IMG/VR virus record: IMGVR_UViG_3300025168_000088
Location: 1 to 61,600 of that record
Origin: a virus
Lineage: Duplodnaviria > Caudoviricetes
DNA length: 61,600 bases
Direction: 5' to 3' (one strand)
Shown here: piece by piece, positions 1 through 61,600 of the stretch
Layout: every line of letters starts with the position of its first letter
Numbering within the stretch: the stretch's first letter is position 1
Translations under genes and position numbers: made by a program
Notes under the pieces: model-generated
The model's database searches: none
What the model saw: only the letters and a program-made list of their open reading frames with translations
What the model was told of the DNA's origin: nothing

Positions 1-430
1 TCTTCGTCACCATACATTTGAATAGGGTGCGCTGAACGGTTTCGCATTCGTGAGTCCTTATGTGCGAGGAACACACCCGACCCGTCATCTACTTCATTGA
101 ATCCGAGGGTAGCGTTGGCTGATACCAAGCGAGATGCGCCGAAGTAGTAGGTGTTGAGGTTGTTCTGTGCCTCACTACGATTGTATGCCACGCTCGCTGT
201 GCTGTCAGCATCTCCCGAATCACCGAGTTCCCATGTGGGGATTTGCTGGTCGAGTGATGAGAAGTAGTCCTGTGCGCTTAACTTGATTGTCGGGGTGCGC
301 TCTACTGCTCCCATAGAATAATTAAGAGAGTTGATTGACCCTCGCCATAGTGGTCGGTCAATGTTATCTCGGAACATTAGAAGAGACCAGTCGGCATATG
401 ATGAAGCATTGAAGAACTCAAGCAACTTTA
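1..430. repeat. Terminal direct repeat, copy 1 (circular permutation / assembly overlap)
   Basis: 1-430 aligns ungapped with 61171-61600, with 11 mismatches. Confidence 0.97.
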
Positions 431-1778
431 ACTGTGCATCGTCGTCAATTAAAGTGAGATTTAGAGTAGATACAGCATTCACCGAGGTGTTATATGCCAT
501 AGAGACCGCTGGAGGCATCTCTAAGCCGCTTGGATAGTCGTTAAGGGGTCTTACCAGCCCCACACGGTCAATGAGCACAGCGGCCTTCTTAGAGCAACTT
601 TTAGCCTGTATCATCCAACCATACATGTCGGAGGCTGTGAAGTTGGTTCCGTCAGCCTTTGTAGTCATGGCTTGGTTTGTCGCTACGGCAGTGCCGTTTT
701 TGTAGAGAGTGTAGCGATTGTTCGTATAGTCAATCACGAAGTCGTAGTCATCCCAAAGAGAAGCAACCGTAGGTGGACTGGCATATGATGATGAGTCGGT
801 TTCTTGGTATGCCACAGGAGTAATTTCTAATTCTATTGCGGCTCGTGAGTAGCCAGTGTCGCCCGATGCCGCACTGGTAAATGCAGTTCCCTCGCAACCA
901 ATACTCAATTTAAATCGAGCGGCTGATGTATCAACAGCGCATGCGTGCACACGCATAGTAAATATGTCTCCGTCGCCTTTTGAGTTAAGGCTACCGTCGA
1001 ATGAGAGAACTGGTGCGTAACTGGCCGAGGTCATGTAGACTTCACTTACTAAGAATGGTTTGCCAGCGGGAGACTCAATAGGATAAAGATACGCCTTTGG
1101 TGCGCTGTTGGTGTAGGCATTGTTAAACAAAACCTCTCCCGAATACACACCTGCGAGGTGAGTTCTTACGACGGTAGTTGGTGCTGATACACCAGTAGGT
1201 ATTCCAGCGGTAGAGTGTAGTTCACTTGTAGCACCTGCGTCGTAGTCGGGAGTCTTTGAGGTTGCTCTACCGTAGGAACTGTCGTTGGTTCCCACAGCGG
1301 AGTAGTAGCGACTGGCTGTGTTGTAGCCGTATGAGAATAGGAGATATGCGTCTTTGGCATCGGCGGCTTTGTATGCCTGTCCGAGTATGCCTGTTCCGCC
1401 GTCGAATCGCTGGCGGTTCGCATTTGTTAATGAGTCGGGATATTGCAGTTGAGCAGTTCCCTCGTATGTTCCGGCGTTGCGTCGGTTTTGGTCGTATGCC
1501 AACCACTCATTGATACCGCCGTTATGCTTGTATTGGTCGGCTGTGGCTATGGCGGCATTGTTGAACCTGCCGCTGGCACCGTCGCCTCGCTCACACCATG
1601 CGTAGGTGTAGCGTGTGTTTAGATTGGCCCACCCATTGATAGGGTTGCCGTGATGACTCTTTGCTGAGGACCATGTAGTTCCCTGTGTGTTTAGGTCATC
1701 GGGGAGTGCACGAGCACCGATGAAGTCGTCGTAATAGCCAGCCATCCAAAAGGTCAATCGTCGGTCTACATCTCGCAT
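1..1778 (-). CDS. 5' part of giant tail/baseplate protein (continues at 61170..56223; ~2241 aa in total)
   Basis: ATG at 1778 preceded by AGGTGA RBS (MRDVDRRLTFWMAGYYDDF...). Same frame as ORF 56223..61547 across the terminal repeat. Lies directly downstream of the tape measure gene. Missed by the ORF track because it runs off the end; absence of internal stops only spot-checked. Confidence 0.85.
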   Translation of the reverse strand, partial: MRDVDRRLTFWMAGYYDDFIGARALPDDLNTQGTTWSSAKSHHGNPINGWANLNTRYTYAWCERGDGASGRFNNAAIATADQYKHNGGINEWLAYDQNRRNAGTYEGTAQLQYPDSLTNANRQRFDGGTGILGQAYKAADAKDAYLLFSYGYNTASRYYSAVGTNDSSYGRATSKTPDYDAGATSELHSTAGIPTGVSAPTTVVRTHLAGVYSGEVLFNNAYTNSAPKAYLYPIESPAGKPFLVSEVYMTSASYAPVLSFDGSLNSKGDGDIFTMRVHACAVDTSAARFKLSIGCEGTAFTSAASGDTGYSRAAIELEITPVAYQETDSSSYASPPTVASLWDDYDFVIDYTNNRYTLYKNGTAVATNQAMTTKADGTNFTASDMYGWMIQAKSCSKKAAVLIDRVGLVRPLNDYPSGLEMPPAVSMAYNTSVNAVSTLNLTLIDDDAQLKLLEFFNASSYADWSLLMFRDNIDRPLWRGSINSLNYSMGAVERTPTIKLSAQDYFSSLDQQIPTWELGDSGDADSTASVAYNRSEAQNNLNTYYFGASRLVSANATLGFNEVDDGSGVFLAHKDSRMRNRSAHPIQMYGDE

Positions 1779-1796
1779 CTACTTCACCTATTACTA

Positions 1797-4700
1797 TTAC
1801 TGTCCTCTACCTGCGAGAACTTCATTTACTATTCCTGTTATTCTATGTGCCGCTTCTTGTTCGTTAAAGAAGCCGTGAAAGTTCGTCGTCATTATGACTT
1901 CATTCTTATGGTATAAAGTGCCGACCCCTTGTTTCACTACTGTTCGATAAAGTGAGCCGGTGACATTCCCATACTTACCACCAAAGAACAACTCTTCACG
2001 AGCACCGGAGAAGTTGTAAATCTCATCGGTCAAGTTCTTTATGTCATCGGAGGCACTACTCATAGCACCATTGGTAATTTCTATTTGTTCTCCTAATGCC
2101 GCTTGAGCATATGCTTGAATCTCGGTAGTATTTACCAACTTATTCATGTTTCGTAAATGTTCGGTTATTTTGTCATTATTAAAATAGTCTTCGGCCATAT
2201 TCATTTGTTCGGCGGTTAATTTATTTTCTTGTTCCATGTATTGAATAATAGTGTTAAGGTTTCTTAGGGCCGCTCCTTCGGCGGCATATCCGAATGAGTC
2301 ATCAAAATCCATACCAAATCTATTTATGTCATCAAATAATTCTTGTCCGGCACTTATGTCAAAAGCATCACTCATGCCTCTTCTAAATCTCTTATAGGTG
2401 CTTGTTAATTCACCTCGTGCATCTCGTGCAGATTCACCAAATAATTCATCATTTAATGTGTTCTGTGCTAAATCAACAGTGGACTTGACGATATTAAGAT
2501 AGGTAAGTGCATTCTGTATCTGTTGGTTTTGTTCGGTAGTGAACTTACCCATGTTATTATTGAGAATTGAAATCATAGAGTCTATGTCGGCTCCGTTGTC
2601 AAGCATCTCACCGGTAGACATATTATCAATACCAAGAACTTTAGCGAGAGTATCGTCGCCAATTATTTCTTTTTCTCTTGAGATTGACCCCATCACATTC
2701 TCGAACTCAAGAGCCTCAGCATTTAATTTGTCTAATTGCTTTTGCGATTTTTCGGCCTGCTTATGAACATAATACATGCCTCCGGCGAGGAGGGCGAGCG
2801 GAGCAACCATAGCACCAAGAGTAAGAGTAGTAGAAACAGCGGCGGCATTAGTCAATTTCATACTCGCCGCTAATTGCATTTGCCTTTTGCTGGCTGTGCC
2901 TGCTATAATAGCGTTCCTTGTTTGAGCAACACTCATAGTAATAATTTGACCTGCGGCAGTGGCGGCTTGTTTTCCAGCCACAGCGACATTCCCAGCCATA
3001 AACGCCATTGATGCGGCGGCACCTGCCGGCCCACCAATTATTCCACCAAGCAACCCTATACTGCTTTGCATAGCAAATCCAAGTTGACGGAAAGCCATGC
3101 TTTTATCTTTGGCAAATTGAAGTTGCTCTTTATCATGGTCGGGTTTGTATTTTGCGACTATCTTCGCCTGCACATCGGACAATTCTTTTTCTTCCTGTGT
3201 TAAAATCTCAGTTAATGCTATTGCGGCTTTTTTCTTTTCGTTTTCCCCTTCTCGCTCATTAGCGACTTTTTTAATTAACGGGGCTATTTTTGCCATTATA
3301 TCAGCATCTAATTCATAGAGGGGAATTAGTTCTTGTGTTGTTCCTTGTAGGTGCCCCTCAACAGCCGAAAGAGCGTTCTTTACACTTGTCACTCTTCGTG
3401 TTGATTCGACTAAATCCTGTTGAGCGAGGTGGACTGTGCTCGTGACTCTTGTTGTTTGAATCATCTCGCCTTGAACTTGTTGCATAGCCCTTGTAAATAA
3501 ATCGGCTTCATAAGCACTAAAGGTTTCTATTTCACCATTGAACTTCTTTTGTTCCATAGCGGCGAGACCCGTCATGTCGGCGTAATTTTTGTAGATTTGC
3601 TCTTGATTCGCCATTCCATGACTCATATCCAGTAACTCTTTATTGCTTTTAGCACTTTTTAATTGTTCTTCGCTAAATGCCTCTCTAAATGCGAAACCAG
3701 CATCTTTAGCCATATGCCGCATACGATTCATTACCACTTCTCTTTCTCTATCACCGAATAGGATGCCCTGTCTACCTGCTATCATTTTGTCAGCGTCACC
3801 ATAGGTCATGCCTATGTGGTCCATTTGATTTAATCCTTTAGCCCTGTAATTTTCATTAGCGGCCTTGAGGTCTTGTAGAAGTGCGTGTTCCTCTCGCAAC
3901 AAATTATGCCGCTCCTCAATCTCAAGAATCTCCTCGTGAGTTAATCGCTTGGCCGCATCAAGGTCAGCGAGATACTGCCGCATCATGGCGTCTTGAGTTG
4001 CTGATTTTTCACTATATAGGTTGTTGACTGTCTCCAGCATATTACTTTCAAAGGACTGCTCGTATGTCAGTCGAGCAAACCTTCTTTCAGCAATCCCTGC
4101 TTGAGCGTCATCCTCGACTGTCTGTAATTTTTTAGCCGCACTTAACTTTCTTTGTAGGGCGAAAGATTTTTCTTCGAGTGTGTTATATCTTTCTCCGTGA
4201 TGCTCCATTAGGATGAATAGGTCTTTTTGGCCCCGCAACTCGTGCGAGATAACTTGTTCAGCAAATCTCCGCTCCTGTGCGTGCATGTTGATTTTCTGTT
4301 GAATAAATTGTAACCCCGATAAAAGGTCTCGCTGTGTTGCGGTTGCTCGCATATTATATTCTTGATAATTTGCCGCTTTGCTGTGTAGGTGTTCGTTGGC
4401 AACGAGGATGCCGTTGAGTTGTCGCTGGACCGATGTGAACATCTCGAAACCAATACCGAGAGATTGCGTAGCCAAACCTACTTTGATAAAGCCACCCATT
4501 ACCCCCATAGTTCCCTTTAGTCTACCAAGAACTACGCCGAGATTACCCAATGAATCACTCAAAGTCTCAGTCATTTGGAGGTAGTCATTTTGAACTTCGA
4601 CTTGTCCACGCATGAACGGTGTAAGTCCTTCTCCAATCTTAGCACGCAGGTTCTCATTTTCTACCTGCGCTTTCTTTAACAAGTTGACTTCTTCGGACAA

Positions 4701-5753
4701 CGCCTTATTTGCCTGCCCCAATGCCGAGTCAAAACCTGCCGCACCATCAGTGGCGAGTTGCATTGTTCGCTCGTAGTTCTCCATCAACTTGATGAAACGG
4801 ACATAGTGCCGGTTGCCAGCAATCGTTTGTGCGATAGCCTGCTTTTCAGCACCCTCTAATTCACTCCAGCCTTTTTCGCTGAGTTCTGTAAGGACTGCCT
4901 GCATGGTTTTCATGTTGTCGTTGCTATCAGTCAACTCAAAGCCCATAGCCTCGATTTGAGTTCGTGCGCCGGAGATGTCACCACCAAGACGAGCATACAT
5001 CATACGGAGGGCACGACCAGCAGTTCCTTGTTCTTCACCTGCTTCGAGTAGAGTTGCGGATGCCGCCGCCATGAACTCGAATGAATCACCGACCAACTCA
5101 CCCTGTGCGGCGAATGTGCCCATGACCCGAACCAAGTCGCCTTCAAGAGCAACCGAGCGGTTCGCAATAGTGTTCAGTGCGTCGAGGGCCTTAGCACCTT
5201 CACGAACAAGCACATTTTGTTGCTCTTGTAAAGATAAACGAAGGAACGATTCACGGTTCATTTCACCAAAGAGCATACCTGTCTGTTGGTGTAGTTGAAT
5301 AATGCCACGCTGTGCTTCTTCGGCGTTAAGGTCGGAGATTTCAGCCAAAGTCAGCGCCAACTTTTGAAGTGTTTGCACATTCCCTCTACCAATTAAATTA
5401 GCAACTTGGGCGGCACGAGAGCCTGCGGCTAAAGCCTCAACTCCAGTCTGTGCGAACTCCTGTCCGAGTTCCATGACACTATCACGCATAGCCTCCATTT
5501 CGGGCAGTGTTCCAAAGAACTTCTCGAACTCGACTGCGGCTAAACCGAGAGCCTCTTGTAGAGGACCGAGTTCGTCGGTGATTTGATTTATGCCTTGACT
5601 TAAGCCTTCTATTGGTTTGAGGATAGCCTCGAATGTATCGAGAGACACAGCCTTCATAACTGTGTTGATGGAGCGATAATCCTTAATCAACTTCTCGGCG
5701 TTGAATTGCGCCACGATGTTGAAAAAGACTTGGGATGCTCCGATTCGTGTCAT
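1797..5753 (-). CDS. Tail tape measure protein
   Basis: 1318 aa, helical, Ala/Gln/Met-rich. TP901-type core (AGEEQGTAGRALRMMYARL...LTDSNDNMKTMQAVL) and hydrophobic Gly/Ala segments. Follows the tail chaperones. GGAGGTGA RBS. Confidence 0.93.
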   Translation of the reverse strand: MTRIGASQVFFNIVAQFNAEKLIKDYRSINTVMKAVSLDTFEAILKPIEGLSQGINQITDELGPLQEALGLAAVEFEKFFGTLPEMEAMRDSVMELGQEFAQTGVEALAAGSRAAQVANLIGRGNVQTLQKLALTLAEISDLNAEEAQRGIIQLHQQTGMLFGEMNRESFLRLSLQEQQNVLVREGAKALDALNTIANRSVALEGDLVRVMGTFAAQGELVGDSFEFMAAASATLLEAGEEQGTAGRALRMMYARLGGDISGARTQIEAMGFELTDSNDNMKTMQAVLTELSEKGWSELEGAEKQAIAQTIAGNRHYVRFIKLMENYERTMQLATDGAAGFDSALGQANKALSEEVNLLKKAQVENENLRAKIGEGLTPFMRGQVEVQNDYLQMTETLSDSLGNLGVVLGRLKGTMGVMGGFIKVGLATQSLGIGFEMFTSVQRQLNGILVANEHLHSKAANYQEYNMRATATQRDLLSGLQFIQQKINMHAQERRFAEQVISHELRGQKDLFILMEHHGERYNTLEEKSFALQRKLSAAKKLQTVEDDAQAGIAERRFARLTYEQSFESNMLETVNNLYSEKSATQDAMMRQYLADLDAAKRLTHEEILEIEERHNLLREEHALLQDLKAANENYRAKGLNQMDHIGMTYGDADKMIAGRQGILFGDREREVVMNRMRHMAKDAGFAFREAFSEEQLKSAKSNKELLDMSHGMANQEQIYKNYADMTGLAAMEQKKFNGEIETFSAYEADLFTRAMQQVQGEMIQTTRVTSTVHLAQQDLVESTRRVTSVKNALSAVEGHLQGTTQELIPLYELDADIMAKIAPLIKKVANEREGENEKKKAAIALTEILTQEEKELSDVQAKIVAKYKPDHDKEQLQFAKDKSMAFRQLGFAMQSSIGLLGGIIGGPAGAAASMAFMAGNVAVAGKQAATAAGQIITMSVAQTRNAIIAGTASKRQMQLAASMKLTNAAAVSTTLTLGAMVAPLALLAGGMYYVHKQAEKSQKQLDKLNAEALEFENVMGSISREKEIIGDDTLAKVLGIDNMSTGEMLDNGADIDSMISILNNNMGKFTTEQNQQIQNALTYLNIVKSTVDLAQNTLNDELFGESARDARGELTSTYKRFRRGMSDAFDISAGQELFDDINRFGMDFDDSFGYAAEGAALRNLNTIIQYMEQENKLTAEQMNMAEDYFNNDKITEHLRNMNKLVNTTEIQAYAQAALGEQIEITNGAMSSASDDIKNLTDEIYNFSGAREELFFGGKYGNVTGSLYRTVVKQGVGTLYHKNEVIMTTNFHGFFNEQEAAHRITGIVNEVLAGRGQ

Positions 5754-5766
5754 GTATTCACCTCCT

Positions 5767-6057
5767 CTATTCTTTCACAGGTATGCCCCGTTGTTTTAAT
5801 AATGCGATTGCATCACTGTCGGATATGGTCGCACGCTTTTGTCGTCGTTGCTTTCTACGAGCCTCCATAGAAGCACCATCATTAGAGGATGATTGGCTTT
5901 CTTGGATTTGCTCATGGATAGTATTTAGACATGCGAGGTCATATTCTAATCGGTTCATCCCTCCCTTCTTGGCATACTTATCGAGTAAGTCCGAGGGGAG
6001 AACGCCTTTATAGGAGGAGCAAAGTGCGGGTGCTACTTTACTCAAGAGTCCAAAGGG
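5767..6057 (-). CDS. Tail assembly chaperone C-terminal extension (gpGT-like, via -1 frameshift)
   Basis: Only a TTG start. Frame is entered by a -1 slip at C CCT TTG (6057-6051) near the end of the upstream ORF. Position between chaperone and tape measure. Confidence 0.75.
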   Translation of the reverse strand, partial: PFGLLSKVAPALCSSYKGVLPSDLLDKYAKKGGMNRLEYDLACLNTIHEQIQESQSSSNDGASMEARRKQRRQKRATISDSDAIALLKQRGIPVKE

Positions 6058-6392
6058 ACTGCTCCCTCCGGCTCATCGTCTGTTCCACGGACAAAATCGA
6101 AAATATCCATGAGAGTATCACGGTCGATGAGATTAAGGTCTGTCTCATCCATAAGACAAGGAGGAACAAGGTCACGGATTTGGTCTTCCATAGCCCCACC
6201 TACGCTTTCAAGTTCAACGAGGAACTCTTCTTGTTGTTCTTCGGTCCATTCCAAGTTGTTCGGGCCAAAATGCCGGAACTTTCGGAATGTTTTTGCGAGC
6301 ATGGTTTCATACTTCAAGCGTTCCATACCGGATGCTTGTCGAACCCACACTTTCTTGCTACCTATTTCAAATTGTTTCTTTAACACTGTCAT
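6042..6392 (-). CDS. Tail assembly chaperone (gpG-like)
   Basis: 116 aa acidic protein between tail tube and tape measure; ends in a slippery heptamer. Confidence 0.75.
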   Translation of the reverse strand: MTVLKKQFEIGSKKVWVRQASGMERLKYETMLAKTFRKFRHFGPNNLEWTEEQQEEFLVELESVGGAMEDQIRDLVPPCLMDETDLNLIDRDTLMDIFDFVRGTDDEPEGAVPLDS

Positions 6393-6591
6393 CTTTCTTC
6401 ACTTCACTTTTCTTTGCTTTACTTGTCTTTTTCTTAGCAGGTGCTTTCTTCTTTGGCACTACTTTCTTTTCGACCACTGGTTCGGGTGCTTCGACCCTTG
6501 TATCAACTACGGGGAGGATGCCCAACTTAGGCTTTGTTCCTTTTCGTAGTGCGGAGAGTTCTTGTCCTTTAATTGGTTTGTTATTCTTCAT
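6367..6591 (-). CDS. Small Lys-rich hypothetical protein
   Basis: GAGGTGA RBS; basic tail PKKKAPAKKKTSKAKK. Confidence 0.6.
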   Translation of the reverse strand: MKNNKPIKGQELSALRKGTKPKLGILPVVDTRVEAPEPVVEKKVVPKKKAPAKKKTSKAKKSEVKKDDSVKETI

Positions 6592-6602
6592 TCTTAATCA
6601 CC

Positions 6603-6794
6603 TCATTGGTCTTCAAAGAGTATGTATGCAGTGACTCTATTTGGGTTTTGAGCATTACGCAAATATACAACATTGTATAAATTGTCGCCCGTAGCGAGAT
6701 TTGCTCTAAGATATACTTGAACAGCGGCGGCAATAGTTGTTATCTCACCGGATATAGTGTGAGTTGTTAACTTTGTTGGGTCATTGACTGGCAA
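6603..6794 (-). CDS. Small hypothetical virion-module protein
   Basis: 63 aa with GAGGTGA RBS, in the tail operon. Confidence 0.6.
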   Translation of the reverse strand: MPVNDPTKLTTHTISGEITTIAAAVQVYLRANLATGDNLYNVVYLRNAQNPNRVTAYILFEDQ

Positions 6795-6804
6795 TTAAAT
6801 CACC

Positions 6805-7914
6805 TCAAGCCTGTGAATACTTAATACCAGTAGCGAGGGCAGAGGATGGGTCATCAAGTGCTAAAACCGTTTGGCACATTACGCCAGTTGTAACATCTAC
6901 CAAAGCGACAAATGACATTGTAAGAGTAGAGGTATCTCGACCCGAAACATTTGACTGTGGTGCCTCCCATCGGACCTTTTGAATAGCGATTTGAAGACTT
7001 TGATTGCCGTTATTGAAATCCAATCGAACTGCTGGGTGAGAGGTAGCACCGTCAAAGATTTTACCACCTGTTGATAGTGCGGTTTCGTAGTCGGGTGTGT
7101 TGGATTCGGACACTGAATCTTGAGAAGTAGAGAACTCGACTGTTCCTGTAATCTCTCGCATCTGTGGTTGAGGCTGTCGGCGGTAGGTTCGGCTACCGAT
7201 TGAACAAGCCGCATCAGTGTCAAGATTCATGTTGAACTCAAGACTGATTGACTTAACATTAAGGGAGGTAGTAGAAGCGACCCCATCATCGGAAAAATTA
7301 ACTGTTCCTTCGGCAAAGTGAAATCCGTCAAGTGCGGCACCACCGAAGGTAGGTGTAACAAGAGGGGACAATGCCGATTCGGATTTACCGGTAAAGTCAG
7401 CGGAGATTGTTGCGTATTCTCCGTGGGATGCGGAGATTGAAAGAGATTGAAGGCACATACCAGTGTATGTGTGCTCCTTTTCTTCTCTACCAACTTCGAT
7501 AGTAAATGAAGGAAGTATAAGTCCACTCACCTCTTTCCATGTGTGAGTAAAAGACGACACAGTGTAGCCAGTTGCCGCAGGGCTTGTTGACGCAGTTAAG
7601 ACTGTGCCGTCATCCGCATACTCATCTCCATACAAAGCGTATAATAAAAGACCGAGTGTGTCGTCGGGTTGCATAACAAGGTTAAGTCCACCCTCGGAGT
7701 ATTCTTTGCCATTGACCGACTTAGCGGCACCATAGCGAGACATGTCAGCACGAGTCATTAAGTCAAAGTTGTATGCGAGTGATTCGTCGTCAACTTCTCC
7801 AAATATAGCATTGGAGGCGGTCATAGCCGACTTTATTCCATACGAGCGTGTGCCATTTATGGTAGTGTGTTCGGGAGTAATACTTACATATCGGTTTACA
7901 AAATTAGATGTCAT
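6805..7914 (-). CDS. Major tail tube protein
   Basis: 369 aa, beta-rich. LPSFTIEVG, VKSISLEFNMNL and REITGTVEF motifs are typical of siphovirus tube proteins. AAGGTGA RBS. Confidence 0.85.
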   Translation of the reverse strand: MTSNFVNRYVSITPEHTTINGTRSYGIKSAMTASNAIFGEVDDESLAYNFDLMTRADMSRYGAAKSVNGKEYSEGGLNLVMQPDDTLGLLLYALYGDEYADDGTVLTASTSPAATGYTVSSFTHTWKEVSGLILPSFTIEVGREEKEHTYTGMCLQSLSISASHGEYATISADFTGKSESALSPLVTPTFGGAALDGFHFAEGTVNFSDDGVASTTSLNVKSISLEFNMNLDTDAACSIGSRTYRRQPQPQMREITGTVEFSTSQDSVSESNTPDYETALSTGGKIFDGATSHPAVRLDFNNGNQSLQIAIQKVRWEAPQSNVSGRDTSTLTMSFVALVDVTTGVMCQTVLALDDPSSALATGIKYSQA

Positions 7915-7962
7915 ATAGATTCACCTTAGTAGTGGCTACGAGTGGGCCGACACTTAAGGGTT

Positions 7963-9051
7963 TCACCGATGTAGCATATTTAGGCGACGCATATAGGTGA
8001 CTTCGAGCCGGTGAACACATACCACTTCGTCGTTATCCATCTTGGTATCAAAGTTGATTTCATAGTTAGTAAGACTGTCTGTATTACCTTTCAGTCCAGT
8101 GTTCGTGTAGAGTTCATCGAAGCAATCTCCAGCAATCTCTAAGCCCATGCGGTAAGCATTTTTGTAATCAGTTCCCCTTGTCGTAATAAAGATAATGACT
8201 GTATAGTTCTGCTCGATACGAGTGCCACCAAGACTGGTAAAGTCGGGCGAGTCCAACTTACGGAGAATGACATGAACCGAAGGTTGGGGGATGCGTGAAA
8301 TCATTTGAGATGAGATGTCATATCCGTATAGAATTGATGCGTCACCAACTTGATTCTTGAGATAGAATCTCTTACTGTTTTGTAGTAGTTCTACGATTGA
8401 CAGGGCCATACGCATAAGACTATCAGTGACGAATGGGGAGGTCGATAGTTCGTCGGGACTGTATGCGCCAAATGTTGAAACATAAACATTGTTCCATAGC
8501 ACTGTGCCGCTGTCGTTGCCCCACTTGATTGTCTTACTGGAGCCACTCGCTCCGGTAACTTGTAGATAATTTACCACGCCTGTGTCGTCTTCGATAATCT
8601 CTCGGCAATACATAGTGGCTACACCTGCCGAGGTAAGAGTCAAGCGAATCATAATAGGCACTGAATCAAATGAATCGGCCTGCCCCAAATCAAGGTCTGT
8701 TTTAGTTACTGTGGTGGCACCTACTAACTTTAGGGTCTGTAAGTCACCTGCGGCTTTTACCTGTGCTTTATGGGTGCCGTTGTCAAGTTCCATGAGAACT
8801 GTATTATCGGTAGGTGTGCTCGTAAACTTAAAGCACGCTACTATCGTGTAGTCATTGGTAGTAGGAGTAACGGCCCAGTATTGACCGCTACCAGCGTTGG
8901 CGATTTGCCAAGCCCCTCCAACGGCTGAACCATCGGAACCTGTGCCTGTGAGAGTAAATGATGTGTTGTCCTGTCCGAACTCCGTAAGAGAAGACGGGTC
9001 TCCTCCATTCATCCGGCTGGTCCAGTATTCTGTTGTTGTTGCTATGCTCAT
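7963..9051 (-). CDS. Putative tail terminator with N-terminal beta-sandwich (LamG/ConA-like) domain
   Basis: C-terminal ~145 aa (PQPSVHV...YTVIIFITT...HRLEVTY) resemble a tail terminator and sit just before the tail tube. N-terminal ~200 aa are Thr/Gly beta-rich. Confidence 0.55.
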   Translation of the reverse strand: MSIATTTEYWTSRMNGGDPSSLTEFGQDNTSFTLTGTGSDGSAVGGAWQIANAGSGQYWAVTPTTNDYTIVACFKFTSTPTDNTVLMELDNGTHKAQVKAAGDLQTLKLVGATTVTKTDLDLGQADSFDSVPIMIRLTLTSAGVATMYCREIIEDDTGVVNYLQVTGASGSSKTIKWGNDSGTVLWNNVYVSTFGAYSPDELSTSPFVTDSLMRMALSIVELLQNSKRFYLKNQVGDASILYGYDISSQMISRIPQPSVHVILRKLDSPDFTSLGGTRIEQNYTVIIFITTRGTDYKNAYRMGLEIAGDCFDELYTNTGLKGNTDSLTNYEINFDTKMDNDEVVCVHRLEVTYMRRLNMLHR

Positions 9052-9614
9052 GCGTATGCCTCCTCTAATGCTCTTTTGATACGGGCCTCAATTTTAGGAG
9101 CGGCTCTATCACGAGTCTTACTCAACCAGTCCATAGGCTCAAATCCTTCGTGAACCATATTACCTGTTGTCTTAGCGTTGATGAATCCTCCACCAATAGC
9201 ACCCCAAGATGTTGAGTTCTTAATAGTCTTGAATGTAAATCCATACTCAAAAGGTCGCACTCCGTATTCAAGGATAGCGGCTAATTTACCACCACGAGTT
9301 CCTTCAACACCACCGTTGTCTATTGGGTCGGAACCAAAGCGAACTTCGGCTTCGTTATTTGCATTATTACCTACTTCTACTATGAGTGAGTCGGCAACTA
9401 TGCCAGCCATAGCCCTCAACTTCGGACCTGCATCACGGATTAACTCGCTTTGCGTTTGACTTACTTCTTCTCGTAGGACTTCTTTAATCGCTCTCGCCAT
9501 AATCTCGCCTGATGTTTTTTCCATTCTCTTCGACATCGAATTAAATGGGGCATCGGACATTTTAAAATGAACGGATGCAAAGTCCGTTGTCATGTCAATG
9601 TTAAGACCGACCAT
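9048..9614 (-). CDS. Neck/tail completion protein (HK97 gp10-like)
   Basis: AAILEYG...HEGFEPMDWL pattern and position in the neck module. Confidence 0.65.
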   Translation of the reverse strand: MVGLNIDMTTDFASVHFKMSDAPFNSMSKRMEKTSGEIMARAIKEVLREEVSQTQSELIRDAGPKLRAMAGIVADSLIVEVGNNANNEAEVRFGSDPIDNGGVEGTRGGKLAAILEYGVRPFEYGFTFKTIKNSTSWGAIGGGFINAKTTGNMVHEGFEPMDWLSKTRDRAAPKIEARIKRALEEAYA

Positions 9615-9615
9615 A

Positions 9616-9951
9616 TCAAGACACCGTTCCTAAGTGTGCAAGCCGTAGGAGTTCCCCAACCCCTCGCATTCTTAGGATGTTGGACCGAACAGGGTCAGCA
9701 CCGGCTTGATGAAATGCTGATTCATCTTCAAGATAAATAGATGCGGATAGGTCAGCGCATATCTCTTTGAGGACTGCGGCCATGTTACCAGTAGCACCAG
9801 TTGGTGCGGCTCTACCGTAGTCACGAAACTCTTGGTCTATTTGAATAGTGGCTCGACTCACTGCGCTTGTAATGCGAGTAGCCGCTCTTGCTTTCTGTGC
9901 TGAGTCAAGTCCGAGGCGGATTGCTACATCAGTGTTGGTGCAGTATGTCAT
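9616..9951 (-). CDS. Head-tail adaptor-like protein
   Basis: MTYCTNTDV...ATIQID...LKEICADL pattern (Mu gp36 / SPP1 gp15-like). Confidence 0.65.
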   Translation of the reverse strand: MTYCTNTDVAIRLGLDSAQKARAATRITSAVSRATIQIDQEFRDYGRAAPTGATGNMAAVLKEICADLSASIYLEDESAFHQAGADPVRSNILRMRGVGELLRLAHLGTVS

Positions 9952-10109
9952 TACATGACCCCCTGCACATCAACACCAAAGGAAGCGAACAGGGCGATAG
10001 CGGCGTATTTAATGTATTTAGCCATAGTCGATAACTCAAGAACTGCTTGTTCAAGTAGACGAACTCGGTCGTCTAATTCATCGAGTCTGTCATCTTCACT
10101 CCTTGACAT
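9951..10109 (-). CDS. Small coiled-coil plus TM protein (XhlA-like architecture)
   Basis: Own translation: MSRSEDDRLDELDDRVRLLEQAVLELSTMAKYIKYAAIALFASFGVDVQGVM. AGGTGA RBS; TAATG coupling to the next gene. Confidence 0.6.
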   Translation of the reverse strand: MSRSEDDRLDELDDRVRLLEQAVLELSTMAKYIKYAAIALFASFGVDVQGVM

Positions 10110-10407
10110 CTTCAATCACCTTCTTTGCTTCTTCGAGTCGGGAGATAAGGTCAGCCTTTGTCCCATCAACTGCGAGGCCGTTGTCGTTGGCAAGCGCAAT
10201 CAACTCAGCCTTTTTCATTTTCTTAATGGAGGATAGCGAAGGTAAATCTTCGACAATATCTTTCAGGTCTTCGGCCAAGTCAAGAACTTCGTCAAGAGTA
10301 ATCTTTCCGTCAGCCATCAATTTTTTGTATGCTTTGTAGCCAGCCAGTCCAAGACCGACGGCGATAGCGGCAATTAGTATAATCATTTCAATGTCCATGT
10401 ATCTCAT
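10096..10407 (-). CDS. Membrane-anchored SAP-domain protein
   Basis: N-terminal TM (IILIAAIAVGLGLAGY); C-terminal SAP motif IKKMKKAELIALANDNGLAVDGTKADLISRL. Confidence 0.75.
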   Translation of the reverse strand: MRYMDIEMIILIAAIAVGLGLAGYKAYKKLMADGKITLDEVLDLAEDLKDIVEDLPSLSSIKKMKKAELIALANDNGLAVDGTKADLISRLEEAKKVIEDVKE

Positions 10408-10574
10408 TCCTTATATTCAATTTGCTTCACAGCGGATGTCGGGATGAACGAAAACGGCTTGGATTCGCCTACCCTATATACTGCGTAGCCGTGGTCCGTC
10501 TTTTCAATGTTCACATTTGTATAACATCTTTCGGGCGGGATATAGATTATTTTTCCTTTTCTTTTATCGTTCAT
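10404..10574 (-). CDS. 56 aa beta-rich hypothetical protein
   Basis: Own translation: MNDKRKGKIIYIPPERCYTNVNIEKTDHGYAVYRVGESKPFSFIPTSAVKQIEYKE. GGAGAG RBS; ATGA overlap with the next gene. Confidence 0.65.
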   Translation of the reverse strand: MNDKRKGKIIYIPPERCYTNVNIEKTDHGYAVYRVGESKPFSFIPTSAVKQIEYKE

Positions 10575-10576
10575 AT

Positions 10577-10750
10577 TTAACTCTCCAAGAATGCTTTGAT
10601 TTCATCGGAACTCCATGCTGGTAATCCGACAGGCCAATTTGAGCCTAAATGGTATTGCCCCCTAAAGTAATTGAAGCAGGTATCGTCATCCATAAACGAC
10701 CAATCTTCATCGGGGAATCTTGTTTCTAATTTTTCTTTTATTGTTGTCAT
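10577..10750 (-). CDS. 57 aa hypothetical protein (fibre-associated?)
   Basis: MTTIKEKLETRFPDEDWSF...; TGATG coupling to the fibre gene. Confidence 0.6.
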   Translation of the reverse strand: MTTIKEKLETRFPDEDWSFMDDDTCFNYFRGQYHLGSNWPVGLPAWSSDEIKAFLES

Positions 10751-13527
10751 CAAGCATCACCTAATCTAATTACTTTTACTGATGTTCGGTAGTCGTTATA
10801 TGAGGCGAGGTAATACCCACACCCATTAAGATAAGCGGAAAAATAAATGTTCACTGCCGAACCGCCGGTTCTAATTTTTGCTGTTGTTTGGTGATTGTAT
10901 TTTACCTGCACACCATTTATTCTAAATACTTCTCTCGTAGTAGCATAGCGTCTATCCCCACTATTGTTTGTTGATATTTCAACAAAAGAATCAATGTTGG
11001 CGGCACCTGTTCCGTGTCCGAAAATATCAGTCGAAAACCATACATCGTAAATACCATTAGCGGCTAAAGTAAGGTAGCCATCGGAGTGTAATACAATACT
11101 TGTATGGTCGCTTGATGTAGTCGCTTGAGTCCAATAATTCGTATCGGCTAAATCCGCAACCCATCTTGTGTTGCTGTTAAAGTCATTGCTTGAGGATGTT
11201 GAGGGGTTGTGATTAACCATACGCCACTCTCCGAACTCCAATGCGCTACCTCCACCACTCATAGCGGCCCAAGTTAAACCACCGGTCGCTCCACTTTGCG
11301 CTGTGAGTGCGTAGCCGTTGGTGGGACTGTTTGATACCTTGAGGTTTGCCTCATCTACTACATCGTCAGCAATAGTTAAAGCGGTTGCCCCTGTAACTTC
11401 GCCACTGTGTGTAGCGTTGGTAACTTTTGCTGTGTTGGCGGCAACATCTGTTGCTATGTCTATACCATCAACTGTGCCTCCTACTGCTATGCTACCTGCT
11501 ACGGTTATGTCGGTTGAGCCATTGGCAACAGTAATTGCTGTTGTTCCACCAGAAGCACTTGTTCCTGTTCCGAGATACAACCCGTCGTTGTAGGCGAATA
11601 CTTGACCCCCACCATCAACCAAAATTGGTTTGCTAAAATAAAATTGGTCGGCATCTGTATAAATATGAGCATACGCACCGGAGTTGCGGCCAATTTGGAT
11701 ATTGCCTCTATTAGTCTGTATTTGAAACATATTGCTTGAGCCACCCGACTCACCGATGCGAACTTTGTCGTCGGTGGCAGGGTCGGCGGGTATAGCGTTA
11801 AGGGTGATTGTCGTTGCCTCAATCTCGCCGGTCATCGTTCCTCCGGCTTTTGGTAAAGCACCATCAACTTTAGCGAGCGTTGCGTTGGCTAATTTGTCGT
11901 CATTAACTGAGTCATTAGCAATAGTAGCGGCCACTGAACCGGAGCCACTGGCGGTTACATCTCCTGTAAGAGCAGTAATTCCACTACCGCCACCACCACC
12001 TACTTCGCTTGACCCAAAGTATAATTTGTTTGAGTCGCCACTGTTCACCCATATTGTTTTTGCTGGATTAGCGGATGATGGATTAGCACCAACAGCGGTG
12101 AACTCCATACCTGTCGGGTCAATAAGACCGGTAACAGTTAATTTACCATCAACAAGTAGTGTCGATGTAGCGGAGGTCCATAGCAGTTTTTCGTTGGAGG
12201 TGAATGTGCCTCCGGCGTTTGATAGTTGCACCCTACCCACTGGGCCATCGGAGGGAGTAATCGGGAATGTATCGGACATAAGTGAGACATATACTCCGTC
12301 GGATAATTGAGAGAAGTTCCATGACCCTTTGATGACTGGCCTACGGACAGAACAAATAGTGCTTGTTGCCCCACTACCTGCTGTGATGTGGCCCTTGAGA
12401 ACTGCGTCAGCCTCTACTGTGAGACTGTTGACTGATAGAGTGCGATTGTTTGGTATCAAGGCTTTGAACCCTGCCGTAGCGGGGGTGCGTAGAATAAGAT
12501 TGTAGAACCTACAAACGAATGGTGCTGTGCCGAATGTAGTATCTCCTGTGACGGGGATAGTCCAGTCGGTAGCATTCATAGTAAATGCAAAGGTAGAAAA
12601 TCCAGCATCAAATGTAGTTCCCCCAATAGCAAAGGTAGATGTGTTTAGAATCTCAAACACTTTAGTTGCGTTTAGAGTAGAGGTTTCTGTTGCACTACCC
12701 ATTTGAAATGTAGATGCCGAGCCTATATTCATAGAGTAGAATGTAGCCGCACCATGAGTGGTAGAGGTAGGTATGCAGTATTCTGGATTAAAGTAGGATG
12801 TTCCGGCTGTTGTCATATTAGGGTATGGTCCATCATCGAACTTCATAGCACCTGTTCCGTTTGCCGAAGTATTGAATGTGTATGTAAGAATGTCTTGGTT
12901 TTCAATAACAGCGTTTTCACCGTTAAGAACATAGCGATTACCAGTGCCCGAAGGATAGCCGCCGCTTAGAGTAATGGTTTTATTTGAACCAGTAGAGTTT
13001 CTCATTGTTGTATCAAGTGTGAACTTACCAGTAGTTATATTTTCATTCATGGCTAATTTAATAGTGGCGAGAACTGTGACCGATTGCCCCGCTGATTCAC
13101 TTTGCAGGGTTGATTGAGTAGTAGTAATTGTATTAGATGAAATAGCGGCAATATCAAAAGTTCCGTTGTTGGCGGCAGTGCTCGCTCCCGATACTACAAT
13201 TTGCATACCAACTCTAAAACCTAAGTCGGCCCAGTTGGTATTAGCATGTGTTATAGTTTGCCCTGCTGTAAATGAAATAAGAGTAGATGTAGTAGTGGCG
13301 GTGTTATACCCACTGTATGTAGTAAATGCCCCAAGAGTAAGTGCTAAATCCCACAGACAGGTGGCATTACCTTTGTCAGCCGTTAATGTGTCGGGATGAC
13401 CTATATGCACATTGTCACTTGAAGAAGGTATGCCGGCTGAACCCGACCCATTAGCCGCTGTGTTCCAAGCCGAAGCAGTATTGGCACTTGTAGAGCCACC
13501 ATTTTGAACCCAGTATCTATCAGCCAT
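10750..13527 (-). CDS. Fibre/adhesin-like virion protein
   Basis: 925 aa, Thr/Gly/Ser-rich, poly-Gly linkers, fibre-type repeats (GDVTASG..TIANDSV; GEVTGA..TIADDVV) and a C-terminal C1q/BclA-like beta domain (YLTLAANGIYDVWFS). Confidence 0.8.
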   Translation of the reverse strand: MADRYWVQNGGSTSANTASAWNTAANGSGSAGIPSSSDNVHIGHPDTLTADKGNATCLWDLALTLGAFTTYSGYNTATTTSTLISFTAGQTITHANTNWADLGFRVGMQIVVSGASTAANNGTFDIAAISSNTITTTQSTLQSESAGQSVTVLATIKLAMNENITTGKFTLDTTMRNSTGSNKTITLSGGYPSGTGNRYVLNGENAVIENQDILTYTFNTSANGTGAMKFDDGPYPNMTTAGTSYFNPEYCIPTSTTHGAATFYSMNIGSASTFQMGSATETSTLNATKVFEILNTSTFAIGGTTFDAGFSTFAFTMNATDWTIPVTGDTTFGTAPFVCRFYNLILRTPATAGFKALIPNNRTLSVNSLTVEADAVLKGHITAGSGATSTICSVRRPVIKGSWNFSQLSDGVYVSLMSDTFPITPSDGPVGRVQLSNAGGTFTSNEKLLWTSATSTLLVDGKLTVTGLIDPTGMEFTAVGANPSSANPAKTIWVNSGDSNKLYFGSSEVGGGGGSGITALTGDVTASGSGSVAATIANDSVNDDKLANATLAKVDGALPKAGGTMTGEIEATTITLNAIPADPATDDKVRIGESGGSSNMFQIQTNRGNIQIGRNSGAYAHIYTDADQFYFSKPILVDGGGQVFAYNDGLYLGTGTSASGGTTAITVANGSTDITVAGSIAVGGTVDGIDIATDVAANTAKVTNATHSGEVTGATALTIADDVVDEANLKVSNSPTNGYALTAQSGATGGLTWAAMSGGGSALEFGEWRMVNHNPSTSSSNDFNSNTRWVADLADTNYWTQATTSSDHTSIVLHSDGYLTLAANGIYDVWFSTDIFGHGTGAANIDSFVEISTNNSGDRRYATTREVFRINGVQVKYNHQTTAKIRTGGSAVNIYFSAYLNGCGYYLASYNDYRTSVKVIRLGDA

Positions 13528-13536
13528 TTAATCAAC

Positions 13537-13923
13537 TCATACAAGGCGGGTCTTTGAATTACCAGTAGCAAAGGTTGCAGTTCCTAAGTCAGTAATCAAA
13601 GCCAGTGCCTCGTCAGCCCTTTGCTGAAAAGTCAATATCTGTTGTTGAAAACGCCTGTCATATACCCTTTGCTGGTCTTCACTATAATATGACGGGACAG
13701 TATCTATGAGTATGTTAAGGCAGTCAAGAGCGACCAACATTTTGATTGCTCCTTCTTTGAGGTCAGTGCTTGGTGCTTGACTCGCTCCGACTCCGTATGA
13801 AGTTCCACGAGCGACTTTATTTACCTCGTTGGTCCGAATTGAAATCATCTCGGTTATGGTGCCCTCATTCAAACCTCTCGGTCTGTTTAGGACATCTCGA
13901 ATGTTGTCACTCGTCACTGCCAT
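13537..13923 (-). CDS. Head-tail connector/adaptor
   Basis: 128 aa helical protein two genes downstream of the capsid gene. Confidence 0.5.
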   Translation of the reverse strand: MAVTSDNIRDVLNRPRGLNEGTITEMISIRTNEVNKVARGTSYGVGASQAPSTDLKEGAIKMLVALDCLNILIDTVPSYYSEDQQRVYDRRFQQQILTFQQRADEALALITDLGTATFATGNSKTRLV

Positions 13924-14263
13924 TATCTACACCTATTCCCCATCTGTCGTTAAAGTCTTTTGGAACATCAAGTAGAGTAGCACCTTTTGGTGCGTTAAGT
14001 TCTCTACCCATGATAAAGACCAAGCGGGTTTCGGCAATTAGTCGAGCAAATCTACTATTGGGAACCCAGTAAATGTTACCGAACTCAAGTAGATGGGCTG
14101 GATTATCCAGTCCCTTACGAGAAGGGGGGATAGCGAGTCTAAAGAGGTAGCCTTTGCCACCATCCCAAGTATCAAGTCGATGCTTTAATTCATCGAGACC
14201 TGCGCCTTTCGGCACTGGGATGTCTTTAGCCTTGAGTCTCTTTATGATTTGAGCCTTATTCAA
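13907..14263 (-). CDS. Hypothetical protein with N-terminal HeH/LEM-like motif
   Basis: MNKAQIIKRLKAKDIPVPKGAGLDELKHRL; GGTGA RBS with TTG start; follows the capsid gene. Confidence 0.55.
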   Translation of the reverse strand: MNKAQIIKRLKAKDIPVPKGAGLDELKHRLDTWDGGKGYLFRLAIPPSRKGLDNPAHLLEFGNIYWVPNSRFARLIAETRLVFIMGRELNAPKGATLLDVPKDFNDRWGIGVDNGSDE

Positions 14264-14279
14264 GGAAAATCACCAGTAA

Positions 14280-15188
14280 TCAAACGACTCCAGTGATTTT
14301 AAAGATACGATTGTTCTTGCCGGAGGCGGCACCATCTTGCATCTCGTGAATCACTGAACCCATGTATGAGGTGAGAAGCCATGAGAAGCCGACACCTTCA
14401 ATTCGAGTAAGTTCTGTTTCGGTAAATCCGTCACCGTTGTATTGGAAAAACTCAGCAGTCTGTGCTCCACCAATCAAAAGGAGAGCGTCACTACCGATTG
14501 CTCCACCTGCACCGAAGTCACGGGTGTAGTAGACTGTCAAGTTAATCATGGTGTTCAAACGCTCTTGGAGAGATTGGAGAACATTCGTGTAAAGACGAGT
14601 GTTCAACATTTGAGCACGACATGATGCAGGGAGGATAAGAGCGAGTGGTTCGTTACCGGAAACACGAGCGTTCTCAAAGATTTTATCCATTCCAGTAAGA
14701 ATGTCGAGTTCTTCATCAGCACCACCAGCACCCCAAGCCGCAGTAGCGGCGGCAGTTTGACCTGCACCAGCATGCAACTTAGCGAGGATGTGGTTGTCAA
14801 TCAAATCGGCTCGTGCTTGCACGATTGCCATTTGTTGACGGTTCATGTTTTCCCATGTTTCGCCACGAAGTAGTGTGGAGTCAAGGAAAACACATCGGCC
14901 TTGTCCCTTTTCGAGTTTGACGGAGTAGTTTGCTGTTCCAATCTTGGTTGGGTCAACGACTGCGTTATCATCGAGAGGGTAGGTGAAGGTTCCTGTTGCA
15001 CCGCTATACCAAGTAAAGGTAAGCCACGGCACAGTTCGGACACCAACGACTTGAGTTCCGACAGCAATCGTAGTAGATTGAAGTTGGATAAAGTCACGGA
15101 GGGTTTGTTCAAGCACTGCGTCGCCCTTTCCAAAAGGTCCAGTAGCGGCACTTACATTCAATAGTTGTTCTAAGGATTCGTTAGCCAT
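14280..15188 (-). CDS. Major capsid protein (HK97 fold)
   Basis: ~302 aa (likely start MANESL). Follows protease and decoration genes. Has an E-loop-like segment, a backbone helix (QMAIVQARADLIDNHIL) and a C-terminal IFKITGV strand. Confidence 0.85.
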   Translation of the reverse strand: MANESLEQLLNVSAATGPFGKGDAVLEQTLRDFIQLQSTTIAVGTQVVGVRTVPWLTFTWYSGATGTFTYPLDDNAVVDPTKIGTANYSVKLEKGQGRCVFLDSTLLRGETWENMNRQQMAIVQARADLIDNHILAKLHAGAGQTAAATAAWGAGGADEELDILTGMDKIFENARVSGNEPLALILPASCRAQMLNTRLYTNVLQSLQERLNTMINLTVYYTRDFGAGGAIGSDALLLIGGAQTAEFFQYNGDGFTETELTRIEGVGFSWLLTSYMGSVIHEMQDGAASGKNNRIFKITGVV

Positions 15189-15230
15189 ATTATTCACTTC
15201 CATTTATTTTTATCATGCTTTCAGTCAGCC

Positions 15231-15656
15231 TCAAATGTGGGCACCTCGACAGAAGACAGGAATTAGGTCGCCAGCGGCAGGGGTAATGCCATCTTCACCG
15301 AAGTAATATCCGACGAAGGTAGCAGAGTTGGATGCTGTGGTGTGCACATGGCCGTCAGCCTCAGCAGTCTGTGAAACATACAATGCTTCTCCAGTTTTTA
15401 GAGCACCGCCACCAACGCACTTAATCATTTGCACGCCGGTAAGAGGTAGGATTGAAACAGTTCCGGTTCCAGCCGCTTCAAGGGTGCCATCGACACCACG
15501 GCTTGATTCATCAATTGTTACACCGATTGGTTTGTCTGTAACACTCGCAGTTATCATAATACCTGCGGCGTTGTATTTCACCAGCAAGCCCATGCTTGCG
15601 AATGTGTTCTGTATATCTTTTGCGTTGACGGGGGTTTGTCCACTGTATGCACTCAT
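15231..15656 (-). CDS. Capsid decoration/cement protein (beta-tulip-like)
   Basis: 141 aa with KPIGV, GEALYV and VGYY..AGDLIPV patterns, between scaffold and capsid genes. Confidence 0.7.
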   Translation of the reverse strand: MSAYSGQTPVNAKDIQNTFASMGLLVKYNAAGIMITASVTDKPIGVTIDESSRGVDGTLEAAGTGTVSILPLTGVQMIKCVGGGALKTGEALYVSQTAEADGHVHTTASNSATFVGYYFGEDGITPAAGDLIPVFCRGAHI

Positions 15657-15671
15657 TTAAATCACCTTTAT

Positions 15672-16139
15672 TTATTGTAGTTCCTCGTATAACTTAGCCT
15701 TTTGCATATCGGCTCCAGCCATAACAGTATTGTAGGCGTTTGCCCAACTGTTGTAGCATCGTGCATAGAGGGATTCGGAGGATTCGACAACTTTACCGTT
15801 TAGGTAGTTGGCGACAACTGGTTCGGAGGATTCTTCGGAAGCCTCGACTGGTTCGGAGGTTGCTGGAGTTGCAGGTGTCATTTCAACAACTGCTTCTTCA
15901 ACTGGCGCAGGTCGGGAGGATTCCCAAGATGCGATAACGGAGTTCAATGTTTCTGTTGAGAAGTCGTCGTGACCTTTGAGGCCCATGTCGGATGCTTTCT
16001 TAACAAGAGCGAGTCTTGATTCCTCAGCACGAGCGAGGTCAGCGGCTTCGTATTCTGCAATTTTTGCTTCTCGCAAAACGAGTTCGGCTTGTAGTGCTTC
16101 CATATCGGATGCGGTTGATTCAATTTGTTCATCGGTCAT
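15672..16139 (-). CDS. Nested in-frame scaffolding protein (internal start)
   Basis: AAGGTGAATAATATG internal RBS and ATG (MTDEQIES...), with a TATA-like TTTATGTA upstream. Confidence 0.6.
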   Translation of the reverse strand: MTDEQIESTASDMEALQAELVLREAKIAEYEAADLARAEESRLALVKKASDMGLKGHDDFSTETLNSVIASWESSRPAPVEEAVVEMTPATPATSEPVEASEESSEPVVANYLNGKVVESSESLYARCYNSWANAYNTVMAGADMQKAKLYEELQ

Positions 16140-17948
16140 ATTATTCACCTTCGAGTAATCAGTGCTACTTTCGGGTTGATACATAAAGGTTTCATTGGCA
16201 ATCACCTTTTCCGCTGTTTCTATGTTCGCTTCGGAATAAGCCGGCCTGTGAACAATGGCGAGATGGTCGAACTCAAAGTCATCAGCGAACCACATAGTAG
16301 GGCGACCGCCATCTTCGTCAGCCTCGACTATTTCACTTGGCACTCCAGTTCCGCCAATAGATACCCCGTATTGAGGGCGCATCCATAGACCGGATTCAAG
16401 AGAAGCAAATAGTTCTGTTCTGTGAACTTCGGCTACATATCGAACTTGGTAGCCTTTTTTAGTAGCGTGGTATGATGCTTCGGTGACAACGCCTACTGTG
16501 GCTTCGTCAACTCCGCCATCCATGTTTCGACGGAACCTACCCATCTCGGACTTAGGATGATTAAGTGTAACATCGGCACCTACCATTTCATCAGCGAGTC
16601 GCTGTGCGAGAGCAGGGCGAACTCCCCATGAGTTCTTGTTAATACCATCAGTAAATGCAATACCACTAATTCGCATAATGCTTTTGCCGGTGCTCGCTTC
16701 GATTCTTGTTTCGATGTTTTCAATTTCAATATCACAGGTTACTGCGATACGAATACATTCTCCGTCAACCATTTCTTGTCCAATAGGACATTCGGTGTCG
16801 CACTCGGAGGCATACTTCTTTTTCTTTTCATCGTCGTGGTATGCTTCGTGGCTTTCGTCATCATGTGCTTCGTCTTGGTCTTTGAACTTATGACCTTCAT
16901 GAGCCTTCATGCACTCAGCCTCGGAGTAACCCATCTTTTGACAGCGGGACATGTATTGGTCGTGTGTTTCGTCCGATGTTGGCTTAGGTTCAGCCGCCTC
17001 GACTGATTCGCCAGTGCATCCACAGCCACATCCGCCCATACTACTTTCGACTGTTTCGTTTGATATATCATCATTGGCTTCTACTTTATTTGTAGACCAT
17101 TGACGACACGACCAGTAGCCGGCTTTTGTTCTATCTTTTTTATTTGCACAGTCATGGCGGTCACGGAATGCCTTTCGACGCTTAGGGTCGTCACGCTTAA
17201 TCTCCATGTTGGGGTCGCCAAATCGAACAATAATAACTCGACCGGCTTTGTTTTGAACATACACTGCGAACTTCTTTGGACCACCCTTTGTTCGGAATGG
17301 TTTATTAAGCGTAACTTTGCGCCCTTGATATTCGGCGGCAATAATTGGCTCGCCCCAATCTTCATACTCTTCGTCAGCACGAGGGTGGGACTTGGGCAGT
17401 AGGTCGTTGTCTTGCTTGTAATTTGGGTTGGATGGTCTACCGTTTCGCAAAAGGTAAAGGAATGCTTTGACTCGTGCAAGACCCCAACCGTTTCTTGACA
17501 TGTTGGGAGCATGTGACCTACTGAAAGCACCAGCACCCCTACGAAAGACTGATTTAAGCATACCCATAGAGGCTTTGCTACCCTTGTCTTTCTTGTTATG
17601 TTCTGTCATTAACTTACGAATGCTGGCCTCAGTTGACTCGCTCATCTTGATTGAATCGTTAGGTTTGCTCGCTGAGTCTTTTTTGTTTTTCTTAGAGCCT
17701 TTACGACGCTCGCTTGGTTTAGCAGGGGTCTTTCGTGCGTCATCTTTATCGGGCTTACCATATTGTAAAGCCTCTACTGTCTCAAGTGATGCTGTCTTTT
17801 CCTTACCTTTGTCCTCAAAGTATGTATTGCATACTGCGGCTCTTTGAGCAGGGTTGCCAAACTCATCTACCATTTTACTGTCGCCCATGCACCGGTCCAT
17901 CCAGTCATCTTTACTTTCATTTGGTTTTGGTGTTGGCATGATAATCAC
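15672..17948 (-). CDS. Prohead protease-scaffold fusion with multiple N-terminal accessory domains
   Basis: Protease core ISGIAF...VTLNH...YGVSIGG...HLAIVHRPAY; C-terminal coiled-coil scaffold; located between portal and capsid genes. Confidence 0.85.
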   Translation of the reverse strand: MIIMPTPKPNESKDDWMDRCMGDSKMVDEFGNPAQRAAVCNTYFEDKGKEKTASLETVEALQYGKPDKDDARKTPAKPSERRKGSKKNKKDSASKPNDSIKMSESTEASIRKLMTEHNKKDKGSKASMGMLKSVFRRGAGAFSRSHAPNMSRNGWGLARVKAFLYLLRNGRPSNPNYKQDNDLLPKSHPRADEEYEDWGEPIIAAEYQGRKVTLNKPFRTKGGPKKFAVYVQNKAGRVIIVRFGDPNMEIKRDDPKRRKAFRDRHDCANKKDRTKAGYWSCRQWSTNKVEANDDISNETVESSMGGCGCGCTGESVEAAEPKPTSDETHDQYMSRCQKMGYSEAECMKAHEGHKFKDQDEAHDDESHEAYHDDEKKKKYASECDTECPIGQEMVDGECIRIAVTCDIEIENIETRIEASTGKSIMRISGIAFTDGINKNSWGVRPALAQRLADEMVGADVTLNHPKSEMGRFRRNMDGGVDEATVGVVTEASYHATKKGYQVRYVAEVHRTELFASLESGLWMRPQYGVSIGGTGVPSEIVEADEDGGRPTMWFADDFEFDHLAIVHRPAYSEANIETAEKVIANETFMYQPESSTDYSKVNNMTDEQIESTASDMEALQAELVLREAKIAEYEAADLARAEESRLALVKKASDMGLKGHDDFSTETLNSVIASWESSRPAPVEEAVVEMTPATPATSEPVEASEESSEPVVANYLNGKVVESSESLYARCYNSWANAYNTVMAGADMQKAKLYEELQ

Positions 17949-18379
17949 TCCTCGCTCATCTTATGAACAGGTGTTAATTTTACAATGGTTTCTTTATGCT
18001 TCTCAACAATGTGAGAATGTTCTTGAGCGGCCATTAACATTTGTTGTTGGTGGATTTGCTCGGACTTTTCAAGTTCAATCATATGTTGCTTACGCAATCC
18101 ATCACGAATACGCTCGTGTTCCATTTCAACACCCATGTTGTCAATCTCAATTGTTTGTTCGGATTCCCACATACGAAGAACTGTTTGTAGGGCTGGTGCC
18201 GAAACACCACTGATGATTGCGATAAGTGCGATAAACCCGTCAAGGTTGGTGAGGACAACATCGGGATGAACAATACCCATGCCTACTACTGCGCCGGCGG
18301 CGAGAAGCCAAAGGTAAATTGCAGGTAGAACTGTTCGCTTAACCATACGGTCGTTAAAGGTATCTTTATTTTTCATCAT
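17945..18379 (-). CDS. Two-TM membrane protein
   Basis: Likely start MMKNK at 18379 with GGAGGA RBS; two hydrophobic helices followed by a coiled coil. Confidence 0.7.
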   Translation of the reverse strand: MMKNKDTFNDRMVKRTVLPAIYLWLLAAGAVVGMGIVHPDVVLTNLDGFIALIAIISGVSAPALQTVLRMWESEQTIEIDNMGVEMEHERIRDGLRKQHMIELEKSEQIHQQQMLMAAQEHSHIVEKHKETIVKLTPVHKMSEE

Positions 18380-18380
18380 T

Positions 18381-19790
18381 TCATATTCCTCCAGTGTCAC
18401 TTTCGGATTCTTCGGGCGGTTTGTTTTCGTTGTCACGGGGCAGTTCTCCTACATTACTATCGGAGGCCGGCCCCTTATATCGTTGTTTTCCAACGCTGGC
18501 CTTTTCAGCAGGTAGACTTAACTCAAATCGTGCTTCGTTAAGAGTAGTGATTCCCGATTCAAATGCCATACTTGCTCGGCGTGTTTGCTCAAATGGGGAT
18601 TCTTCATCCATTGGTTCAAACATAACCTTTGGTAAATCACCATTGATGTGTGCAATACCAAGCAGTTCTAAGTGCTTAGAAAATAATGCCTGCATAGATT
18701 GAGCGAGAATAGATTGTAGACGGCGAATTGCTTGGACCGACCACTGGCTCGCATTGTATGTAGCGGCAAAGGTAGAACCCCGCTCTTGACCCATACTTAC
18801 TCTTGGCACATGTAGAACAGATGAAATGTCAGCGTTGACCGAATCTAAGAAGCCGGAGTTATCGGGCACTGTATTCTTGAGGTCAACGAACTCCATGTTT
18901 ACATAGTGGGGGAGAATAGGCACTTGGTCCGAGCGTAGGCCATCAAGTAGAGTTCCTACTGAATCCATAACATAGTTAAGGCGAGCCTCGGCTTCGTCGG
19001 GGTCGTTGATATTTTCTACTGCTTCGGGGCCAATAGTAATGTATTGCTTTGTAAGAGAGTCTTCAAGAGCGATACGATTGTTCATGCTGTTGTATTTTGC
19101 ACGAATGGCTTGTTTGAGAGCGGTAAATCGGGATGCGCCCCAAACACCATAAGTCCAGCGACCTAAGCGGTCACGAAGCCAATTGGAGCGGTAATCAATT
19201 CGTATGTGTAGAATCTCGTCAGCCGAAAATGTTTGGGGGTCACGGACTTGTTCTCGCAACAAATACTTTTCCGCTTTCATAATAGCGTTTTCTTTGTCAG
19301 TCTGTGTGGAGGCTACTCGGTCATCCATAATAGTGACTTGAGCAATAGGTAGTGATTGTAGTTCTGTCACACCAACTCCAGTCTTACCAACATACTTTGA
19401 GATGTCGTTGCCGTAGACCATGAGGTTTCGCATGCCGTTGATAAGCAGGTCGTCAAAGTCAAGTGTCTCTTCGGTGAGAGTCTTGATTGCGTTTCTAATG
19501 GAGGCGTTCTTGCCGCCTATGATTTGATACTTGTTTGCTGTAAGACTGATAGTTCGGACTGCGCCGTTAAGTTCGGGGTCGTAGTTGAGCATGTCGTCGT
19601 ATAGGTCGAACTCATTTGTATGGTCGAAAGCACCACGCAGTGCTTCGGTATTCTTTACAATTTCATCAATGCCAGCGGCCATGACCGCAAAGGGACTATC
19701 CCCTCTACGACTTGCCGTAGTTCTAAGAGGAATGACAGGCTCCTCGGTTGCCGTGACAATGCGATTTGAAAATGGATTCCACCACGCCAT
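18381..19790 (-). CDS. Portal protein
   Basis: 469 aa after TerL; FSADEILHIR, YGVWGAS, ISSVLHVP and GITTLNEARFELSLP portal motifs. Confidence 0.92.
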   Translation of the reverse strand: MAWWNPFSNRIVTATEEPVIPLRTTASRRGDSPFAVMAAGIDEIVKNTEALRGAFDHTNEFDLYDDMLNYDPELNGAVRTISLTANKYQIIGGKNASIRNAIKTLTEETLDFDDLLINGMRNLMVYGNDISKYVGKTGVGVTELQSLPIAQVTIMDDRVASTQTDKENAIMKAEKYLLREQVRDPQTFSADEILHIRIDYRSNWLRDRLGRWTYGVWGASRFTALKQAIRAKYNSMNNRIALEDSLTKQYITIGPEAVENINDPDEAEARLNYVMDSVGTLLDGLRSDQVPILPHYVNMEFVDLKNTVPDNSGFLDSVNADISSVLHVPRVSMGQERGSTFAATYNASQWSVQAIRRLQSILAQSMQALFSKHLELLGIAHINGDLPKVMFEPMDEESPFEQTRRASMAFESGITTLNEARFELSLPAEKASVGKQRYKGPASDSNVGELPRDNENKPPEESESDTGGI

Positions 19791-19822
19791 GATTTACCCA
19801 CATGTGGTATGTTATATGAACA

Positions 19823-19951
19823 TCACTCGTGCCAAATGCTTTTTTTCTTTCCTTTTCTTTTATATATGAAGTAGGCCACTCCAATCCAAAAGAGACATTC
19901 TATAACTATAAGTCCATAAACGGCTAAGAATGGGTGTATCATTGGACTCAT
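19823..19951 (-). CDS. Small single-TM protein
   Basis: MSPMIHPFLAVYGLIVIECLFWIGVAYFIYKRKGKKK; fills the TerL-portal gap. Confidence 0.45.
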   Translation of the reverse strand: MSPMIHPFLAVYGLIVIECLFWIGVAYFIYKRKGKKKSIWHE

Positions 19952-19982
19952 GTTTGGTATTTTTTCATGCGAGGCTTTAACA

Positions 19983-21503
19983 TTACGCCCCAAAGCGCAC
20001 ATATTTTCCGCCGGAACCTCTACTTCTTGGAGTTTTAGTAGGTTTTTTGTCTTTGGACCATCCACCCATGCTTGTCGTTTTAGATGCCATAGGCATAAAG
20101 TCGGAACGCTTTGCTTTGAATTGGTCTATTGCGTGGGCCAGTGCCATAACCGTATCGTTATGTTTGCCAACATCTACAATCTCTCCATTTTTCCACACAT
20201 GGTTTTCGAGTTCATCAAGAAGAATGCCAATTTTTTTCCGCATATCGGCGGTAGCATACGGGAAAACGATAAGTTCTCGCTCAAACCATACCCTTAACCG
20301 GTTCATTAGTCCCTGTTTAAGTCCTTTGTTGGATGCTTTTGAGGGCCGGTAGTCTAATACTGCGCCCTTTTGCTCGATAATTGTTTCATAAAGTCTTTGA
20401 AACCCTACATCTTCGGCGGCTACTGGTGCTTTGAAATGGTCGGCCCATTCAATAATGACATCGGCTTGTTTATCCGGCGGAAAGTCATTCTTACGCCACA
20501 TATCAACAAAGTGGATATAGCCCTGCTCATCTTGGCGTAATGATATTAACACGGAGTAGTCTTTACCAATACCATGCGAAGGGTCGAAGCCGAGGATGAA
20601 ACGGGAACCATCATCGAGTTGAGTATTGAAACCTCCCTCGGCACTTATGTCTATGTTTTTTCGGATGAGGTGCCTATTGAAGACTTGGGCATCATCATCC
20701 ACGACCTTACACAGATACTCTTGAGCGAAGGCGAGGTCGTCGTCCATGCTGATTTTTTGTTCCAAAAGAAAGGTAGTAGGTCGGAACTTGGGCCAAAGTG
20801 GAGATAATTCTACTTCTGGATTTTCTCGGTGCTCATCCCAATTTGGGAATGCCGACCATACGCCGGATTGCCACACTTCTTTAGCCTTTTCTGATAGCAT
20901 CTCGGTTTGATAGAGGTCAGTGTGTGACATAGGAGTGCCTACACAGAACAATGAGGTTTGAGGGTCAAGCATCGGAGTGACTACTTTCTTGAACCACTCT
21001 CGCACCGAGTCCATCGTCATATCCCCCATTTCAGCGAGGACATCATCAAGGGCTACTACGGCAGGGTGCTCACCACGAATAGCGGAACCTACACCGGTTG
21101 CTTGAATCCAAGCACCGTTGGTGAAAGAGATTTTTTGCTTGTTTGATTTGCGCTCATCGAGATACTTTCGTAGTTCGGGATGTCGGCGCATATCAGTCTT
21201 AATCTCTTCAAGACGGTTTGTTGCTTGGCGGATAGAAGCGGAAAATAACCACACCTCCATAGGGTTGCCGTTGCGTTCTTCAAACAAACACATGTGGAGT
21301 AGTTTGACACGCAGTGTTGCTGATTTGCTATGTGAGCGGGGAGCGATAATACAAACACGATGAACTGCCGCACCTTTACGGTCGCCGTATAATTCCATCC
21401 ATTCGCCTATGTGGTCGGCCCATTCGTATTCGGGCGAGAGCCATTCATAAAAGTGTCTAATGTCATACTTGGAGCGTTGAAAATTAAAGTTGGGCATACT
21501 CAT
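19983..21503 (-). CDS. terL: Terminase large subunit
   Basis: Walker A APRSHSKS, Walker B VALDD, VGTP coupling motif, FAQEYLC, nuclease GFDP...DYS...NDTVMALA. Confidence 0.96.
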   Translation of the reverse strand: MSMPNFNFQRSKYDIRHFYEWLSPEYEWADHIGEWMELYGDRKGAAVHRVCIIAPRSHSKSATLRVKLLHMCLFEERNGNPMEVWLFSASIRQATNRLEEIKTDMRRHPELRKYLDERKSNKQKISFTNGAWIQATGVGSAIRGEHPAVVALDDVLAEMGDMTMDSVREWFKKVVTPMLDPQTSLFCVGTPMSHTDLYQTEMLSEKAKEVWQSGVWSAFPNWDEHRENPEVELSPLWPKFRPTTFLLEQKISMDDDLAFAQEYLCKVVDDDAQVFNRHLIRKNIDISAEGGFNTQLDDGSRFILGFDPSHGIGKDYSVLISLRQDEQGYIHFVDMWRKNDFPPDKQADVIIEWADHFKAPVAAEDVGFQRLYETIIEQKGAVLDYRPSKASNKGLKQGLMNRLRVWFERELIVFPYATADMRKKIGILLDELENHVWKNGEIVDVGKHNDTVMALAHAIDQFKAKRSDFMPMASKTTSMGGWSKDKKPTKTPRSRGSGGKYVRFGA

Positions 21504-21643
21504 CTAATCACCCGCATATACCCACAGTATATCATTTTCTTTTTAATAGGGCACCATTTTTTATGACTGTTATATCGAGCAGTCGTAGTGTGGCCGCAGG
21601 TTTGGCACTGTCGTTCTTTTTTATGTAAAGGACTGGCTGGCAT
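21500..21643 (-). CDS. 47 aa basic Cys/His (Zn-binding?) protein
   Basis: Own translation: MPASPLHKKERQCQTCGHTTTARYNSHKKWCPIKKKMIYCGYMRVIR; ATGA overlap with terL. Confidence 0.6.
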   Translation of the reverse strand: MPASPLHKKERQCQTCGHTTTARYNSHKKWCPIKKKMIYCGYMRVIR

Positions 21644-21648
21644 AACTC

Positions 21649-23019
21649 TCACTCATGTGATACTGGAGCAAAGAGAGAACCAATGTAGCCTTCTTTGTAA
21701 TCAATTAGATATGCGGCGAGACCGGCTTTACTGGTAGTGTAGCCGGAGCGTGCATGGTATCGGTCATGCCCTGCGAGGGATGGCATCTGTATAATGAGGC
21801 ACCCGTCTTTTTCGTGCATGCGTTGGTGGTGAAGGTGACCGTGGAACCAAACCTTATGTTCGTTTGTTCCCCATAGTTCACGGGCCTCAACAGCCATAAG
21901 AGAACCGAGAGACACTTTACCGAGACCGTCACCGTGTGTGAAGCCAAGTAGCGTGTTGCCGTATTCGATATAACGACGATTGTTCGGTGTAATAACAATA
22001 TCAACATCATTAACGCCCTCGTATGCGGCGGATAGATACATCATTAGTGCGAGGGATGAATGGCGGTCGTGATTACCTGCCATCATTATGATTTCAACAG
22101 GGGCGACTTGACGCAGTAGGTCAATGTGCTCACGGGCTAATTTACATCCGGTGATTAAGATTTCAGCGGGGGTAGCGCACATATCCTGTGGTGTGCCACG
22201 AGTAGTAAGTCCAGCATCATTATCTACATGGAACCAGTCGGAACCTGCGCCAACATAGATTTTTTCCGGCTTGGTAGAGATACGAGACACGAGTGTTTCG
22301 GTCTTTTCCATCAATCGGTGTCGTGCCTCATCAAAGTTGTAAGACTCCCCTACTTCATCAGCCCATCCGTATTTACCCCAATGAAAGTCAGTAGGGCATA
22401 CTACGAGAGCATATGGGTTCTTAGCCTTTGTTAATTTGATTTTGGGCACAGACTTAGGTGCTTTGGTGAGTGTTGTCATGTGTGCCACATAGTCATCCAT
22501 GAGTGTTCTCCAGTTCTTAGAGTCCTCGGCCATTCGCTTATGCTGTTCTTTTGCGAGGTCGGCGGCGAGCGTGTGACGACGGGAGATAATAATGTCATCA
22601 ATTAGTCCGTCTTGGTCGTCAACCTCCATCAGTTGTTCTCCTGTCACGGGGATAGAGCCACGAGTAATTTTATGAATACGCTTGTATTGCTTAAAGTGAG
22701 ATTCGGCAATTTTATGCGTATGGCATATTTGCGCCGTTGACATACCAGCAGACCACTCCGCCATAATTTGCCGGTGCGTTGCACCCGACATGGTGATTGA
22801 CCCAGTGCCTAAGTGCGTAGTGTATTTGTCATTCTTCTCGTCATATGTGTATGTCCCCGTCTTTGTTGGCGACGCTTTCCTTTCGCAATGCCGAATAAGC
22901 CGCATCTCCCAACCTTTCACGGAGAGGAACGGGTAATGTTCGCTTAGGAATCGAGCGAAGGCGAGTCGGCTTGGGTGGTCTTCTATGCTATGCTCGGATA
23001 GTATGGTATCTATGTCCAT
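21649..23019 (-). CDS. Calcineurin-like metallophosphoesterase with N-terminal HTH
   Basis: DFHWG, GSDWFH, GNHD, THGD and GHLHH motifs. Start refined to MDIDTIL (23019) from the promoter motif TTGATAAGGTGGCG just upstream. Confidence 0.88.
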   Translation of the reverse strand: MDIDTILSEHSIEDHPSRLAFARFLSEHYPFLSVKGWEMRLIRHCERKASPTKTGTYTYDEKNDKYTTHLGTGSITMSGATHRQIMAEWSAGMSTAQICHTHKIAESHFKQYKRIHKITRGSIPVTGEQLMEVDDQDGLIDDIIISRRHTLAADLAKEQHKRMAEDSKNWRTLMDDYVAHMTTLTKAPKSVPKIKLTKAKNPYALVVCPTDFHWGKYGWADEVGESYNFDEARHRLMEKTETLVSRISTKPEKIYVGAGSDWFHVDNDAGLTTRGTPQDMCATPAEILITGCKLAREHIDLLRQVAPVEIIMMAGNHDRHSSLALMMYLSAAYEGVNDVDIVITPNNRRYIEYGNTLLGFTHGDGLGKVSLGSLMAVEARELWGTNEHKVWFHGHLHHQRMHEKDGCLIIQMPSLAGHDRYHARSGYTTSKAGLAAYLIDYKEGYIGSLFAPVSHE

Positions 23020-23239
23020 TAAATAGTATGGTATGGTCGCCACCTTATCAATGTTTCTAAAAAAAATTACCCAAAAAAACGCATGGTGGTTGGCTGTCCC
23101 TATATGTGCCCTATACCTTGTTTTTGGCGACCTCATCGAACAAGGCGTGGCCTCAAGAGAGAGAGGGGCTACCCCCACCCGCCGAAGCGGGTGAAGGAGC
23201 GGCATCGGTTAAACCGTTTACTGTATGCGAGCGAACAAC

Positions 23240-23605
23240 TCATTCAAGGTTGCATACGGATGATAGAATATCTATCAAACCGGCTACCTTTTCTTCAAGG
23301 TCATCAATTCGACCTTGCATCTCACTGATGGTCGAATCCATCTGTGGTGTGTTTTGTTGTTCGGACAGGATAGCGTGGATTTGTTCACCAATTTTGGTGT
23401 TCATATCCAACAGTGCTCTTTGAGTGCTGTCAATTGCATCCTCAACATCAGCCACGCTGTTTTCGTTTTCCTGTATTCTCTCAATCATTGAGGCCTGTGT
23501 CTCAATGACTTCGCTCACCATAGGGTATGCGACACTGTGTGCAATGGTATGCACTGTGTCAAGCATCCCCATTGCTCGGTTCATTTGTTCTTTGTCGTAT
23601 ATCAT
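23240..23605 (-). CDS. Coiled-coil hypothetical protein
   Basis: 121 aa with heptad pattern; GGAGA RBS. Confidence 0.7.
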   Translation of the reverse strand: MIYDKEQMNRAMGMLDTVHTIAHSVAYPMVSEVIETQASMIERIQENENSVADVEDAIDSTQRALLDMNTKIGEQIHAILSEQQNTPQMDSTISEMQGRIDDLEEKVAGLIDILSSVCNLE

Positions 23606-23941
23606 TTTTCATATCTCCATTTTGTCGGCCGACTTCTTCTGTTTTCTTCGTCGGTTATTCCGACATGGGGAGCCACTACTATATCAATACTCACCGAATT
23701 ACCCCCATATTTTACATGATTTGAGTATGATTGAGGCGAGCCGTCGGTCATGGTTGAATCTCTGGGTTTGGGGGGGACTGGCCCCCCGTGTATGTATATA
23801 GTCTTATTAGTCTTATCTTAGGAAGAAAATTGCGGGAGAGAGAGCCGTAGGGAGAGAGATTCTCAAACCTACAAAACCCCAATTGAATATGCCACCACCA
23901 CCGACGGATTGAAGGGCCGTCGCCCTGCCTGTCCTACCTAC

Positions 23942-24415
23942 CTACTCAAGCAACTCAAGAAGGGCTGTGTAGGCCATGACAATACCTTCAACTTGAGTAT
24001 TGATTGAAGGGCCGGTCTTTGTCTTCTTGTATTCAGTGGTTCGCACTTCTTTCATTGGTATGAGTTCGGTCTTTGTTCTTGCTGATGCTCCGGCGCACTC
24101 GCCATGTTCTCTACCGGCTCCGGTTCGCTTGTTTGCTCCGGCCAACTTAATCGGGCCTGTAGAACGACCTAATGAGTTGCCACTGATGAGTGATTGAGTT
24201 TTCTTGACTCTATAACGGCCTGTAAGGAATGTTTCACGCTTTGCTCCTTTGGTGGTGGTTCTATCGTGGGTTTTGTCACATTCAACGGCCATTTGACCTT
24301 GAGCCTGATATTGGGCCATGTCCTTCTTAATTCTCTTGAGTAGTTGCTTCGATGCTTGAGGCTTCGCTTCATCTATTCCGTAGTGCTTCATCAGTGTTAT
24401 TATGGGGTTCGCCAT
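23942..24415 (-). CDS. Basic hypothetical protein
   Basis: 157 aa, Lys/Arg/Thr-rich; TTGATATA box about 28 nt upstream (leaderless). Confidence 0.7.
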   Translation of the reverse strand: MANPIITLMKHYGIDEAKPQASKQLLKRIKKDMAQYQAQGQMAVECDKTHDRTTTKGAKRETFLTGRYRVKKTQSLISGNSLGRSTGPIKLAGANKRTGAGREHGECAGASARTKTELIPMKEVRTTEYKKTKTGPSINTQVEGIVMAYTALLELLE

Positions 24416-24656
24416 GATACTCCGAGGGAGTGGTAGTATATCAACTGCCCTATGGCTCGTTTACCGTCTGGAGTAAGCAGGGTTTGCCCCACGCATGGCC
24501 CCGCCGCCGGTGTAAGACTGTTAAATAGAAAATGCGCTTGGGGAGAGATACTCGGCGCTTGGCCTCTGTAGTTATATTAGTCTATAGTCTTAGGAAGGAA
24601 CCACGACCGAGAGGGGTCTTGGGAGAGAGATTTTGACTTGTCCAAAAGTCCAAGTT

Positions 24657-24911
24657 TTCGATGCACTCCGCTCATGCTTTGCCGTTGATGTTTGAGGTTA
24701 TGAACCCTTTGTTTTTGTTGTTTTTCGGCTGTTTTCATTTGGTGCCGGCCTGATGAGCACTTTTTCTCTATTCGATGGACTGCGTGACCGATGGCCCCTA
24801 ATTCGCTCGGATTCGTGAAATGTGCGTTTTTGGGCTGTTTTGGGGGGTTCGGCGGCCTGTGTCAAGCCGACGATTTAGGGCACCCTAATTTCGGCTATTC
24901 GATGCACTGCG
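24657..24911. repeat. Three spaced direct repeats TTCGATG(C/G)ACT(C/G)CG in the divergent intergenic region
   Basis: Copies at 24657, 24771 and 24898. Confidence 0.7.
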
Positions 24912-24949
24912 AGCCATTTTTGTTATAGGTGGGTTCATATACTATACCC

Positions 24950-26090
24950 CACTATGACTGTTTGCTCAACCAACAACACCGGTTGGAGCCGAAGCGAAAC
25001 TTGCCGAGAATCGGTCTACCCTTACGGGAGCCGTCGGCGCTCATACGGCCCTTGATTCATCAAGGGTTCTTGAGGCACCACAGACCGAAAACACTTGATT
25101 GAGTCCTTCGGAAAACCCAGAATATCGGGTATATGGAGGGACTGCGTAGCCTCGCACTGCCTCTCTTTGAGAGGTGGGGTAGAGGACTCTTGAACCCGTT
25201 TCTAAATACCTATTAGACGCATATTGAAATAGCGAAGGGATGGTCGTGCCCCCAAAGGGAATAACACGGACATATGACAGACAGTGTGAGAATGACTCGC
25301 ACTTCATCGGAGTTGCTGAAGACGCCACCAATGGACTTTCATCCCTATCGACGGGATGCCGGTTCGGTGGCTACATTAGGCACTGAAAGCATCAATCAGC
25401 GAAGGGTTGAGAAGCATCACTTCTCGACAGGGGCGACCCGACTCCCTTCAATGATGACGGCTTACAATCCAATGACAGTAGACCTAAGACCCTACTTGAG
25501 GACATATATGGCATACGAGACCGCAGTGAACATAACGGATTCATATTCCCTAAGAAGGCGGTCAAGAATCAAGGCATCAGATTCGGGTCGTGCCCGACTG
25601 ATGACACTATTTAGTAGCGAACTATGAATGACAGTGGCAAACGGTGACGGGAGCCACATTCGGATAGATTCCACGGGATTATAACTATCCCGATGCCAGA
25701 TTATCGGCTTAGGACTTCATTCATAGGGAGTATCTATGCGGGGAATAAACCGGCGGAGTGTCTATGATGCAGTGGGGGAGCGGGTGCTTTTCCGATAGGG
25801 CGAACCTCGCCCGAATCCACCCCTCTCCGATATTCTCTCCTGTGACTCCGGCATGGGTGCCTCGGCACCTATGCCCTTCATGGTCAATGACGAGCCGGCC
25901 TACGGGCCACCTCCGAGACCACATCCGATTCACACCGGTGTAGATAGAAGCAATCGCACCTCGGCTACTGCCGACTACACCAGACCCAAGAATGCGGCGG
26001 AGACTCTACCGCCAGCGAACTCTCTCCCTCAAAGAAAGAGAGCGGTTGAAAGAGACCAAGAAAAGAGAGGGGAATGCGCTTAGGCAAGGC
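24950..26090 (+). ncRNA. Putative large multi-domain structured non-coding RNA (or giant 5' leader)
   Basis: More than 20 hairpins and nested long-range helices; G-U pairs favour the plus strand; TTATAGGTGG promoter-like box at ~24923; no credible ORF. Boundaries approximate. Confidence 0.7.
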
Positions 26091-26114
26091 CCATATAAAA
26101 ACGGAGGACAAAAA

Positions 26115-28859
26115 ATGTATGAAAATGCAATAAACGGAGCAGACGGCGCAATCGGTGCGATTATCGGCATGCTATGGGTGTTTACACTCATGGGTGCGGT
26201 AGTTGTTACCTTTGCGGCCAACAGAAGAGAAGAAACAATGCGTATGCGTGTTGGTATTGAAATTGAGGCAATTCGTAATGAACATGCCCAAGAAGCACCA
26301 AACACCAGTATCGCTAACTGGCTTGACACCATGCGTTCACAGCATGGTGACAAACATGTGGACAAATACTTGGCTACCTTGAAAAAGCGGCGAAGTCAGT
26401 GGATAAAAACTCGTGCTGAAAGGCGACGGGTAATACATGCCGCTCTACCACACAGTTATCGTGGTAGTAGATTCCGCATTCGTGACGAATCATGGAGTGC
26501 GGGTCAAACCACATTCTACACCAAAGTCACCACCGACGGTTCGCTGTCATCAGGTGGTTTTGAAGTCGTGTCGCACCCTTTAACAGATGGTGCACATCAC
26601 GGATGGATTGCTAAGGTATGTAATGCACTACGACACATCACACGGGTGGACCGTTCAACTGGCCTCCATGTGCATGTCGGATTGCGTGACCCCGAAGCAA
26701 GATTCGGTGACGAAGGACAAATTACCCGACGACAAGCAGTTGCGATTGCTGGCCGTGTGGCTTGGGCATATGCTCACTTCACACCCGCTTTCAACAAATT
26801 GGTTTCATCAAGTAGGCATCACGGTCAATACTGTGCGCCTGCCAACCACATGACGAACACATATCCAAACCCCGTAGAACATCAGCGGGTCGAAAGATTA
26901 CATCATGTGATGGAGATACCAGACGAACAACACGACATCAACATTCGTTATACACCATTGTCAAGTCATCCAAATGACGAAGGCTACTGGTGCGAAAGAG
27001 TGCATACCCTCACAGGTCCGGCACTTCACGAAGCAATGTATGACGCATCTCAAAATGCGGGTCGTTACTACCACTTGAACACCAACAGTCTACTTAACCG
27101 TAACTTTGGCACTGTCGAGTATCGACAACATCAAGGCACTACCAACCCAGTGAAAATTAGTAACTGGGTCGAACTGACCTATCAGTTCACACTGGCATGT
27201 GCTGACGAGACCAACTTCGACGGAATTATGCAATACCCACCGACTCTTGAAGGTCTTTGGGCATTCATGGATTTCGCTGACGACGACCCACTCGTAGACT
27301 ACTACAACAAGCGTGCATCAGTTCTCGCTGGTTCTCAACTTATTCGGGCTTGTTCCGAGTGCGATAGCCACACCTGTGTGCACTACGAATGTGTCGGTGG
27401 AAATGACCAGCAGGTCATGCAAAACATCGGCACACACCTCGCTCCGGCGGCTTACGAGTGCGTAGATTGTGGATGTCACATCGAAACACATAATGTTGAT
27501 GCAGAAGACATGACAGCCTCATGTTATGAGTGCGACCAGTATGTCGAGGTATGTTATGCCTCCGGCTTAATTGCATCACTCGCCCTCGGCTTCTTTGTAG
27601 CCGCACCACTCGTGGGTGCAGTTGCACTGGTAGTCGGTTGCGGTATAGGTGCTATGCACGCTGGTTCAAAGAAGTTCATGGCGAAGCGGTCGTTCAAGAA
27701 GTTATGGAACGACCTCGCATCCCGTGGCGGTCAAGCGGCTGGCTTTGCGTGGCAAAAGCGTAAGGATAAGCATGTGTGGCATCTCAAGGCACCGGCGTCG
27801 TCGGTCTACCTCAAGAAGCATGTCAACAAGCACTTGGATAAGTCAACGGTATGGGCTATGGCTCACACACGATATGCAACACACGGTGTCAACAACAAGG
27901 CAAACGCACACCCGCACTTTGGTTATGACAACAAAGGTGTAGCGGTAGTGACATTAGTGCACAACGGAGTGGTTCACAACCACGATGATGTATGGCATGC
28001 ACTTGGGCGTAAGCCTACTGGCCCAGTTGACAGTGAAGCAGTTGCCGCCGCCCTTGCGGTCGGTGGTATCGAAAAGGTGGTTGAGACCTGCAATGGCTCA
28101 ATGTCACTCATATGGTCGGACACACGAGACCCGAAAGGGACACTCAAGTTCTGGTCTAATGGTGGCAACCCACTGTGTGCAGGGCGACTCGACCATCCAA
28201 ACACCGGAACAGTTGTTGTTGCATCGACACTCGACATACTCGAAAAGTCTCAAGGCTCACGCCTCAAGACTTCTTGGGCATGCACAGTCGGTCGTGAATA
28301 CACCATCGACCCAAGCGGTAGCATCACTGGTCGTGACATCAAAGGTAGTGCCGACACAGCATACGGTGCATACTCGTGGCGCACATACGCTACCCTCACA
28401 GGTGGCGGCAAGTCGAAGTCCAACAAGACTCGACAGTTGAGCGTCAAGTCCAAAAAGCCAAAGGGTAAAACCGATGGTAATGCGGATAACTGTGCAGTCG
28501 TGTTCAGTCCAACGGAGCGCAACTCCGATTGGCAATACGAATACGACGACATGTTGCTCAACGAGGCATTGTATGACGCATGGGCGGCTATGAGCATGTC
28601 TGGTTTTCCAGCAATTGACGACTATCACGGTTACGATGGTTACACACATGAAGGCGTCCGTCCAAACGGCAGTAAGTATTACCTGCCCAACTACATCTAC
28701 GGTCTACCTGTAGACCCTACCACCAACACGGACATGCAGGTCATGCTAATGCTCGGTGACTTCGACCCTCAAAAGTCCAAGTCCGACTTTGACTTTGCCG
28801 ACGAACCATACGACGACCACTGGGTGCCGACCGACCAACTCGGTAATCCACTGTATTGA
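26115..28859 (+). CDS. Membrane-anchored COOH-NH2 amidoligase (Amidoligase_2 type) - Zn ribbon - class II glutamine amidotransferase fusion
   Basis: GGAGG RBS before ATG 26115. Ligase motifs VGIEIE, DGSL, GFEVVS, STGLHVHVG, RYYHLN, TVEYRQH. GATase-II motifs CGI, RG..AAG, AHTRYATHG, NAHPH, VHNGVV, VDSE. Confidence 0.9.
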   Translation: MYENAINGADGAIGAIIGMLWVFTLMGAVVVTFAANRREETMRMRVGIEIEAIRNEHAQEAPNTSIANWLDTMRSQHGDKHVDKYLATLKKRRSQWIKTRAERRRVIHAALPHSYRGSRFRIRDESWSAGQTTFYTKVTTDGSLSSGGFEVVSHPLTDGAHHGWIAKVCNALRHITRVDRSTGLHVHVGLRDPEARFGDEGQITRRQAVAIAGRVAWAYAHFTPAFNKLVSSSRHHGQYCAPANHMTNTYPNPVEHQRVERLHHVMEIPDEQHDINIRYTPLSSHPNDEGYWCERVHTLTGPALHEAMYDASQNAGRYYHLNTNSLLNRNFGTVEYRQHQGTTNPVKISNWVELTYQFTLACADETNFDGIMQYPPTLEGLWAFMDFADDDPLVDYYNKRASVLAGSQLIRACSECDSHTCVHYECVGGNDQQVMQNIGTHLAPAAYECVDCGCHIETHNVDAEDMTASCYECDQYVEVCYASGLIASLALGFFVAAPLVGAVALVVGCGIGAMHAGSKKFMAKRSFKKLWNDLASRGGQAAGFAWQKRKDKHVWHLKAPASSVYLKKHVNKHLDKSTVWAMAHTRYATHGVNNKANAHPHFGYDNKGVAVVTLVHNGVVHNHDDVWHALGRKPTGPVDSEAVAAALAVGGIEKVVETCNGSMSLIWSDTRDPKGTLKFWSNGGNPLCAGRLDHPNTGTVVVASTLDILEKSQGSRLKTSWACTVGREYTIDPSGSITGRDIKGSADTAYGAYSWRTYATLTGGGKSKSNKTRQLSVKSKKPKGKTDGNADNCAVVFSPTERNSDWQYEYDDMLLNEALYDAWAAMSMSGFPAIDDYHGYDGYTHEGVRPNGSKYYLPNYIYGLPVDPTTNTDMQVMLMLGDFDPQKSKSDFDFADEPYDDHWVPTDQLGNPLY

Positions 28860-28916
28860 TTGTTTCTTCATCTGTTGAGACCTTCCCTTAATCCGCTGGA
28901 TTGAGGTTGCCGCCTA

Positions 28917-28960
28917 CTCTTGGGGCTTCGGCCCCTTGAGAGGCCCCCGCTGGCGAGCGG
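28917..28960 (+). other. GC hairpins downstream of the amidoligase gene
   Basis: GGGGC-TTCG-GCCCC (UUCG tetraloop) and CCGCT-GGCG-AGCGG. Confidence 0.5.
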
Positions 28961-29032
28961 TTTACAAATACGCACTCACATTCACGCCTTCGGGCATCAC
29001 ATTCCCCCACAGGAAAGGAGGTGAAAACAAAC

Positions 29033-29368
29033 ATGGATAAATACAAGCAACAAATTATGCAACTGTATGCTACGCTACTGCGTGCACACATAGCATTACT
29101 TGATGAGATATTGGATGCGGCTACAAGTAAAGCCGCACGCCGATGTGCAACCATAGCCAGTGAACAAATCTGTTCAACTGTGTATCATTTGATAGATGAC
29201 ACTGGCATTATGCCCAACAGCCACATGATACCATACATCGAAGACTTGGCACCAACAGCCGATGACTTTGATTTTGGTCTCATGGAATCTGTTCGGGATA
29301 TGGAAAAGCGAGTGTTCCCGTCGACAGTCGGCGGTCGCACTGGTTTTGGCATATACCCAAGCAACTGA
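29033..29368 (+). CDS. Hypothetical protein
   Basis: AAGGAGGTGA RBS before ATG (MDKYKQQ...). Confidence 0.7.
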   Translation: MDKYKQQIMQLYATLLRAHIALLDEILDAATSKAARRCATIASEQICSTVYHLIDDTGIMPNSHMIPYIEDLAPTADDFDFGLMESVRDMEKRVFPSTVGGRTGFGIYPSN

Positions 29369-29517
29369 TGTCTCATTGGTAATCCAGTATATCGGTATGT
29401 CGCAGATAACTCGGCAATACCGTTCCCGAAAGGGTAGCCGCACTGCCCCTCTCTTCGGAGGGGGGTGGTGCCCAACACCTCCTCTCACATCACACTCCAA
29501 CAGGAGGTATAACAAAA

Positions 29518-29628
29518 ATGGAAAACGAATGGGAATGCGGTTGCATTCAAACAGGAACAAATTGGATTCTGTGCAAAGACTGTAAGGCGGCGCGTGAGCA
29601 CCCCCTCGCATGTGCTTGTTGCCAGTAA
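29518..29628 (+). CDS. 36 aa Cys-rich microprotein
   Basis: AGGAGGT RBS; MENEWECGCIQTGTNWILCKDCKAAREHPLACACCQ (7 Cys). Confidence 0.65.
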   Translation: MENEWECGCIQTGTNWILCKDCKAAREHPLACACCQ

Positions 29629-29829
29629 GCATAATCCAAATGCCAAGCCAAAAATACCAAATGGATGACGGGCATTTTAACCCGACGGTTGAGGAACCAC
29701 CCACGATAGATGCGCAGGCGTGCGCTATACAAATACGCTTCATTTTTTTAATCAGCGAGAGGACAGTGCATACCGGCGGGGTAGGTGCTATCAATTACAT
29801 AGGGGCATAATTGCGCACGACTGGAGATG

Positions 29830-30251
29830 CTCTCTCTCCCCCCCATAGTCTTAAGACTTAAGACTAAACCACATGTGCTAAGGAGAGCGATTTTTGGCGG
29901 CGAAAAATCCAAACACTCACGCCCGCACACACACATGCGTCATACACTACTAAAATCGAGGCTCTCTATGCACATACAGTCTTAAGACTGAATCCCCCAC
30001 TGCATGCGTATTAGGAGAGCGGATTTTCACCTAAAAAAATCCAAATCAAAATGCTCATAAGGCACACACACATACACACACACGAACAGGTGAGGTTTTA
30101 GGGCATACGAAAAAGCCCCCATACAGGCGAAAAAGCGAACATATGTGCGGAAACAGGCGTAAAGCACTCCGATTACGCCAAAAAACGGGGCAATCGTATG
30201 TGCATGGGTAGGCTCACGCATCATATGCGAGTGTTTCGATTACGCCAAAAA
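29830..30251. repeat. Non-coding repeat/palindrome cluster
   Basis: GTCTTAAGAC palindromes (29848, 29979), GGAGAGC(G)GATTTT...AAAATCCAAA twice, CGATTACGCCAAAAA twice (30170, 30237), CA-rich tracts. Confidence 0.75.
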
Positions 30252-32005
30252 CCAAACACCTTATAATGCGTATGTGCGAGAACGCTCTACTTTCGCACCC
30301 GTTCCGCATACACATCCATACATGACGCATATACACACACTTACGCATAGGGCCAGCAAACAGGGGAGCAGTGACCTCTTTAAGTAGCAGGTGTAGGGGG
30401 AGAATGCTAATATAGCGGGAACCTCACATTTCACTTTGATGACAACCCAAACGGATGAAATCGAAGCGAGAGGCTCACTGAGTCTCGATAACATAAAGGA
30501 CGGCACCTATTGGTTGGCCGACGGCATTTTACGCCGGTCTGGGGCGACGAAGGGATTTTGGGTAGCCTCGCATAGAGGGACTGATGCCCTGCTTGACCGA
30601 GACCTCACGCTGTTCAACCCAAGCATCACCGGAGCCACTGTGAAAGCCATGCTTGAAGCCCCTCGAATCCTTAACCAAACTCGCACATTTTATGTGGGTG
30701 TTTGGACTGATAACTCCGGCAACCAACATCTCGACTACTCATATCATGTGGATAAGTATAACGAGGCAATGGCAATAGCAAAACACAGAAACCAACTCGC
30801 AATATGGGATATTTTCATGGGTCGTGAAGTGGCGGTGGTCGCATGAGTCCAACAGAATACATAAACAGGTTGATTGAGAAGGATAAAACCGGCACTCTCG
30901 CAAATGACATACGCATACTGAAAAGCATAGGCTGGACTGATGAGAAGTTGGCTAATGCTCAGTATGAGGTTCAAGATTTACTGGGGTTGTTCGCATGAGT
31001 GCCGTTGAAATCATGGGCTACGAAGCCGCCATCAAAAGCCCTGCCGTTTGCATGGTTACATACTGGCGCTACTTCGGTGTGGATGAGATATGTGAATGCA
31101 ATACCTGCATGGATGAACATGGGGTGAACGAATGAATCCGAGCGATAACCCCCTGTCTAAAGGTTGGTTTTCCGGCGAGATTTTCAAGCCGTCATTTGGA
31201 TTCACTCGAATAAAATTACAGTATGTAACAAGGGAAACCGCACGAGACAAGAAAGGCAACACCTACACATGGCACTCATACAAGGCATACTGGCGAAAGG
31301 ATGAGGTGAGCGAATGATTACAGCGTGGCTAATACGCATGACGATTCGATACAACAGGTGGCGATTTCAATGAGCAACGACCCAAACCACTGCCCTCAAC
31401 GCTATGAGGACATACAGGTGTGCAAAGACACATCATGTGTATGCCTACCTGCCCTGCTCGCAACGCCTCGCAAATGTGAGGATTGCGGAGTAGATGTGAA
31501 TTACTCATGGATGGGCGCATACTGCAAAGGGTGCCTACAAACAGGTTCGGGGTTGTTTGAATGAACGCATTCACTGCCGATAGAGACCGAACACTATATA
31601 TGGGGGAGGCCACCCATAGGAAAACAACGGCCAACAAACCGAAACAAGGAGAACTGAAAATGAAAACAGCAATAGATGAATTGATAGAAACGATAGACGA
31701 AAAGTTCGATGAGGTGTCACACATGCTCATCACGGATTACCCGAAGGGGGATTACATGGATGGCTACATAGCCGCCCTCGGATGGATATTGGGGTTGATT
31801 GAATGAGCGTAGCAGTAGATAGTTCAGTGTTTGCAGACTGCCCAAAGTGCGGTGCTGAAAATGATGCAGTAGACCTATGGGATGCAAACATCGAATCATT
31901 CGATGGCGACCAAGTTACAATGCGAGCCGAGCAAACATGCGAAACATGCGGCGATTCATACAGCGTCATATGGTATGCAACCATTCACTCGACGGAGGTG
32001 GAGGA

Positions 32006-33289
32006 ATGAGTAAGCACGAGATAGTCGTCACGGTTGCATCACAGCCACGCATTGAGAAGTTGCTGGCTCGCCTTGAGAGGGCACATGAGATGCGAGGACT
32101 GGATTTCTCGTATGACTTCACGGGCCAGTGGACTCGAAAGCGTCGAGTAGGCCCAAAGGCGTTCATACATGAGACTGTGCAAACACTTGAGGTGAACATG
32201 GAGGAACTCTCGGATGACTGGCAACTGCTATTCAAGACCGAGCCGGTGGATATTAACGCCGAGACTCTTGACGGCTCACCTGCAATACGCAAATGGAATC
32301 CGATGATAAGCAGTGAAGACCATGCGATTGAATCTACTCATGGCGACTTCGAGGACAGATGCGACCACTGCACATCAGGTCGGCGTGGTCGTCACAGAAC
32401 ATACACGCTCCAGCGTCGAGATGACCCTTCGATTACAAAAACGGTAGGCTCATCATGCCTGTATGAATACACGGCCATAGACCCTGCGGATGTCGAAGCA
32501 TTACTTCGGCTCAAAGGATATGCTGAGACTGGATATGCTGGGCCTCGCAATAGGCGTAAGCACCCAAGCATGGACTTGGGGGATTTTGCATTGCTCGCTG
32601 GAGTATGGGCATACAACGGATTACATTATCAAAAAGGACTCGGTAGTATGTTCTTCAACCAAGTGATATTTGCCAAGTATAGAGGCAGAGGTAAGCATGA
32701 CTTAGGCCATTACAGAAGCGTAGACCAAAAGTTCGTTGCCGTGATTAAGGGCGTAGAAGGATTGAATGGTGAAGGTGGATTGCTTGACGGTGATGTCGAG
32801 TTCGATTTGGCCGTAGCGACTCATGCCAACAACTACATGCTCTACATGCGTGAACTCGCAGGGCTGAACTCGTTTGAGCAAAATGTGCGCAACATAGCCA
32901 AAGCAGGTGTAGTCACCAGCAAAACAGCGAACCTCGCAGGGGGCGCAGTGTCCGGCTACCTGCGTGAGAACAAAAAGCGTGCCCAAGAACACCTGCGTAA
33001 AGCACAGGAGCGTAAGCAGTCGAACTCAAAGTGGGTAGGCGAAGTGGGTAAGCGACAATCATTTGGTGAATGCACAGTAGCGTTCACCCGTAGGCTTGAG
33101 AATCAGTGGGGTTCAACCACACTCACACGCTTCACGGATAGCGAGGATAACATACTGGTGTGGTTCCGTAGCGGCGACCATGACGATTTACAGGTGGGGA
33201 TGAAGGTGAACCTCGTCGCCACCGTCAAAAAGCATGACTCCTACAAGGAGGCACAGCAAACAACGATTACAAGGGGGAGGATAGAGTGA
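32006..33289 (+). CDS. Zn-finger plus C-terminal OB-fold protein (widespread phage family)
   Basis: Start MSKHEIVV (GGAGG RBS); CDHC...VGSSCL; C-terminal WVGEVGKR...WGSTTL..FTD..NILVW...ATVKKH..YK..QTTITR. Confidence 0.75.
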   Translation: MSKHEIVVTVASQPRIEKLLARLERAHEMRGLDFSYDFTGQWTRKRRVGPKAFIHETVQTLEVNMEELSDDWQLLFKTEPVDINAETLDGSPAIRKWNPMISSEDHAIESTHGDFEDRCDHCTSGRRGRHRTYTLQRRDDPSITKTVGSSCLYEYTAIDPADVEALLRLKGYAETGYAGPRNRRKHPSMDLGDFALLAGVWAYNGLHYQKGLGSMFFNQVIFAKYRGRGKHDLGHYRSVDQKFVAVIKGVEGLNGEGGLLDGDVEFDLAVATHANNYMLYMRELAGLNSFEQNVRNIAKAGVVTSKTANLAGGAVSGYLRENKKRAQEHLRKAQERKQSNSKWVGEVGKRQSFGECTVAFTRRLENQWGSTTLTRFTDSEDNILVWFRSGDHDDLQVGMKVNLVATVKKHDSYKEAQQTTITRGRIE

Positions 33290-36061
33290 TATACCGGCGA
33301 CCCCTAATTGAAACGAAAATGGAGGAATTGATTTGAGATACCCAAACATACCGAAAGACAAGCGAAACGATGTGATTACTATTCACACCGTCGAAACCAC
33401 CGAAAAGGTAACAAGTTACTACACAGTAGTAGGATTGAACAAAAAGCAAAGCATCGAGGCCGTTGAAAATGATGGCTACTATGACGCCGATGGCAAGTGG
33501 GTGAATGTGTATTACGATGACGACCACAAAGATTACGGCTCAATGACAAAGCCCAAAATTAGCGATACAAAGCACTACATACCATGCGTCAATCACGGCC
33601 AAACCATGTATAGACCCACCCCACATTTTCGCCATCCTACGCAACATAAGTGCACTCAAATTATGGAGATACCCAAGCATGTGCTTGAGGGCCACCGCTA
33701 TGTTGTAACCGATAAGGCCGCATGGATTCGACAAAATCCTGTGTGCGTTGAATGCCGTAGAAAAATCAAACAGGGCTACTCATTGGAGAAGCCGGAGGTG
33801 ATTGCATGAGTGATGTTCAGCGATTCAGCCAAGACAAGAAGGTGCATGTTCGCATGGAGTCATCATTTGGTGCAACCGAACCGGAGTTCAAGACCATGCG
33901 ATTCACTGCGTGGGCATCGAAAGAACGACAACGAGGTGGATTTGAAATCTACGATACAGACGGTAGCGAACAATACTACGCCGAAGGCGGGCTGTGGTTC
34001 ACAGACCCATCAACACGAACAGACGGTGGGCATTACCTGTGTGACTACGACGGCATCTATTCCCTGCCCATTGAGATTCAATTATGGCTCGATGAAATCG
34101 GTATGATTAGTCAAAACGAAAATGACTATCACCGAAGGGATATAGTAGCGCACTTCAACAGAGTGGAGGTGAAGGAATGAGGGATATGAGTGTAGATGTA
34201 ACACCATCACGCAAACAATATGTGCGAATGCTCTACTTTCTTGTCACACACTCTACGAATGATGATGACAAGGCATGGGCCGAAGAACAACTGGATAAAC
34301 TCGAAGTCTCACAGTTCTTGGTCGGTCGCTTGGAGGCGGTATTATGAGTGTGCTCACGACACAGGAGATACAGAACGCCATAGATGAGGCATGGGTGATA
34401 GGGGAATTACTACACCGTGAGATGCACTTGTCGGGGCGAGTCAATGAATATACCAAAGACGAACTCGATTGGATGCACGAAGCCGAGGGTGCGTGCCTGT
34501 GTCACATTAGACAGATGAGTTCCTTACTCGGAGACTTCAATCCATTCGGAGGGCGAAAAGCATGAACAATCCTACGGATTGGTATGATACCATCGACCAA
34601 AACGAATATATAGGGCCGGCCCCCCTAATTGAAAACAAGGGTCAAGACCCAAACGGAAGTGAAAATATGAACACGACGAACATTAGCGAAAGCACAGCGA
34701 AGGAGGCATTCTACAATGCCACCGGATTTACCCCCGAACTACCCCAAGTTATCAACTGGGCGATACAATGCCTTACGGACTTTGAGATTGAGCCTACTGC
34801 CGAGTTCGCAGACTTTGAGCGAGTTCTCGCAGACTATGCCGATACAGAAGCGAGTCGCAACACCTACTACCTCAACGCATTGATTGCCGCCGACGGTGGC
34901 ATTTGGGCTACTAATTGGCTTGACGGCTGGGGCTTCGGCAACAGCAACCCAAGCGGCGAATTACAGATGGATGAGGTGCTCACAGCCTATGCTTACGAAG
35001 TGACAGTAGCGTTGATTATGGAGTATGTTCTCATGGTCGGAGACATGGAGGTGAAGGCATGAGTAATGTAGAACGAACCAAACAAAAAGTTGTCCGAGGT
35101 GGAGGCACTGTTGAGCAATATCACTTTATGAAAATAATGCACGACGCCCGCCGAATGGTCAAGACATACATGGGTAGCGACGGCAACGAATACCCGAACA
35201 CCAAGTTCCGAAAGTGGGACAATGATGGTAAAATACTGGCCGTGAATTACCAACCTAAAGAATGGTATGGTATAGACTACTTGACTACACTAATAACACA
35301 GCCCCGAACCGATTACTCAATTGTAAGAACCATACAAGCACTAAGACACCCATCTGTTGAGGATTTGCTACGGCTTACACACGGCAATCAACCCGTTACA
35401 GTGGCAGTAACAGTGTATGACATCCATAGCGACAAGCATGTTAAGTTGTATCAACACCCCGATGGCCCAAATTACGACGCATCCGGCAACGAAACGAATT
35501 ACCCTGTGTATCAACAGTGGTTGAACTCATGGAAAAACCGAATAATCTTGATGCCCAACAGGGCGAAGGAGTTTCGTAACTGGATGGCTCGCAACAAGTC
35601 GCTCATGGACACCATCGAGGCCAAGTATGTGCTTAAGCAAAGCCATAGTAACTACATACGACTAAAGGCAGACCTCAATTATGCCAAGATGGACACCTCT
35701 CGTAGAGCAAAAGAATTAAATGAGTTCGGTCATAAGTATGCTACGCACTGCGAAGAGTGGGAGGCAGAGGAGGCGTGGTTCAAAGCCGCACCGAAACACT
35801 TGAACACGATTACTCGAAATAACCTCAAATCCACCTATACACACACACTCATGCGAGATGCACCAAAAGATACAATGGTAATGCTGGAGCGCAATTTGGA
35901 AAGGGCTAATAAGAAGGTCAAAGATTTACAAGGTCAAATAGACACACTGGCACATACATTCGGAGGTGAGGAGGAATGATTGACACAGACGAATACGAAG
36001 AATTAGATTGCGGTTGTTGCCCGAAAATAGGATGCGGTATTGATTGCGGAGTTGAGGAGTA

Positions 36062-36673
36062 ATGAATATCTTTGCACTATCAACCGACCCTGAGATGGCG
36101 GCGCAAATGGTGTGTGACAAACACGCCAGTAAAATGTGCGTCGAGACTGCACAGATGATGGCTTCGGCCATGCTTCGCAACGGATTCGAGCCGGAGGATA
36201 TGCCACTCACACAGAAGGGCACGCCTTACAAGGGTGGCTACAAACACCACCCCTGCACAGTATGGGCCGGCGATAACTGGGCTAATTTTCTATGGCTCGC
36301 TCAACATGGACTGGCACTATGTAAGGAGTTCAAGATGCGATACGGCGACGGGCGAGTAGAACATGCTTGTCGTTTGCCTATACAGATTATGCTCAACAGG
36401 GCCATAAACCGCCGAGACACAGGCATATACAATCACCTGCGAGGCAGGGATGATGAGACATGGGCGAAGAAAACTCCCTTCGCTATGGCTATGCCCGACG
36501 AGTTCAAGCGTGATGATGGCAAAGAGGTGCTCGCATACCGAGAATACTACAAGTCAAAGGTGTTCAAGGATGGCTCCCGCCCTACATGGGCAAAGGGTCG
36601 TGGACGCCCTAATTGGTGGCGTCGCTACCAAGCACCGCTGGGTTGGAACGGGAGGGAATGGTTTGGTGAATAA
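36062..36673 (+). CDS. Pyrimidine-dimer DNA glycosylase / endonuclease V-like protein
   Basis: MNIFALSTDP..AA...CDKH..KM..E.AQM, YK..HHPCTVW, AMPDEFK, AYREYY, W.KGR..P.WW family signature. Confidence 0.8.
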   Translation: MNIFALSTDPEMAAQMVCDKHASKMCVETAQMMASAMLRNGFEPEDMPLTQKGTPYKGGYKHHPCTVWAGDNWANFLWLAQHGLALCKEFKMRYGDGRVEHACRLPIQIMLNRAINRRDTGIYNHLRGRDDETWAKKTPFAMAMPDEFKRDDGKEVLAYREYYKSKVFKDGSRPTWAKGRGRPNWWRRYQAPLGWNGREWFGE

Positions 36674-38730
36674 TCGCCCACACGACCAAATACGCACCAT
36701 GATTGATGATGCCGATGCGCTCAAAGAAGTATGGTTTGACAAGATGGCAAACGCTACCTCACGGAGCGAGCGAGCAGAGGCTATACGGAATTACAACGCC
36801 CTGCGTGGTGTCGTCAAGGCACTGCGTTGGGCATACTTCGGTGGAGATTCACCGCTGAATTGATATAGGGGGAGCCTCAATTGACAAACATGGACAAATA
36901 CAAAATACACTTCATCGACGGCTACATCGAAGTCGAAGAACGCAAATCGCCCAACGGAACACCCGAAGCCAAGTGCACCCTGCATCTATGGGATGCACCA
37001 TATGTAACCAAAATGCCAAGACTCTTTCGAGAGGTAGTGGCATGGGCAAACGAAAACAATTACACCCACACCAAGTTGCTTATGCAGGGTGTTGATAATG
37101 AGGTGCCTACACCTTATGTCATAGCATGGCAACAAATCCAAATGGAGGAACACGAATGAAAAAATATAGTGAATACCTAAACGAGCAATATACCCCGCTT
37201 ACACGGGATGAAGTAATGAAATTACAGAGGACAGCGAACAACTACTTGGGTCAAATTGACCCGAACAGTGAGGCCCAAGACGAGTTGCGACAGATGACTG
37301 TTAATCTCAATGTGGCCTTAAGTGAGGTCGCATTCCTACGGGAGCAAATGGCAGTTGCCTACCAATACATAGGGCGACGAGCACCAAACCCAGCACCGAC
37401 TAAGTATCGTGAGGTCATGCACCATGCGACACGGATTCGGGCTGAGGAACGGGGGGTGAAGCAGTGATTATGCACAGCGACTACCTGCTCATCACAGATG
37501 ACATGAAGGTGGGCGACATGCTATGGACTGCGCCGGACAAAGAGCCGCAGGCAGTAATCAAGTATGCCGCTAAAATGAAGAAGTTTTCCGAGAGCAACTT
37601 GGAATTGATTAAGGCCCAATTTGAACGGACTAAGATTCAGTATGAGCGGCAACTCAAGAACGCTACCTACTGGGGCATGGCCGTGTCATTGGCTAAAGAA
37701 GACTTGAAGGGGGGCTTACAATGAACGCTCTCGCTACAACGACAGACATAGCCCTCGATGCGATAAAGATTATCCGCATGCTTGGGCACGACGAACTCGC
37801 AAACATATTAACAAAGAGGCTATTGATAGCACAGAAAAATATATATGGGGGCAACCCCGCAATAACAAATGGAGGCAACTGAAATGAATAGAGAACTTTT
37901 AGAAGCGGCGACGGACTTACTACGGTGGGTCTTGATTAAGAACGACGGAATGATACCATTAGACTTATTGGATGCACAGCATACAATCAAGGAGGAACAG
38001 CGTGCTCAAGATATAGAGGACTACCAACATACTATGAGGGAGCAATTTCACTCGAACATAATGTATGTGTTATACGGAGATGAACCACATGAGTAATGCT
38101 GAATATGCCGAATACCACGAGACAACGGTGCACGCAATCCTTGACGAATACATGACGAAGGAAAGCGCAATAGCGGCACTCATGGACTACTTTCGCAAAG
38201 CCGATAAACATGTCGTGATAGACGAGTTGGCCGAGTGGGTGTATGCCGACGAAGGATGTAGCATAGTAGATATTCGGGGGTGGGTTAAGTATGAGTGAAG
38301 GTCGAAGAGTATGCAACAATCCATACTGTGAATCCACACCTAATTGGTTTGGCAACTTCGCACTATGCTCCAAGTGCTTACATGAAGCGGTGGATGTGTT
38401 TGTTATGAACAAGTTGCTCGAAAAGACTCTTGGTAATATCAAGGAGATGAGCGAATGATTGGTGGCTACATAGACCGTTGGGGAGTGCGCCATACCTTCG
38501 AGATAGGACAATGCACCACATGCGGCAAAGGCGGCAAAGTGATGGGGACTACTGAGACCCCATCTAAAAGAGCCGCAACCTTTATGTTAAGCAAACCTGT
38601 GCGTTGGTTGTATGACAAGACGGACATTGAGGGTAACACCCATGACCGACTTTGCGGCCCTTGTATCGAGCGCATCGAGTTACTCGAAGTGAAGCGAGCA
38701 GGTGAAAAAGAGGTGCCTAATCAATAAGGC

Positions 38731-38742
38731 TATATAGTGGCG
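38731..38742 (+). promoter_or_regulatory. Viral promoter motif TATATAGTGGCG
   Basis: Same motif at 45516, 46455 and 52764; variants at 40189, 50511 and 54285. Confidence 0.75.
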
Positions 38743-38759
38743 TGGGTAGATAGCATACT

Positions 38760-38875
38760 ACAACATGGGGTGGGCTTCGGCCCTCATCAATTCATCTTAG
38801 GATGAGTTGCCTCCGTTTAGTTGCTTGGTTTCTCCTGTTTGGTCGAACCCGCCCCGCCATTGAGCAACAACGGAG
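38760..38875 (+). ncRNA. Structured ~100 nt leader or small RNA
   Basis: Closing stem 38767-38782 / 38841-38855 with bulged C; inner hairpin 38788-38809; begins ~29 nt after the promoter motif. Confidence 0.6.
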
Positions 38876-39172
38876 ATGAATAATATGAGTAACACATACA
38901 TTTTAGCGGATAGCGTAGCACGATTACTGGTAGCAAACCCCGAAGGTTTGTCATCATATGAGATATTTAATCACTTGGCGGATAGCGACTTGAATAGTCG
39001 TTGGTTGCCGACACGCAATTCCATCGGCCCTAAATTACGGGCAATCGGTGGGCTTGAGAAGAGTGGTAAAAGCACAGCCTATACTACCGTAAGCACACGA
39101 AGCGTAGTAGTTTGGCGTTTGAACATAGAGGATTATATCAAATGGAGGGGTGAGGATGTTATCGGTAATTGA
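38876..39172 (+). CDS. Winged-helix DNA-binding protein
   Basis: EGLSSYEIFNHL...PTRNSIGPKL...VVVWRL; similar to 42378, 42647 and 45105. Confidence 0.6.
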   Translation: MNNMSNTYILADSVARLLVANPEGLSSYEIFNHLADSDLNSRWLPTRNSIGPKLRAIGGLEKSGKSTAYTTVSTRSVVVWRLNIEDYIKWRGEDVIGN

Positions 39173-39926
39173 TTTGAAAACAATTCACTACGAGCGCACA
39201 TACCCTTACACTCGTAGCCGACAAGGGCGACTGGTTCAAGAGCCATACTTTACAGTATGCGACGGTGGCGACACTTATCACTTGAGAGGTAAGACAGTAA
39301 TGTGGTCTTTCCTTGACTCGCTATACCCCAAAGACCCTCTACCAAGAGGGCCGGTCGAGGATGATTTATTCGCACCGAACATAGATACTCCTTCAATGCT
39401 ACACTTGTTTAACGACTTCGCCAAAGAAGCGGCGAGCACCAACAGGTATCTTGTCATAGAACATGATAAACACGAGGTTTCTTTTGTTCGTAATCTCGAT
39501 GCTTTCTCCCTCTCTACGGACATAGAGAAGGTCGGAGGAATGCTACAAAGTGCTGGCTTCTCAGTAGAGTATAGGCCGAGCGTCTATATTGACTCACGAG
39601 GCAGTCACTTACGAGCCTCTTTGTTTTGTCGCATAGGCAAACATACACTGCGTGTCACGGACATAGGTAGTAAATACTACCTTAGTATCAGTATTCTCGA
39701 CCCGACGGGTAAAAAATACTGCATCATGCCGCCGAACACGATAGGTAAGAGCCATGACAAAAATGTTATTGGCGTATTGCGTAACATACTCGATGTTGCT
39801 TCTGTTGGTATTACTACCCAAGTAGCAATTCAACTAAGCACAGTGCCGGCAGTAAATGAGTCACCTTACATGATGACTCGTGAATTAGATACATTACTGC
39901 ATGATAGATTGCGGAGGTGCATATAA
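39150..39926 (+). CDS. Hypothetical protein
   Basis: 258 aa ORF overlapping the previous gene; no recognised motif. Confidence 0.7.
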   Translation: MRMLSVIDLKTIHYERTYPYTRSRQGRLVQEPYFTVCDGGDTYHLRGKTVMWSFLDSLYPKDPLPRGPVEDDLFAPNIDTPSMLHLFNDFAKEAASTNRYLVIEHDKHEVSFVRNLDAFSLSTDIEKVGGMLQSAGFSVEYRPSVYIDSRGSHLRASLFCRIGKHTLRVTDIGSKYYLSISILDPTGKKYCIMPPNTIGKSHDKNVIGVLRNILDVASVGITTQVAIQLSTVPAVNESPYMMTRELDTLLHDRLRRCI

Positions 39927-39934
39927 GTATTGCG

Positions 39935-40179
39935 GAATTAAGTTGGTATAATTTTTTTTTGACAACGAAAAAAAACCAACTCACTGCGCCTCTATTGCTC
40001 TAATTAAGTTATTTCGTTAAAGACATTTATCTTAATACAGGATATACTATACTATTACTATACTATACTATAACCTTTTTATTGAATACCTCTTATACGA
40101 ATTAACTTATTACATGCGAATCGAGGAGCAGTGTCACGGTTTAATTTCGTTTGCTGGATTGAAGTTACCAACTTAATTC
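39935..40179. other. Putative replication origin (long imperfect inverted repeat around an AT-rich core)
   Basis: GAATTAAGTTGGTA (39935) / TACCAACTTAATTC (40166); inner arms AACGAAA..AAACC..CACTGC.CCTC; central TACTA repeats 40044-40072; upstream of the helicase operon. Confidence 0.65.
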
Positions 40180-40215
40180 GGGAACACTTAAGTAGTGACG
40201 AAGGATTGATGAAGA

Positions 40216-41055
40216 ATGATGATGACTAAACATAACACCATAGACATATACCAACGAAGTGAATGGCCGGATGTTCTACAAGGAGTGTTGCTATACTCCG
40301 AGAATGAATACGGTTGCGCTTCGCACATAGCCATGAACTCGTTTGTTGAAGACAGCGAACCCGATGGTAGAATACTTACGCACCTAATTAACCAAATGGT
40401 TTTCAATCAAACAAAGGACTATGAGCAGGTGGGCTGGACTTACCACTTCTACAACGGCTACATGATTGTCAATATCAACAAGTGGCCCCAAACACCTATC
40501 GTGCCTTTGCATGAAGCACAGGCAACATGGATTCATTGCTACCCACCAGTGCGTGACTTAGTTTCTTTTCTCAAAGAAAAGTATGACAACCTATCACTGT
40601 TGGCGTATGTGACATCAACTACAATGCACGACGCACTGAACACGGATATTTTCGCAGTGCACTCGCCCGAACATTTGATGGGTTACTCTCACACTAATGG
40701 CACTAAGTTTACAATTATGCCTAAACATAAGACTGGCATCAAAGGTGATTTATTTTTCAGTCCTCCCTCTTGGATGTTCCCTCATCTCGCAGTAGGAATG
40801 GGCTTTAGTCAAGCCATTACTATATTCAGTGGGCACGACCCCGAATCGGGTGACATTGATGAGATAGCGGCTCTTACATTATTCCGGTGGCTTAACACAG
40901 TCATGGGTAATCCCATAACAAAACACTCATACAATCGTTCTCTAAGGAAAACTAAGAAGGATGTGAAGGCCGCAATTGAAATGCGAAACGACCTTGAAGA
41001 ACTACTTGAGAACGCAAAGAACACTGATGACGCACCTAATGTGCTATGGGGATGA
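40216..41055 (+). CDS. PAC2 (proteasome assembly chaperone PbaA/PbaB)-like protein
   Basis: Size and layout resemble PAC2: G.ASHIA near the N terminus, DEIAALTLFRWLNTVMG, a long C-terminal helix, and a terminus ...PNVLWG (HbYX-like). Confidence 0.5.
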   Translation: MMMTKHNTIDIYQRSEWPDVLQGVLLYSENEYGCASHIAMNSFVEDSEPDGRILTHLINQMVFNQTKDYEQVGWTYHFYNGYMIVNINKWPQTPIVPLHEAQATWIHCYPPVRDLVSFLKEKYDNLSLLAYVTSTTMHDALNTDIFAVHSPEHLMGYSHTNGTKFTIMPKHKTGIKGDLFFSPPSWMFPHLAVGMGFSQAITIFSGHDPESGDIDEIAALTLFRWLNTVMGNPITKHSYNRSLRKTKKDVKAAIEMRNDLEELLENAKNTDDAPNVLWG

Positions 41056-41059
41056 TTGC

Positions 41060-42376
41060 ATGAATGTCTTTGATGCTATGGCTGAATATGTGAACCGTAA
41101 TCACTATGTTGATGTCGAAGACAAGGTTCCTGTGTTCCTGTGTTCTATTGGCACTCACATATTCAACGGACTCAATAAGTGCGGCACATGTCCGTTCATA
41201 CCTGTTGAGGGTGTCGAAGGATTCGAGATTGAATCTTGTATTCTAAGACATGACAAAGACCCAATCTATACGCCTATGTCTCATGTCGCTGATACGAGAC
41301 TTCACATACTGATGCGGGGTATGAAAGGGTCGGGTAAATCGGTGCTCATACAGTTGTTTCTAAGCCCTAAAACAGGGCTACTCTCGAATGTGGCTAATGC
41401 TGAAATAGGCATGGGCTTTAGAACCGACATCGGGCCGAACTCAATTACCGAAGCAGGTATGTTTGGTTCTGTTGATGAAGAGGGCAATATCATGGGGCGA
41501 CCACTCGCTCGTGAATTATGTGGTGGGTTCCTCGGTTTCGAGGAGTTCTCCTCCATCACTGATGCTGGTAAAAAGGAGCACAGCACAGATATTAAGAATC
41601 AACTATTGACTTCTACCGATAACGGTCGGGTCAAGAAGGTTATGCGTGCTGGGTGGGTAGAATACATTACCCGCTACACTTTATGGGCTGGCACCCAACC
41701 TGCTCGATTCGAGATGGAGTCCGGTCTTGACCGGCGATTCTTCATCATTGACATAGAGATGAACCCCGAAAAAGAACGCCTGTTCAAGATAGCACAGGCC
41801 AAACAAGCGAGCATGACTCCGAGTGAGCGTGCCGAACTCATAGGCATGGCCGATAAATTACGCAACTTCTTTACCGACCGAGCATTGGATGTTATTATGA
41901 ATCCACCCACAGGGCTACGCTTCGATGACGAGTTCAATGAGTGGTTGTTCCGACCCGAAGTGCGTAGCCACGAGGCCGACTTGTTTCGACGCTTGGCTCT
42001 CGGCTACTCTATCATGTCCCCCGAATACAAAGGCGGCGGCATACTACACATCAAAATGACAGACCAATTACGAACTATACTTGACCGTTGCTTAGATATG
42101 CGACGAACTGTTATGGACTCCGACCTGCGCCTCATCAAGACGGCGTTTTGGAACCAAGCCATGTCACGCTCCAACCTCATTAAAGAGGTAGCACGAATGA
42201 TTACTAATGGCGATTATCAATCCGCTAAAAGGTGGATTGAGGACAACCTACATATACAGGCGTGGTATAATGAAGAAAGGCCGAAGGGCGGAGGTAGAGG
42301 GCGCAAAGGAGTGTCGTGTTATATCGGCTATCCTCAAGCATCCTACGAACCCGCCAAAGCGGAGAAGGTGAACTAA
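41060..42376 (+). CDS. MCM-like AAA+ replicative helicase
   Basis: HILMRGMKGSGKS (Walker A), SITEAGMFGS, GGFLGFEEF (Walker B), ESGLDRRF (Arg finger); start MNVFDAM. Confidence 0.85.
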   Translation: MNVFDAMAEYVNRNHYVDVEDKVPVFLCSIGTHIFNGLNKCGTCPFIPVEGVEGFEIESCILRHDKDPIYTPMSHVADTRLHILMRGMKGSGKSVLIQLFLSPKTGLLSNVANAEIGMGFRTDIGPNSITEAGMFGSVDEEGNIMGRPLARELCGGFLGFEEFSSITDAGKKEHSTDIKNQLLTSTDNGRVKKVMRAGWVEYITRYTLWAGTQPARFEMESGLDRRFFIIDIEMNPEKERLFKIAQAKQASMTPSERAELIGMADKLRNFFTDRALDVIMNPPTGLRFDDEFNEWLFRPEVRSHEADLFRRLALGYSIMSPEYKGGGILHIKMTDQLRTILDRCLDMRRTVMDSDLRLIKTAFWNQAMSRSNLIKEVARMITNGDYQSAKRWIEDNLHIQAWYNEERPKGGGRGRKGVSCYIGYPQASYEPAKAEKVN

Positions 42377-42377
42377 G

Positions 42378-42650
42378 ATGAAATACAATAAAAGATTTAT
42401 TCAGCGAGCAATAGAATACATTAAGACAAACGGGCCGGCTACTGCCGAAGAACTACATGACGCACTAAGGTTTACTAAAAAGGGTAGACCCGAAGTGCAC
42501 CCTCGGACAAAGCCACAGGTTCAACAGATACTTTGTCGAAGTAAATTGCTTAAATCACATTGGACTAAAGTTGCTCGTGCCGACAATAAGGCCTATCCTC
42601 GATACACCACTTATAAAGTGAGACAATACTCGGTGGCAGGTGAAGAGTGA
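42378..42650 (+). CDS. Winged-helix protein
   Basis: RAIEYIKTNGPATAEELHDAL...PQVQQIL...YKVRQYSV. Confidence 0.6.
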   Translation: MKYNKRFIQRAIEYIKTNGPATAEELHDALRFTKKGRPEVHPRTKPQVQQILCRSKLLKSHWTKVARADNKAYPRYTTYKVRQYSVAGEE

Positions 42651-42919
42651 TGGGTAGATACACTCAATGGTGCGACCGAGCACGAGAACAGATACTACGA
42701 AACGGCGAGATGTCATCTCGCTCACTCATGTATAATATAACACAGTCGGGATTTAGCCAAAGGCGCAGTCCCACCAGTGTCGCCTCGGCATCCCAAGCCC
42801 TGCTTCGAGACAACCGCTTTGTATCACATGAACCCGAAGTCGGTTCATATCAATTCGGTGAAGGCGAAGTAGCGAGAGGCTATCACTACAAAGTAAAATT
42901 ATGGAGTGTGACACGATGA
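42647..42919 (+). CDS. Winged-helix protein (tandem paralog)
   Basis: RAREQILRNGEMSSRSL...SASQALL...YKVKLWSV. Confidence 0.6.
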   Translation: MMGRYTQWCDRAREQILRNGEMSSRSLMYNITQSGFSQRRSPTSVASASQALLRDNRFVSHEPEVGSYQFGEGEVARGYHYKVKLWSVTR

Positions 42920-43545
42920 AGACCCGACGACAAATCCAAGACCGCATAGATGAAACCCGCAACGAGGTAGTAATCAATACACTCCAGTGGGTAATCGAAG
43001 ACAACAACTGTGCTGTGTGTCAACTGGCAAACAAGCGTGATGTCGAAGTAAAAATACACAGGGGCGAGATGACGAGCACATTCCTTGAATCAAAGTATTC
43101 TTGGCCGGTTGGCACAGTAATGACTCACATGGATGAGCACCTGCAATACGACCCCAACGAAGCATCACATATCGAACAAATGCGTGATGAGTCCATCAGC
43201 ACACTTAATGTTGCCGAGAACCTCGTGCAACGCCTTGTATCGTGGCTCGATGAACTTGAGCAACGCAAAGTCACAGAAGGCTTAACCTCGGAATGGATTG
43301 GTGACGCAACCAAATTACTTTCTCAAGGTCAAGGCTTCTTGAAGTTGGTAGGTCAACTTAAGAGTGAGATTGGCGTTGATTCTCAACTGCTATTGGCCGA
43401 CCGTAAGGTCGAGAACATGATGGGTATTCTTGTAGAAGTTCTACGCAACGAACCAATTTACCTCGACCAAATACAACTTCGCCTCGCTACCATGCAGGCA
43501 CCAGTCGTCACCTATGACGATGCCGACTTTGAGGTGATTGAATGA
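42916..43545 (+). CDS. CxxC...HxxxH Zn/HTH plus coiled-coil protein, possible terminase small subunit
   Basis: CAVCQ...VMTHMDEHL followed by helical oligomerisation segments. Confidence 0.45.
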   Translation: MKTRRQIQDRIDETRNEVVINTLQWVIEDNNCAVCQLANKRDVEVKIHRGEMTSTFLESKYSWPVGTVMTHMDEHLQYDPNEASHIEQMRDESISTLNVAENLVQRLVSWLDELEQRKVTEGLTSEWIGDATKLLSQGQGFLKLVGQLKSEIGVDSQLLLADRKVENMMGILVEVLRNEPIYLDQIQLRLATMQAPVVTYDDADFEVIE

Positions 43546-43582
43546 AGCGTGAATGGGATTGGATGCTGGATGGTGAAGAGGA

Positions 43583-43846
43583 ATGAGTATTAAATCTTGG
43601 CGTAGCAAAAGTGCTACTATGTTGTTCACACGACCTATCTATGAGCGTGAGTTTCCCGCTCTCTCCCAAGCCATGTCCGATGATGGTTTAAGTATTCGCT
43701 TAGTGAATAAAGGTAATGGTTATGAGTTGTATGTTGCAGACTATCAAGTCCCTGCGAAGTCGGTGCGGGAGGTGTGGGGATTATCACCACATCAAATGCG
43801 CCGATTCATAGATTGGGTTTTAACAAATGATACGGAGTTGATGTGA
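43583..43846 (+). CDS. Hypothetical protein
   Basis: 87 aa in the operon, with GGTGA/GAGG RBS. Confidence 0.55.
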   Translation: MSIKSWRSKSATMLFTRPIYEREFPALSQAMSDDGLSIRLVNKGNGYELYVADYQVPAKSVREVWGLSPHQMRRFIDWVLTNDTELM

Positions 43847-43847
43847 T

Positions 43848-44516
43848 ATGGGAGTAGTAATTTTTACCAAAGACGATGAGCGATACCGGACTGGCGACTA
43901 CTTCACCATGTATGGTGGACTCACAGTCTCCCCCTCTCTCCCACACACTACTTACATTCTACACATTAACAAGTTCAGTGAACAAGACGCTCTCTATTGG
44001 ACTAAGATTGTTCCTTTCCGACTTGTAGTGGTTTGTGACAAGTTGCCTAAATTGACAAAGGCGAGTGACGAATGCGTCATCCTCGACCAATCAATCAAGA
44101 CAGACAAGCCCGACTACTCTCGTAAAATGAGAGCCGCCCTATGCTGGGCCGACCGTGACCGAGCGCATACTGCTCTCGGCCCTATCCCTCTCCCCTTAGC
44201 CAACGCATTCATCAAGGTTAATGTTCACGACATCAACCTCGGTCGCCTCTTGGCTCGGTGCCGCTACACGCTACACGAAAATTACACTCGTGCCGCTATT
44301 GCATACGGCATCAATCCAGTTCGTAAGTTCAAGTGGCCTTCTAAGAAGGCCAACAAGGACTATATAGTGCCGATGGGTATTAGACAATCAGACAAGCACA
44401 TAGCGACAATCATCAATAATGATGTATTGACTGCTAATGAGTTGCGCATCAATGATATGACTGCGCTACCTGCTGGTCTAAATAAAACAAAACAGGAGGC
44501 AATACAATGGGTATGA
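43848..44516 (+). CDS. Hypothetical protein, possibly a degenerate clamp-loader (RFC large-like) subunit
   Basis: Alpha/beta N-terminus without P-loop; helical collar-like C-terminus; near the RFC gene. Weak resemblance only. Confidence 0.35.
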   Translation: MGVVIFTKDDERYRTGDYFTMYGGLTVSPSLPHTTYILHINKFSEQDALYWTKIVPFRLVVVCDKLPKLTKASDECVILDQSIKTDKPDYSRKMRAALCWADRDRAHTALGPIPLPLANAFIKVNVHDINLGRLLARCRYTLHENYTRAAIAYGINPVRKFKWPSKKANKDYIVPMGIRQSDKHIATIINNDVLTANELRINDMTALPAGLNKTKQEAIQWV

Positions 44517-44881
44517 TGATACAACAAGAAGCAATAGATACGGTGTTCGTTTACGGGACACTAAAGAATGGATATAGCAATCACGGATTGGTAAAAGACT
44601 CTCTCTTTCTTGGCGAGTTCTCCACTAATCCAAAGTGGGGGTTAATTGACTTAGGCTTATACCCTGCTATGGTTCGTGGTAGATTTGAAGTGAAGGGCGA
44701 GGCATACGGTGTCTCGGAGTCTACTCTTGAAAGACTTGACTACCTCGAAGGCGTAGACCGAGGACTTTACTCTCGCCGTAGAATCAATGTCAAAGATAAT
44801 CTCGGAAATAAAATTAGTGCTTGGGTCTACATTTACAATGCTATTCCACATGACACTGTTCAACTTATGGAGGAGTGGTGA
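44507..44881 (+). CDS. Gamma-glutamylcyclotransferase (GGCT/AIG2-like)
   Basis: VFVYGTLKNG, VKGEAY, LDYLEG, Y.R and AWVY signature motifs. Confidence 0.92.
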   Translation: MGMMIQQEAIDTVFVYGTLKNGYSNHGLVKDSLFLGEFSTNPKWGLIDLGLYPAMVRGRFEVKGEAYGVSESTLERLDYLEGVDRGLYSRRRINVKDNLGNKISAWVYIYNAIPHDTVQLMEEW

Positions 44882-45072
44882 GTATGGATTACGGCAGTGG
44901 CGGCTTATTTATTATCTTCGGGTTCTTACTGATGATTATTATTCCTACTTTACTCAATCCCGAAACATACGATTACGGCGGAGCATACCAGTTCGACACC
45001 AAGACTACTATTGAGTATGAGCAACGAGCCATGCGTTCCGAATCACTTATTTGGATGAACCAAGACGAGTGA
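44875..45072 (+). CDS. Small single-TM protein
   Basis: GLFIIFGFLLMIIIPTLL hydrophobic segment. Confidence 0.6.
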   Translation: MVSMDYGSGGLFIIFGFLLMIIIPTLLNPETYDYGGAYQFDTKTTIEYEQRAMRSESLIWMNQDE

Positions 45073-45104
45073 CGCTGATATAGCATGAGTCATTACGCTT
45101 AAGT

Positions 45105-45512
45105 GTGTCGGCCAATAATAATAACAAGAGGGTGCGCCGAGCAATAGTAGAATTACTGCTTGAGCATGGCCCTGCTACTCGTGAAGAAGTAGCGGAACTG
45201 CTACAAAATTACAAAGGTGTAAAGAATGTTCCATCTCCTAATTCTATATCGGCTCTTATGTCGAAGAATCCTCAAGTAGTAATTGTTGGAAAACAAAAGG
45301 TCGAGATGACTCTTGGTATCAACACACATCACATGATGTTTGATATTGACCGAGAAGTAATTAAGACAAAGGATGATTTGATTTTAACTCGACCAATATC
45401 TGTTATGACTCCCTCCGAGCGACGCAAAGCAATTCAGTGTAAACACTGTGGCCGAACTCGAATCATGCCTAAAGGCTCTACTAAGTGTCTCGCATGTCAT
45501 CGTAGAGAGTAA
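45105..45512 (+). CDS. Winged-helix plus Zn-ribbon protein
   Basis: LLEHGPATREEVAELL...PSPNSISALM; C-terminal CKHC...CLAC. Confidence 0.7.
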   Translation: MSANNNNKRVRRAIVELLLEHGPATREEVAELLQNYKGVKNVPSPNSISALMSKNPQVVIVGKQKVEMTLGINTHHMMFDIDREVIKTKDDLILTRPISVMTPSERRKAIQCKHCGRTRIMPKGSTKCLACHRRE

Positions 45513-45544
45513 GGTTATATAGTGGCGTAGACTCATGTTAAGGC

Positions 45545-46447
45545 ATGAGACAAGTATGGGCTACCAAGCACCGACCTTCTACTCTCGATGAGTTCGTAGG
45601 CCAAGAACACATTGTTAATGAGTTCTCAAATGTTATCCACGACCTTAAATCAATGCAACATTATATTTTTCATTCTCCCGAAGCGGGAACAGGTAAGACT
45701 TCTCTCGCTCACATATTGGCTAATCAACTTGGCTACACCATTCACATGTATAATGCGTCGTCTAAGAGACAGCGTGGTATTGAGTTTATTGAAGATGAAC
45801 TCGCACCTATGACTCGACTCGGCCAATGGGAAACGATTTACTTTTTAGATGAAGCCGACCAACTTACTGATGCGGCGCAGTCGGCACTGAAAGGTGTTAT
45901 CGAAGGCGCTCAAGGCTACTTCATCCTCACCTGCAACGACTTGACTAAATTATCGCCGTGGCTAAAATCTCGGTGTCAAGTAAGAACCTTTCGCCCCATA
46001 GAAGACAGTGAAATGTTTGTTCGGCTACATCAAGTAGATGGCAAAGAGGGATTCTTTACAAAGAACGATGACATTTTCAAAATCATCTATGCCAACAAAG
46101 GCGACCTACGAAACGCAATCAATACCCTCCAAGCATATCACACTATGCCGGAGGAACAACGACAACAATTCTTACTCTCAATATCCGAACCCGAAGTTGA
46201 TGCGGCTAAAATCCTCACACTTTGCATTAAGGAAAAGCAGGTAGAAGAAGCCGTGAAGTGCATGGGCACTCCGGTCAACCTGCGAAAGACAATAGACGCC
46301 GTGTTTAACTACGGCATTCACTCCCCCGCTAAACCCGAAAGCAAATTGCTCTTGGTGGATGCCGCTACACAGGCCCAAAGGGATTTGTTAAGTGGTGTCG
46401 AGTCTCACTATGTTATGTGGGATTTTTGCCGGAGATTGGCTGAATAG
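45545..46447 (+). CDS. rfcS: Replication factor C small subunit (clamp loader)
   Basis: WATKHRP..LDEFVGQ, GTGKTS, NAS..RGI, LDEADQLT..AQSAL, SRC, GDLRNAINTLQ. Confidence 0.95.
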   Translation: MRQVWATKHRPSTLDEFVGQEHIVNEFSNVIHDLKSMQHYIFHSPEAGTGKTSLAHILANQLGYTIHMYNASSKRQRGIEFIEDELAPMTRLGQWETIYFLDEADQLTDAAQSALKGVIEGAQGYFILTCNDLTKLSPWLKSRCQVRTFRPIEDSEMFVRLHQVDGKEGFFTKNDDIFKIIYANKGDLRNAINTLQAYHTMPEEQRQQFLLSISEPEVDAAKILTLCIKEKQVEEAVKCMGTPVNLRKTIDAVFNYGIHSPAKPESKLLLVDAATQAQRDLLSGVESHYVMWDFCRRLAE

Positions 46448-46494
46448 ATAGGGTTATATAGTGGCGGAGATACATGGAAATATGAGGTATTACA

Positions 46495-47685
46495 ATGGTA
46501 GATATTGAACAGATGATAGAAAGAATTAGCAAAAATGTAAATTGCACGACCGACGCACTAAGTGCTCGGATGAATACGGTGCTCGACGCAAATCGAGCGG
46601 CATGGATGGATGCTGGAAAGACAGAAGAGGAGTGCTCCATCAACGCACTTCGTATTGCTGGCCGACAAGTTAAGAGCGAAGGTGAACGCCTCAAGCGTTC
46701 CGGCGCAACTCTCTTTGAAGGAATGTTTATTAGCGCACCACGATACAAAGACTGGGCCGACTTCGCTTACAAGAAAGCGGCTAAGAGTATTGGTGACTCC
46801 GCTATTGCGGATGCTATGGTCGAAGATGGACTGGCGACAGTCTACGAAGACAACAACGACGGCACATACACTAAAAAATACAACGGCTCTTTGGCTCGTG
46901 GCGAAGCATTCGACCCCGATGTCACTACAACAGACATCTCCGAGTTGCCAAAGAACACATATGATGCTGGCAACGGACTGCACTTTCATTTGATTTGGGA
47001 TAAGGCCAGCCCTACATTCCCTTCGGGCGATAAGAACTTCAAGTATGGCAACCCTCGCCCACTAAGCGAGAAAGACCGCAACTGTATGTTCTTGGGTCGC
47101 AAACAAGGTGACACCGACATGCAAATCTATTCGATGCGCTTTACTGGTGCATTGGCCGAAGTAGACCACCCAACATTCGTAGCAGGCACTATCGCTATGC
47201 GACCTGCACGCAACGGTAACACTGCCTACGCTAAGGCTGGTGTCTCCACATTTGCTGTTGACGACTCTCTACAATCCGTCTTCTCCGACGCTCCCGATGC
47301 CATGAACTATGACGGTATCAAGCGACTCGAAGGCGGTCTACAAGACATCGAAGCATATGTTGGTGGACTTAGCGACAAAGAGAAGTGGGATGCTCTCGTT
47401 TCTGTTGTTGTTGAAGTGGTTCACATTGACCCACGAGACAACGGTGGCTACATTATGACTGTTGGCGACCTTGATATTATGAGTATGGCTGGCACTACGG
47501 ACATTTATGTCCCTGCCTCCCAAGAATCTCTTGTTGACTTCTCGGTCGGCTCGACTCTCATGGTTGTAGGTCAACCCTACATGAGCCGTGACGATGAAGC
47601 ACGCCTCGTCACTACTGGTTGGTGGTGCGCTGAGTCCATTGGCTCCGGCGAATCCACCACTACTGATGCTGAGGGGTGGGATTGA
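46495..47685 (+). CDS. RPA-like single-stranded DNA-binding protein (OB folds)
   Basis: N-terminal helical domain, beta-rich OB-like C-terminus, acidic tail, replisome context. Confidence 0.6.
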   Translation: MVDIEQMIERISKNVNCTTDALSARMNTVLDANRAAWMDAGKTEEECSINALRIAGRQVKSEGERLKRSGATLFEGMFISAPRYKDWADFAYKKAAKSIGDSAIADAMVEDGLATVYEDNNDGTYTKKYNGSLARGEAFDPDVTTTDISELPKNTYDAGNGLHFHLIWDKASPTFPSGDKNFKYGNPRPLSEKDRNCMFLGRKQGDTDMQIYSMRFTGALAEVDHPTFVAGTIAMRPARNGNTAYAKAGVSTFAVDDSLQSVFSDAPDAMNYDGIKRLEGGLQDIEAYVGGLSDKEKWDALVSVVVEVVHIDPRDNGGYIMTVGDLDIMSMAGTTDIYVPASQESLVDFSVGSTLMVVGQPYMSRDDEARLVTTGWWCAESIGSGESTTTDAEGWD

Positions 47686-48614
47686 TGGCTTGGGCACAGT
47701 CTAAGACCGAGGCGGCACCTGCGAAAGCGGGTGCTACCTACGGAGCAGACTACTACCGTGAGTTGTTTGACAAGAAGCGTGAGAACCACGCTCCGATTCG
47801 TATGGCGCTGGTTGGCAAAGAGAACACGGCAAAGACTGGTCTATCTCTTGACCTCGCAATAAAGCATACAGACAAGCAAATTATTGTCCTCGATTGCGAC
47901 AACTCGGCACAGAACACAGTTGATTACCTGCTCTCTACCAAAGTTGAGGGTGCTGAAAGAATCCGTGTCATCCCTATGATTGACGAGATGGATGATGCTA
48001 TGTGGAATGACGACAACACTACCGATTGGCTCGCAGTAGTCAAGAAGTTGGAGTGGTTCACTGCCTACTTGGGCGAGAATCATTCCGATATTGGTGCAGT
48101 GGTTATGGATGGCGGTTCTACTTTCCTCAAGTGGTGTGAGTTCGTAATGACTGAGCGACTTGTTGAGCGTGGTGTCATCAAAGACGAAAGCGACAACTTC
48201 AATCAGAAAGAGTGGCGTGAACGCAACCGTGTGTTTAAGGGTGTCCTTAACCGCTTGACTGCTCTACCAATTCCTTACATCTTCTTTACCTTTCACTTGA
48301 AGGATAAGAAGCAGTTCATGGATATTGGTAACGGCACTAAAGCCATGATGAAGATTGGCGAGATTGTTGATTGGGTTGACGGCACACAGCGTTTCGTGAG
48401 CCAACAGATTCTACTACGGCGATACACTAAAAAAGGCGATAAGACCGCTGGTGTTGAGGCTGACAAAAAGTTGGGCGAGGATGACTTCGTTATTCGTGCC
48501 ACTGTCAACGAGATGAAAGGTCGCAATATGGAACACTTGGGTAAGCAATATGACTTGATGAGTGTTGTCAATAGCAAAGTGTCTTGGAATGGATTACCTT
48601 TCGGGTGGGACTGA
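47685..48614 (+). CDS. P-loop ATPase (Sak4/RecA-like recombinase family)
   Basis: LVGKENTAKT (Walker A variant), IIVLDCD, VVMDGGS; adjacent to the SSB gene. Confidence 0.75.
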   Translation: MAWAQSKTEAAPAKAGATYGADYYRELFDKKRENHAPIRMALVGKENTAKTGLSLDLAIKHTDKQIIVLDCDNSAQNTVDYLLSTKVEGAERIRVIPMIDEMDDAMWNDDNTTDWLAVVKKLEWFTAYLGENHSDIGAVVMDGGSTFLKWCEFVMTERLVERGVIKDESDNFNQKEWRERNRVFKGVLNRLTALPIPYIFFTFHLKDKKQFMDIGNGTKAMMKIGEIVDWVDGTQRFVSQQILLRRYTKKGDKTAGVEADKKLGEDDFVIRATVNEMKGRNMEHLGKQYDLMSVVNSKVSWNGLPFGWD

Positions 48615-48808
48615 TGGCGTTTGAGGCTAAGTTGTTTGAGATGGGTAAGGAATTAACCCGCCTACGCTCAAAAATTGCAGACCTTGAGACAATCATTGAT
48701 GAGATACCCAACTTGGGTGCCATCTTTGCCGCAGTCCAAGAACTACAAAACGAACATGATGCTCCGGCATCTAAGTTCACTCACTATCTTGGGAGTTGGG
48801 TAAAGTGA
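48614..48808 (+). CDS. Small coiled-coil protein
   Basis: TGATG coupling; MAFEAKLFEMGKELTRLRSKIADLE. Confidence 0.6.
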   Translation: MAFEAKLFEMGKELTRLRSKIADLETIIDEIPNLGAIFAAVQELQNEHDAPASKFTHYLGSWVK

Positions 48809-49614
48809 GCGGCGTGGGGCCATTTGTCCGTAACGCTGTCGTGAGTCTACTCTCCGTGACTGGTAGAGAGCAACACATCAACGGTAAATCACAGAAGCAG
48901 GTTGCAGGTTGCATTCTTTCGCTAAATGAAAAAGTGTTATCTACTACATCCATAGTTAAGGATGGTAAGACATCCCTATCTCGATTCTCTATACTTACTG
49001 ATGCTGAGAATACTGCTACAATCCCAGTTCCCGACATAGAAAGAATGCTTGGTGTTTTAAAACATCACGGCGAATATGTCACTATTGATTACAAGGATGA
49101 CAAAGTAGTGATTAAGTCTAAGAACAAACAGACTACGCTTACTGGTGGCTTCGGGGCTAAGGCATTTGCCAACAGCCAAAGCACACTCAAAGAGTGGTGG
49201 ACTCAAGCCAAAGAGCGAGCAAAGCAAATCAAAGGTAATGTGTATTTGACTAAGGATGGAGATACAATTGCTCCTTTCTTTGTTGCCGAATTGCCAGCCG
49301 AAGAATTACATGATGCTCTCAAATGTGACGGCATCAACGGACAGAAGTTGAATCGTTATACCTTTAAGGTAGATGAAGGCTCTCTTACTTTGACAGTGGG
49401 CGACGCATTCAAGGGCGCAACTACTGTTGATTTTGGCCCACACACATGTAAAGATTTTACAGCCACCTTCGAGGGCGGTCTTGAGCACATAGTCAAACAC
49501 TATTCAAATAACATCAAATTGTCATTTATGGACTTCACAGAATACGGACAAGGCATACGCCTTCTCCTCACTATGGGGAACGGAGACTGGGTGTTCCAAG
49601 CGGGGGTGCTCTAA
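48796..49614 (+). CDS. PCNA-like sliding clamp (divergent)
   Basis: ~270 aa with two repeated beta-alpha domains; located between RFC and PolB. Confidence 0.65.
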   Translation: MGKVSGVGPFVRNAVVSLLSVTGREQHINGKSQKQVAGCILSLNEKVLSTTSIVKDGKTSLSRFSILTDAENTATIPVPDIERMLGVLKHHGEYVTIDYKDDKVVIKSKNKQTTLTGGFGAKAFANSQSTLKEWWTQAKERAKQIKGNVYLTKDGDTIAPFFVAELPAEELHDALKCDGINGQKLNRYTFKVDEGSLTLTVGDAFKGATTVDFGPHTCKDFTATFEGGLEHIVKHYSNNIKLSFMDFTEYGQGIRLLLTMGNGDWVFQAGVL

Positions 49615-50018
49615 TGAGCATCTTCGATACTGGGAAAACCGGTAATAATGGTAATGGTTTTAAGAAAGGTAGAAGGGATAGCATATTCGGATTTAGCATA
49701 GGCGAAGTAGAAGAGGCATGCGGATATGCGCCTCTCAATCACTGGATTTACCGAGGCTCGCACCGCCGAAGGCGTATGCGTATAGTGCTTGGATGCGTGT
49801 GGTATCACGAAATGCTACCCGATGTGTGGTATTCAACAGAAGAGATTACTCAAATGTGCTTGGCGCATGATTCAAAAGGAACATCGGCTATGGTTATTAC
49901 AAATCAAAGAATAGGAACTCTATTTAGGGTTTTTATTGCCCGTAATTTAATCGAGTATAGAGTCGTCAAGGGCAAAAGAGAATATAAGAAAGGTGAAATA
50001 AATGAAAATGAAGTGTGA
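49614..50018 (+). CDS. Hypothetical wHTH-like protein
   Basis: YSTEEITQMC...QRIGTLFRVFIARNLIEYR. Confidence 0.5.
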   Translation: MSIFDTGKTGNNGNGFKKGRRDSIFGFSIGEVEEACGYAPLNHWIYRGSHRRRRMRIVLGCVWYHEMLPDVWYSTEEITQMCLAHDSKGTSAMVITNQRIGTLFRVFIARNLIEYRVVKGKREYKKGEINENEV

Positions 50019-50319
50019 TAAGTGCAATAAAGAACAAATTATCAATCAACAGCAACCTATGGTTGCCGTGGGTGAGATTGCTGAACAGATGTTGGCGTGC
50101 ATTCACTGCCACTCCGTATTTAAATTATGCTTGACTCTTAAGTCTCTCCGAGATGACTACCGTGACCCGCACTGGTTGCGTGAGCACTATGTGGATAAGG
50201 GCTACTCTATGGCGGCAATAGCCGACATGTGCGCTGTTACTCCTATGACTATTCAAAATTGGCTACGCCGACACGACATCGAAACAAGAGGCCGTGGTTA
50301 TCGAAGGAATGATGACTAA
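50002..50319 (+). CDS. Zn-ribbon plus HTH transcription regulator
   Basis: CDKC...CIHC; YRDPHWLREHYVDKGYSMAAIADMCAVTPMTIQNWLRRHDI, an archaeal-virus-type HTH. Confidence 0.8.
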   Translation: MKMKCDKCNKEQIINQQQPMVAVGEIAEQMLACIHCHSVFKLCLTLKSLRDDYRDPHWLREHYVDKGYSMAAIADMCAVTPMTIQNWLRRHDIETRGRGYRRNDD

Positions 50320-50513
50320 TGACTAAGACTGGTGCCTCACATACATTTACTGCCGAGGTATGTAATAAATGCGACGGCATTATTACTGGTCGGTCACATC
50401 CAGTAGCCCCTAATACAAGCAAAATTATACACACCCTCCTTCTACATCATGGTTGGTGTAGATGCGAGCGATACTATACCTATCGAGAGTCTTTTCTCGA
50501 CCTCATAGATTAA
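50319..50513 (+). CDS. Small Cys/His protein
   Basis: CNKC...CRC; TAATG coupling. Confidence 0.55.
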   Translation: MTKTGASHTFTAEVCNKCDGIITGRSHPVAPNTSKIIHTLLLHHGWCRCERYYTYRESFLDLID

Positions 50514-50539
50514 GTAGTGGCGAAGGTTAATGATTAAGT

Positions 50540-52762
50540 ATGATAGTAACGCAGGTAGGCGGTAGGGACATCCGCATAAGAAGTAGGAATCCCGAAACAC
50601 TCGTGCGCCAAGACATCAAAGTCTCCGCATATCCTTACTGCTTTACACAGAATGTAGGTGATACATACGGCTTGGTTAAAATCCAAGAAGGGTTCGAGGG
50701 CTTATACGGACAGAAGTTAAACAAGGTGTATTTTCGCACTGAGTATGACAGGCGCATATGGTCTAAAGGCAACAGGACTTGGGAGGCGAATGTGACATTC
50801 CCCAACCAAGTGTTGATTGACCGACTCGACAAGGGCGAAGAACCCATACCCAACTATCAGCACCGTATTTGGTATCTTGATGGTGAGTGGAAAACAACCT
50901 CCGGTGAAATAACCATGTTGTCGGTGAAAGACTCATACACCGGTAGAATGTATTCATGGGTTTGTCACCCCGACATAGAAGCGGGAATCCATAAATCCCT
51001 AAACGAATATGAATATGATACTCCGATTAAAGCATTCGCCAATGAGCGTCAATTGCTGGCCGACTTTGCCTCTCATATGGCAAAACAAGACCCCGATATT
51101 ATCGCTGGTTGGTATGTGGTTGATGCCGACATAAAACAGATATGCGACCGTATGAGAGCAGTGGGATTAGACCCCAAGAGTCTATCTCCATACAATCGAC
51201 ATGACTTCAAATACAACTGGAGTGACAAGCATTGGTCGCAACCGATAGCAGGTAGACTATGCTTTGACTTGATGGTCGGATTCAAGAAATTATGGACTAT
51301 TAAGAACGGTCAACTCGCATCACAGAAGTTGGATGATATTGCTTGGCAGGTTTTACAAGAAAAGAAAGTAGAGTTGCCCGACGGCCACGATACCTACTAC
51401 TCCGACCCTGCTCTTTACCTACACTACAACAGAATAGATGTGGACTTGTTGCCCAAGTTGGATGAAGTGGTAAATGCTACTGGTTACTTTACTTCTATGC
51501 AACATGTGGTGCAGTGTCAACTCGCCACCACTCCTCTTATCACTGCCATGAGCACGAGTCTGTTCCTCCAAGATAATAAGTTTGACCTTCGCATACCCGA
51601 CTCTCCTCAATTCGAGAAGAAGGATTACGCAGGGGCCGACATTCAAGAGCCGGAACCGAACCGCTATGAGAACATGGCTATCATGGATATTAAGGCCATG
51701 TATCACAGTAATGTAAAGTTACACCGTATATGCTGGACCAACCTCGGTGAAGATGGAGTTGATTGCGGCAACGGAATCAAGTTCACTCAAAGAGAAGGAC
51801 TGCTGGGTAGGACTATGGATAAATTAACTATCAAGCGCAACGAATACAAAGCACTGATGAAAGAAGCGAGAGCCGCCGATGACAAAGTAGCCTACAAAAA
51901 GTGGGATGCGGCGCAGTTCGCTACGAAGTCAATGGTTGCTTCTCTTTATGGCATCTGTGGCGACTCTAAATACGGTATGTATCACCCCGATATTGCCGCC
52001 GCTATCACATTCACATCTCGCCAAACGCTGTTCCGATTACGGGATGAGTGCAACGAGCGAGGTTATCCAGTCCGATACGGACATACAGACTCGATTTTCT
52101 GTGAAGTTCCCTCTCCCGAAGAGGGCATGGAATTGGTGGCTGAAATTAACAAGGCTATGGCTCCTATCGAAACCGAGTTCGAGAAGTGGTGCGAATCTAT
52201 GGTCCTCAAGGCTAAGAACCGCTATGCCGGTAAGGTCACATGGACTGATGGCGAATACCACGAGCCGGAATACTACTACAAGGGCTTAGAACTCATACAG
52301 GCACGCATGCCAAAGGCCATGAAATCGGCTATGGATTCTACCCTCCGAGGCATACTTGACGGTAAGCCAAGAGATGAGGTAGATAGTGACCTAAGTGCGT
52401 TGATTACCAAAGGTATCGCTGGCGAACTTGGTGAGGAACTGTTGATGGTCGGTAAATTGAAAAAAAGGCTCAGTGAATATAGGGTCTTGTCGGGCGCATC
52501 AGCAGGTGCTAAATGGGCCAAAATGTATCTCGGTAAAGACTACAAGGTAAATGAGTCATTCTTGACTGCTGTGGACCTAAGAGGACAGCATATTGCGTTT
52601 GATAAGATTGAGGAGTTGCAGGGTAAAGCCGAGATTGACTGGTCCGAGATGACCGAGAAGTTCATTGTCAATAAAGCGACCAGTATCTATGAATTAGTGG
52701 GTTGGGATAACATGGAGTTACTCAACGCTCACCGAGGACTGGGTGCTGTTCAATGGATATGA
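50540..52762 (+). CDS. polB: Family B DNA polymerase
   Basis: ExoI LDGE, DPDIIAGW, ExoIII YNRID; Pol motifs DIKAMYHS, KSMVASLYG, YGHTDS, KNRYAG, KGLE. Confidence 0.96.
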   Translation: MIVTQVGGRDIRIRSRNPETLVRQDIKVSAYPYCFTQNVGDTYGLVKIQEGFEGLYGQKLNKVYFRTEYDRRIWSKGNRTWEANVTFPNQVLIDRLDKGEEPIPNYQHRIWYLDGEWKTTSGEITMLSVKDSYTGRMYSWVCHPDIEAGIHKSLNEYEYDTPIKAFANERQLLADFASHMAKQDPDIIAGWYVVDADIKQICDRMRAVGLDPKSLSPYNRHDFKYNWSDKHWSQPIAGRLCFDLMVGFKKLWTIKNGQLASQKLDDIAWQVLQEKKVELPDGHDTYYSDPALYLHYNRIDVDLLPKLDEVVNATGYFTSMQHVVQCQLATTPLITAMSTSLFLQDNKFDLRIPDSPQFEKKDYAGADIQEPEPNRYENMAIMDIKAMYHSNVKLHRICWTNLGEDGVDCGNGIKFTQREGLLGRTMDKLTIKRNEYKALMKEARAADDKVAYKKWDAAQFATKSMVASLYGICGDSKYGMYHPDIAAAITFTSRQTLFRLRDECNERGYPVRYGHTDSIFCEVPSPEEGMELVAEINKAMAPIETEFEKWCESMVLKAKNRYAGKVTWTDGEYHEPEYYYKGLELIQARMPKAMKSAMDSTLRGILDGKPRDEVDSDLSALITKGIAGELGEELLMVGKLKKRLSEYRVLSGASAGAKWAKMYLGKDYKVNESFLTAVDLRGQHIAFDKIEELQGKAEIDWSEMTEKFIVNKATSIYELVGWDNMELLNAHRGLGAVQWI

Positions 52763-52792
52763 CTATATAGTGGCGTGGATAAAGTGAGTAAT

Positions 52793-53074
52793 ATGACCGA
52801 AGAACGGACACCTCGCAAAATGACAACGAAAGAACTCACAGAAGCAGTGCATAACATTGGCTCGTCACTGAACGGCCTTGCTCATGCACTTTCAAACGAC
52901 ATATCTCAAATTATGGGTGTGCTTTCGGGCATCCTTGTTCACATGGACTTGCTCGAAACAATTAACTGTCCCTCCTGTGGCAGTGAATTACAGCATCCTA
53001 AATTAGAAGGTGTGCCGGAACCTACTCACTGCCCTCACTGTGGTAGCGATTTGGACCTAAATGAAGAAGAATGA
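52793..53074 (+). CDS. Zn-ribbon protein
   Basis: CPSCG...CPHCG; ATG 29 nt after the promoter motif. Confidence 0.75.
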   Translation: MTEERTPRKMTTKELTEAVHNIGSSLNGLAHALSNDISQIMGVLSGILVHMDLLETINCPSCGSELQHPKLEGVPEPTHCPHCGSDLDLNEEE

Positions 53075-53364
53075 TTATTAAACAAACGGGGCGTGGAATA
53101 AATATGGCACGAGTATTGTTACAAAGTATGGATGAAGAATTAGTCGCTAAGGCAATTAAACTTCACGGAAAAAGAGATGTTTATGTTGCAGTAGATGCGA
53201 CAGTCCTATCTCGTATGAAAGCACTTGAACTCGGACTTGACACTCACGCATTGGTCGGCGTTGACGCCGATGCTTCTATTTACGAAGTATTCCCTGCCCC
53301 TACAAAGAAGGCTGTAAAGCCTAAGAAAGTAGAGGCGAAGAAAGATGAACCAAAGTCCGAGTAA
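53071..53364 (+). CDS. Hypothetical protein with Lys-rich tail
   Basis: ATGA-coupled ORF. Confidence 0.65.
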   Translation: MIIKQTGRGINMARVLLQSMDEELVAKAIKLHGKRDVYVAVDATVLSRMKALELGLDTHALVGVDADASIYEVFPAPTKKAVKPKKVEAKKDEPKSE

Positions 53365-54310
53365 ATACAGCAAAGAGTGGTTTGAAATCCACGGCCCCGA
53401 ACACGGACATGCTAATCCCTTCAAAGCGGCTAATAATAACTGGCCGGTTCGACTATCTAAATCAGCATTTATGACATATTTAGGTTGCCCTCGTAAGTAT
53501 TGGTGGGGTAATGTTGCCGAGATACGGGGGCCGAGGAATCATTTTATGGTTCATGGGACCGCTGTGCACCGTTCACTTGAGAATCTCTATGGTAATTGGT
53601 CTGTTGGCACTGAACAGACTTTCTCTACTTTAATGCTCCAAGATTGGGAGGATAAGTCTACCCATGAACCGCACTTAGAGTGGGATGAAATGCAAAAACA
53701 AATCTACACTGGTTCTGTCGAGGCTCTCGCTCAACTTGAAGAGGAGCGGTTGCGTCGATGGGGTGCTGATTCATTTGCGCCCGAAGAGTTCGAGGTAAAA
53801 CACACTATCAAGGCACCGGACAATAATTTTATTCTCGTAGGCATGATTGACGGAGTGCATAGGCACCCCGACGGTGGGCTTGTTATCACTGAATTGAAGA
53901 CAGGCAAAGCAACCTCCGGTAAGTTATCCAAGACTCGTAAGGAACTATGCTATTACCGCTACATGTTGGCTCTTTTGGGTTGGGATGAAGCAGTCTACTT
54001 CTACTACCTGTTCCCCGAAGCAACCAACACTAAGTTGTTTCACGAACTTGACGGTAAGAAAAACACTGAGGTGTGGCTTGGCGACCTTCAAGGCATGGCT
54101 GTTTTAGAGAAGGTGCAAAAGCGTTCTGTAACGGCTATGCACAAGTCTCTCGACAAGACTTTCGAGGGCATTAGCAATTCTCTATGGGATATTAAATGGA
54201 ACGACTACTTCTGTTCGGAGTGGTGTGACTTCAATATGTCCTGTGAGTCTCAATTGATGGGTATTGATGAAGACCCAACGGTCTTATATAGTGCCGATGA
54301 GGAATGGTGA
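53345..54310 (+). CDS. Cas4-like PD-(D/E)XK exonuclease
   Basis: LSKS...CPRKYW, GTAVH, GMID...ELKTG, C-terminal CSEWCDFNMSC (Fe-S cluster Cys). Confidence 0.9.
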   Translation: MNQSPSKYSKEWFEIHGPEHGHANPFKAANNNWPVRLSKSAFMTYLGCPRKYWWGNVAEIRGPRNHFMVHGTAVHRSLENLYGNWSVGTEQTFSTLMLQDWEDKSTHEPHLEWDEMQKQIYTGSVEALAQLEEERLRRWGADSFAPEEFEVKHTIKAPDNNFILVGMIDGVHRHPDGGLVITELKTGKATSGKLSKTRKELCYYRYMLALLGWDEAVYFYYLFPEATNTKLFHELDGKKNTEVWLGDLQGMAVLEKVQKRSVTAMHKSLDKTFEGISNSLWDIKWNDYFCSEWCDFNMSCESQLMGIDEDPTVLYSADEEW

Positions 54311-54314
54311 TAAC

Positions 54315-54467
54315 ATGCAAACCAAGATAAAGTGCCCCGAATGTGAGTCTAAAGATTTTGATACTGATGCTATGATGCTTGTCACAGGACAAGTTGGTGG
54401 CGAACAGAAAATGCTTATTGTTCATACCTGTAAAGGGTGCGGTCATAAGTGGAGGGGTCATGCTTGA
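54315..54467 (+). CDS. Zn-ribbon microprotein (TFS/RpoM-like ribbon)
   Basis: KCPECES...HTCKGCGHKWR. Confidence 0.65.
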   Translation: MQTKIKCPECESKDFDTDAMMLVTGQVGGEQKMLIVHTCKGCGHKWRGHA

Positions 54468-55492
54468 CCCTGCTCTCTTTTCCAAGAGAGATAGGTTTGA
54501 AGCGTGCCGTGATTACCAAGCATTATCAATACAAACATTATCTCGACAAGATGCGCTCAAAGACATCGTGTTATACCAGCCTATACTCCTTTAATAAAAT
54601 GAATGATGAGGGCAAACCCGATTACAGATACGCAATAATTGATAGAGCATGGTGGGACTTTGATGCGGGAGAGCGAGGCGGAATTGAACTTGTCAAGCGG
54701 GATGTGGCCGAACTCATCCGCCGCTTGGAGGGAGACATTCGTGTCGTTGCCACCGGCAGAGGTTTTCATGTGCACCAACTCTTCAACGATTCAGTCTGTG
54801 GACCGGAGTTCCGCTTAACATTAGAGCACTACCAGCGAAGAAAGGCAAAGGGACTCGTTACTCTTGATGGAGTAGGGTTCCCCGAAAAAATGACTCGTAT
54901 TCCAAACACATTCAATCCTAAGCGTGGTCGCTGGTGTGTAGTTATTGATGGTCGAAAGTTTGCTCAAGACCCCGATAATTTCGTAATCCCTAAATCTCCC
55001 TCTCCTACTGAAAGAACTCTCCATCCTTTCGGAGAATCTACTTCAAATGGCTTTGATTTCATAACTTGGGCTAATAACTACGCCCCTCTACAAGAAGACT
55101 ACAACTTCACAGAAGGGGTCTGTTTGGACTCCGATGCCCTCACTGCTGGGTCAGTGCCTTTGATGCCCTGTTTGGCTCGTGCAGTGCACGAGAACAAGCC
55201 TAATCACCATGTCCGTGTTGCACTCGTGCAACATATGGCTGATACTCTACGAGATTTTGCCGACCCCGACGCTTTGACTAAGGAACAAAGGCTGGTAATT
55301 GAGGATGAGATTTTTGACTACATCAAAGGTCTTAATTGGTCCAACTGGAATGCAACAAACTCTCGCAAAGGAATCAAGAGCACCATGAAATACCGAAGAG
55401 TTCCTTCGTGTGCGTGGTTTGTAGCGAGAGGGATGTGCGCATCTAAGTGTTGGCGTTATGATGGCACCGTAGAAGTGCCCCAACAGCCGTAG
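54464..55492 (+). CDS. Archaeo-eukaryotic primase, catalytic domain fused to a PriL-like Fe-S C-terminal domain
   Basis: WDFD, TGRGFHVH, RIPNT; LMPCL...HHVR...PSC...GMC...C. Likely TTG start with GGAGG RBS. Confidence 0.9.
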   Translation: MTLLSFPREIGLKRAVITKHYQYKHYLDKMRSKTSCYTSLYSFNKMNDEGKPDYRYAIIDRAWWDFDAGERGGIELVKRDVAELIRRLEGDIRVVATGRGFHVHQLFNDSVCGPEFRLTLEHYQRRKAKGLVTLDGVGFPEKMTRIPNTFNPKRGRWCVVIDGRKFAQDPDNFVIPKSPSPTERTLHPFGESTSNGFDFITWANNYAPLQEDYNFTEGVCLDSDALTAGSVPLMPCLARAVHENKPNHHVRVALVQHMADTLRDFADPDALTKEQRLVIEDEIFDYIKGLNWSNWNATNSRKGIKSTMKYRRVPSCAWFVARGMCASKCWRYDGTVEVPQQP

Positions 55493-55524
55493 TCCTCTTA
55501 AACCACTTAGGATAAGCATATACA

Positions 55525-56235
55525 ATGCTCATCGTAGATGACCGAGAAAACGACCTTCTAAAACATAAATTACTTGTCGCTATGGGCGAACATGTCAAGG
55601 TCAAAAGACTGATTTCAGCCGACTATATCATCGGTGAGATTGGTATAGAGGCCAAAGAAATAAATGACCTTTATCACTCAATCATGGGGCATGGTAGAAG
55701 CCGCACTATCGTAGGCCAACTCCATGACCTCAACGAGAACTTCGAGCGACCTATGCTCGTAGTCTACAACACTAAGTTGAAGCCGTATGTGCGTGGTGGA
55801 GGGCGTGCCGCAATCGGTAGAGAACTAAGAAAAATGCACGCTGTCATCAAAAAGTTCAAACAGAACTTTGCTATCCAATTCCCCAACATTCAATACATGG
55901 AGTTATCCAGTATGGATGAGTTCGTGGACTGGCTAAACGCTATGCACCACGGCCTAAGAGTCCGTAAAATTACTACGGCTGAACCTAAAGAGATTCAAAA
56001 AAAGAGCAACCGTAATGTAGACCCAAGAGTAGCAGTTCTCTCGTCTATCGAGGGCGTGTCCGAAAGAGCGGCGCATGATTTGCTATCGCACTTTGGTTCT
56101 ATTCCTCGAATCCTACGCTCAAGAACAAGCCAGCGTATGCTAATGGAGATTGAAGGTATAGGTCGCAAAAGAGCAAAGGCTATCCTGTCCCTGCGTGAAA
56201 GATACCCCGACCAACCCGATACTCATTCCGAGTAA
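55525..56235 (+). CDS. XPF/ERCC4 structure-specific nuclease with HhH2 domain
   Basis: IVDDRE, ADYII, IEAK...DL..SI, QL; HhH IEGVS...LLSHFGSI...IEGIGRKRA. Confidence 0.93.
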   Translation: MLIVDDRENDLLKHKLLVAMGEHVKVKRLISADYIIGEIGIEAKEINDLYHSIMGHGRSRTIVGQLHDLNENFERPMLVVYNTKLKPYVRGGGRAAIGRELRKMHAVIKKFKQNFAIQFPNIQYMELSSMDEFVDWLNAMHHGLRVRKITTAEPKEIQKKSNRNVDPRVAVLSSIEGVSERAAHDLLSHFGSIPRILRSRTSQRMLMEIEGIGRKRAKAILSLRERYPDQPDTHSE

Positions 56236-59200
56236 GTAAAGGAACTTGATTGCGATTTACCCGCTACTGAACGGTTGTCGGTAGCAATCTGTATGTTATG
56301 CAATTCAACGGAGGCGTGAGATGCGTCGTCATCACCTTGACCTGCATTCCTCTCCACTGTCACCTTGATAGTGTTGTTCGATACATCGGCACCGACTACG
56401 CTACCACTAAACAATACCACATTACCACGCTCGACCTGCCCAACCGACACAGTGTTGGTGTATCTTACGGCAGTCTCCACACATTCAACAGTTACCAGTA
56501 GAACTGCACTGCCGGAGGCGGCACCCATACTGGCTCTACCAAACACTCTAATGCTGTTCGATTGAGCGTTGGGTGGTATTCGGGCAGTAGCAGTAAAAGA
56601 TGTAGGCGGCGACACCCAATCTCCAGCACCAGCAAAGACCATGCCGTCTTCGCCCATGATTGCATCTCCCGATGTAGGGGAGATAAACGAGTCAATGCCG
56701 GATATACCGTTGCCATCTCTCGGAGCCGCTGTTGGTTTTGTTTGACCGAGAACTCCGAATGAGCCACCGGTAACACTGTCATTGTTAAAGTCCATAGTTC
56801 CCTTGACACGATTAAGGGTAGTATTACCTAATGCCGATGACGATAGCGTATGCACTCCGTTGATTGAAGTGCTTAGTCCGTCGGGTCGAGAGACACGATT
56901 TGGATTTGTAATTGGATTCAGTTGAGAACTGCTTGTTTGAGCAGGTCCACCGTCACCCCAACCTCCCCAATCTTGCCATCCTCCACCTTGAGGATTACCT
57001 GCGTTATCTCCACCTCGACCACCAGTAGTGCTACCTCCCGATGGAGGAGTCTGTGGGGCTACGCTACCGCCGCCACCTTGATTACCTTGACCGGATGACT
57101 GAACGCCACCTCGTGCTACCTTTGGTAGAATGTAGGAGGTGAAGTTCTTTGCCGCTCGTGATACATCACGCTCAAGTCCGATTGATAGTGCTTCGCTATC
57201 TCGACCGTTGATAGACCAATTGATACTACGAATAGAAAGCAACTCATTACTAAGTCCCATCTGAGCATCAGTGTAGCGTAGTGTAGTTGCTGGCACGAAG
57301 TTCCAATCGTCAACAATGTGAAGACGAGGGGCATACCATTCAGCATTCTTGTTCCAGTAATCGGCCTGTCCGAACTTACGAACTCCGAGAGGGAAAATAC
57401 TATCGGTGTTATGTCCTTTACTGTATGTCACACCAGCCCAATTATGTGCATTTAAATGAGTGTTACTACCGCCGCAACGGTTGCGTAGGAGAGAGGTCAA
57501 GTAATCGTAGTTCACTGAAATAACCATTTTTTCATTACCTGCTTGGTCGCTCCAGTATGTAGAGGGTATGCCTATTTCGTAGAAACCATTTGATGCAACG
57601 CTAATTGAACTACTGCTTCGGAGAGTAGGAGTAACACCAACTATGCCAGCATCCCAATCGTAATCCAATAAGTATATTCGGAACATGGCGAGGTTGGGGT
57701 CAGTGAATGCGTCTTGTCTGTCGTCAATATCAATTGCGATTCTCAAGTGTCCGTCAGCGTTATAGTCACCACTGCTGGGCGTTTTCATTGTAGTCTTAGG
57801 CATACCTTGAGGAACATGCACTACCTGCATAGCGTAGGATAGTGAATTAGAACCAAGCCAATAATAATTTGCTGAGTATGCCAGTGTGCCCTGCTCATCA
57901 GTGTTGTTTGGTGTTGCGCCATCTCGACCATCAAGTGCATTTTGAATACCACTAAACAAGTTGCCACCCCAAAGAGAAGCCCAAGCCCATGCCTTATCAT
58001 CAGTATAAGACCCTGCCAAATTGCATGTTCGGGGGATTGTTCGGGATTGGTCGGCCACATATCCGTAGCGAGCCTCGTAAAGCATAGTGTCGTTGAGTCC
58101 GTTGAGAGTGTGACTGTCGCTAAATCGAATAATCTCGGCTGTCACTGCGAATGGTGCGGCCTTGTTCTTCTCATATTCTTGTTTGGCTACAATCAATGCC
58201 TCGTTTCTTGAGGTCACTGAGTCCACATTGATAATATCCCAACGAGGGCGTGTTCCGAGCGTAGCCGAGGGGTAATCAACGAATGCTGTTCCGCCGTTGT
58301 AGAAGACACGAACATTGGAGATTTGTCCACCGGATTCGGTATTCAAGTTGGAGATTTTTAGGTTGGTAGTGTTAAACACGAAACCGTTGCCATATGTAGG
58401 TCGGAATGACGGCTGTGAGTCTCGACCCATAAGCCAAGACATAACCGACCGAGTTCCGTCGGTATGGCCTATACCACTACCGCTTTGAGTAGAGGAGAAT
58501 ATGTTGGCAATAGTAGTGTTGCGGCAGTCATTGACCGAGCCAAATGTATCTACCGACCCTACCTTACGCCAATAACCTGCATTGATTGTCGCACTCTTAC
58601 CTGCAACAGTCACTTTAAAATTATGAGGTCCATTATGCCCGACTTCGGAGACAACATATCTCGTCTTGTAATTATCAGCGGCGAGGCTTAACTGTGAATT
58701 ATTGACAATTTCAACAGTATCTCCATTATTGAGTATTCCATCTACCGGCAATCCTTGATTATTACCTACAATAATTACTTTACCGTCGCCACCAGTGCTA
58801 CTTGTTGAACTGATTATGGCGTTTTCCGAACCACCCGAAGCGTCGGTTTGAGTGGTAGTCATGTTGCCCATCACAGGAATAGATGCGAGAGAAGGTATTC
58901 CGTAGAGGGATGATTGAGATAACCAATTCTGTGTGAGTGAGTCGAGCCATGTAACACGGAACTTATCATCCTCGTTAAAGGTGAGGCTCGCTTCATTCTC
59001 GATAAAGCCGTCAACCTGCATCATCAATCGCATAGGGAATACATTAGCGAGGCCGACATGCACTGTCGCATCCTCGTAAGCATCTTGATTCAAACCTTCT
59101 TCTTTTTCAATAGGAATGTCTACACTTTTATTACCGAAAAAGAAAGATGTGGCGTGTTGCACTAAGGATTCAGCGTCATTGTTCCCGCTACCATATCCAG

Positions 59201-61600
59201 CACCGTTCCACTCATCTACCGCAGTAGTTCCTTCTACCGGCACTCCTAAATCAACCATAGTTTCGACTATGTAAGTAGCACCAGCGCCGATAATTGTCGC
59301 TGTTCCGCCGCTCGACATTGTAGTTGAAATATCAATTGCGATTTTAATTTCCCAATTAGAAGTTCCATGTAATCCGTTGTCAGCAATAATGGTGTGAGTG
59401 CCGTCTACATTAGGAGTTGTATTTGAACTTGAAATTACAATTTGCTGTCCTGTTCTAAAGTATTTGATAACATCACTACTGCCCGATATTGCCACCACTC
59501 CTTGACCGTCAGCCGCAACAGTCATGCCTGTGACTGCGGCAGGTTGGCTTTTTGCATTGAAGTGAAATATCTTCTCTTTACTTTGGCTTGTTATCGAACC
59601 TGCTACTCCGGCTCCGCTGGCGGGAAAGTTGATGATGTCGTCAGTCAATTGTAATAAGTTGTCTCCGCTTTCAAAGCCGACAAGTAGAGTAGTGCTTCGG
59701 CTGTTAAAGTGTTTGTAATTACTATTCCAATTTGCTGAATCGGCACCGTCGAGATTGTAAGGCCCAGTGGGTGCTCTCTCCCAATAGTTGTCAATGAGAA
59801 CAGGAAACCCTTCTGTTTCTACGAGGTAGTCGCCTATCTCCTTTCTACCACCGGATGCTTGACCTGTTCTACCTCCATTTGATTCAGTGTTGAGATTGAA
59901 GAACTTGGATGCGTCAACAAAGACAAACGACCCCGCCTTACCCTCCCAGTTCTTGTATCGGTTATCGTCGGAACTGGGGAAAGAGTCCGGCGTGAATGAG
60001 TCGGAGTTGACGGAGGACCAAGTGTTGCCTGTGATTGGGTCTTGGGTCGCATCCATTTGCCATAGGTCAACATCAGTTCCTATCGCTAAATCAATGAACT
60101 CTTGTCTCTCGGAATCATTCGATACCGTAGAGTCAGCGAGGACCATAGATACTGCGTAGTTCTGTGCGTATGGTGCCATCAATCCGAAGTTCTTTTTACG
60201 GAACCCTAAGTCAGCATCAGCCGAGCCATCATTCCTCATGTCAGCCCACATAACCCACACATGCTTGTAGTCATCAGTGTGGCTTCTTATTTTAACAGTA
60301 GCACCGCTGTCGTGGTCTCTTTGAAAGAAGTTCGTCGCTGGCGCAACTGCGGTAGTGCCGAGCATGTGCAAAGTTCCGCCCGTCGCTTCTGTTGCTAAAA
60401 CCTGCCCCAAGCCGAAAAGGGGCTGTGCATTAGCATCACTAAGGGCAGTTGGATTTGTAGTGTAGACTCTTCCTGTTTGAACTGATTGAGGGGTTCGGAC
60501 ATTTGTAAAGCCCATAATGTCGGTTTTAAATGGAGAAGGTCTGTTAGGAATGTTCCTTAGAATAAGTCGCACACACGCAACTCCGTTTCTTGTTGTTAAT
60601 GCACTAAATGTAGTAACTGAACCACCAGCAGTTGCCGCAGTGGTAGCATACATAGGGTCCGGCCTCCAATAACTGTTTAGATTAGCATTTGAGCACCCAG
60701 TGATTGTCATTATTTTATCGTTCATATTGGCATTCCATGCTGATGCGGCGATATACACTACGGGGAACCATGTATAGGGTTGATGGGTTCCGTATGAAGT
60801 TCTAAGTCCATGAACAATCCAATCTATCGCTACTATTGCAGTAGAGGTAGTAGAAGTTGCGCTGGAGACTACGCCGGAGTCAATTGTTCCGTCGGCATCA
60901 ATGATTTCAATACTACCGCCACTCGACAAAAGATGCTGTGCGTTGGCTACCAAGTCAATTTGAGTGTCACCAACAGTGAATGCTGATGCGAGAGTCGTAG
61001 CCGGTGCCTGCTCCTCTATGCGGCCAAACATGTGTTTGAACCATAGAGAGTTCTTGAAATCTTGCATCCAGCGAGAGTGTAGTGCTCGATACTGCGCTGA
61101 TGCGGTTGCTGTTCCGTCATCACACGCGTCATCCCAATTGGAGTAGGGAGCGGTCGGCCCAATGGATGTATCTTCGTCACCATACATTTGAATAGGGTGT
61201 GCTGAACGGTTTCGCATTCGTGAGTCCTTATGTGCGAGGAACACACCCGACCCGTCATCTACTTCATTGAATCCGAGAGTAGCGTTGGCTGATACCAAGC
61301 GAGATGCGCCGAAGTAGTAGGTGTTGAGATTGTTCTGTGCCTCACTACGATTGTATGCTACGCTCGCTGTGCTGTCAGCATCTCCCGAATCACCAAGTTC
61401 CCATGTGGGGATTTGCTGGTCGAGTGATGAGAAGTAGTCCTGTGCGCTTAACTTGATTGTCGGAGTGCGCTCTACTGCCCCCATAGAATAATTAAGAGAG
61501 TTGATTGACCCTCGCCATAGTGGTCGGTCAATGTTATCTCGGAACATTAGAAGAGACCAGTCGGCATATGATGAAGCATTAAAGAACTCAAGTAGGTTTA
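56223..61600 (-). CDS. Giant tail/baseplate protein, 3' part (starts at 1778 in the circular genome)
   Basis: Open frame of 1774+ aa, beta-rich, hub-like segment (ISNVRVFYNG...VTSRNEALIVAKQEY), Gly-rich linker; convergent with and overlapping the ERCC4 gene. Confidence 0.85.
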   Translation of the reverse strand, partial: NLLEFFNASSYADWSLLMFRDNIDRPLWRGSINSLNYSMGAVERTPTIKLSAQDYFSSLDQQIPTWELGDSGDADSTASVAYNRSEAQNNLNTYYFGASRLVSANATLGFNEVDDGSGVFLAHKDSRMRNRSAHPIQMYGDEDTSIGPTAPYSNWDDACDDGTATASAQYRALHSRWMQDFKNSLWFKHMFGRIEEQAPATTLASAFTVGDTQIDLVANAQHLLSSGGSIEIIDADGTIDSGVVSSATSTTSTAIVAIDWIVHGLRTSYGTHQPYTWFPVVYIAASAWNANMNDKIMTITGCSNANLNSYWRPDPMYATTAATAGGSVTTFSALTTRNGVACVRLILRNIPNRPSPFKTDIMGFTNVRTPQSVQTGRVYTTNPTALSDANAQPLFGLGQVLATEATGGTLHMLGTTAVAPATNFFQRDHDSGATVKIRSHTDDYKHVWVMWADMRNDGSADADLGFRKKNFGLMAPYAQNYAVSMVLADSTVSNDSERQEFIDLAIGTDVDLWQMDATQDPITGNTWSSVNSDSFTPDSFPSSDDNRYKNWEGKAGSFVFVDASKFFNLNTESNGGRTGQASGGRKEIGDYLVETEGFPVLIDNYWERAPTGPYNLDGADSANWNSNYKHFNSRSTTLLVGFESGDNLLQLTDDIINFPASGAGVAGSITSQSKEKIFHFNAKSQPAAVTGMTVAADGQGVVAISGSSDVIKYFRTGQQIVISSSNTTPNVDGTHTIIADNGLHGTSNWEIKIAIDISTTMSSGGTATIIGAGATYIVETMVDLGVPVEGTTAVDEWNGAGYGSGNNDAESLVQHATSFFFGNKSVDIPIEKEEGLNQDAYEDATVHVGLANVFPMRLMMQVDGFIENEASLTFNEDDKFRVTWLDSLTQNWLSQSSLYGIPSLASIPVMGNMTTTQTDASGGSENAIISSTSSTGGDGKVIIVGNNQGLPVDGILNNGDTVEIVNNSQLSLAADNYKTRYVVSEVGHNGPHNFKVTVAGKSATINAGYWRKVGSVDTFGSVNDCRNTTIANIFSSTQSGSGIGHTDGTRSVMSWLMGRDSQPSFRPTYGNGFVFNTTNLKISNLNTESGGQISNVRVFYNGGTAFVDYPSATLGTRPRWDIINVDSVTSRNEALIVAKQEYEKNKAAPFAVTAEIIRFSDSHTLNGLNDTMLYEARYGYVADQSRTIPRTCNLAGSYTDDKAWAWASLWGGNLFSGIQNALDGRDGATPNNTDEQGTLAYSANYYWLGSNSLSYAMQVVHVPQGMPKTTMKTPSSGDYNADGHLRIAIDIDDRQDAFTDPNLAMFRIYLLDYDWDAGIVGVTPTLRSSSSISVASNGFYEIGIPSTYWSDQAGNEKMVISVNYDYLTSLLRNRCGGSNTHLNAHNWAGVTYSKGHNTDSIFPLGVRKFGQADYWNKNAEWYAPRLHIVDDWNFVPATTLRYTDAQMGLSNELLSIRSINWSINGRDSEALSIGLERDVSRAAKNFTSYILPKVARGGVQSSGQGNQGGGGSVAPQTPPSGGSTTGGRGGDNAGNPQGGGWQDWGGWGDGGPAQTSSSQLNPITNPNRVSRPDGLSTSINGVHTLSSSALGNTTLNRVKGTMDFNNDSVTGGSFGVLGQTKPTAAPRDGNGISGIDSFISPTSGDAIMGEDGMVFAGAGDWVSPPTSFTATARIPPNAQSNSIRVFGRASMGAASGSAVLLVTVECVETAVRYTNTVSVGQVERGNVVLFSGSVVGADVSNNTIKVTVERNAGQGDDDASHASVELHNIQIATDNRSVAGKSQSSSFTYSE
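61171..61600. repeat. Terminal direct repeat, copy 2
   Basis: Matches 1-430. Confidence 0.97.

What the first reader, a model, noticed from the sequence alone, without database searches (positions are those of the whole stretch)
24950..26090. About 1.1 kb densely structured non-coding RNA candidate in an archaeal virus
Seen: in an otherwise gene-dense genome this stretch has no credible ORF but folds into nested multibranch domains. TCGGTCT(25011)/AGACCGA(25082) encloses three hairpins, including CCCTTGA-ttca-TCAAGGG. Other helices: AGTCCTTC(25102)/GAGGGACT(25136); GCCACC(25324)/GGTGGC(25366) around CATCCC/GGGATG; GAAGGG(25401)/CCCTTC(25444) around two hairpins; GACCGC(25519)/GCGGTC(25558); CATCAG..TCGGG/CCCGA-CTGATG (25575-25603); CTATGAATGA(25622)/TCATTCATAG(25717) around three hairpins; an 11-bp stem 25850-25875; GGTGTAG(25937)/CTACACC(25975). 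G-U pairs arise on the plus strand, implying RNA rather than DNA cruciforms, and a TATA-like box lies at ~24923. Known: giant structured RNAs (GOLLD, ROOL, OLE) occur in bacteria and phages. I do not recognise this one and know of no equivalent in archaeal head-tail viruses. Inference: a new large ncRNA class, or a giant regulatory leader co-transcribed with the amidoligase gene.
Basis: partly seen in the sequence, partly recalled or inferred. Interest (0 to 1): 0.88.

Follow-up and report, generated by a model that had tools for sequence, protein, structure and literature searches.

The report
New large structured viral RNA
The 1.15-kb gap in front of a membrane enzyme gene of this marine tailed virus encodes no protein but a conserved, intricately folded RNA that matches no catalogued RNA family and whose job is still unknown.

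Summary
Window 24416-26114 has no conserved ORF. The part from about 24950 to the ribosome-binding site at 26103 folds better than shuffles on the + strand and is conserved, always just upstream of the amidoligase-GATase gene, in 20 of 160 related loci (about 11 lineages), with a constant length of 1117-1252 nt. Compensatory base changes support a three-way junction, several hairpins (three with GNRA loops) and three nested long-range helices closing a ~470-nt domain. G.U pairs put the RNA on the + strand. RNA blocks are 80-84% identical where the neighbouring gene is 62%. Rfam gave no family match in the window or in 12 relatives, and four literature searches found no description. My reading is a new family of large structured RNA, transcribed from a duplicated divergent promoter and running into the enzyme's mRNA, probably working with that enzyme. 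Transcription is not shown: only short contigs in two RNA libraries of one study. The archaeal host is unproven. This scan has noted similar RNAs upstream of this enzyme gene on other genomes (e1-6242068, e1-6236930, e1-6052813), which I did not test.

The parts
24925..24944 (+). Promoter element ATAGG-N4-TT[C/G]ATATACTA. A second copy lies inverted at 24434-24453 in front of the leftward gene.
   Evidence: 20-nt inverted repeat I1. The exact 11-mer occurs only at these two places in the window. Minus-strand copy read. The aligned box is GTTGATATACT, TTTATATC, TTTAAGG or TTTATGG in 11 relatives. That it is a promoter is inferred.
24950..26102 (+). The structured RNA, about 1.15 kb. The 5' end is inferred from the promoter box. 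It runs on into the mRNA at the 3' side.
   Evidence: z-scores; homology in 20 of 160 loci; length 1117-1252 nt from promoter box to ATG in 12 sequences; covariation.
24966..24986 (+). First hairpin after the presumed start (GCUCAACC/GGUUGGAGC).
   Evidence: RNAalifold. Cognate minus non-cognate duplex energy is -3.42 for windows 24956-24977 / 24978-24999. Different sequences give the same hairpin in L082, L002 and L083, by eye.
24975..25080 (+). Hypervariable 5' domain, replaced between close relatives.
   Evidence: 36% identity to L082, against 88-99% in core blocks. L082's version matches L004's instead.
25094..25100 (+). Long-range helix LR1, 5' strand CUUGAUU. It pairs with 25567-25573.
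   Evidence: Cognate duplex mean -7.47 vs non-cognate -3.69 kcal/mol. Variants: CUUGAUA/UAUCAAG, CAUGC/GCAUG, AGAAC/GUUCU.
25567..25573 (+). LR1, 3' strand AAUCAAG.
25100..25106 (+). Long-range helix LR2, 5' strand UGAGUCC. It pairs with 25537-25543.
   Evidence: Top pair of the duplex scan (-5.11, background sd 0.84). Cognate -9.74 vs non-cognate -4.14. Variants: AUGUUCCC/GGGAACAU, CAGACU/AGUCUG, GCCC/GGGC.
25537..25543 (+). LR2, 3' strand GGAUUCA.
25141..25146 (+). Long-range helix LR3, 5' strand ACUGCG. It pairs with 25522-25527.
   Evidence: Cognate -7.07 vs non-cognate -4.01. Variants: AUUGCG/CGCAAU, AUGUC/GACAU, ACUGU/ACAGU, ACUCG/CGAGU.
25522..25527 (+). LR3, 3' strand CGCAGU, followed by the conserved junction GUGAAC.
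25150..25186 (+). Hairpin of variable length (outer pairs CCUC/GAGG).
   Evidence: 12 pairs, 79.5% of cells paired vs 61.8% in shuffles, 0 of 500 shuffles as high, 28 double-change cells.
25283..25303 (+). Hairpin AGUGUGAG/CUCGCACU.
   Evidence: 8 pairs, 76.2% paired vs 61.0% in shuffles, 0 of 500. GC to AU compensation in L082.
25324..25371 (+). Lineage-specific inserted hairpin (GCCACC...GGUGGC).
   Evidence: Absent as one 49-nt block in L082, and also absent in L002.
25402..25448 (+). Three-way junction with a GNRA-capped arm (GCGA).
   Evidence: 15 pairs, 14 with changes on both sides. 92.6% of cells paired vs 65.4% in shuffles (0 of 500). Slid controls 36-50%. Model R1 finds it in 15 of 75 sources.
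25576..25603 (+). Hairpin CAUCAG...CUGAUG, followed by the conserved GAUGAC.
   Evidence: Inner stem covaries (CGGG/CCCG, GCGGG/CCCGC, GGGGG/CCCCC, AGGA/UCCU). The outer CAUC/GAUG is conserved (by eye).
25634..25657 (+). GNRA hairpin (GUGA) inside the helix GUGG/CCAC.
   Evidence: 7 pairs, 92.2% paired vs 63.8% in shuffles, 0 of 500.
25622..25726 (+). Domain closed by CUAUGAAUGA/UCAUUCAUAG.
   Evidence: A strong cognate duplex with different sequences in WIN, L082, L090 and L003, and a weaker one in L092 and L004. Not recovered in the other 6 of 12.
25761..25850 (+). Most conserved block (UAUGAUGCAGU ... GAUAGG ... UUCUCUCCUGU).
   Evidence: 98.9% identical to L082. The motifs are conserved across 12 sequences.
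25850..25875 (+). 11-bp hairpin of the WIN/L082 lineage.
   Evidence: Three changed pairs in L082, all kept: A-U to G.U, U-A to C-G, G.U to A-U.
25937..25981 (+). Helix GGUGUAG/CUACACC.
   Evidence: Forms in 12 of 12 sequences with seven sequence variants. Cognate -12.93 vs non-cognate -9.67.
25993..26095 (+). 3' hairpins: one with a GACUC loop, CUCUCU/AGAGAG, one with a UGAAAGAG loop, one with a UAGGCAA loop.
   Evidence: Stems differ between lineages while the loops stay (by eye). The count for the first hairpin is weak: 4 pairs, 4 of 500 shuffles as high.
26103..26117 (+). Shine-Dalgarno GGAGG and the ATG (26115) of the amidoligase-GATase gene, set in an A-rich tract.
   Evidence: GGAGG or GAGG lies 7-9 nt before a conserved ATG in all 17 aligned sequences. 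The frame upstream of the ATG is broken by 1-nt indels in L082.
26115..28859 (+). Amidoligase_2 / class II glutamine amidotransferase fusion protein (914 aa), the constant neighbour of the RNA.
   Evidence: Pfam, PHROGs, homologs, invariant cysteines C413, C416, C421, C426.

Best explanation
Window ~24950-26102 (+) encodes a member of a previously undescribed family of large (1.1-1.25 kb) structured RNAs found in a group of marine tailed viruses. SHOWN: the stretch has no conserved ORF. It is under stronger constraint than the adjacent gene. Its fold has covariation support on the + strand: a variable 5' domain, a ~470-nt domain closed by three nested long-range helices around conserved junction nucleotides (GGAGGGA, GUGAAC), a three-way junction, GNRA-capped hairpins, and a run of 3' hairpins with conserved loops. 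INFERRED: it is transcribed from the A/T box at 24934-24944. That box is one of two inverted copies of the same 20-mer, which would drive leftward and rightward transcription. With no conserved promoter or terminator before the Shine-Dalgarno sequence at 26103, the transcript would run on into the amidoligase-GATase mRNA. INFERRED, weakest step: because the RNA is far larger and more elaborate than any switch needs, keeps its size, and always sits before this one membrane-anchored, cysteine-cluster enzyme, it most likely acts with or on that enzyme as a scaffold or partner RNA made in cis. This would resemble OLE RNA with its membrane protein OapA. I think this more likely than a plain on/off leader.
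For: No coding. Folding excess on + in 11 of 11 windows. Homology, always on the + strand and directly upstream of the gene: full length in 20 of 160 loci, plus two blocks in 13 more. Length is 1117-1252 nt in 12 sequences. Constraint: WIN-L002 RNA blocks are 80-84% identical, against 62% for the gene and 46% at third codon positions. One 90-nt block is 98.9% identical to L082, against 81% at third positions. Covariation: three-way junction has 14 of 15 pairs with double changes and 0 of 500 shuffles as high. Three further hairpins each give 0 of 500. LR1, LR2 and LR3 have cognate duplexes 3-5.6 kcal/mol better than non-cognate ones. Outside the hypervariable domain, WIN vs L082 shows 9 compensated against 3 broken double changes, with slid controls at 0-2. 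Strand: G.U cells number 16, 5 and 10, and pairing is higher when read on + than on - in all three blocks. All 8 one-sided kept changes in L082 give G.U on +. Whole hairpins come and go as indels. Promoter. Continuity with the mRNA. The enzyme has invariant cysteine clusters and a hydrophobic N-terminal stretch (read).
Against: No transcript is shown. Two oligo-dT RNA libraries of one study hold one short contig each (230 and 263 nt, covering ~25300-25565) of an L082-like variant, and DNA in those libraries cannot be excluded. Whole-length MFE is the same on both strands. The three-way-junction model finds nothing in L083 or in the 59 other sources searched. Relatives with ~40% identical enzymes share only the promoter region and one ~105-nt module, and more distant ones share nothing detectable. 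So the enzyme does not strictly need this RNA. No binding between RNA and enzyme was or could be tested. No helix that covers the Shine-Dalgarno sequence stands out: the best cognate minus non-cognate value for windows over it is -1.7, about 2 sd. This argues against a switch, but it also leaves no positive sign of any cis effect. My helix tests rest on about 11 lineages and on alignments and scripts of my own. R-scape was not available.
Confidence: 0.5

Rival explanations
1. Autonomous trans-acting viral ncRNA. The RNA is the product in its own right: a scaffold, a decoy for host proteins or defences, or a self-assembling 'ornate' RNA like GOLLD or ROOL. It merely shares a promoter with the enzyme gene, perhaps after processing.
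For: Its size, conserved junctions, GNRA loops and swappable peripheral domains are what large stand-alone RNAs show. The 5' domain has been exchanged between lineages. A paralogous hairpin module lies 4 kb downstream at 29433-29471, which hints at a shared binding factor. The RNA-library contigs cover only the RNA core and no part of the gene within the stretch laid (weak).
Against: Synteny with one gene is strict in every locus where the RNA was found, but all loci were fetched through that gene. The only gene-independent search, an exact 22-mer over viral contigs, returned just L002's contig. There is no terminator-like site or T-run between RNA and gene. No processing site was identified.
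Confidence: 0.25
2. Purely cis-regulatory giant leader. The fold senses a metabolite (for example glutamine), temperature or a protein, and sets translation or stability of the amidoligase mRNA.
For: It sits directly before the Shine-Dalgarno sequence and is oriented with the gene. The 3' hairpins have conserved loops within 12-60 nt of the ribosome-binding site. The gene is glutamine-dependent.
Against: At 1.15 kb it is several times larger than known riboswitch leaders (recalled). The ribosome-binding site lies in an A-rich tract that looks unpaired, and no covarying helix covers it. No riboswitch family matched, even at E<=10.
Confidence: 0.17
3. Ribozyme or mobile RNA: a degenerate group I or II intron, a retroelement RNA, or a self-cleaving RNA array.
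For: It is large, has a long-range-helix core and conserved junction nucleotides.
Against: No intron, ribozyme or retron family matched at E<=10 in 24400-26400 or in 28700-32000, nor at gathering score in 12 relatives. It interrupts no gene. No reverse transcriptase, maturase or homing endonuclease lies beside it.
Confidence: 0.04
4. A DNA-level element (replication origin, packaging or regulator-binding region) or drifting spacer, with no RNA function.
For: It lies at the divergent junction of the two gene blocks. The adjacent 470 bp (24455-24925) looks like such a DNA element: repeats, palindromes and conservation without structure.
Against: Compensatory changes, G.U-specific strand asymmetry, GNRA loops and helices 430-470 nt apart have no meaning for duplex DNA. 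Conservation exceeds that of the gene.
Confidence: 0.04

Closest known systems
OLE (ornate, large, extremophilic) RNA with its membrane protein partners such as OapA (biology recalled; the name, and the fact that it forms complexes, seen only in the abstract of PMC12286853 in the listings)
   Same: A large, highly conserved, multi-domain RNA of unknown chemistry that travels with a membrane-anchored protein gene.
   Different: No sequence or model similarity: Rfam gave no hit. About twice as long. Found in viruses, not Bacillota. The neighbour is an amidoligase-GATase, not OapA. Binding is untested.
GOLLD and ROOL, large 'ornate' RNAs of bacteria, phages and prophages (abstract of PMC12286853, and the listing of PMC5737381, seen)
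   Same: Very large structured RNAs carried by viruses of prokaryotes. They have variable peripheral and conserved core parts, and their function is unknown.
   Different: No Rfam match. They are often near tRNA genes (recalled), whereas none is present here. This RNA is longer and fixed in front of one enzyme gene. Self-assembly is untested.
Riboswitch-type or other structured 5' leaders, including glutamine-sensing leaders of marine microbes (recalled)
   Same: Lies directly before the ribosome-binding site of a glutamine-using enzyme gene, on the same strand, with no promoter in between.
   Different: Five to ten times larger. No match to any riboswitch model. The ribosome-binding site is not visibly sequestered.
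Protein-linked RNAs encoded next to their protein gene, such as HEARO/omega RNA with TnpB/IscB or group II intron RNA with its maturase (recalled)
   Same: Strict adjacency of a conserved structured RNA and one protein gene, which in those systems reflects an RNA-protein particle.
   Different: The neighbouring protein has no nuclease, reverse transcriptase or maturase domain. The RNA lies 5' of the gene. There is no sign of mobility.

Membership tests
Any Rfam 15 family (including GOLLD, ROOL, OLE, HEARO, raiA, group I and II introns, RNase P, riboswitches, twister) | Covariance-model match at the family's gathering score | tested here: not met
   0 matches in the 61.6-kb window and 0 in 12 related loci, 110,708 bases. 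At E<=10 there was only sn2429 (17.3 bits vs gathering 50, E 4.4) in 24400-26400, and SNORA33 (23.2 vs 74) in 28700-32000.
OLE RNA | Neighbouring oapA/oapB/oapC-type genes and occurrence in anaerobic extremophilic Bacillota (recalled) | tested here: not met
   The neighbours are an amidoligase-GATase, a 157-aa ORF with no Pfam family and a metallophosphoesterase. The source is a marine virus contig.
GOLLD / ROOL | Homo-oligomeric RNA-only assembly (abstract of PMC12286853) | not testable with these tools
   Needs cryo-EM or native gels on a transcript.
Riboswitch or cis-regulatory leader | An expression platform: alternative pairing that covers the ribosome-binding site or forms a terminator | tested here: inconclusive
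   No covarying partner for the Shine-Dalgarno windows (best -1.7 against a background sd of 0.84). No terminator-like site in 24950-26115. The test is coarse: 22-nt windows and 8 sequences.
Group I / group II intron | Interrupts a host gene with recognisable exon junctions; a catalytic core (P3-P9, or domains V/VI) | tested here: not met
   It lies between genes. There is no intron model hit at E<=10. The frame upstream of the ATG is not conserved.
Protein-coding gene (standard or recoded) | A conserved open frame, substitutions biased to third positions, indels in multiples of three | tested here: not met
   Stops of all three kinds occur in all six frames. ORF positions differ between relatives. 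Six-frame similarities are short and spread over all frames. Indels of 49, 19, 18 and 1 nt separate WIN from L082.
New family proposed here (amidoligase-upstream large RNA) | Homologous sequence, a shared covarying fold and a fixed genomic context in several lineages | tested here: met
   nhmmer found full-length hits in 20 of 160 loci. Covariation. All hits lie directly upstream of the gene, but every locus was fetched through that gene.

The most novel reading that the evidence does not exclude
This is the first large 'ornate' RNA class of a probably archaeal tailed-virus group, at ~1.15 kb longer than GOLLD. It would be the RNA subunit of an RNA-enzyme particle: co-transcribed with a membrane-tethered amidoligase-glutamine amidotransferase, it would bind the enzyme's cysteine-cluster region and position, gate or template the amide-ligation chemistry at the host membrane. 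It would thus be a viral ribonucleoprotein enzyme of a kind not yet described.
Probability: 0.15. Interest if true: 0.92.

Novelty: new variant of a known kind. Interest (0 to 1): 0.78.

Why it matters
Large structured RNAs of unknown function, such as OLE, GOLLD and ROOL, are among the rarest finds in microbial genomics, and each has opened new RNA biology. This one is longer than any of them. It has comparative support for a multi-domain fold with long-range helices, is carried by abundant uncultured marine viruses, and is tied to one enzyme gene, which gives a concrete handle for experiments: co-expression, pull-down, cryo-EM. If the host is archaeal, it would be the first such RNA in archaeal viruses. 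It also shows that a virus with little spare DNA spends 2% of its genome on an RNA.

Tried and rejected
Known RNA family: rejected. tRNA or tmRNA: none in the window or in 15 relatives. Hidden protein gene or altered genetic code: rejected.

Small minus-strand gene in 24580-24861: a 94-codon open frame with weak similarity in relatives. Substitutions are spread evenly over codon positions in 7 of 7 comparisons, and there are indels, so I read it as conserved non-coding DNA.

Close DNA relatives among annotated phages: none. A single-protein scan of viral contigs found nothing; the alignment query worked. An exact 22-mer of the three-way junction in viral contigs found only L002's contig. Degenerate motif patterns were tried on the fetched loci only and were too narrow or too unspecific for a collection scan, so none was sent.

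RNAalifold on the whole MAFFT alignment gave a poor, mostly unpaired consensus because variable helices are misaligned. mafft-qinsi is not installed. The tool alignment A5 of the 530-nt core is not structure-consistent at LR1-LR3, with rows shifted by one column, so I ran no pair count on it. Those helices rest on my cognate versus non-cognate duplex test. A3 recovered only 8 pairs, 3 of them with double changes. Script 71 stopped with an error at its fifth block, so H2, A1 and the inner B2 stem have no counts.

5'-end to 3'-end pairing: cognate -11.68 vs non-cognate -9.91, which is not convincing.

Expression: the 24 runs listed are mostly DNA, and one of them may be the source sample. The two RNA runs gave one short contig each. 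Depth and contig ends in assembled contigs cannot show a transcript, its strand or its ends, and parts without cover mean nothing.

Host: not settled.
- The PolB best hit is a Halorubrum tailed virus at 22.8% identity, and cyanophages score about the same.
- Terminase hits are mixed bacterial and haloarchaeal at 22-25%.
- Sigma-70-like sites are fewer than in shuffles: 6 vs 13.2.
- The promoter-box variants TTTAAGG and TTTATAT look archaeal to me (judgement).
- Two relatives' contigs sit in MAGs labelled Parvibaculum and Opitutales, which may be binning errors.
- PMC11706807 (passages read) describes a Poseidoniales-associated virus with metallophosphoesterase, amidoligase and GATase genes. 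It reports that group as lacking a DNA polymerase, which this virus has. Its supplements were not seen, and 'noncoding', 'non-coding' and 'intergenic' occur 0 times in its text.

Not in print: searches (listings and abstracts only) gave no paper linking a structured RNA to this gene or these viruses. The library lacks most subscription journals.

Full report
WHAT IS THERE. The window is a whole IMG/VR virus record of 61,600 bases, estimated 96% complete. Its genes include a large terminase, a portal, a family B DNA polymerase, a clamp-loader-like AAA protein and a PD-(D/E)XK nuclease. Genes left of 24415 run leftward and genes right of 26115 run rightward. The 1.7 kb between them holds only short ORFs that are not conserved. 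The longest are 117 aa (+) and 96 aa (-), and neither has a Pfam match. Every frame carries 17-34 stops of all three kinds, so a changed genetic code does not rescue a gene. The true start of the rightward gene is the ATG at 26115. GGAGG or GAGG lies 7-9 nt before it in all 17 aligned relatives, and the open frame upstream of it is broken by 1-nt indels in the closest relative. That gene encodes a 914-aa fusion of an Amidoligase_2 domain and a class II glutamine amidotransferase. It has invariant cysteine clusters.

IS THE FOLD MORE THAN CHANCE? All 11 + strand windows of 200 nt starting at 24900-25900 fold better than their dinucleotide shuffles, with z from -1.31 to -5.21. The minus strand is weaker in 8 of those 11. 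The T-rich stretch 24400-24800 shows no excess. Whole-length MFE is equal on the two strands (-406.4 and -407.9 kcal/mol), so energy alone does not give the strand.

RELATIVES. No annotated phage shares the DNA. Using an alignment of 21 amidoligase-GATase proteins, I fetched 80 loci from viral contigs and 80 from metagenomes; some are the same contig twice. A profile of the region finds full-length, collinear, + strand homology directly upstream of the gene in 20 of these 160 loci. After removing duplicates these make about 11 lineages besides the window. In 13 further loci, whose enzymes are about 40% identical, only the promoter region and one ~105-nt module match. From the promoter box to the ATG the 12 representative sequences measure 1117-1252 nt.

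CONSTRAINT. Against L082 (enzyme 89% identical) the region is a mosaic. Core blocks are 88-99% identical. One 90-nt block (25761-25850) reaches 98.9%, while third codon positions of the gene are at 81%. Other blocks are replaced or deleted: 24975-25080 is 36% identical, and 25321-25375 is absent as a clean 49-nt hairpin. Against L002 the gene is 62% identical in DNA and 46% at third positions, yet RNA blocks 25112-25198, 25378-25654 and 25991-26113 are 80-84% identical. The RNA core therefore evolves more slowly than the protein gene beside it. L082's hypervariable 5' domain matches that of the distant L004, not the window's, so peripheral domains are exchanged between lineages.

COVARIATION.
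- The three-way junction 25402-25448 was tested on 11 sequences. It has 15 pairs, 14 with changes on both sides, and 92.6% of cells paired against 65.4% in shuffles. None of 500 shuffles reached this. With partners slid by 1-3 columns, pairing drops to 36-50%.
- My own counts on L-INS-i block alignments give the same picture. Hairpin 25150-25186: 79.5% vs 61.8%. Hairpin 25283-25303: 76.2% vs 61.0%. GNRA hairpin 25634-25657: 92.2% vs 63.8%. Each gave 0 of 500 shuffles as high.
- MAFFT misaligns helices whose strands lie far apart, so I compared duplex energies instead. I folded each sequence's own two segments and each sequence's segment with another lineage's segment. A scan of 2,936 window pairs (background sd 0.84) put 25088-25109 with 25528-25549 first, at -5.11.
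- Read in detail, three nested long-range helices emerge. LR1 is 25094-25100 / 25567-25573 (cognate -7.47 vs non-cognate -3.69 kcal/mol). LR2 is 25100-25106 / 25537-25543 (-9.74 vs -4.14). LR3 is 25141-25146 / 25522-25527 (-7.07 vs -4.01). Each occurs in four or more different complementary sequence versions.
- They close a ~470-nt domain. They leave conserved unpaired junction strings: GGAGGGA, and GUGAAC, the latter kept in 11 of the 12 sequences.
- Between the window and L082, on the window's centroid fold and outside the hypervariable domain, 9 pairs changed on both sides and stayed paired while 3 broke. Slid controls give 0-2 kept.

STRAND. In all three counted blocks the + strand reading pairs better than the - strand reading, with G.U cells numbering 16, 5 and 10. 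All 8 one-sided changes that keep a pair in L082 create G.U on +. GNRA loops (GCGA, GUGA, and GAAA in relatives) read correctly only on +.

The gap, the dense + strand structure, the G.U argument, the approximate start and the novelty are right. GAAGGG/CCCTTC, GGTGTAG/CTACACC, CTATGAATGA/TCATTCATAG, the inner stem of the 25575-25603 hairpin and the 11-bp stem have comparative support. TCGGTCT/AGACCGA forms in 3 of 12 sequences. GACCGC/GCGGTC forms in 2 of 12 and is incompatible with LR2 and LR3. AGTCCTTC/GAGGGACT shares its 5' half with LR2. The architecture is therefore not a string of local multibranch domains. It is a core tied together over hundreds of nucleotides.

ENDS.
- The 20-mer ATAGG-N4-TT[C/G]ATATACTA occurs twice in inverted orientation. 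One copy lies at 24434-24453, 19 nt before the leftward ATG. The other lies at 24925-24944, before the RNA. Its A/T box is kept in relatives as GTTGATATACT, TTTATATC, TTTAAGG or TTTATGG.
- I infer a start within about 5-25 nt after 24944. A hairpin that is conserved in shape but not in sequence follows at once.
- At the 3' side, hairpins with conserved loops (GACUC, UGAAAGAG, UAGGCAA) and lineage-specific stems run to about 12 nt before the Shine-Dalgarno sequence. I read these by eye, apart from one weak count.
- I found no conserved promoter-like box, no terminator-like site and no T-run of five between RNA and gene. No covarying helix covers the ribosome-binding site.
- The simplest reading is one transcript, RNA first and enzyme mRNA second.

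EXPRESSION. Of 24 public runs that hold part of the stretch, two are RNA libraries. Both are oligo-dT libraries from one study. Each has a single contig of 230-263 nt, 95-99% alike, covering ~25300-25565 of an L082-like variant. This shows presence in an RNA library, not transcription.

IDENTITY. Rfam 15 gives no match at gathering score in the window or in 12 related loci. At E<=10 there is only noise. No tRNA-like gene is present. Four full-text searches found no paper that ties a structured RNA to this gene or these viruses (I read listings and abstracts, plus passages of PMC11706807). Other agents of this scan have noted ~0.9-kb RNAs upstream of the same kind of gene on other genomes. I could not compare the sequences, so these are leads, not support.

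HOW IT PROBABLY WORKS. Shown: a conserved, complex, + strand RNA fold fixed in front of one enzyme gene. Inferred: it is co-transcribed with that gene. It is five to ten times the size of a riboswitch leader, it has an elaborate core, and the ribosome-binding site looks open. I therefore favour a scaffold or partner RNA for the membrane-anchored enzyme, like OLE with OapA (0.5). Next come an autonomous trans-acting RNA (0.25) and a pure regulatory leader (0.17). An intron or ribozyme, or a DNA-only element, are unlikely (0.04 each). Against the partner idea: the three-way-junction model is absent from L083 and from the more distant enzyme loci (15 of 75 sources match, all of the close subfamily). 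The enzyme can therefore exist without this exact RNA.

HOST. Unresolved. Polymerase and terminase similarities are about 23% to both haloarchaeal and bacterial viruses. Sigma-70-like promoters and hairpin terminators are under-represented, and some promoter-box variants look like archaeal TATA boxes. But two relatives' contigs are binned in bacterial MAGs. 'Archaeal' should be read as possible, not established.

VERDICT. This is a real and so far undescribed family of very large structured viral RNA. Its fold is partly solved here and its function is open. Interest 0.78.

Noticed in passing
window 24455-24925: The 470 bp between the two inverted promoter copies are conserved in more distant relatives than the RNA itself (L003, L004, L005, L090, L092 and others). 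The stretch is T-rich on the + strand and shows no folding excess and no codon-position bias. It holds three copies of a 17-nt repeat (24654, 24768, 24895), a TTTAGGGCACCCTAA palindrome and TAGTCTTAGG...GGGAGAGAG motifs. It is probably a protein-binding control or origin region.
   Followed up: partly
window 24434-24453 (-) and 24925-24944 (+): Two nearly identical 20-mers in inverted orientation, each just upstream of a divergent transcription unit. They look like a duplicated promoter. The exact 11-mer core occurs nowhere else in the genome.
   Followed up: partly
window 29425-29471: A second copy of the RNA's GUAGCC..GCACUGCC..CUCUC hairpin module (compare 25146-25180). Here it is a near-perfect 14-bp hairpin with a UUCG loop, in the spacer before a small ORF starting at 29519. 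It may be a shared protein-binding or processing signal.
   Followed up: partly
window 23200-23700: The strongest folding excess of the scanned 7 kb lies here (z down to -7.4 on +, -5.0 on -). It falls inside and around a 121-aa coiled-coil-like ORF (23240-23605, minus strand). Unexplained.
   Followed up: no
L082:1700-1830 and L004:4819-4930: The hypervariable 5' domain of the RNA in L082, the window's closest relative, matches that of the distant L004 lineage rather than the window's. This points to modular exchange of RNA domains between viruses.
   Followed up: partly
L162, L163: Full-length relatives of the enzyme gene lie on contigs binned into MAGs labelled Parvibaculum (8,966-base contig) and Opitutales (61,226-base contig, the size of a whole virus genome). 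This could be mis-binning, or a hint that the hosts are bacteria.
   Followed up: no
L005:5736-5842, L011, L100-L109, L153, L154: Viruses with ~40% identical enzymes share with most of the family a ~105-nt module (GGGUGGGGAGUAGCC...GGCCUUGAGCC...CCCCACCC) closed by an 8-10-bp covarying helix. In the window and L082 this module has been remodelled into a different local hairpin (25850-25875).
   Followed up: partly
window 26115-28859: The + strand of the enzyme's coding region also tends to negative folding z-scores: several 200-nt windows fall between -2 and -3.6.
   Followed up: no

What the first reader, a model, noticed from the sequence alone, without database searches (positions are those of the whole stretch)
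26115..28859. Membrane-tethered amidoligase-Zn ribbon-GATase polyprotein with an internal catalytic Cys
Seen: the order is TM helix, glutamine-synthetase-fold COOH-NH2 ligase, three CxxC pairs, a hydrophobic hairpin (GLIASLALGFFVAAPLVGAVALVVG), then CGIGAM at 27639 and a full class II GATase. Known: class II GATases are Ntn hydrolases that need a free N-terminal Cys (MCGI...). Amidoligase, GATase and GGCT genes cluster in some phages (phiEco32-like), usually as separate soluble proteins. Inference: the enzyme must be released by autoprocessing or by a membrane peptidase at VVG|C (which also resembles a lipobox), giving a membrane-gated peptide-tagging or envelope-modifying system. It is the first gene behind the giant RNA, so RNA plus enzyme may form a single undescribed system.
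Basis: partly seen in the sequence, partly recalled or inferred. Interest (0 to 1): 0.8.

Follow-up and report, generated by a model that had tools for sequence, protein, structure and literature searches.

The report
Membrane-anchored ligase–glutaminase fusion needing self-cleavage
An uncultured marine virus encodes one long protein that joins a membrane-anchored ATP-dependent ligase to a glutamine-splitting enzyme whose catalytic cysteine is buried mid-chain behind a greasy helix, so the protein must almost certainly be cut there to work; the layout is conserved in dozens of related viruses and I found no description of it in print.

Summary
One ORF (26115-28859, +, 914 aa, GGAGG 7 nt upstream) has this domain order: N-terminal TM helix, Amidoligase_2 (GS-fold) domain, three CxxC pairs, a 25-residue hydrophobic segment, then a class II (Ntn) GATase starting at Cys509 (codon 27639), a disordered linker and a C-terminal domain that matched no family.

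- **Not an artefact.** 54 full-length fused homologues exist in marine viral and metagenomic contigs.
- **Junction.** In a 51-row alignment it reads [VIL]-V-[G47/A2/Q2]-C-G-[IV]-G-x-x-H. Cys509 and every ligase and glutaminase catalytic residue I checked are invariant.
- **Nucleophile.** Dozens of stand-alone relatives start M-C, aligned exactly to Cys509.

Best reading (0.55): a pro-enzyme cut at G508|C509, most likely by Ntn autoproteolysis. This gives a membrane-held ligase chain and an active glutaminase chain that act on amide or gamma-glutamyl chemistry at the cytoplasmic membrane face. A GGACT gene is present in 6 of 6 genomes checked.

The lipobox and exported readings are disfavoured: the flank before the segment is acidic and the flank after the Cys is strongly basic.

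The "giant RNA" shrinks to a 1.7-kb non-coding leader with some conserved hairpins. Its link to the gene is positional only.

First-stage notes of this scan report the same architecture in four other genomes.

Verdict: new variant of a known kind; interest 0.6.

The parts
26103..26107 (+). Shine-Dalgarno-like GGAGG, 7 nt before the ATG at 26115
   Evidence: sequence read directly
26115..28859 (+). Whole gene: 914-aa TM-amidoligase-Zn ribbon-hydrophobic segment-GATase-C-terminal domain precursor (stop included)
26151..26219 (+). N-terminal membrane helix (residues ~13-35). Acidic before, basic after, so predicted N-out/C-in.
   Evidence: KD 2.38; two hydrophobic segments in 51/51; helix 11-40; C-flank more positive than N-flank in 49/51
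26244..27329 (+). GS-fold ATP-dependent carboxylate-amine ligase domain (Pfam Amidoligase_2 at 44-357; fold continues to ~405). Invariant G47 E49 E51 D141 E150 H185 H187 R234 R317 E335 R337 H339.
   Evidence: domain model pTM 0.82; the top 10 PDB fold hits are all GS / YbdK-type ligases, but weak (E 1e-3 to 4e-2)
27351..27533 (+). Cys-rich module (C413xxC416...C421; C449xxC452; C470xxC473), presumably zinc ribbons
   Evidence: Each Cys is conserved in 46-48 of 51. 30/51 have three CxxC, 13 have two, 5 have one, 3 have four.
27564..27638 (+). Hydrophobic pro-segment (residues 484-508) ending in V507-G508, directly abutting the nucleophile
   Evidence: KD 2.55; helix 485-505, pLDDT <50; P2 Val 51/51; P1 Gly 47, Ala 2, Gln 2
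27639..27641 (+). Codon of Cys509, the predicted Ntn nucleophile and predicted new N-terminus after cleavage
27639..28370 (+). Class II (Ntn) glutamine amidohydrolase domain (residues 509-752). Invariant R537, R586, T589, N617-G618, D639, plus the family-specific H515.
28371..28526 (+). Lys/Ser/Gly-rich linker predicted disordered (residues 753-804)
   Evidence: pLDDT 30-42
28527..28856 (+). C-terminal beta-rich domain matching no family (residues 805-914; confident to ~890)
   Evidence: pLDDT 83-96 for 810-880. No Pfam or PHROG hit there. No Atlas hit. The loose motif [HW]G[YWF][DC]..TH.G[IVL].P occurs in 0 of 93 stand-alone relatives but only 13 of 73 junction-bearing proteins.
44507..44881 (+). 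Gamma-glutamyl(amine) cyclotransferase gene (GGACT/AIG2), likely a distant partner
   Evidence: PF06094, E 9.8e-24. Also present in 5 of 5 related virus records searched.
24416..26114 (+). 1.7-kb non-coding stretch between the divergent gene blocks; leader/promoter region of the fusion gene, with candidate conserved hairpins around 25020-25480
   Evidence: No Rfam family.

Best explanation
**What it is.** The gene encodes a viral pro-enzyme.

**Topology.**
- An N-out/C-in helix tethers a GS-fold, ATP-dependent carboxylate-amine ligase and a zinc-ribbon module to the cytoplasmic face of the host membrane.
- A second hydrophobic stretch leads straight into a class II (Ntn) glutaminase. That stretch is probably monotopic or re-entrant in the precursor.

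**Maturation (inferred).**
- An Ntn nucleophile needs a free alpha-amino group, so the G508|C509 bond must be cut.
- The most likely route is an intramolecular N-to-S acyl shift, as in other Ntn precursors and the short propeptides of class II GATases.
- Cleavage would give an alpha chain (TM-ligase-Zn-hydrophobic tail, held in the membrane) and a beta chain (glutaminase plus C-terminal domain).

**Chemistry (inferred).** The two chains, together with the virus's GGACT, act on amide or gamma-glutamyl chemistry near the membrane early in infection.
- (a) About 40%: glutamine-derived ammonia is passed to the ligase, which amidates an ATP-activated carboxylate.
- (b) About 35%: a gamma-glutamyl-amine is formed by the ligase and trimmed by the Ntn domain and GGACT.

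**Shown versus inferred.**
- Shown: architecture, conservation, intact catalytic residues, homology of Cys509 to Cys1.
- Inferred: cleavage, its autocatalytic nature, topology, substrate.
For: 1. **Architecture.**
2. **Conservation.** There are 54 fused homologues at 31-60% identity. Two hydrophobic segments occur in 51/51.
3. **Nucleophile.**
   - Cys509 is invariant and aligns with residue 2 (M-C...) of dozens of stand-alone GATases.
   - The Asn-Gly and the conserved Arg and Asp are 51/51. I identify these from recall as the oxyanion hole and glutamine-binding residues.
   - The domain is therefore built to be catalytic.
5. **Junction under selection.** P2 Val is 51/51 and P1 is Gly 47, Ala 2, Gln 2. 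His at Cys+6 is 51/51 in the fused family but 1/93 in stand-alone M-C relatives.
6. **No internal start.** P1 is Gly and P2 is Val, so no reading leaves Cys as residue 2.
7. **Split form.** In L021, ORF1 ends ...DCEC with TGA and ORF2 starts at an overlapping ATG. The separate GATase keeps a 16-residue hydrophobic leader before the Cys. P0076 has an 18-residue leader. Leader-Cys cleavage is therefore needed whether or not the gene is fused.
8. **Cytoplasmic placement.** TM1 has a basic C-flank in 49/51. The flank before segment 2 averages -3.4 net charge and the 30 residues from the Cys average +6.2.
9. **Partners.** Amidoligase and GATase are adjacent separate genes in the same order in phiEco32-like and LUZ24-like phages. 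GGACT is present in 6/6 genomes.
Against: - There is no experimental evidence of cleavage.
- Known class II GATase propeptides are short (recalled as about 11-42 aa), not 508 aa, and none is hydrophobic.
- The two hydrophobic segments both 'want' N-out/C-in, which a simple two-span topology cannot satisfy. The topology is unresolved.
- In the full-length AF2 model, pTM is only 0.50 and the hydrophobic helix has pLDDT <50. No domain packing can be claimed.
- I recall no GS-fold ligase that takes ammonia from a GATase, which weakens sub-model (a).
- A writer fused to its own eraser would be odd, which weakens sub-model (b).
- The amidoligase fold match to PDB is weak (best E 1.1e-3, TM up to 0.38).
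- The host is unknown.
Confidence: 0.55

Rival explanations
1. Writer/eraser without a complex. The ligase gamma-glutamylates an amine on a membrane-proximal target. The released Ntn domain and GGACT are independent hydrolase and cyclotransferase enzymes that process or remove the gamma-glutamyl group. The fusion only ensures co-expression and timed release. This is a functional rival to the ammonia-channel sub-model; maturation by cleavage is the same.
For: - The best fold hits of the ligase domain are gamma-glutamyl-amine-forming enzymes: 1-naphthylamine GS and YbdK.
- GGACT co-occurs in 6/6 genomes.
- Stand-alone phage GATases lack any synthase domain.
- GS-like ligase plus GATase-like hydrolase pairs (PuuA/PuuD, aniline AtdA1/AtdA2) are recalled, not tested here.
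Against: - The recalled precedents use class I, not class II, GATase-like hydrolases.
- Adjacency in other phages and fusion here point more naturally to one two-subunit enzyme.
- The conserved Arg and Asp fit both free glutamine and a gamma-glutamyl amide, so they do not discriminate.
Confidence: 0.3
2. Export and peptidase cleavage. The second hydrophobic segment is an internal signal or stop-transfer helix spanning in-to-out. A host signal-peptidase-type enzyme cuts after V-x-G on the outer face. The GATase-like hydrolase is released outside the cytoplasm to act on gamma-glutamyl bonds of the envelope.
For: - A strict alternation of two spanning helices would place the GATase outside.
- -3 is aliphatic in 48/51 and -1 is Gly or Ala in 49/51, which fits a (-3,-1) rule.
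- The split form looks like a signal peptide plus mature Cys.
Against: - The segment's N-flank is acidic (mean -3.4) and the 30 residues after the site are strongly basic (mean +6.2, range +2 to +8). By the positive-inside rule this keeps the GATase side cytoplasmic.
- P1 is Gln in 2 of 51 and Asn in the split form.
- All 93 stand-alone relatives examined start M-C with no leader.
- The split-form leader has no basic n-region.
Confidence: 0.12
3. No cleavage. The protein works as one chain. The GATase domain either uses a non-Ntn mechanism or serves only as a glutamine/gamma-glutamyl-binding or regulatory module for the ligase.
For: - No cleavage has been observed.
- The 508-residue 'propeptide' is unprecedented in size.
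- The family-specific invariant His515 could hint at altered chemistry.
Against: - The Ntn catalytic set checked (Cys, Asn-Gly, Arg, Asp) is 51/51, which is hard to explain for a mere binding module.
- Ntn chemistry needs the free alpha-amine (PMC9140057).
- The split form still carries a leader before the Cys.
Confidence: 0.1
4. Bacterial lipoprotein processing: Lgt and LspA act on the lipobox-like L-V-G-C.
For: 48 of 51 junctions formally match [LVI][ASTVI][GAS]C.
Against: - The motif is ~480-680 residues into the protein, behind an acidic rather than basic n-region.
- Diacylglyceryl modification of the thiol would destroy the nucleophile (established chemistry).
- Three of 51 family members and the split form break the pattern.
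- C-G-I-G is simply the GATase start motif: CGIG or CGIA in 71 of 93 stand-alone relatives.
- The host may not be a bacterium.
Confidence: 0.02

Closest known systems
Amidoligase_2 / class II GATase / ATP-grasp / GGCT cassette of phiEco32-like (Gordonclarkvirinae) and LUZ24-like phages. It was predicted by Iyer, Abhiman, Burroughs & Aravind 2009. That paper is not held here and is known only through citing papers and recall.
   Same: - Same two enzyme families in the same order, amidoligase then GATase.
- GGCT in the same genome.
- Early / non-structural genome region.
- Function unproven.
- Seen in SU7 and UFV-P2 (passage).
   Different: - There, the genes are separate and the GATase starts M-C. 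I did not check those proteins for membrane segments.
- ATP-grasp and COOH-NH2_lig genes accompany them there.
- Here it is one polypeptide with two hydrophobic segments, zinc ribbons and an internal Cys.
- No ATP-grasp_4 match in this genome. The COOH-NH2_lig search was uninformative because its control did not ring.
Class II GATases made with a propeptide (MEROPS C44; B. subtilis PurF, PPAT, glutamate synthase large subunit)
   Same: A Cys nucleophile that must be exposed by removing preceding residues; stated to be autocatalytic (PMC9140057). The GATase domain here matches PurF and GlmS folds.
   Different: Known propeptides are short and soluble (sizes recalled), and the GATase is always the N-terminal domain (recalled). 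Here the 'propeptide' is a 508-residue functional enzyme ending in a hydrophobic helix.
Two-chain Ntn hydrolases made by autoproteolysis (gamma-glutamyltranspeptidase, penicillin G / cephalosporin acylases, glycosylasparaginase, proteasome beta subunits)
   Same: The logic of one precursor, internal nucleophile and self-cleavage to alpha and beta chains. A small P1 residue (Gly) before the nucleophile, as in proteasome beta subunits and cephalosporin acylase (recalled).
   Different: They belong to different Ntn families with Thr or Ser nucleophiles. Their alpha chain is part of the same fold, not a separate ATP-dependent ligase. None uses a hydrophobic helix as the pro-segment end, to my knowledge (recalled).
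MurT/GatD lipid II amidotransferase (PMC3267633; search listing and start of abstract only)
   Same: An ATP-dependent ligase-type subunit plus a glutaminase subunit amidating a carboxylate of a membrane-linked envelope precursor. This is a functional analogy for sub-model (a).
   Different: It uses a Mur-ligase fold and a class I GATase, has no membrane anchor and no processing, and shows no sequence relationship.

Membership tests
Class II (Ntn, PurF/GlmS-type) glutamine amidotransferase domain | Ntn alpha-beta-beta-alpha fold and family sequence profile | tested here: met
   Pfam GATase_6 at 54.3 bits (cutoff 27) and GATase_7 at 26.1 bits (cutoff 25). Foldseek hits GlmS, GFAT and PurF at E 1e-12 to 1e-8. 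The profile against PDB hits GlmS at 4.5e-18.
Class II (Ntn, PurF/GlmS-type) glutamine amidotransferase domain | Nucleophile Cys at the first position of the mature chain | not testable with these tools
   Cys509 aligns with residue 2 of M-C... relatives and is 51/51. In the gene product it is internal. Whether it becomes N-terminal needs protein chemistry.
Class II (Ntn, PurF/GlmS-type) glutamine amidotransferase domain | Oxyanion Asn-Gly and glutamine-binding Arg and Asp | tested here: met
   N617-G618, R586 and D639 are each 51/51. Their equivalence to GlmS Asn98-Gly99, Arg73 and Asp123 is from recall plus motif identity (HTRxATHG, HNG).
Amidoligase_2 (PF12224), GS/GCS2-fold carboxylate-amine ligases | Pfam profile above the gathering score | tested here: met
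   43.4 bits against a cutoff of 22, residues 44-357 covering profile positions 3-243 of 245. PHROG amidoligase families also match.
Amidoligase_2 (PF12224), GS/GCS2-fold carboxylate-amine ligases | GS-type fold | tested here: inconclusive
   The domain model has pTM 0.82. The ten best PDB matches are all GS-like or YbdK ligases, but with E 1.1e-3 to 4e-2 and TM up to 0.38. The VIA-align libraries were not available.
Amidoligase_2 (PF12224), GS/GCS2-fold carboxylate-amine ligases | Conserved acidic/His/Arg active-site motifs (ExE, HxH, ExRxH) | tested here: met
   E49, E51, H185, H187, E335, R337 and H339 are all 51/51. Their assignment to metal/ATP/acyl-phosphate sites is recalled from GS, not tested.
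Bacterial lipoprotein precursor (lipobox) | N-terminal signal peptide with a basic n-region, followed by [LVI][ASTVI][GAS]C | tested here: not met
   The motif matches in 48/51, but it lies at residue ~385-680, not at the N-terminus. Its upstream flank is acidic (mean -3.4). P1 is Gln or Asn in some members.
Autoprocessing Ntn-hydrolase precursor | Self-cleavage at the bond preceding the nucleophile | not testable with these tools
   Only indirect evidence: invariant P2 Val, small P1, invariant nucleophile, and a leader retained in the split form.
Phage amidoligase-GATase-GGCT system | Co-occurrence of the three enzyme families in one viral genome | tested here: met
   GGACT is at 44507-44881 and in 5 of 5 related records. 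Amidoligase and GATase are in one ORF.

The most novel reading that the evidence does not exclude
- The hydrophobic helix is a membrane-embedded pro-segment, which would make this the first Ntn amidotransferase zymogen whose activation is coupled to the membrane.
- Self-cleavage at the lipid interface would at once arm and release the glutaminase. It would leave a GS-like ligase stapled to the membrane by an N-terminal anchor and a new C-terminal tail anchor.
- The matured pair, with GGACT, would amidate or gamma-glutamylate a lipid-linked envelope precursor or membrane protein of an uncultured marine (possibly archaeal) host, to block superinfection or mask receptors.
- This would explain why the gene evolves about five times faster than its neighbours.
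- Its expression would be governed by the 1.7-kb structured leader.
Probability: 0.2. Interest if true: 0.8.

Novelty: new variant of a known kind. Interest (0 to 1): 0.6.

Why it matters
- **It breaks a textbook rule.** Class II glutamine amidotransferases are, as I recall, always placed at the N-terminus because their nucleophile must be residue 1. This viral family puts one behind 508 residues and a hydrophobic helix, in at least 54 sequence clusters.
- **It gives two things if self-cleavage is confirmed.**
  - A natural, compact example of how autoproteolysis frees domain order in Ntn enzymes.
  - A membrane-linked zymogen switch that could be reused in protein engineering.
- **It makes an old prediction testable.** The phage amidoligase/GATase/GGCT cassette was predicted in 2009 and, in the papers I could search, has never been assigned a substrate. 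Here there is one polypeptide with fixed stoichiometry and a membrane address.
- **It points to host interaction.** The protein is 59% identical to that of the nearest relative, against 87-92% for the flanking core genes. That pattern suggests host-interaction pressure in abundant uncultured marine viruses.

Tried and rejected
- **Assembly or frameshift artefact: rejected.** 54 homologues share the layout. Laying contigs of four runs gave one spanning contig in the likely source run (X1). No independent contig bridged the junction by 31 letters or more on both sides, so this adds nothing independent.
- **Internal translation start giving M-C: rejected.** P1 is Gly and P2 is Val.
- **Complex prediction** (ligase 41-480 with GATase 509-752): no verdict, score 0.00. 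This is not evidence either way.
- **Rfam:** no family in the window at gathering thresholds, nor in 23000-26200 at E<=1.
- **RNA expression:** no RNA holder listed among 23 runs.
- **Single-sequence folding z-scores.** The leader (mean -1.35 on +) is barely below the coding gene (-0.93), with 20 shuffles per window, so the values are noisy.
- **Sigma-70 promoter and terminator scan of 24300-29500:** fewer sites than in shuffles.
- **Repeat core TAGTCTTAGGAAG:** 3 matches against 1.2 expected; 11 of 100 shuffles reach 3, so not significant on its own.
- **Atlas search of the C-terminal domain:** no usable hit.
- **'phages' collection.**
  - DNA search of 23000-30500: no match.
  - Protein search: only partial GATase matches at <=33% identity, none covering 80% of the query.
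- **Host inference.**
  - TerL and PolB hits are ~23% identical, to a mix that includes haloarchaeal tailed viruses.
  - Two MAG hits come from different bacterial phyla, and one is a 61-kb contig of virus-genome size. I regard them as binning noise.
  - The host stays unknown.
- **Independent check of the split form.**
  - P0076's own contig could not be fetched.
  - The split form rests on L021 plus the database protein P0076.
  - P0198 and P0199 may be cut gene calls.
- **Rows dropped.** From alignment A1 I left out 4 of the 54 hits:
  - P0002, identical to the query;
  - P0015, a 542-aa fragment;
  - P0017 and P0038, dropped without a strong reason (a same-length neighbour of P0016 and an 82%-coverage protein).
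- **Papers.**
  - Iyer et al. 2009 is not held. Its content is cited only through citing papers and recall.
  - I did not open supplements. Tables S13 and S14 of PMC11706807 could show whether the Vyasavirus amidoligase and GATase are one gene.


Full report
**What is there.** The window is a 61,600-base IMG/VR virus record, estimated 96% complete.

Its genes are as follows.
- Large terminase, a tape-measure-like protein and a Mre11/SbcD-type phosphoesterase.
- Family B DNA polymerase, an RFC-like AAA+ protein, an ERCC4-HhH nuclease, a PD-(D/E)XK nuclease and a GGACT.
- Genes up to 24415 lie on the - strand. From 26115 they lie on the + strand.

The finding's ORF is the first + strand gene. 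Its start is the ATG at 26115, 7 nt after GGAGG. Every aligned homologue begins at that Met.

**Anatomy of the 914-aa product (P0001).**
- Residues 13-31 are strongly hydrophobic (KD 2.38). AF2 draws a helix at 11-40.
- Pfam finds Amidoligase_2 at 44-357 and GATase_6/7/4 between 541 and 710.
- PHROG glutamine-amidotransferase profiles align their position 2 to residue 509.
- Between the two enzymes lie CSEC, CVDC and CYEC, then the 25-residue stretch GLIASLALGFFVAAPLVGAVALVVG (484-508), then C509-G-I-G. The Cys codon is at 27639-27641.
- The full-length AF2 model has mean pLDDT 80.9 and pTM 0.50.
  - Both enzyme domains and a beta-rich C-terminal domain (about 805-890) are confident.
  - The 485-505 helix has pLDDT <50.
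  - Residues 752-803 are disordered.
- The GATase part matches the GlmS, GFAT and PurF glutaminase domains.
- A model of the ligase domain alone (pTM 0.82) finds only GS-type ligases among its ten best PDB matches: 1-naphthylamine GS, YbdK and P. aeruginosa GS. The scores are weak: E 1.1e-3 to 4e-2.

**Is it real and conserved?** Yes.
- A word-seeded search returned 54 proteins at E<=0.001, of 542-1106 aa and 31-100% identical. 53 of the 54 carry both Pfam domains; the exception is the 542-aa fragment P0015. They come from marine metagenomes and viral contigs of up to about 62 kb.
- The exhaustive representative search gave 33 clusters at E<=1e-30, followed by a long tail of stand-alone relatives.
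- I aligned the query with 50 of the 54 hits (A1). The four dropped rows are named under Tried and rejected.
- All 51 rows have two hydrophobic segments.
- The junction reads [VIL]-V-[G 47 / A 2 / Q 2]-C-G-[I 49 / V 2]-G-[A/L]-x-H.
- These residues are 51/51:
  - Ligase: E49, E51, D141, E150, H185, H187, R234, R317, E335, R337, H339.
  - Glutaminase: C509, R537, R586, T589, N617, G618, D639.
- The CxxC cysteines are kept in 46-48 of 51.
- IMG/VR gave 21 loci with the same gene.
- First-stage notes of this scan describe the same architecture in four other genomes. I did not test those windows.

**Why cleavage is required.**
- In the representative search, dozens of stand-alone GATases of about 230-480 aa align from their residue 2 to query residue 509.
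Cys509 is therefore the homologue of the N-terminal nucleophile.
- Ntn chemistry needs the free alpha-amine. [quoted passage not shown]
- An internal start cannot expose the Cys, because the two preceding codons are Val and Gly.
- One locus carries a split form.
  - In L021, ORF1 ends ...DCEC-TGA and ORF2 starts at an ATG overlapping it by 7 nt. There is no homopolymer at the site.
  - ORF2 reads MLMLLSLLLPLAILVN|CGIG.
  - The database protein P0076 starts MSLLMLLSLLLPLAILVN|CGIG. It matches that contig's ORF2 at 78% identity over its best segment.
  - The hydrophobic leader therefore travels with the GATase, and a cut before the Cys is needed even without the fusion.
- His at Cys+6 is 51/51 in the fused family but 1/93 in the M-C relatives. 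This marks a family-specific adaptation of the junction. I could not inspect model coordinates to say what it touches.

**Autoproteolysis or a protease? Inside or outside?**
- TM1 has an acidic N-flank and a basic C-flank. The C-flank is the more positive in 49/51. The ligase, which needs ATP, and the Cys-rich module are therefore cytoplasmic.
- The second segment has a median uncharged run of 26 residues and a Pro in 46/51.
- Its N-flank is acidic (mean net -3.4, range -9 to 0). The 30 residues from the Cys are very basic (mean +6.2, range +2 to +8).
- By the positive-inside rule this argues against export of the GATase. It therefore argues against signal peptidase or Lgt/LspA acting on the outer face.
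- The lipobox pattern is matched formally in 48/51. However, C-G-I-G/A is just the ordinary GATase start (71 of 93 stand-alone relatives). Lipidation of the thiol would also kill the nucleophile.
- P1 is Gln (2/51) or Asn (split form). An intramolecular acyl shift tolerates these more readily than those peptidases do.
- My preferred picture is a monotopic or re-entrant hydrophobic pro-segment, or one that inserts as a tail anchor after cleavage. Both enzymes would sit on the cytoplasmic side, and the protein would cut itself. The topology is inferred, not shown.

**What the enzymes do.** Both active sites are intact, so the product is a ligase plus a glutamine/gamma-glutamyl-amide hydrolase.
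- In phiEco32-like SU7 the neighbourhood reads: COOH-NH2 ligase, hypothetical, amidoligase, a 667-aa GATase protein, two small genes, ATP-grasp, two small genes, GGCT.
- LUZ24-like UFV-P2 has the same order (passage).
- Here the amidoligase and GATase are fused. GGACT sits 16 kb away and is present in 5 of 5 related records searched.
- No ATP-grasp_4 match was found. The COOH-NH2_lig search was uninformative.
- Papers that mention the pair only repeat the 2009 predictions of cell-wall modification, superinfection exclusion or secondary metabolites (passages).
- I found no experimental function and no description of the fused, membrane-anchored form in five searches.
- I give about 40% to a glutamine-dependent amidation, in which ammonia is handed to the GS-like ligase and the two chains stay together as in other two-chain Ntn enzymes.
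- I give about 35% to a gamma-glutamyl-amine cycle involving GGACT.
- The complex prediction gave no verdict.

**Evolutionary behaviour.** Compared with the nearest relative, L001:
- TerL is 91.5% identical at the protein level and the phosphoesterase 86.7%, but the fusion protein only 59.4%.
- At the DNA level the flanks are 86-89% identical and the gene 68-70%.
- The hydrophobic pro-segment is the best-kept part of the protein (24/26) and the Cys-rich module the worst (27/77).

This hot-spot pattern fits a host-interaction gene.

**The 'giant RNA'.**
- 23942-24415 (-) encodes a conserved 157-aa protein, 52-60% identical in L001-L003.
- Another small - strand ORF near 23237-23600 is conserved at the protein level in L004, L014 and L020.
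- The non-coding stretch is therefore 24416-26114.
- nhmmer detects its homologues over the full length in L001-L003 and over 24421-24860 in L004 and L010. That is 5 of 21 loci.
- In all 21 loci the nearest - strand ORF of more than 400 aa ends 1.4-5.3 kb upstream of the fusion gene. Only ORFs of 100-344 aa lie between. These numbers are read. Homology of the upstream ORFs was checked only in L001-L003.
- On a four-sequence alignment, consensus folding of 25020-25459 on the + strand is far more stable than column shuffles (z -6.9 to -10.2, against -2.7 to -3.2 on the - strand).
- RNAalifold finds hairpins with two-sided changes, for example around 25400-25445.
- With four sequences in two close pairs, and my own crude shuffle, this is suggestive only.
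- There is no Rfam match and no RNA run.
- The gene's link to an RNA is positional: it is the first ORF after a long, partly structured leader.

**Host.** Unknown.
- The PolB/RFC/ERCC4 set is typical of archaeal viruses, from my recall. The best PolB hit is a haloarchaeal tailed virus at 23% identity. Both hint at an archaeal host.
- The TerL hits are mixed. The two MAG hits are probably mis-binned viral contigs.

**Verdict.**
Release at G|C is required, but the lipobox and peptidase route is unlikely, and the RNA-enzyme 'system' is unproven.
- It is a new architectural variant of the known but uncharacterised phage amidoligase-GATase system, with a new maturation logic for a class II GATase.
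- Interest 0.6.

Noticed in passing
window 23942-24415 (-): A conserved 157-aa basic protein, 52-60% identical in L001-L003, with an invariant GANKR.G.G.EHGEC.GAS block. No family search was run on it.
   Followed up: partly
window 25020-25480 (+): Candidate conserved RNA hairpins in the leader of the fusion gene. Alignment-fold z is -6.9 to -10.2 on + against about -3 on -. Several stems show two-sided compensatory changes, but there are only four sequences.
   Followed up: partly
window 23790-23870 and 24560-24640 (+): Two copies of a ~70-nt element (TATAGTCTTA...TAGTCTTAGGAAG...GGGAGAGAGATT). Each lies 150-270 nt upstream of a small - strand gene and is conserved in L001-L003. It may be a promoter or regulatory site. 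The 13-nt core alone is not significantly enriched (3 matches against 1.2 expected).
   Followed up: partly
window 28860-29500 (+): The stretch just downstream of the fusion gene folds much more stably than shuffles on the + strand (z -3.0 to -5.7 in five consecutive 150-nt windows, 20 shuffles each). It is 88% identical to L001 and overlaps a 115-aa ORF (29021-29368) of unknown reality.
   Followed up: no
window 26115-28859 against its flanks: The fusion gene is a divergence hot spot. Its protein is 59% identical to that of L001, while TerL and the phosphoesterase next door are 92% and 87% identical.
   Followed up: yes
L021 10915-10921: A natural split of the gene between the Cys-rich module and the hydrophobic leader, with an overlapping ATG..TGA (ATGTTGA). 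This suggests translational coupling. P0076 shows the same N-terminus.
   Followed up: partly
window 45545-46447, 50540-52762, 55525-56235 (+): An RFC-like AAA+ protein, a family B polymerase and an ERCC4-HhH nuclease sit together in a 61.6-kb tailed virus. The replication set looks archaeal. The host was not determined.
   Followed up: partly
window 56223-61547 (-) and 10750-13527 (-): Very large ORFs (1774 aa and 925 aa) with no PHROG match at E<=1e-5.
   Followed up: no
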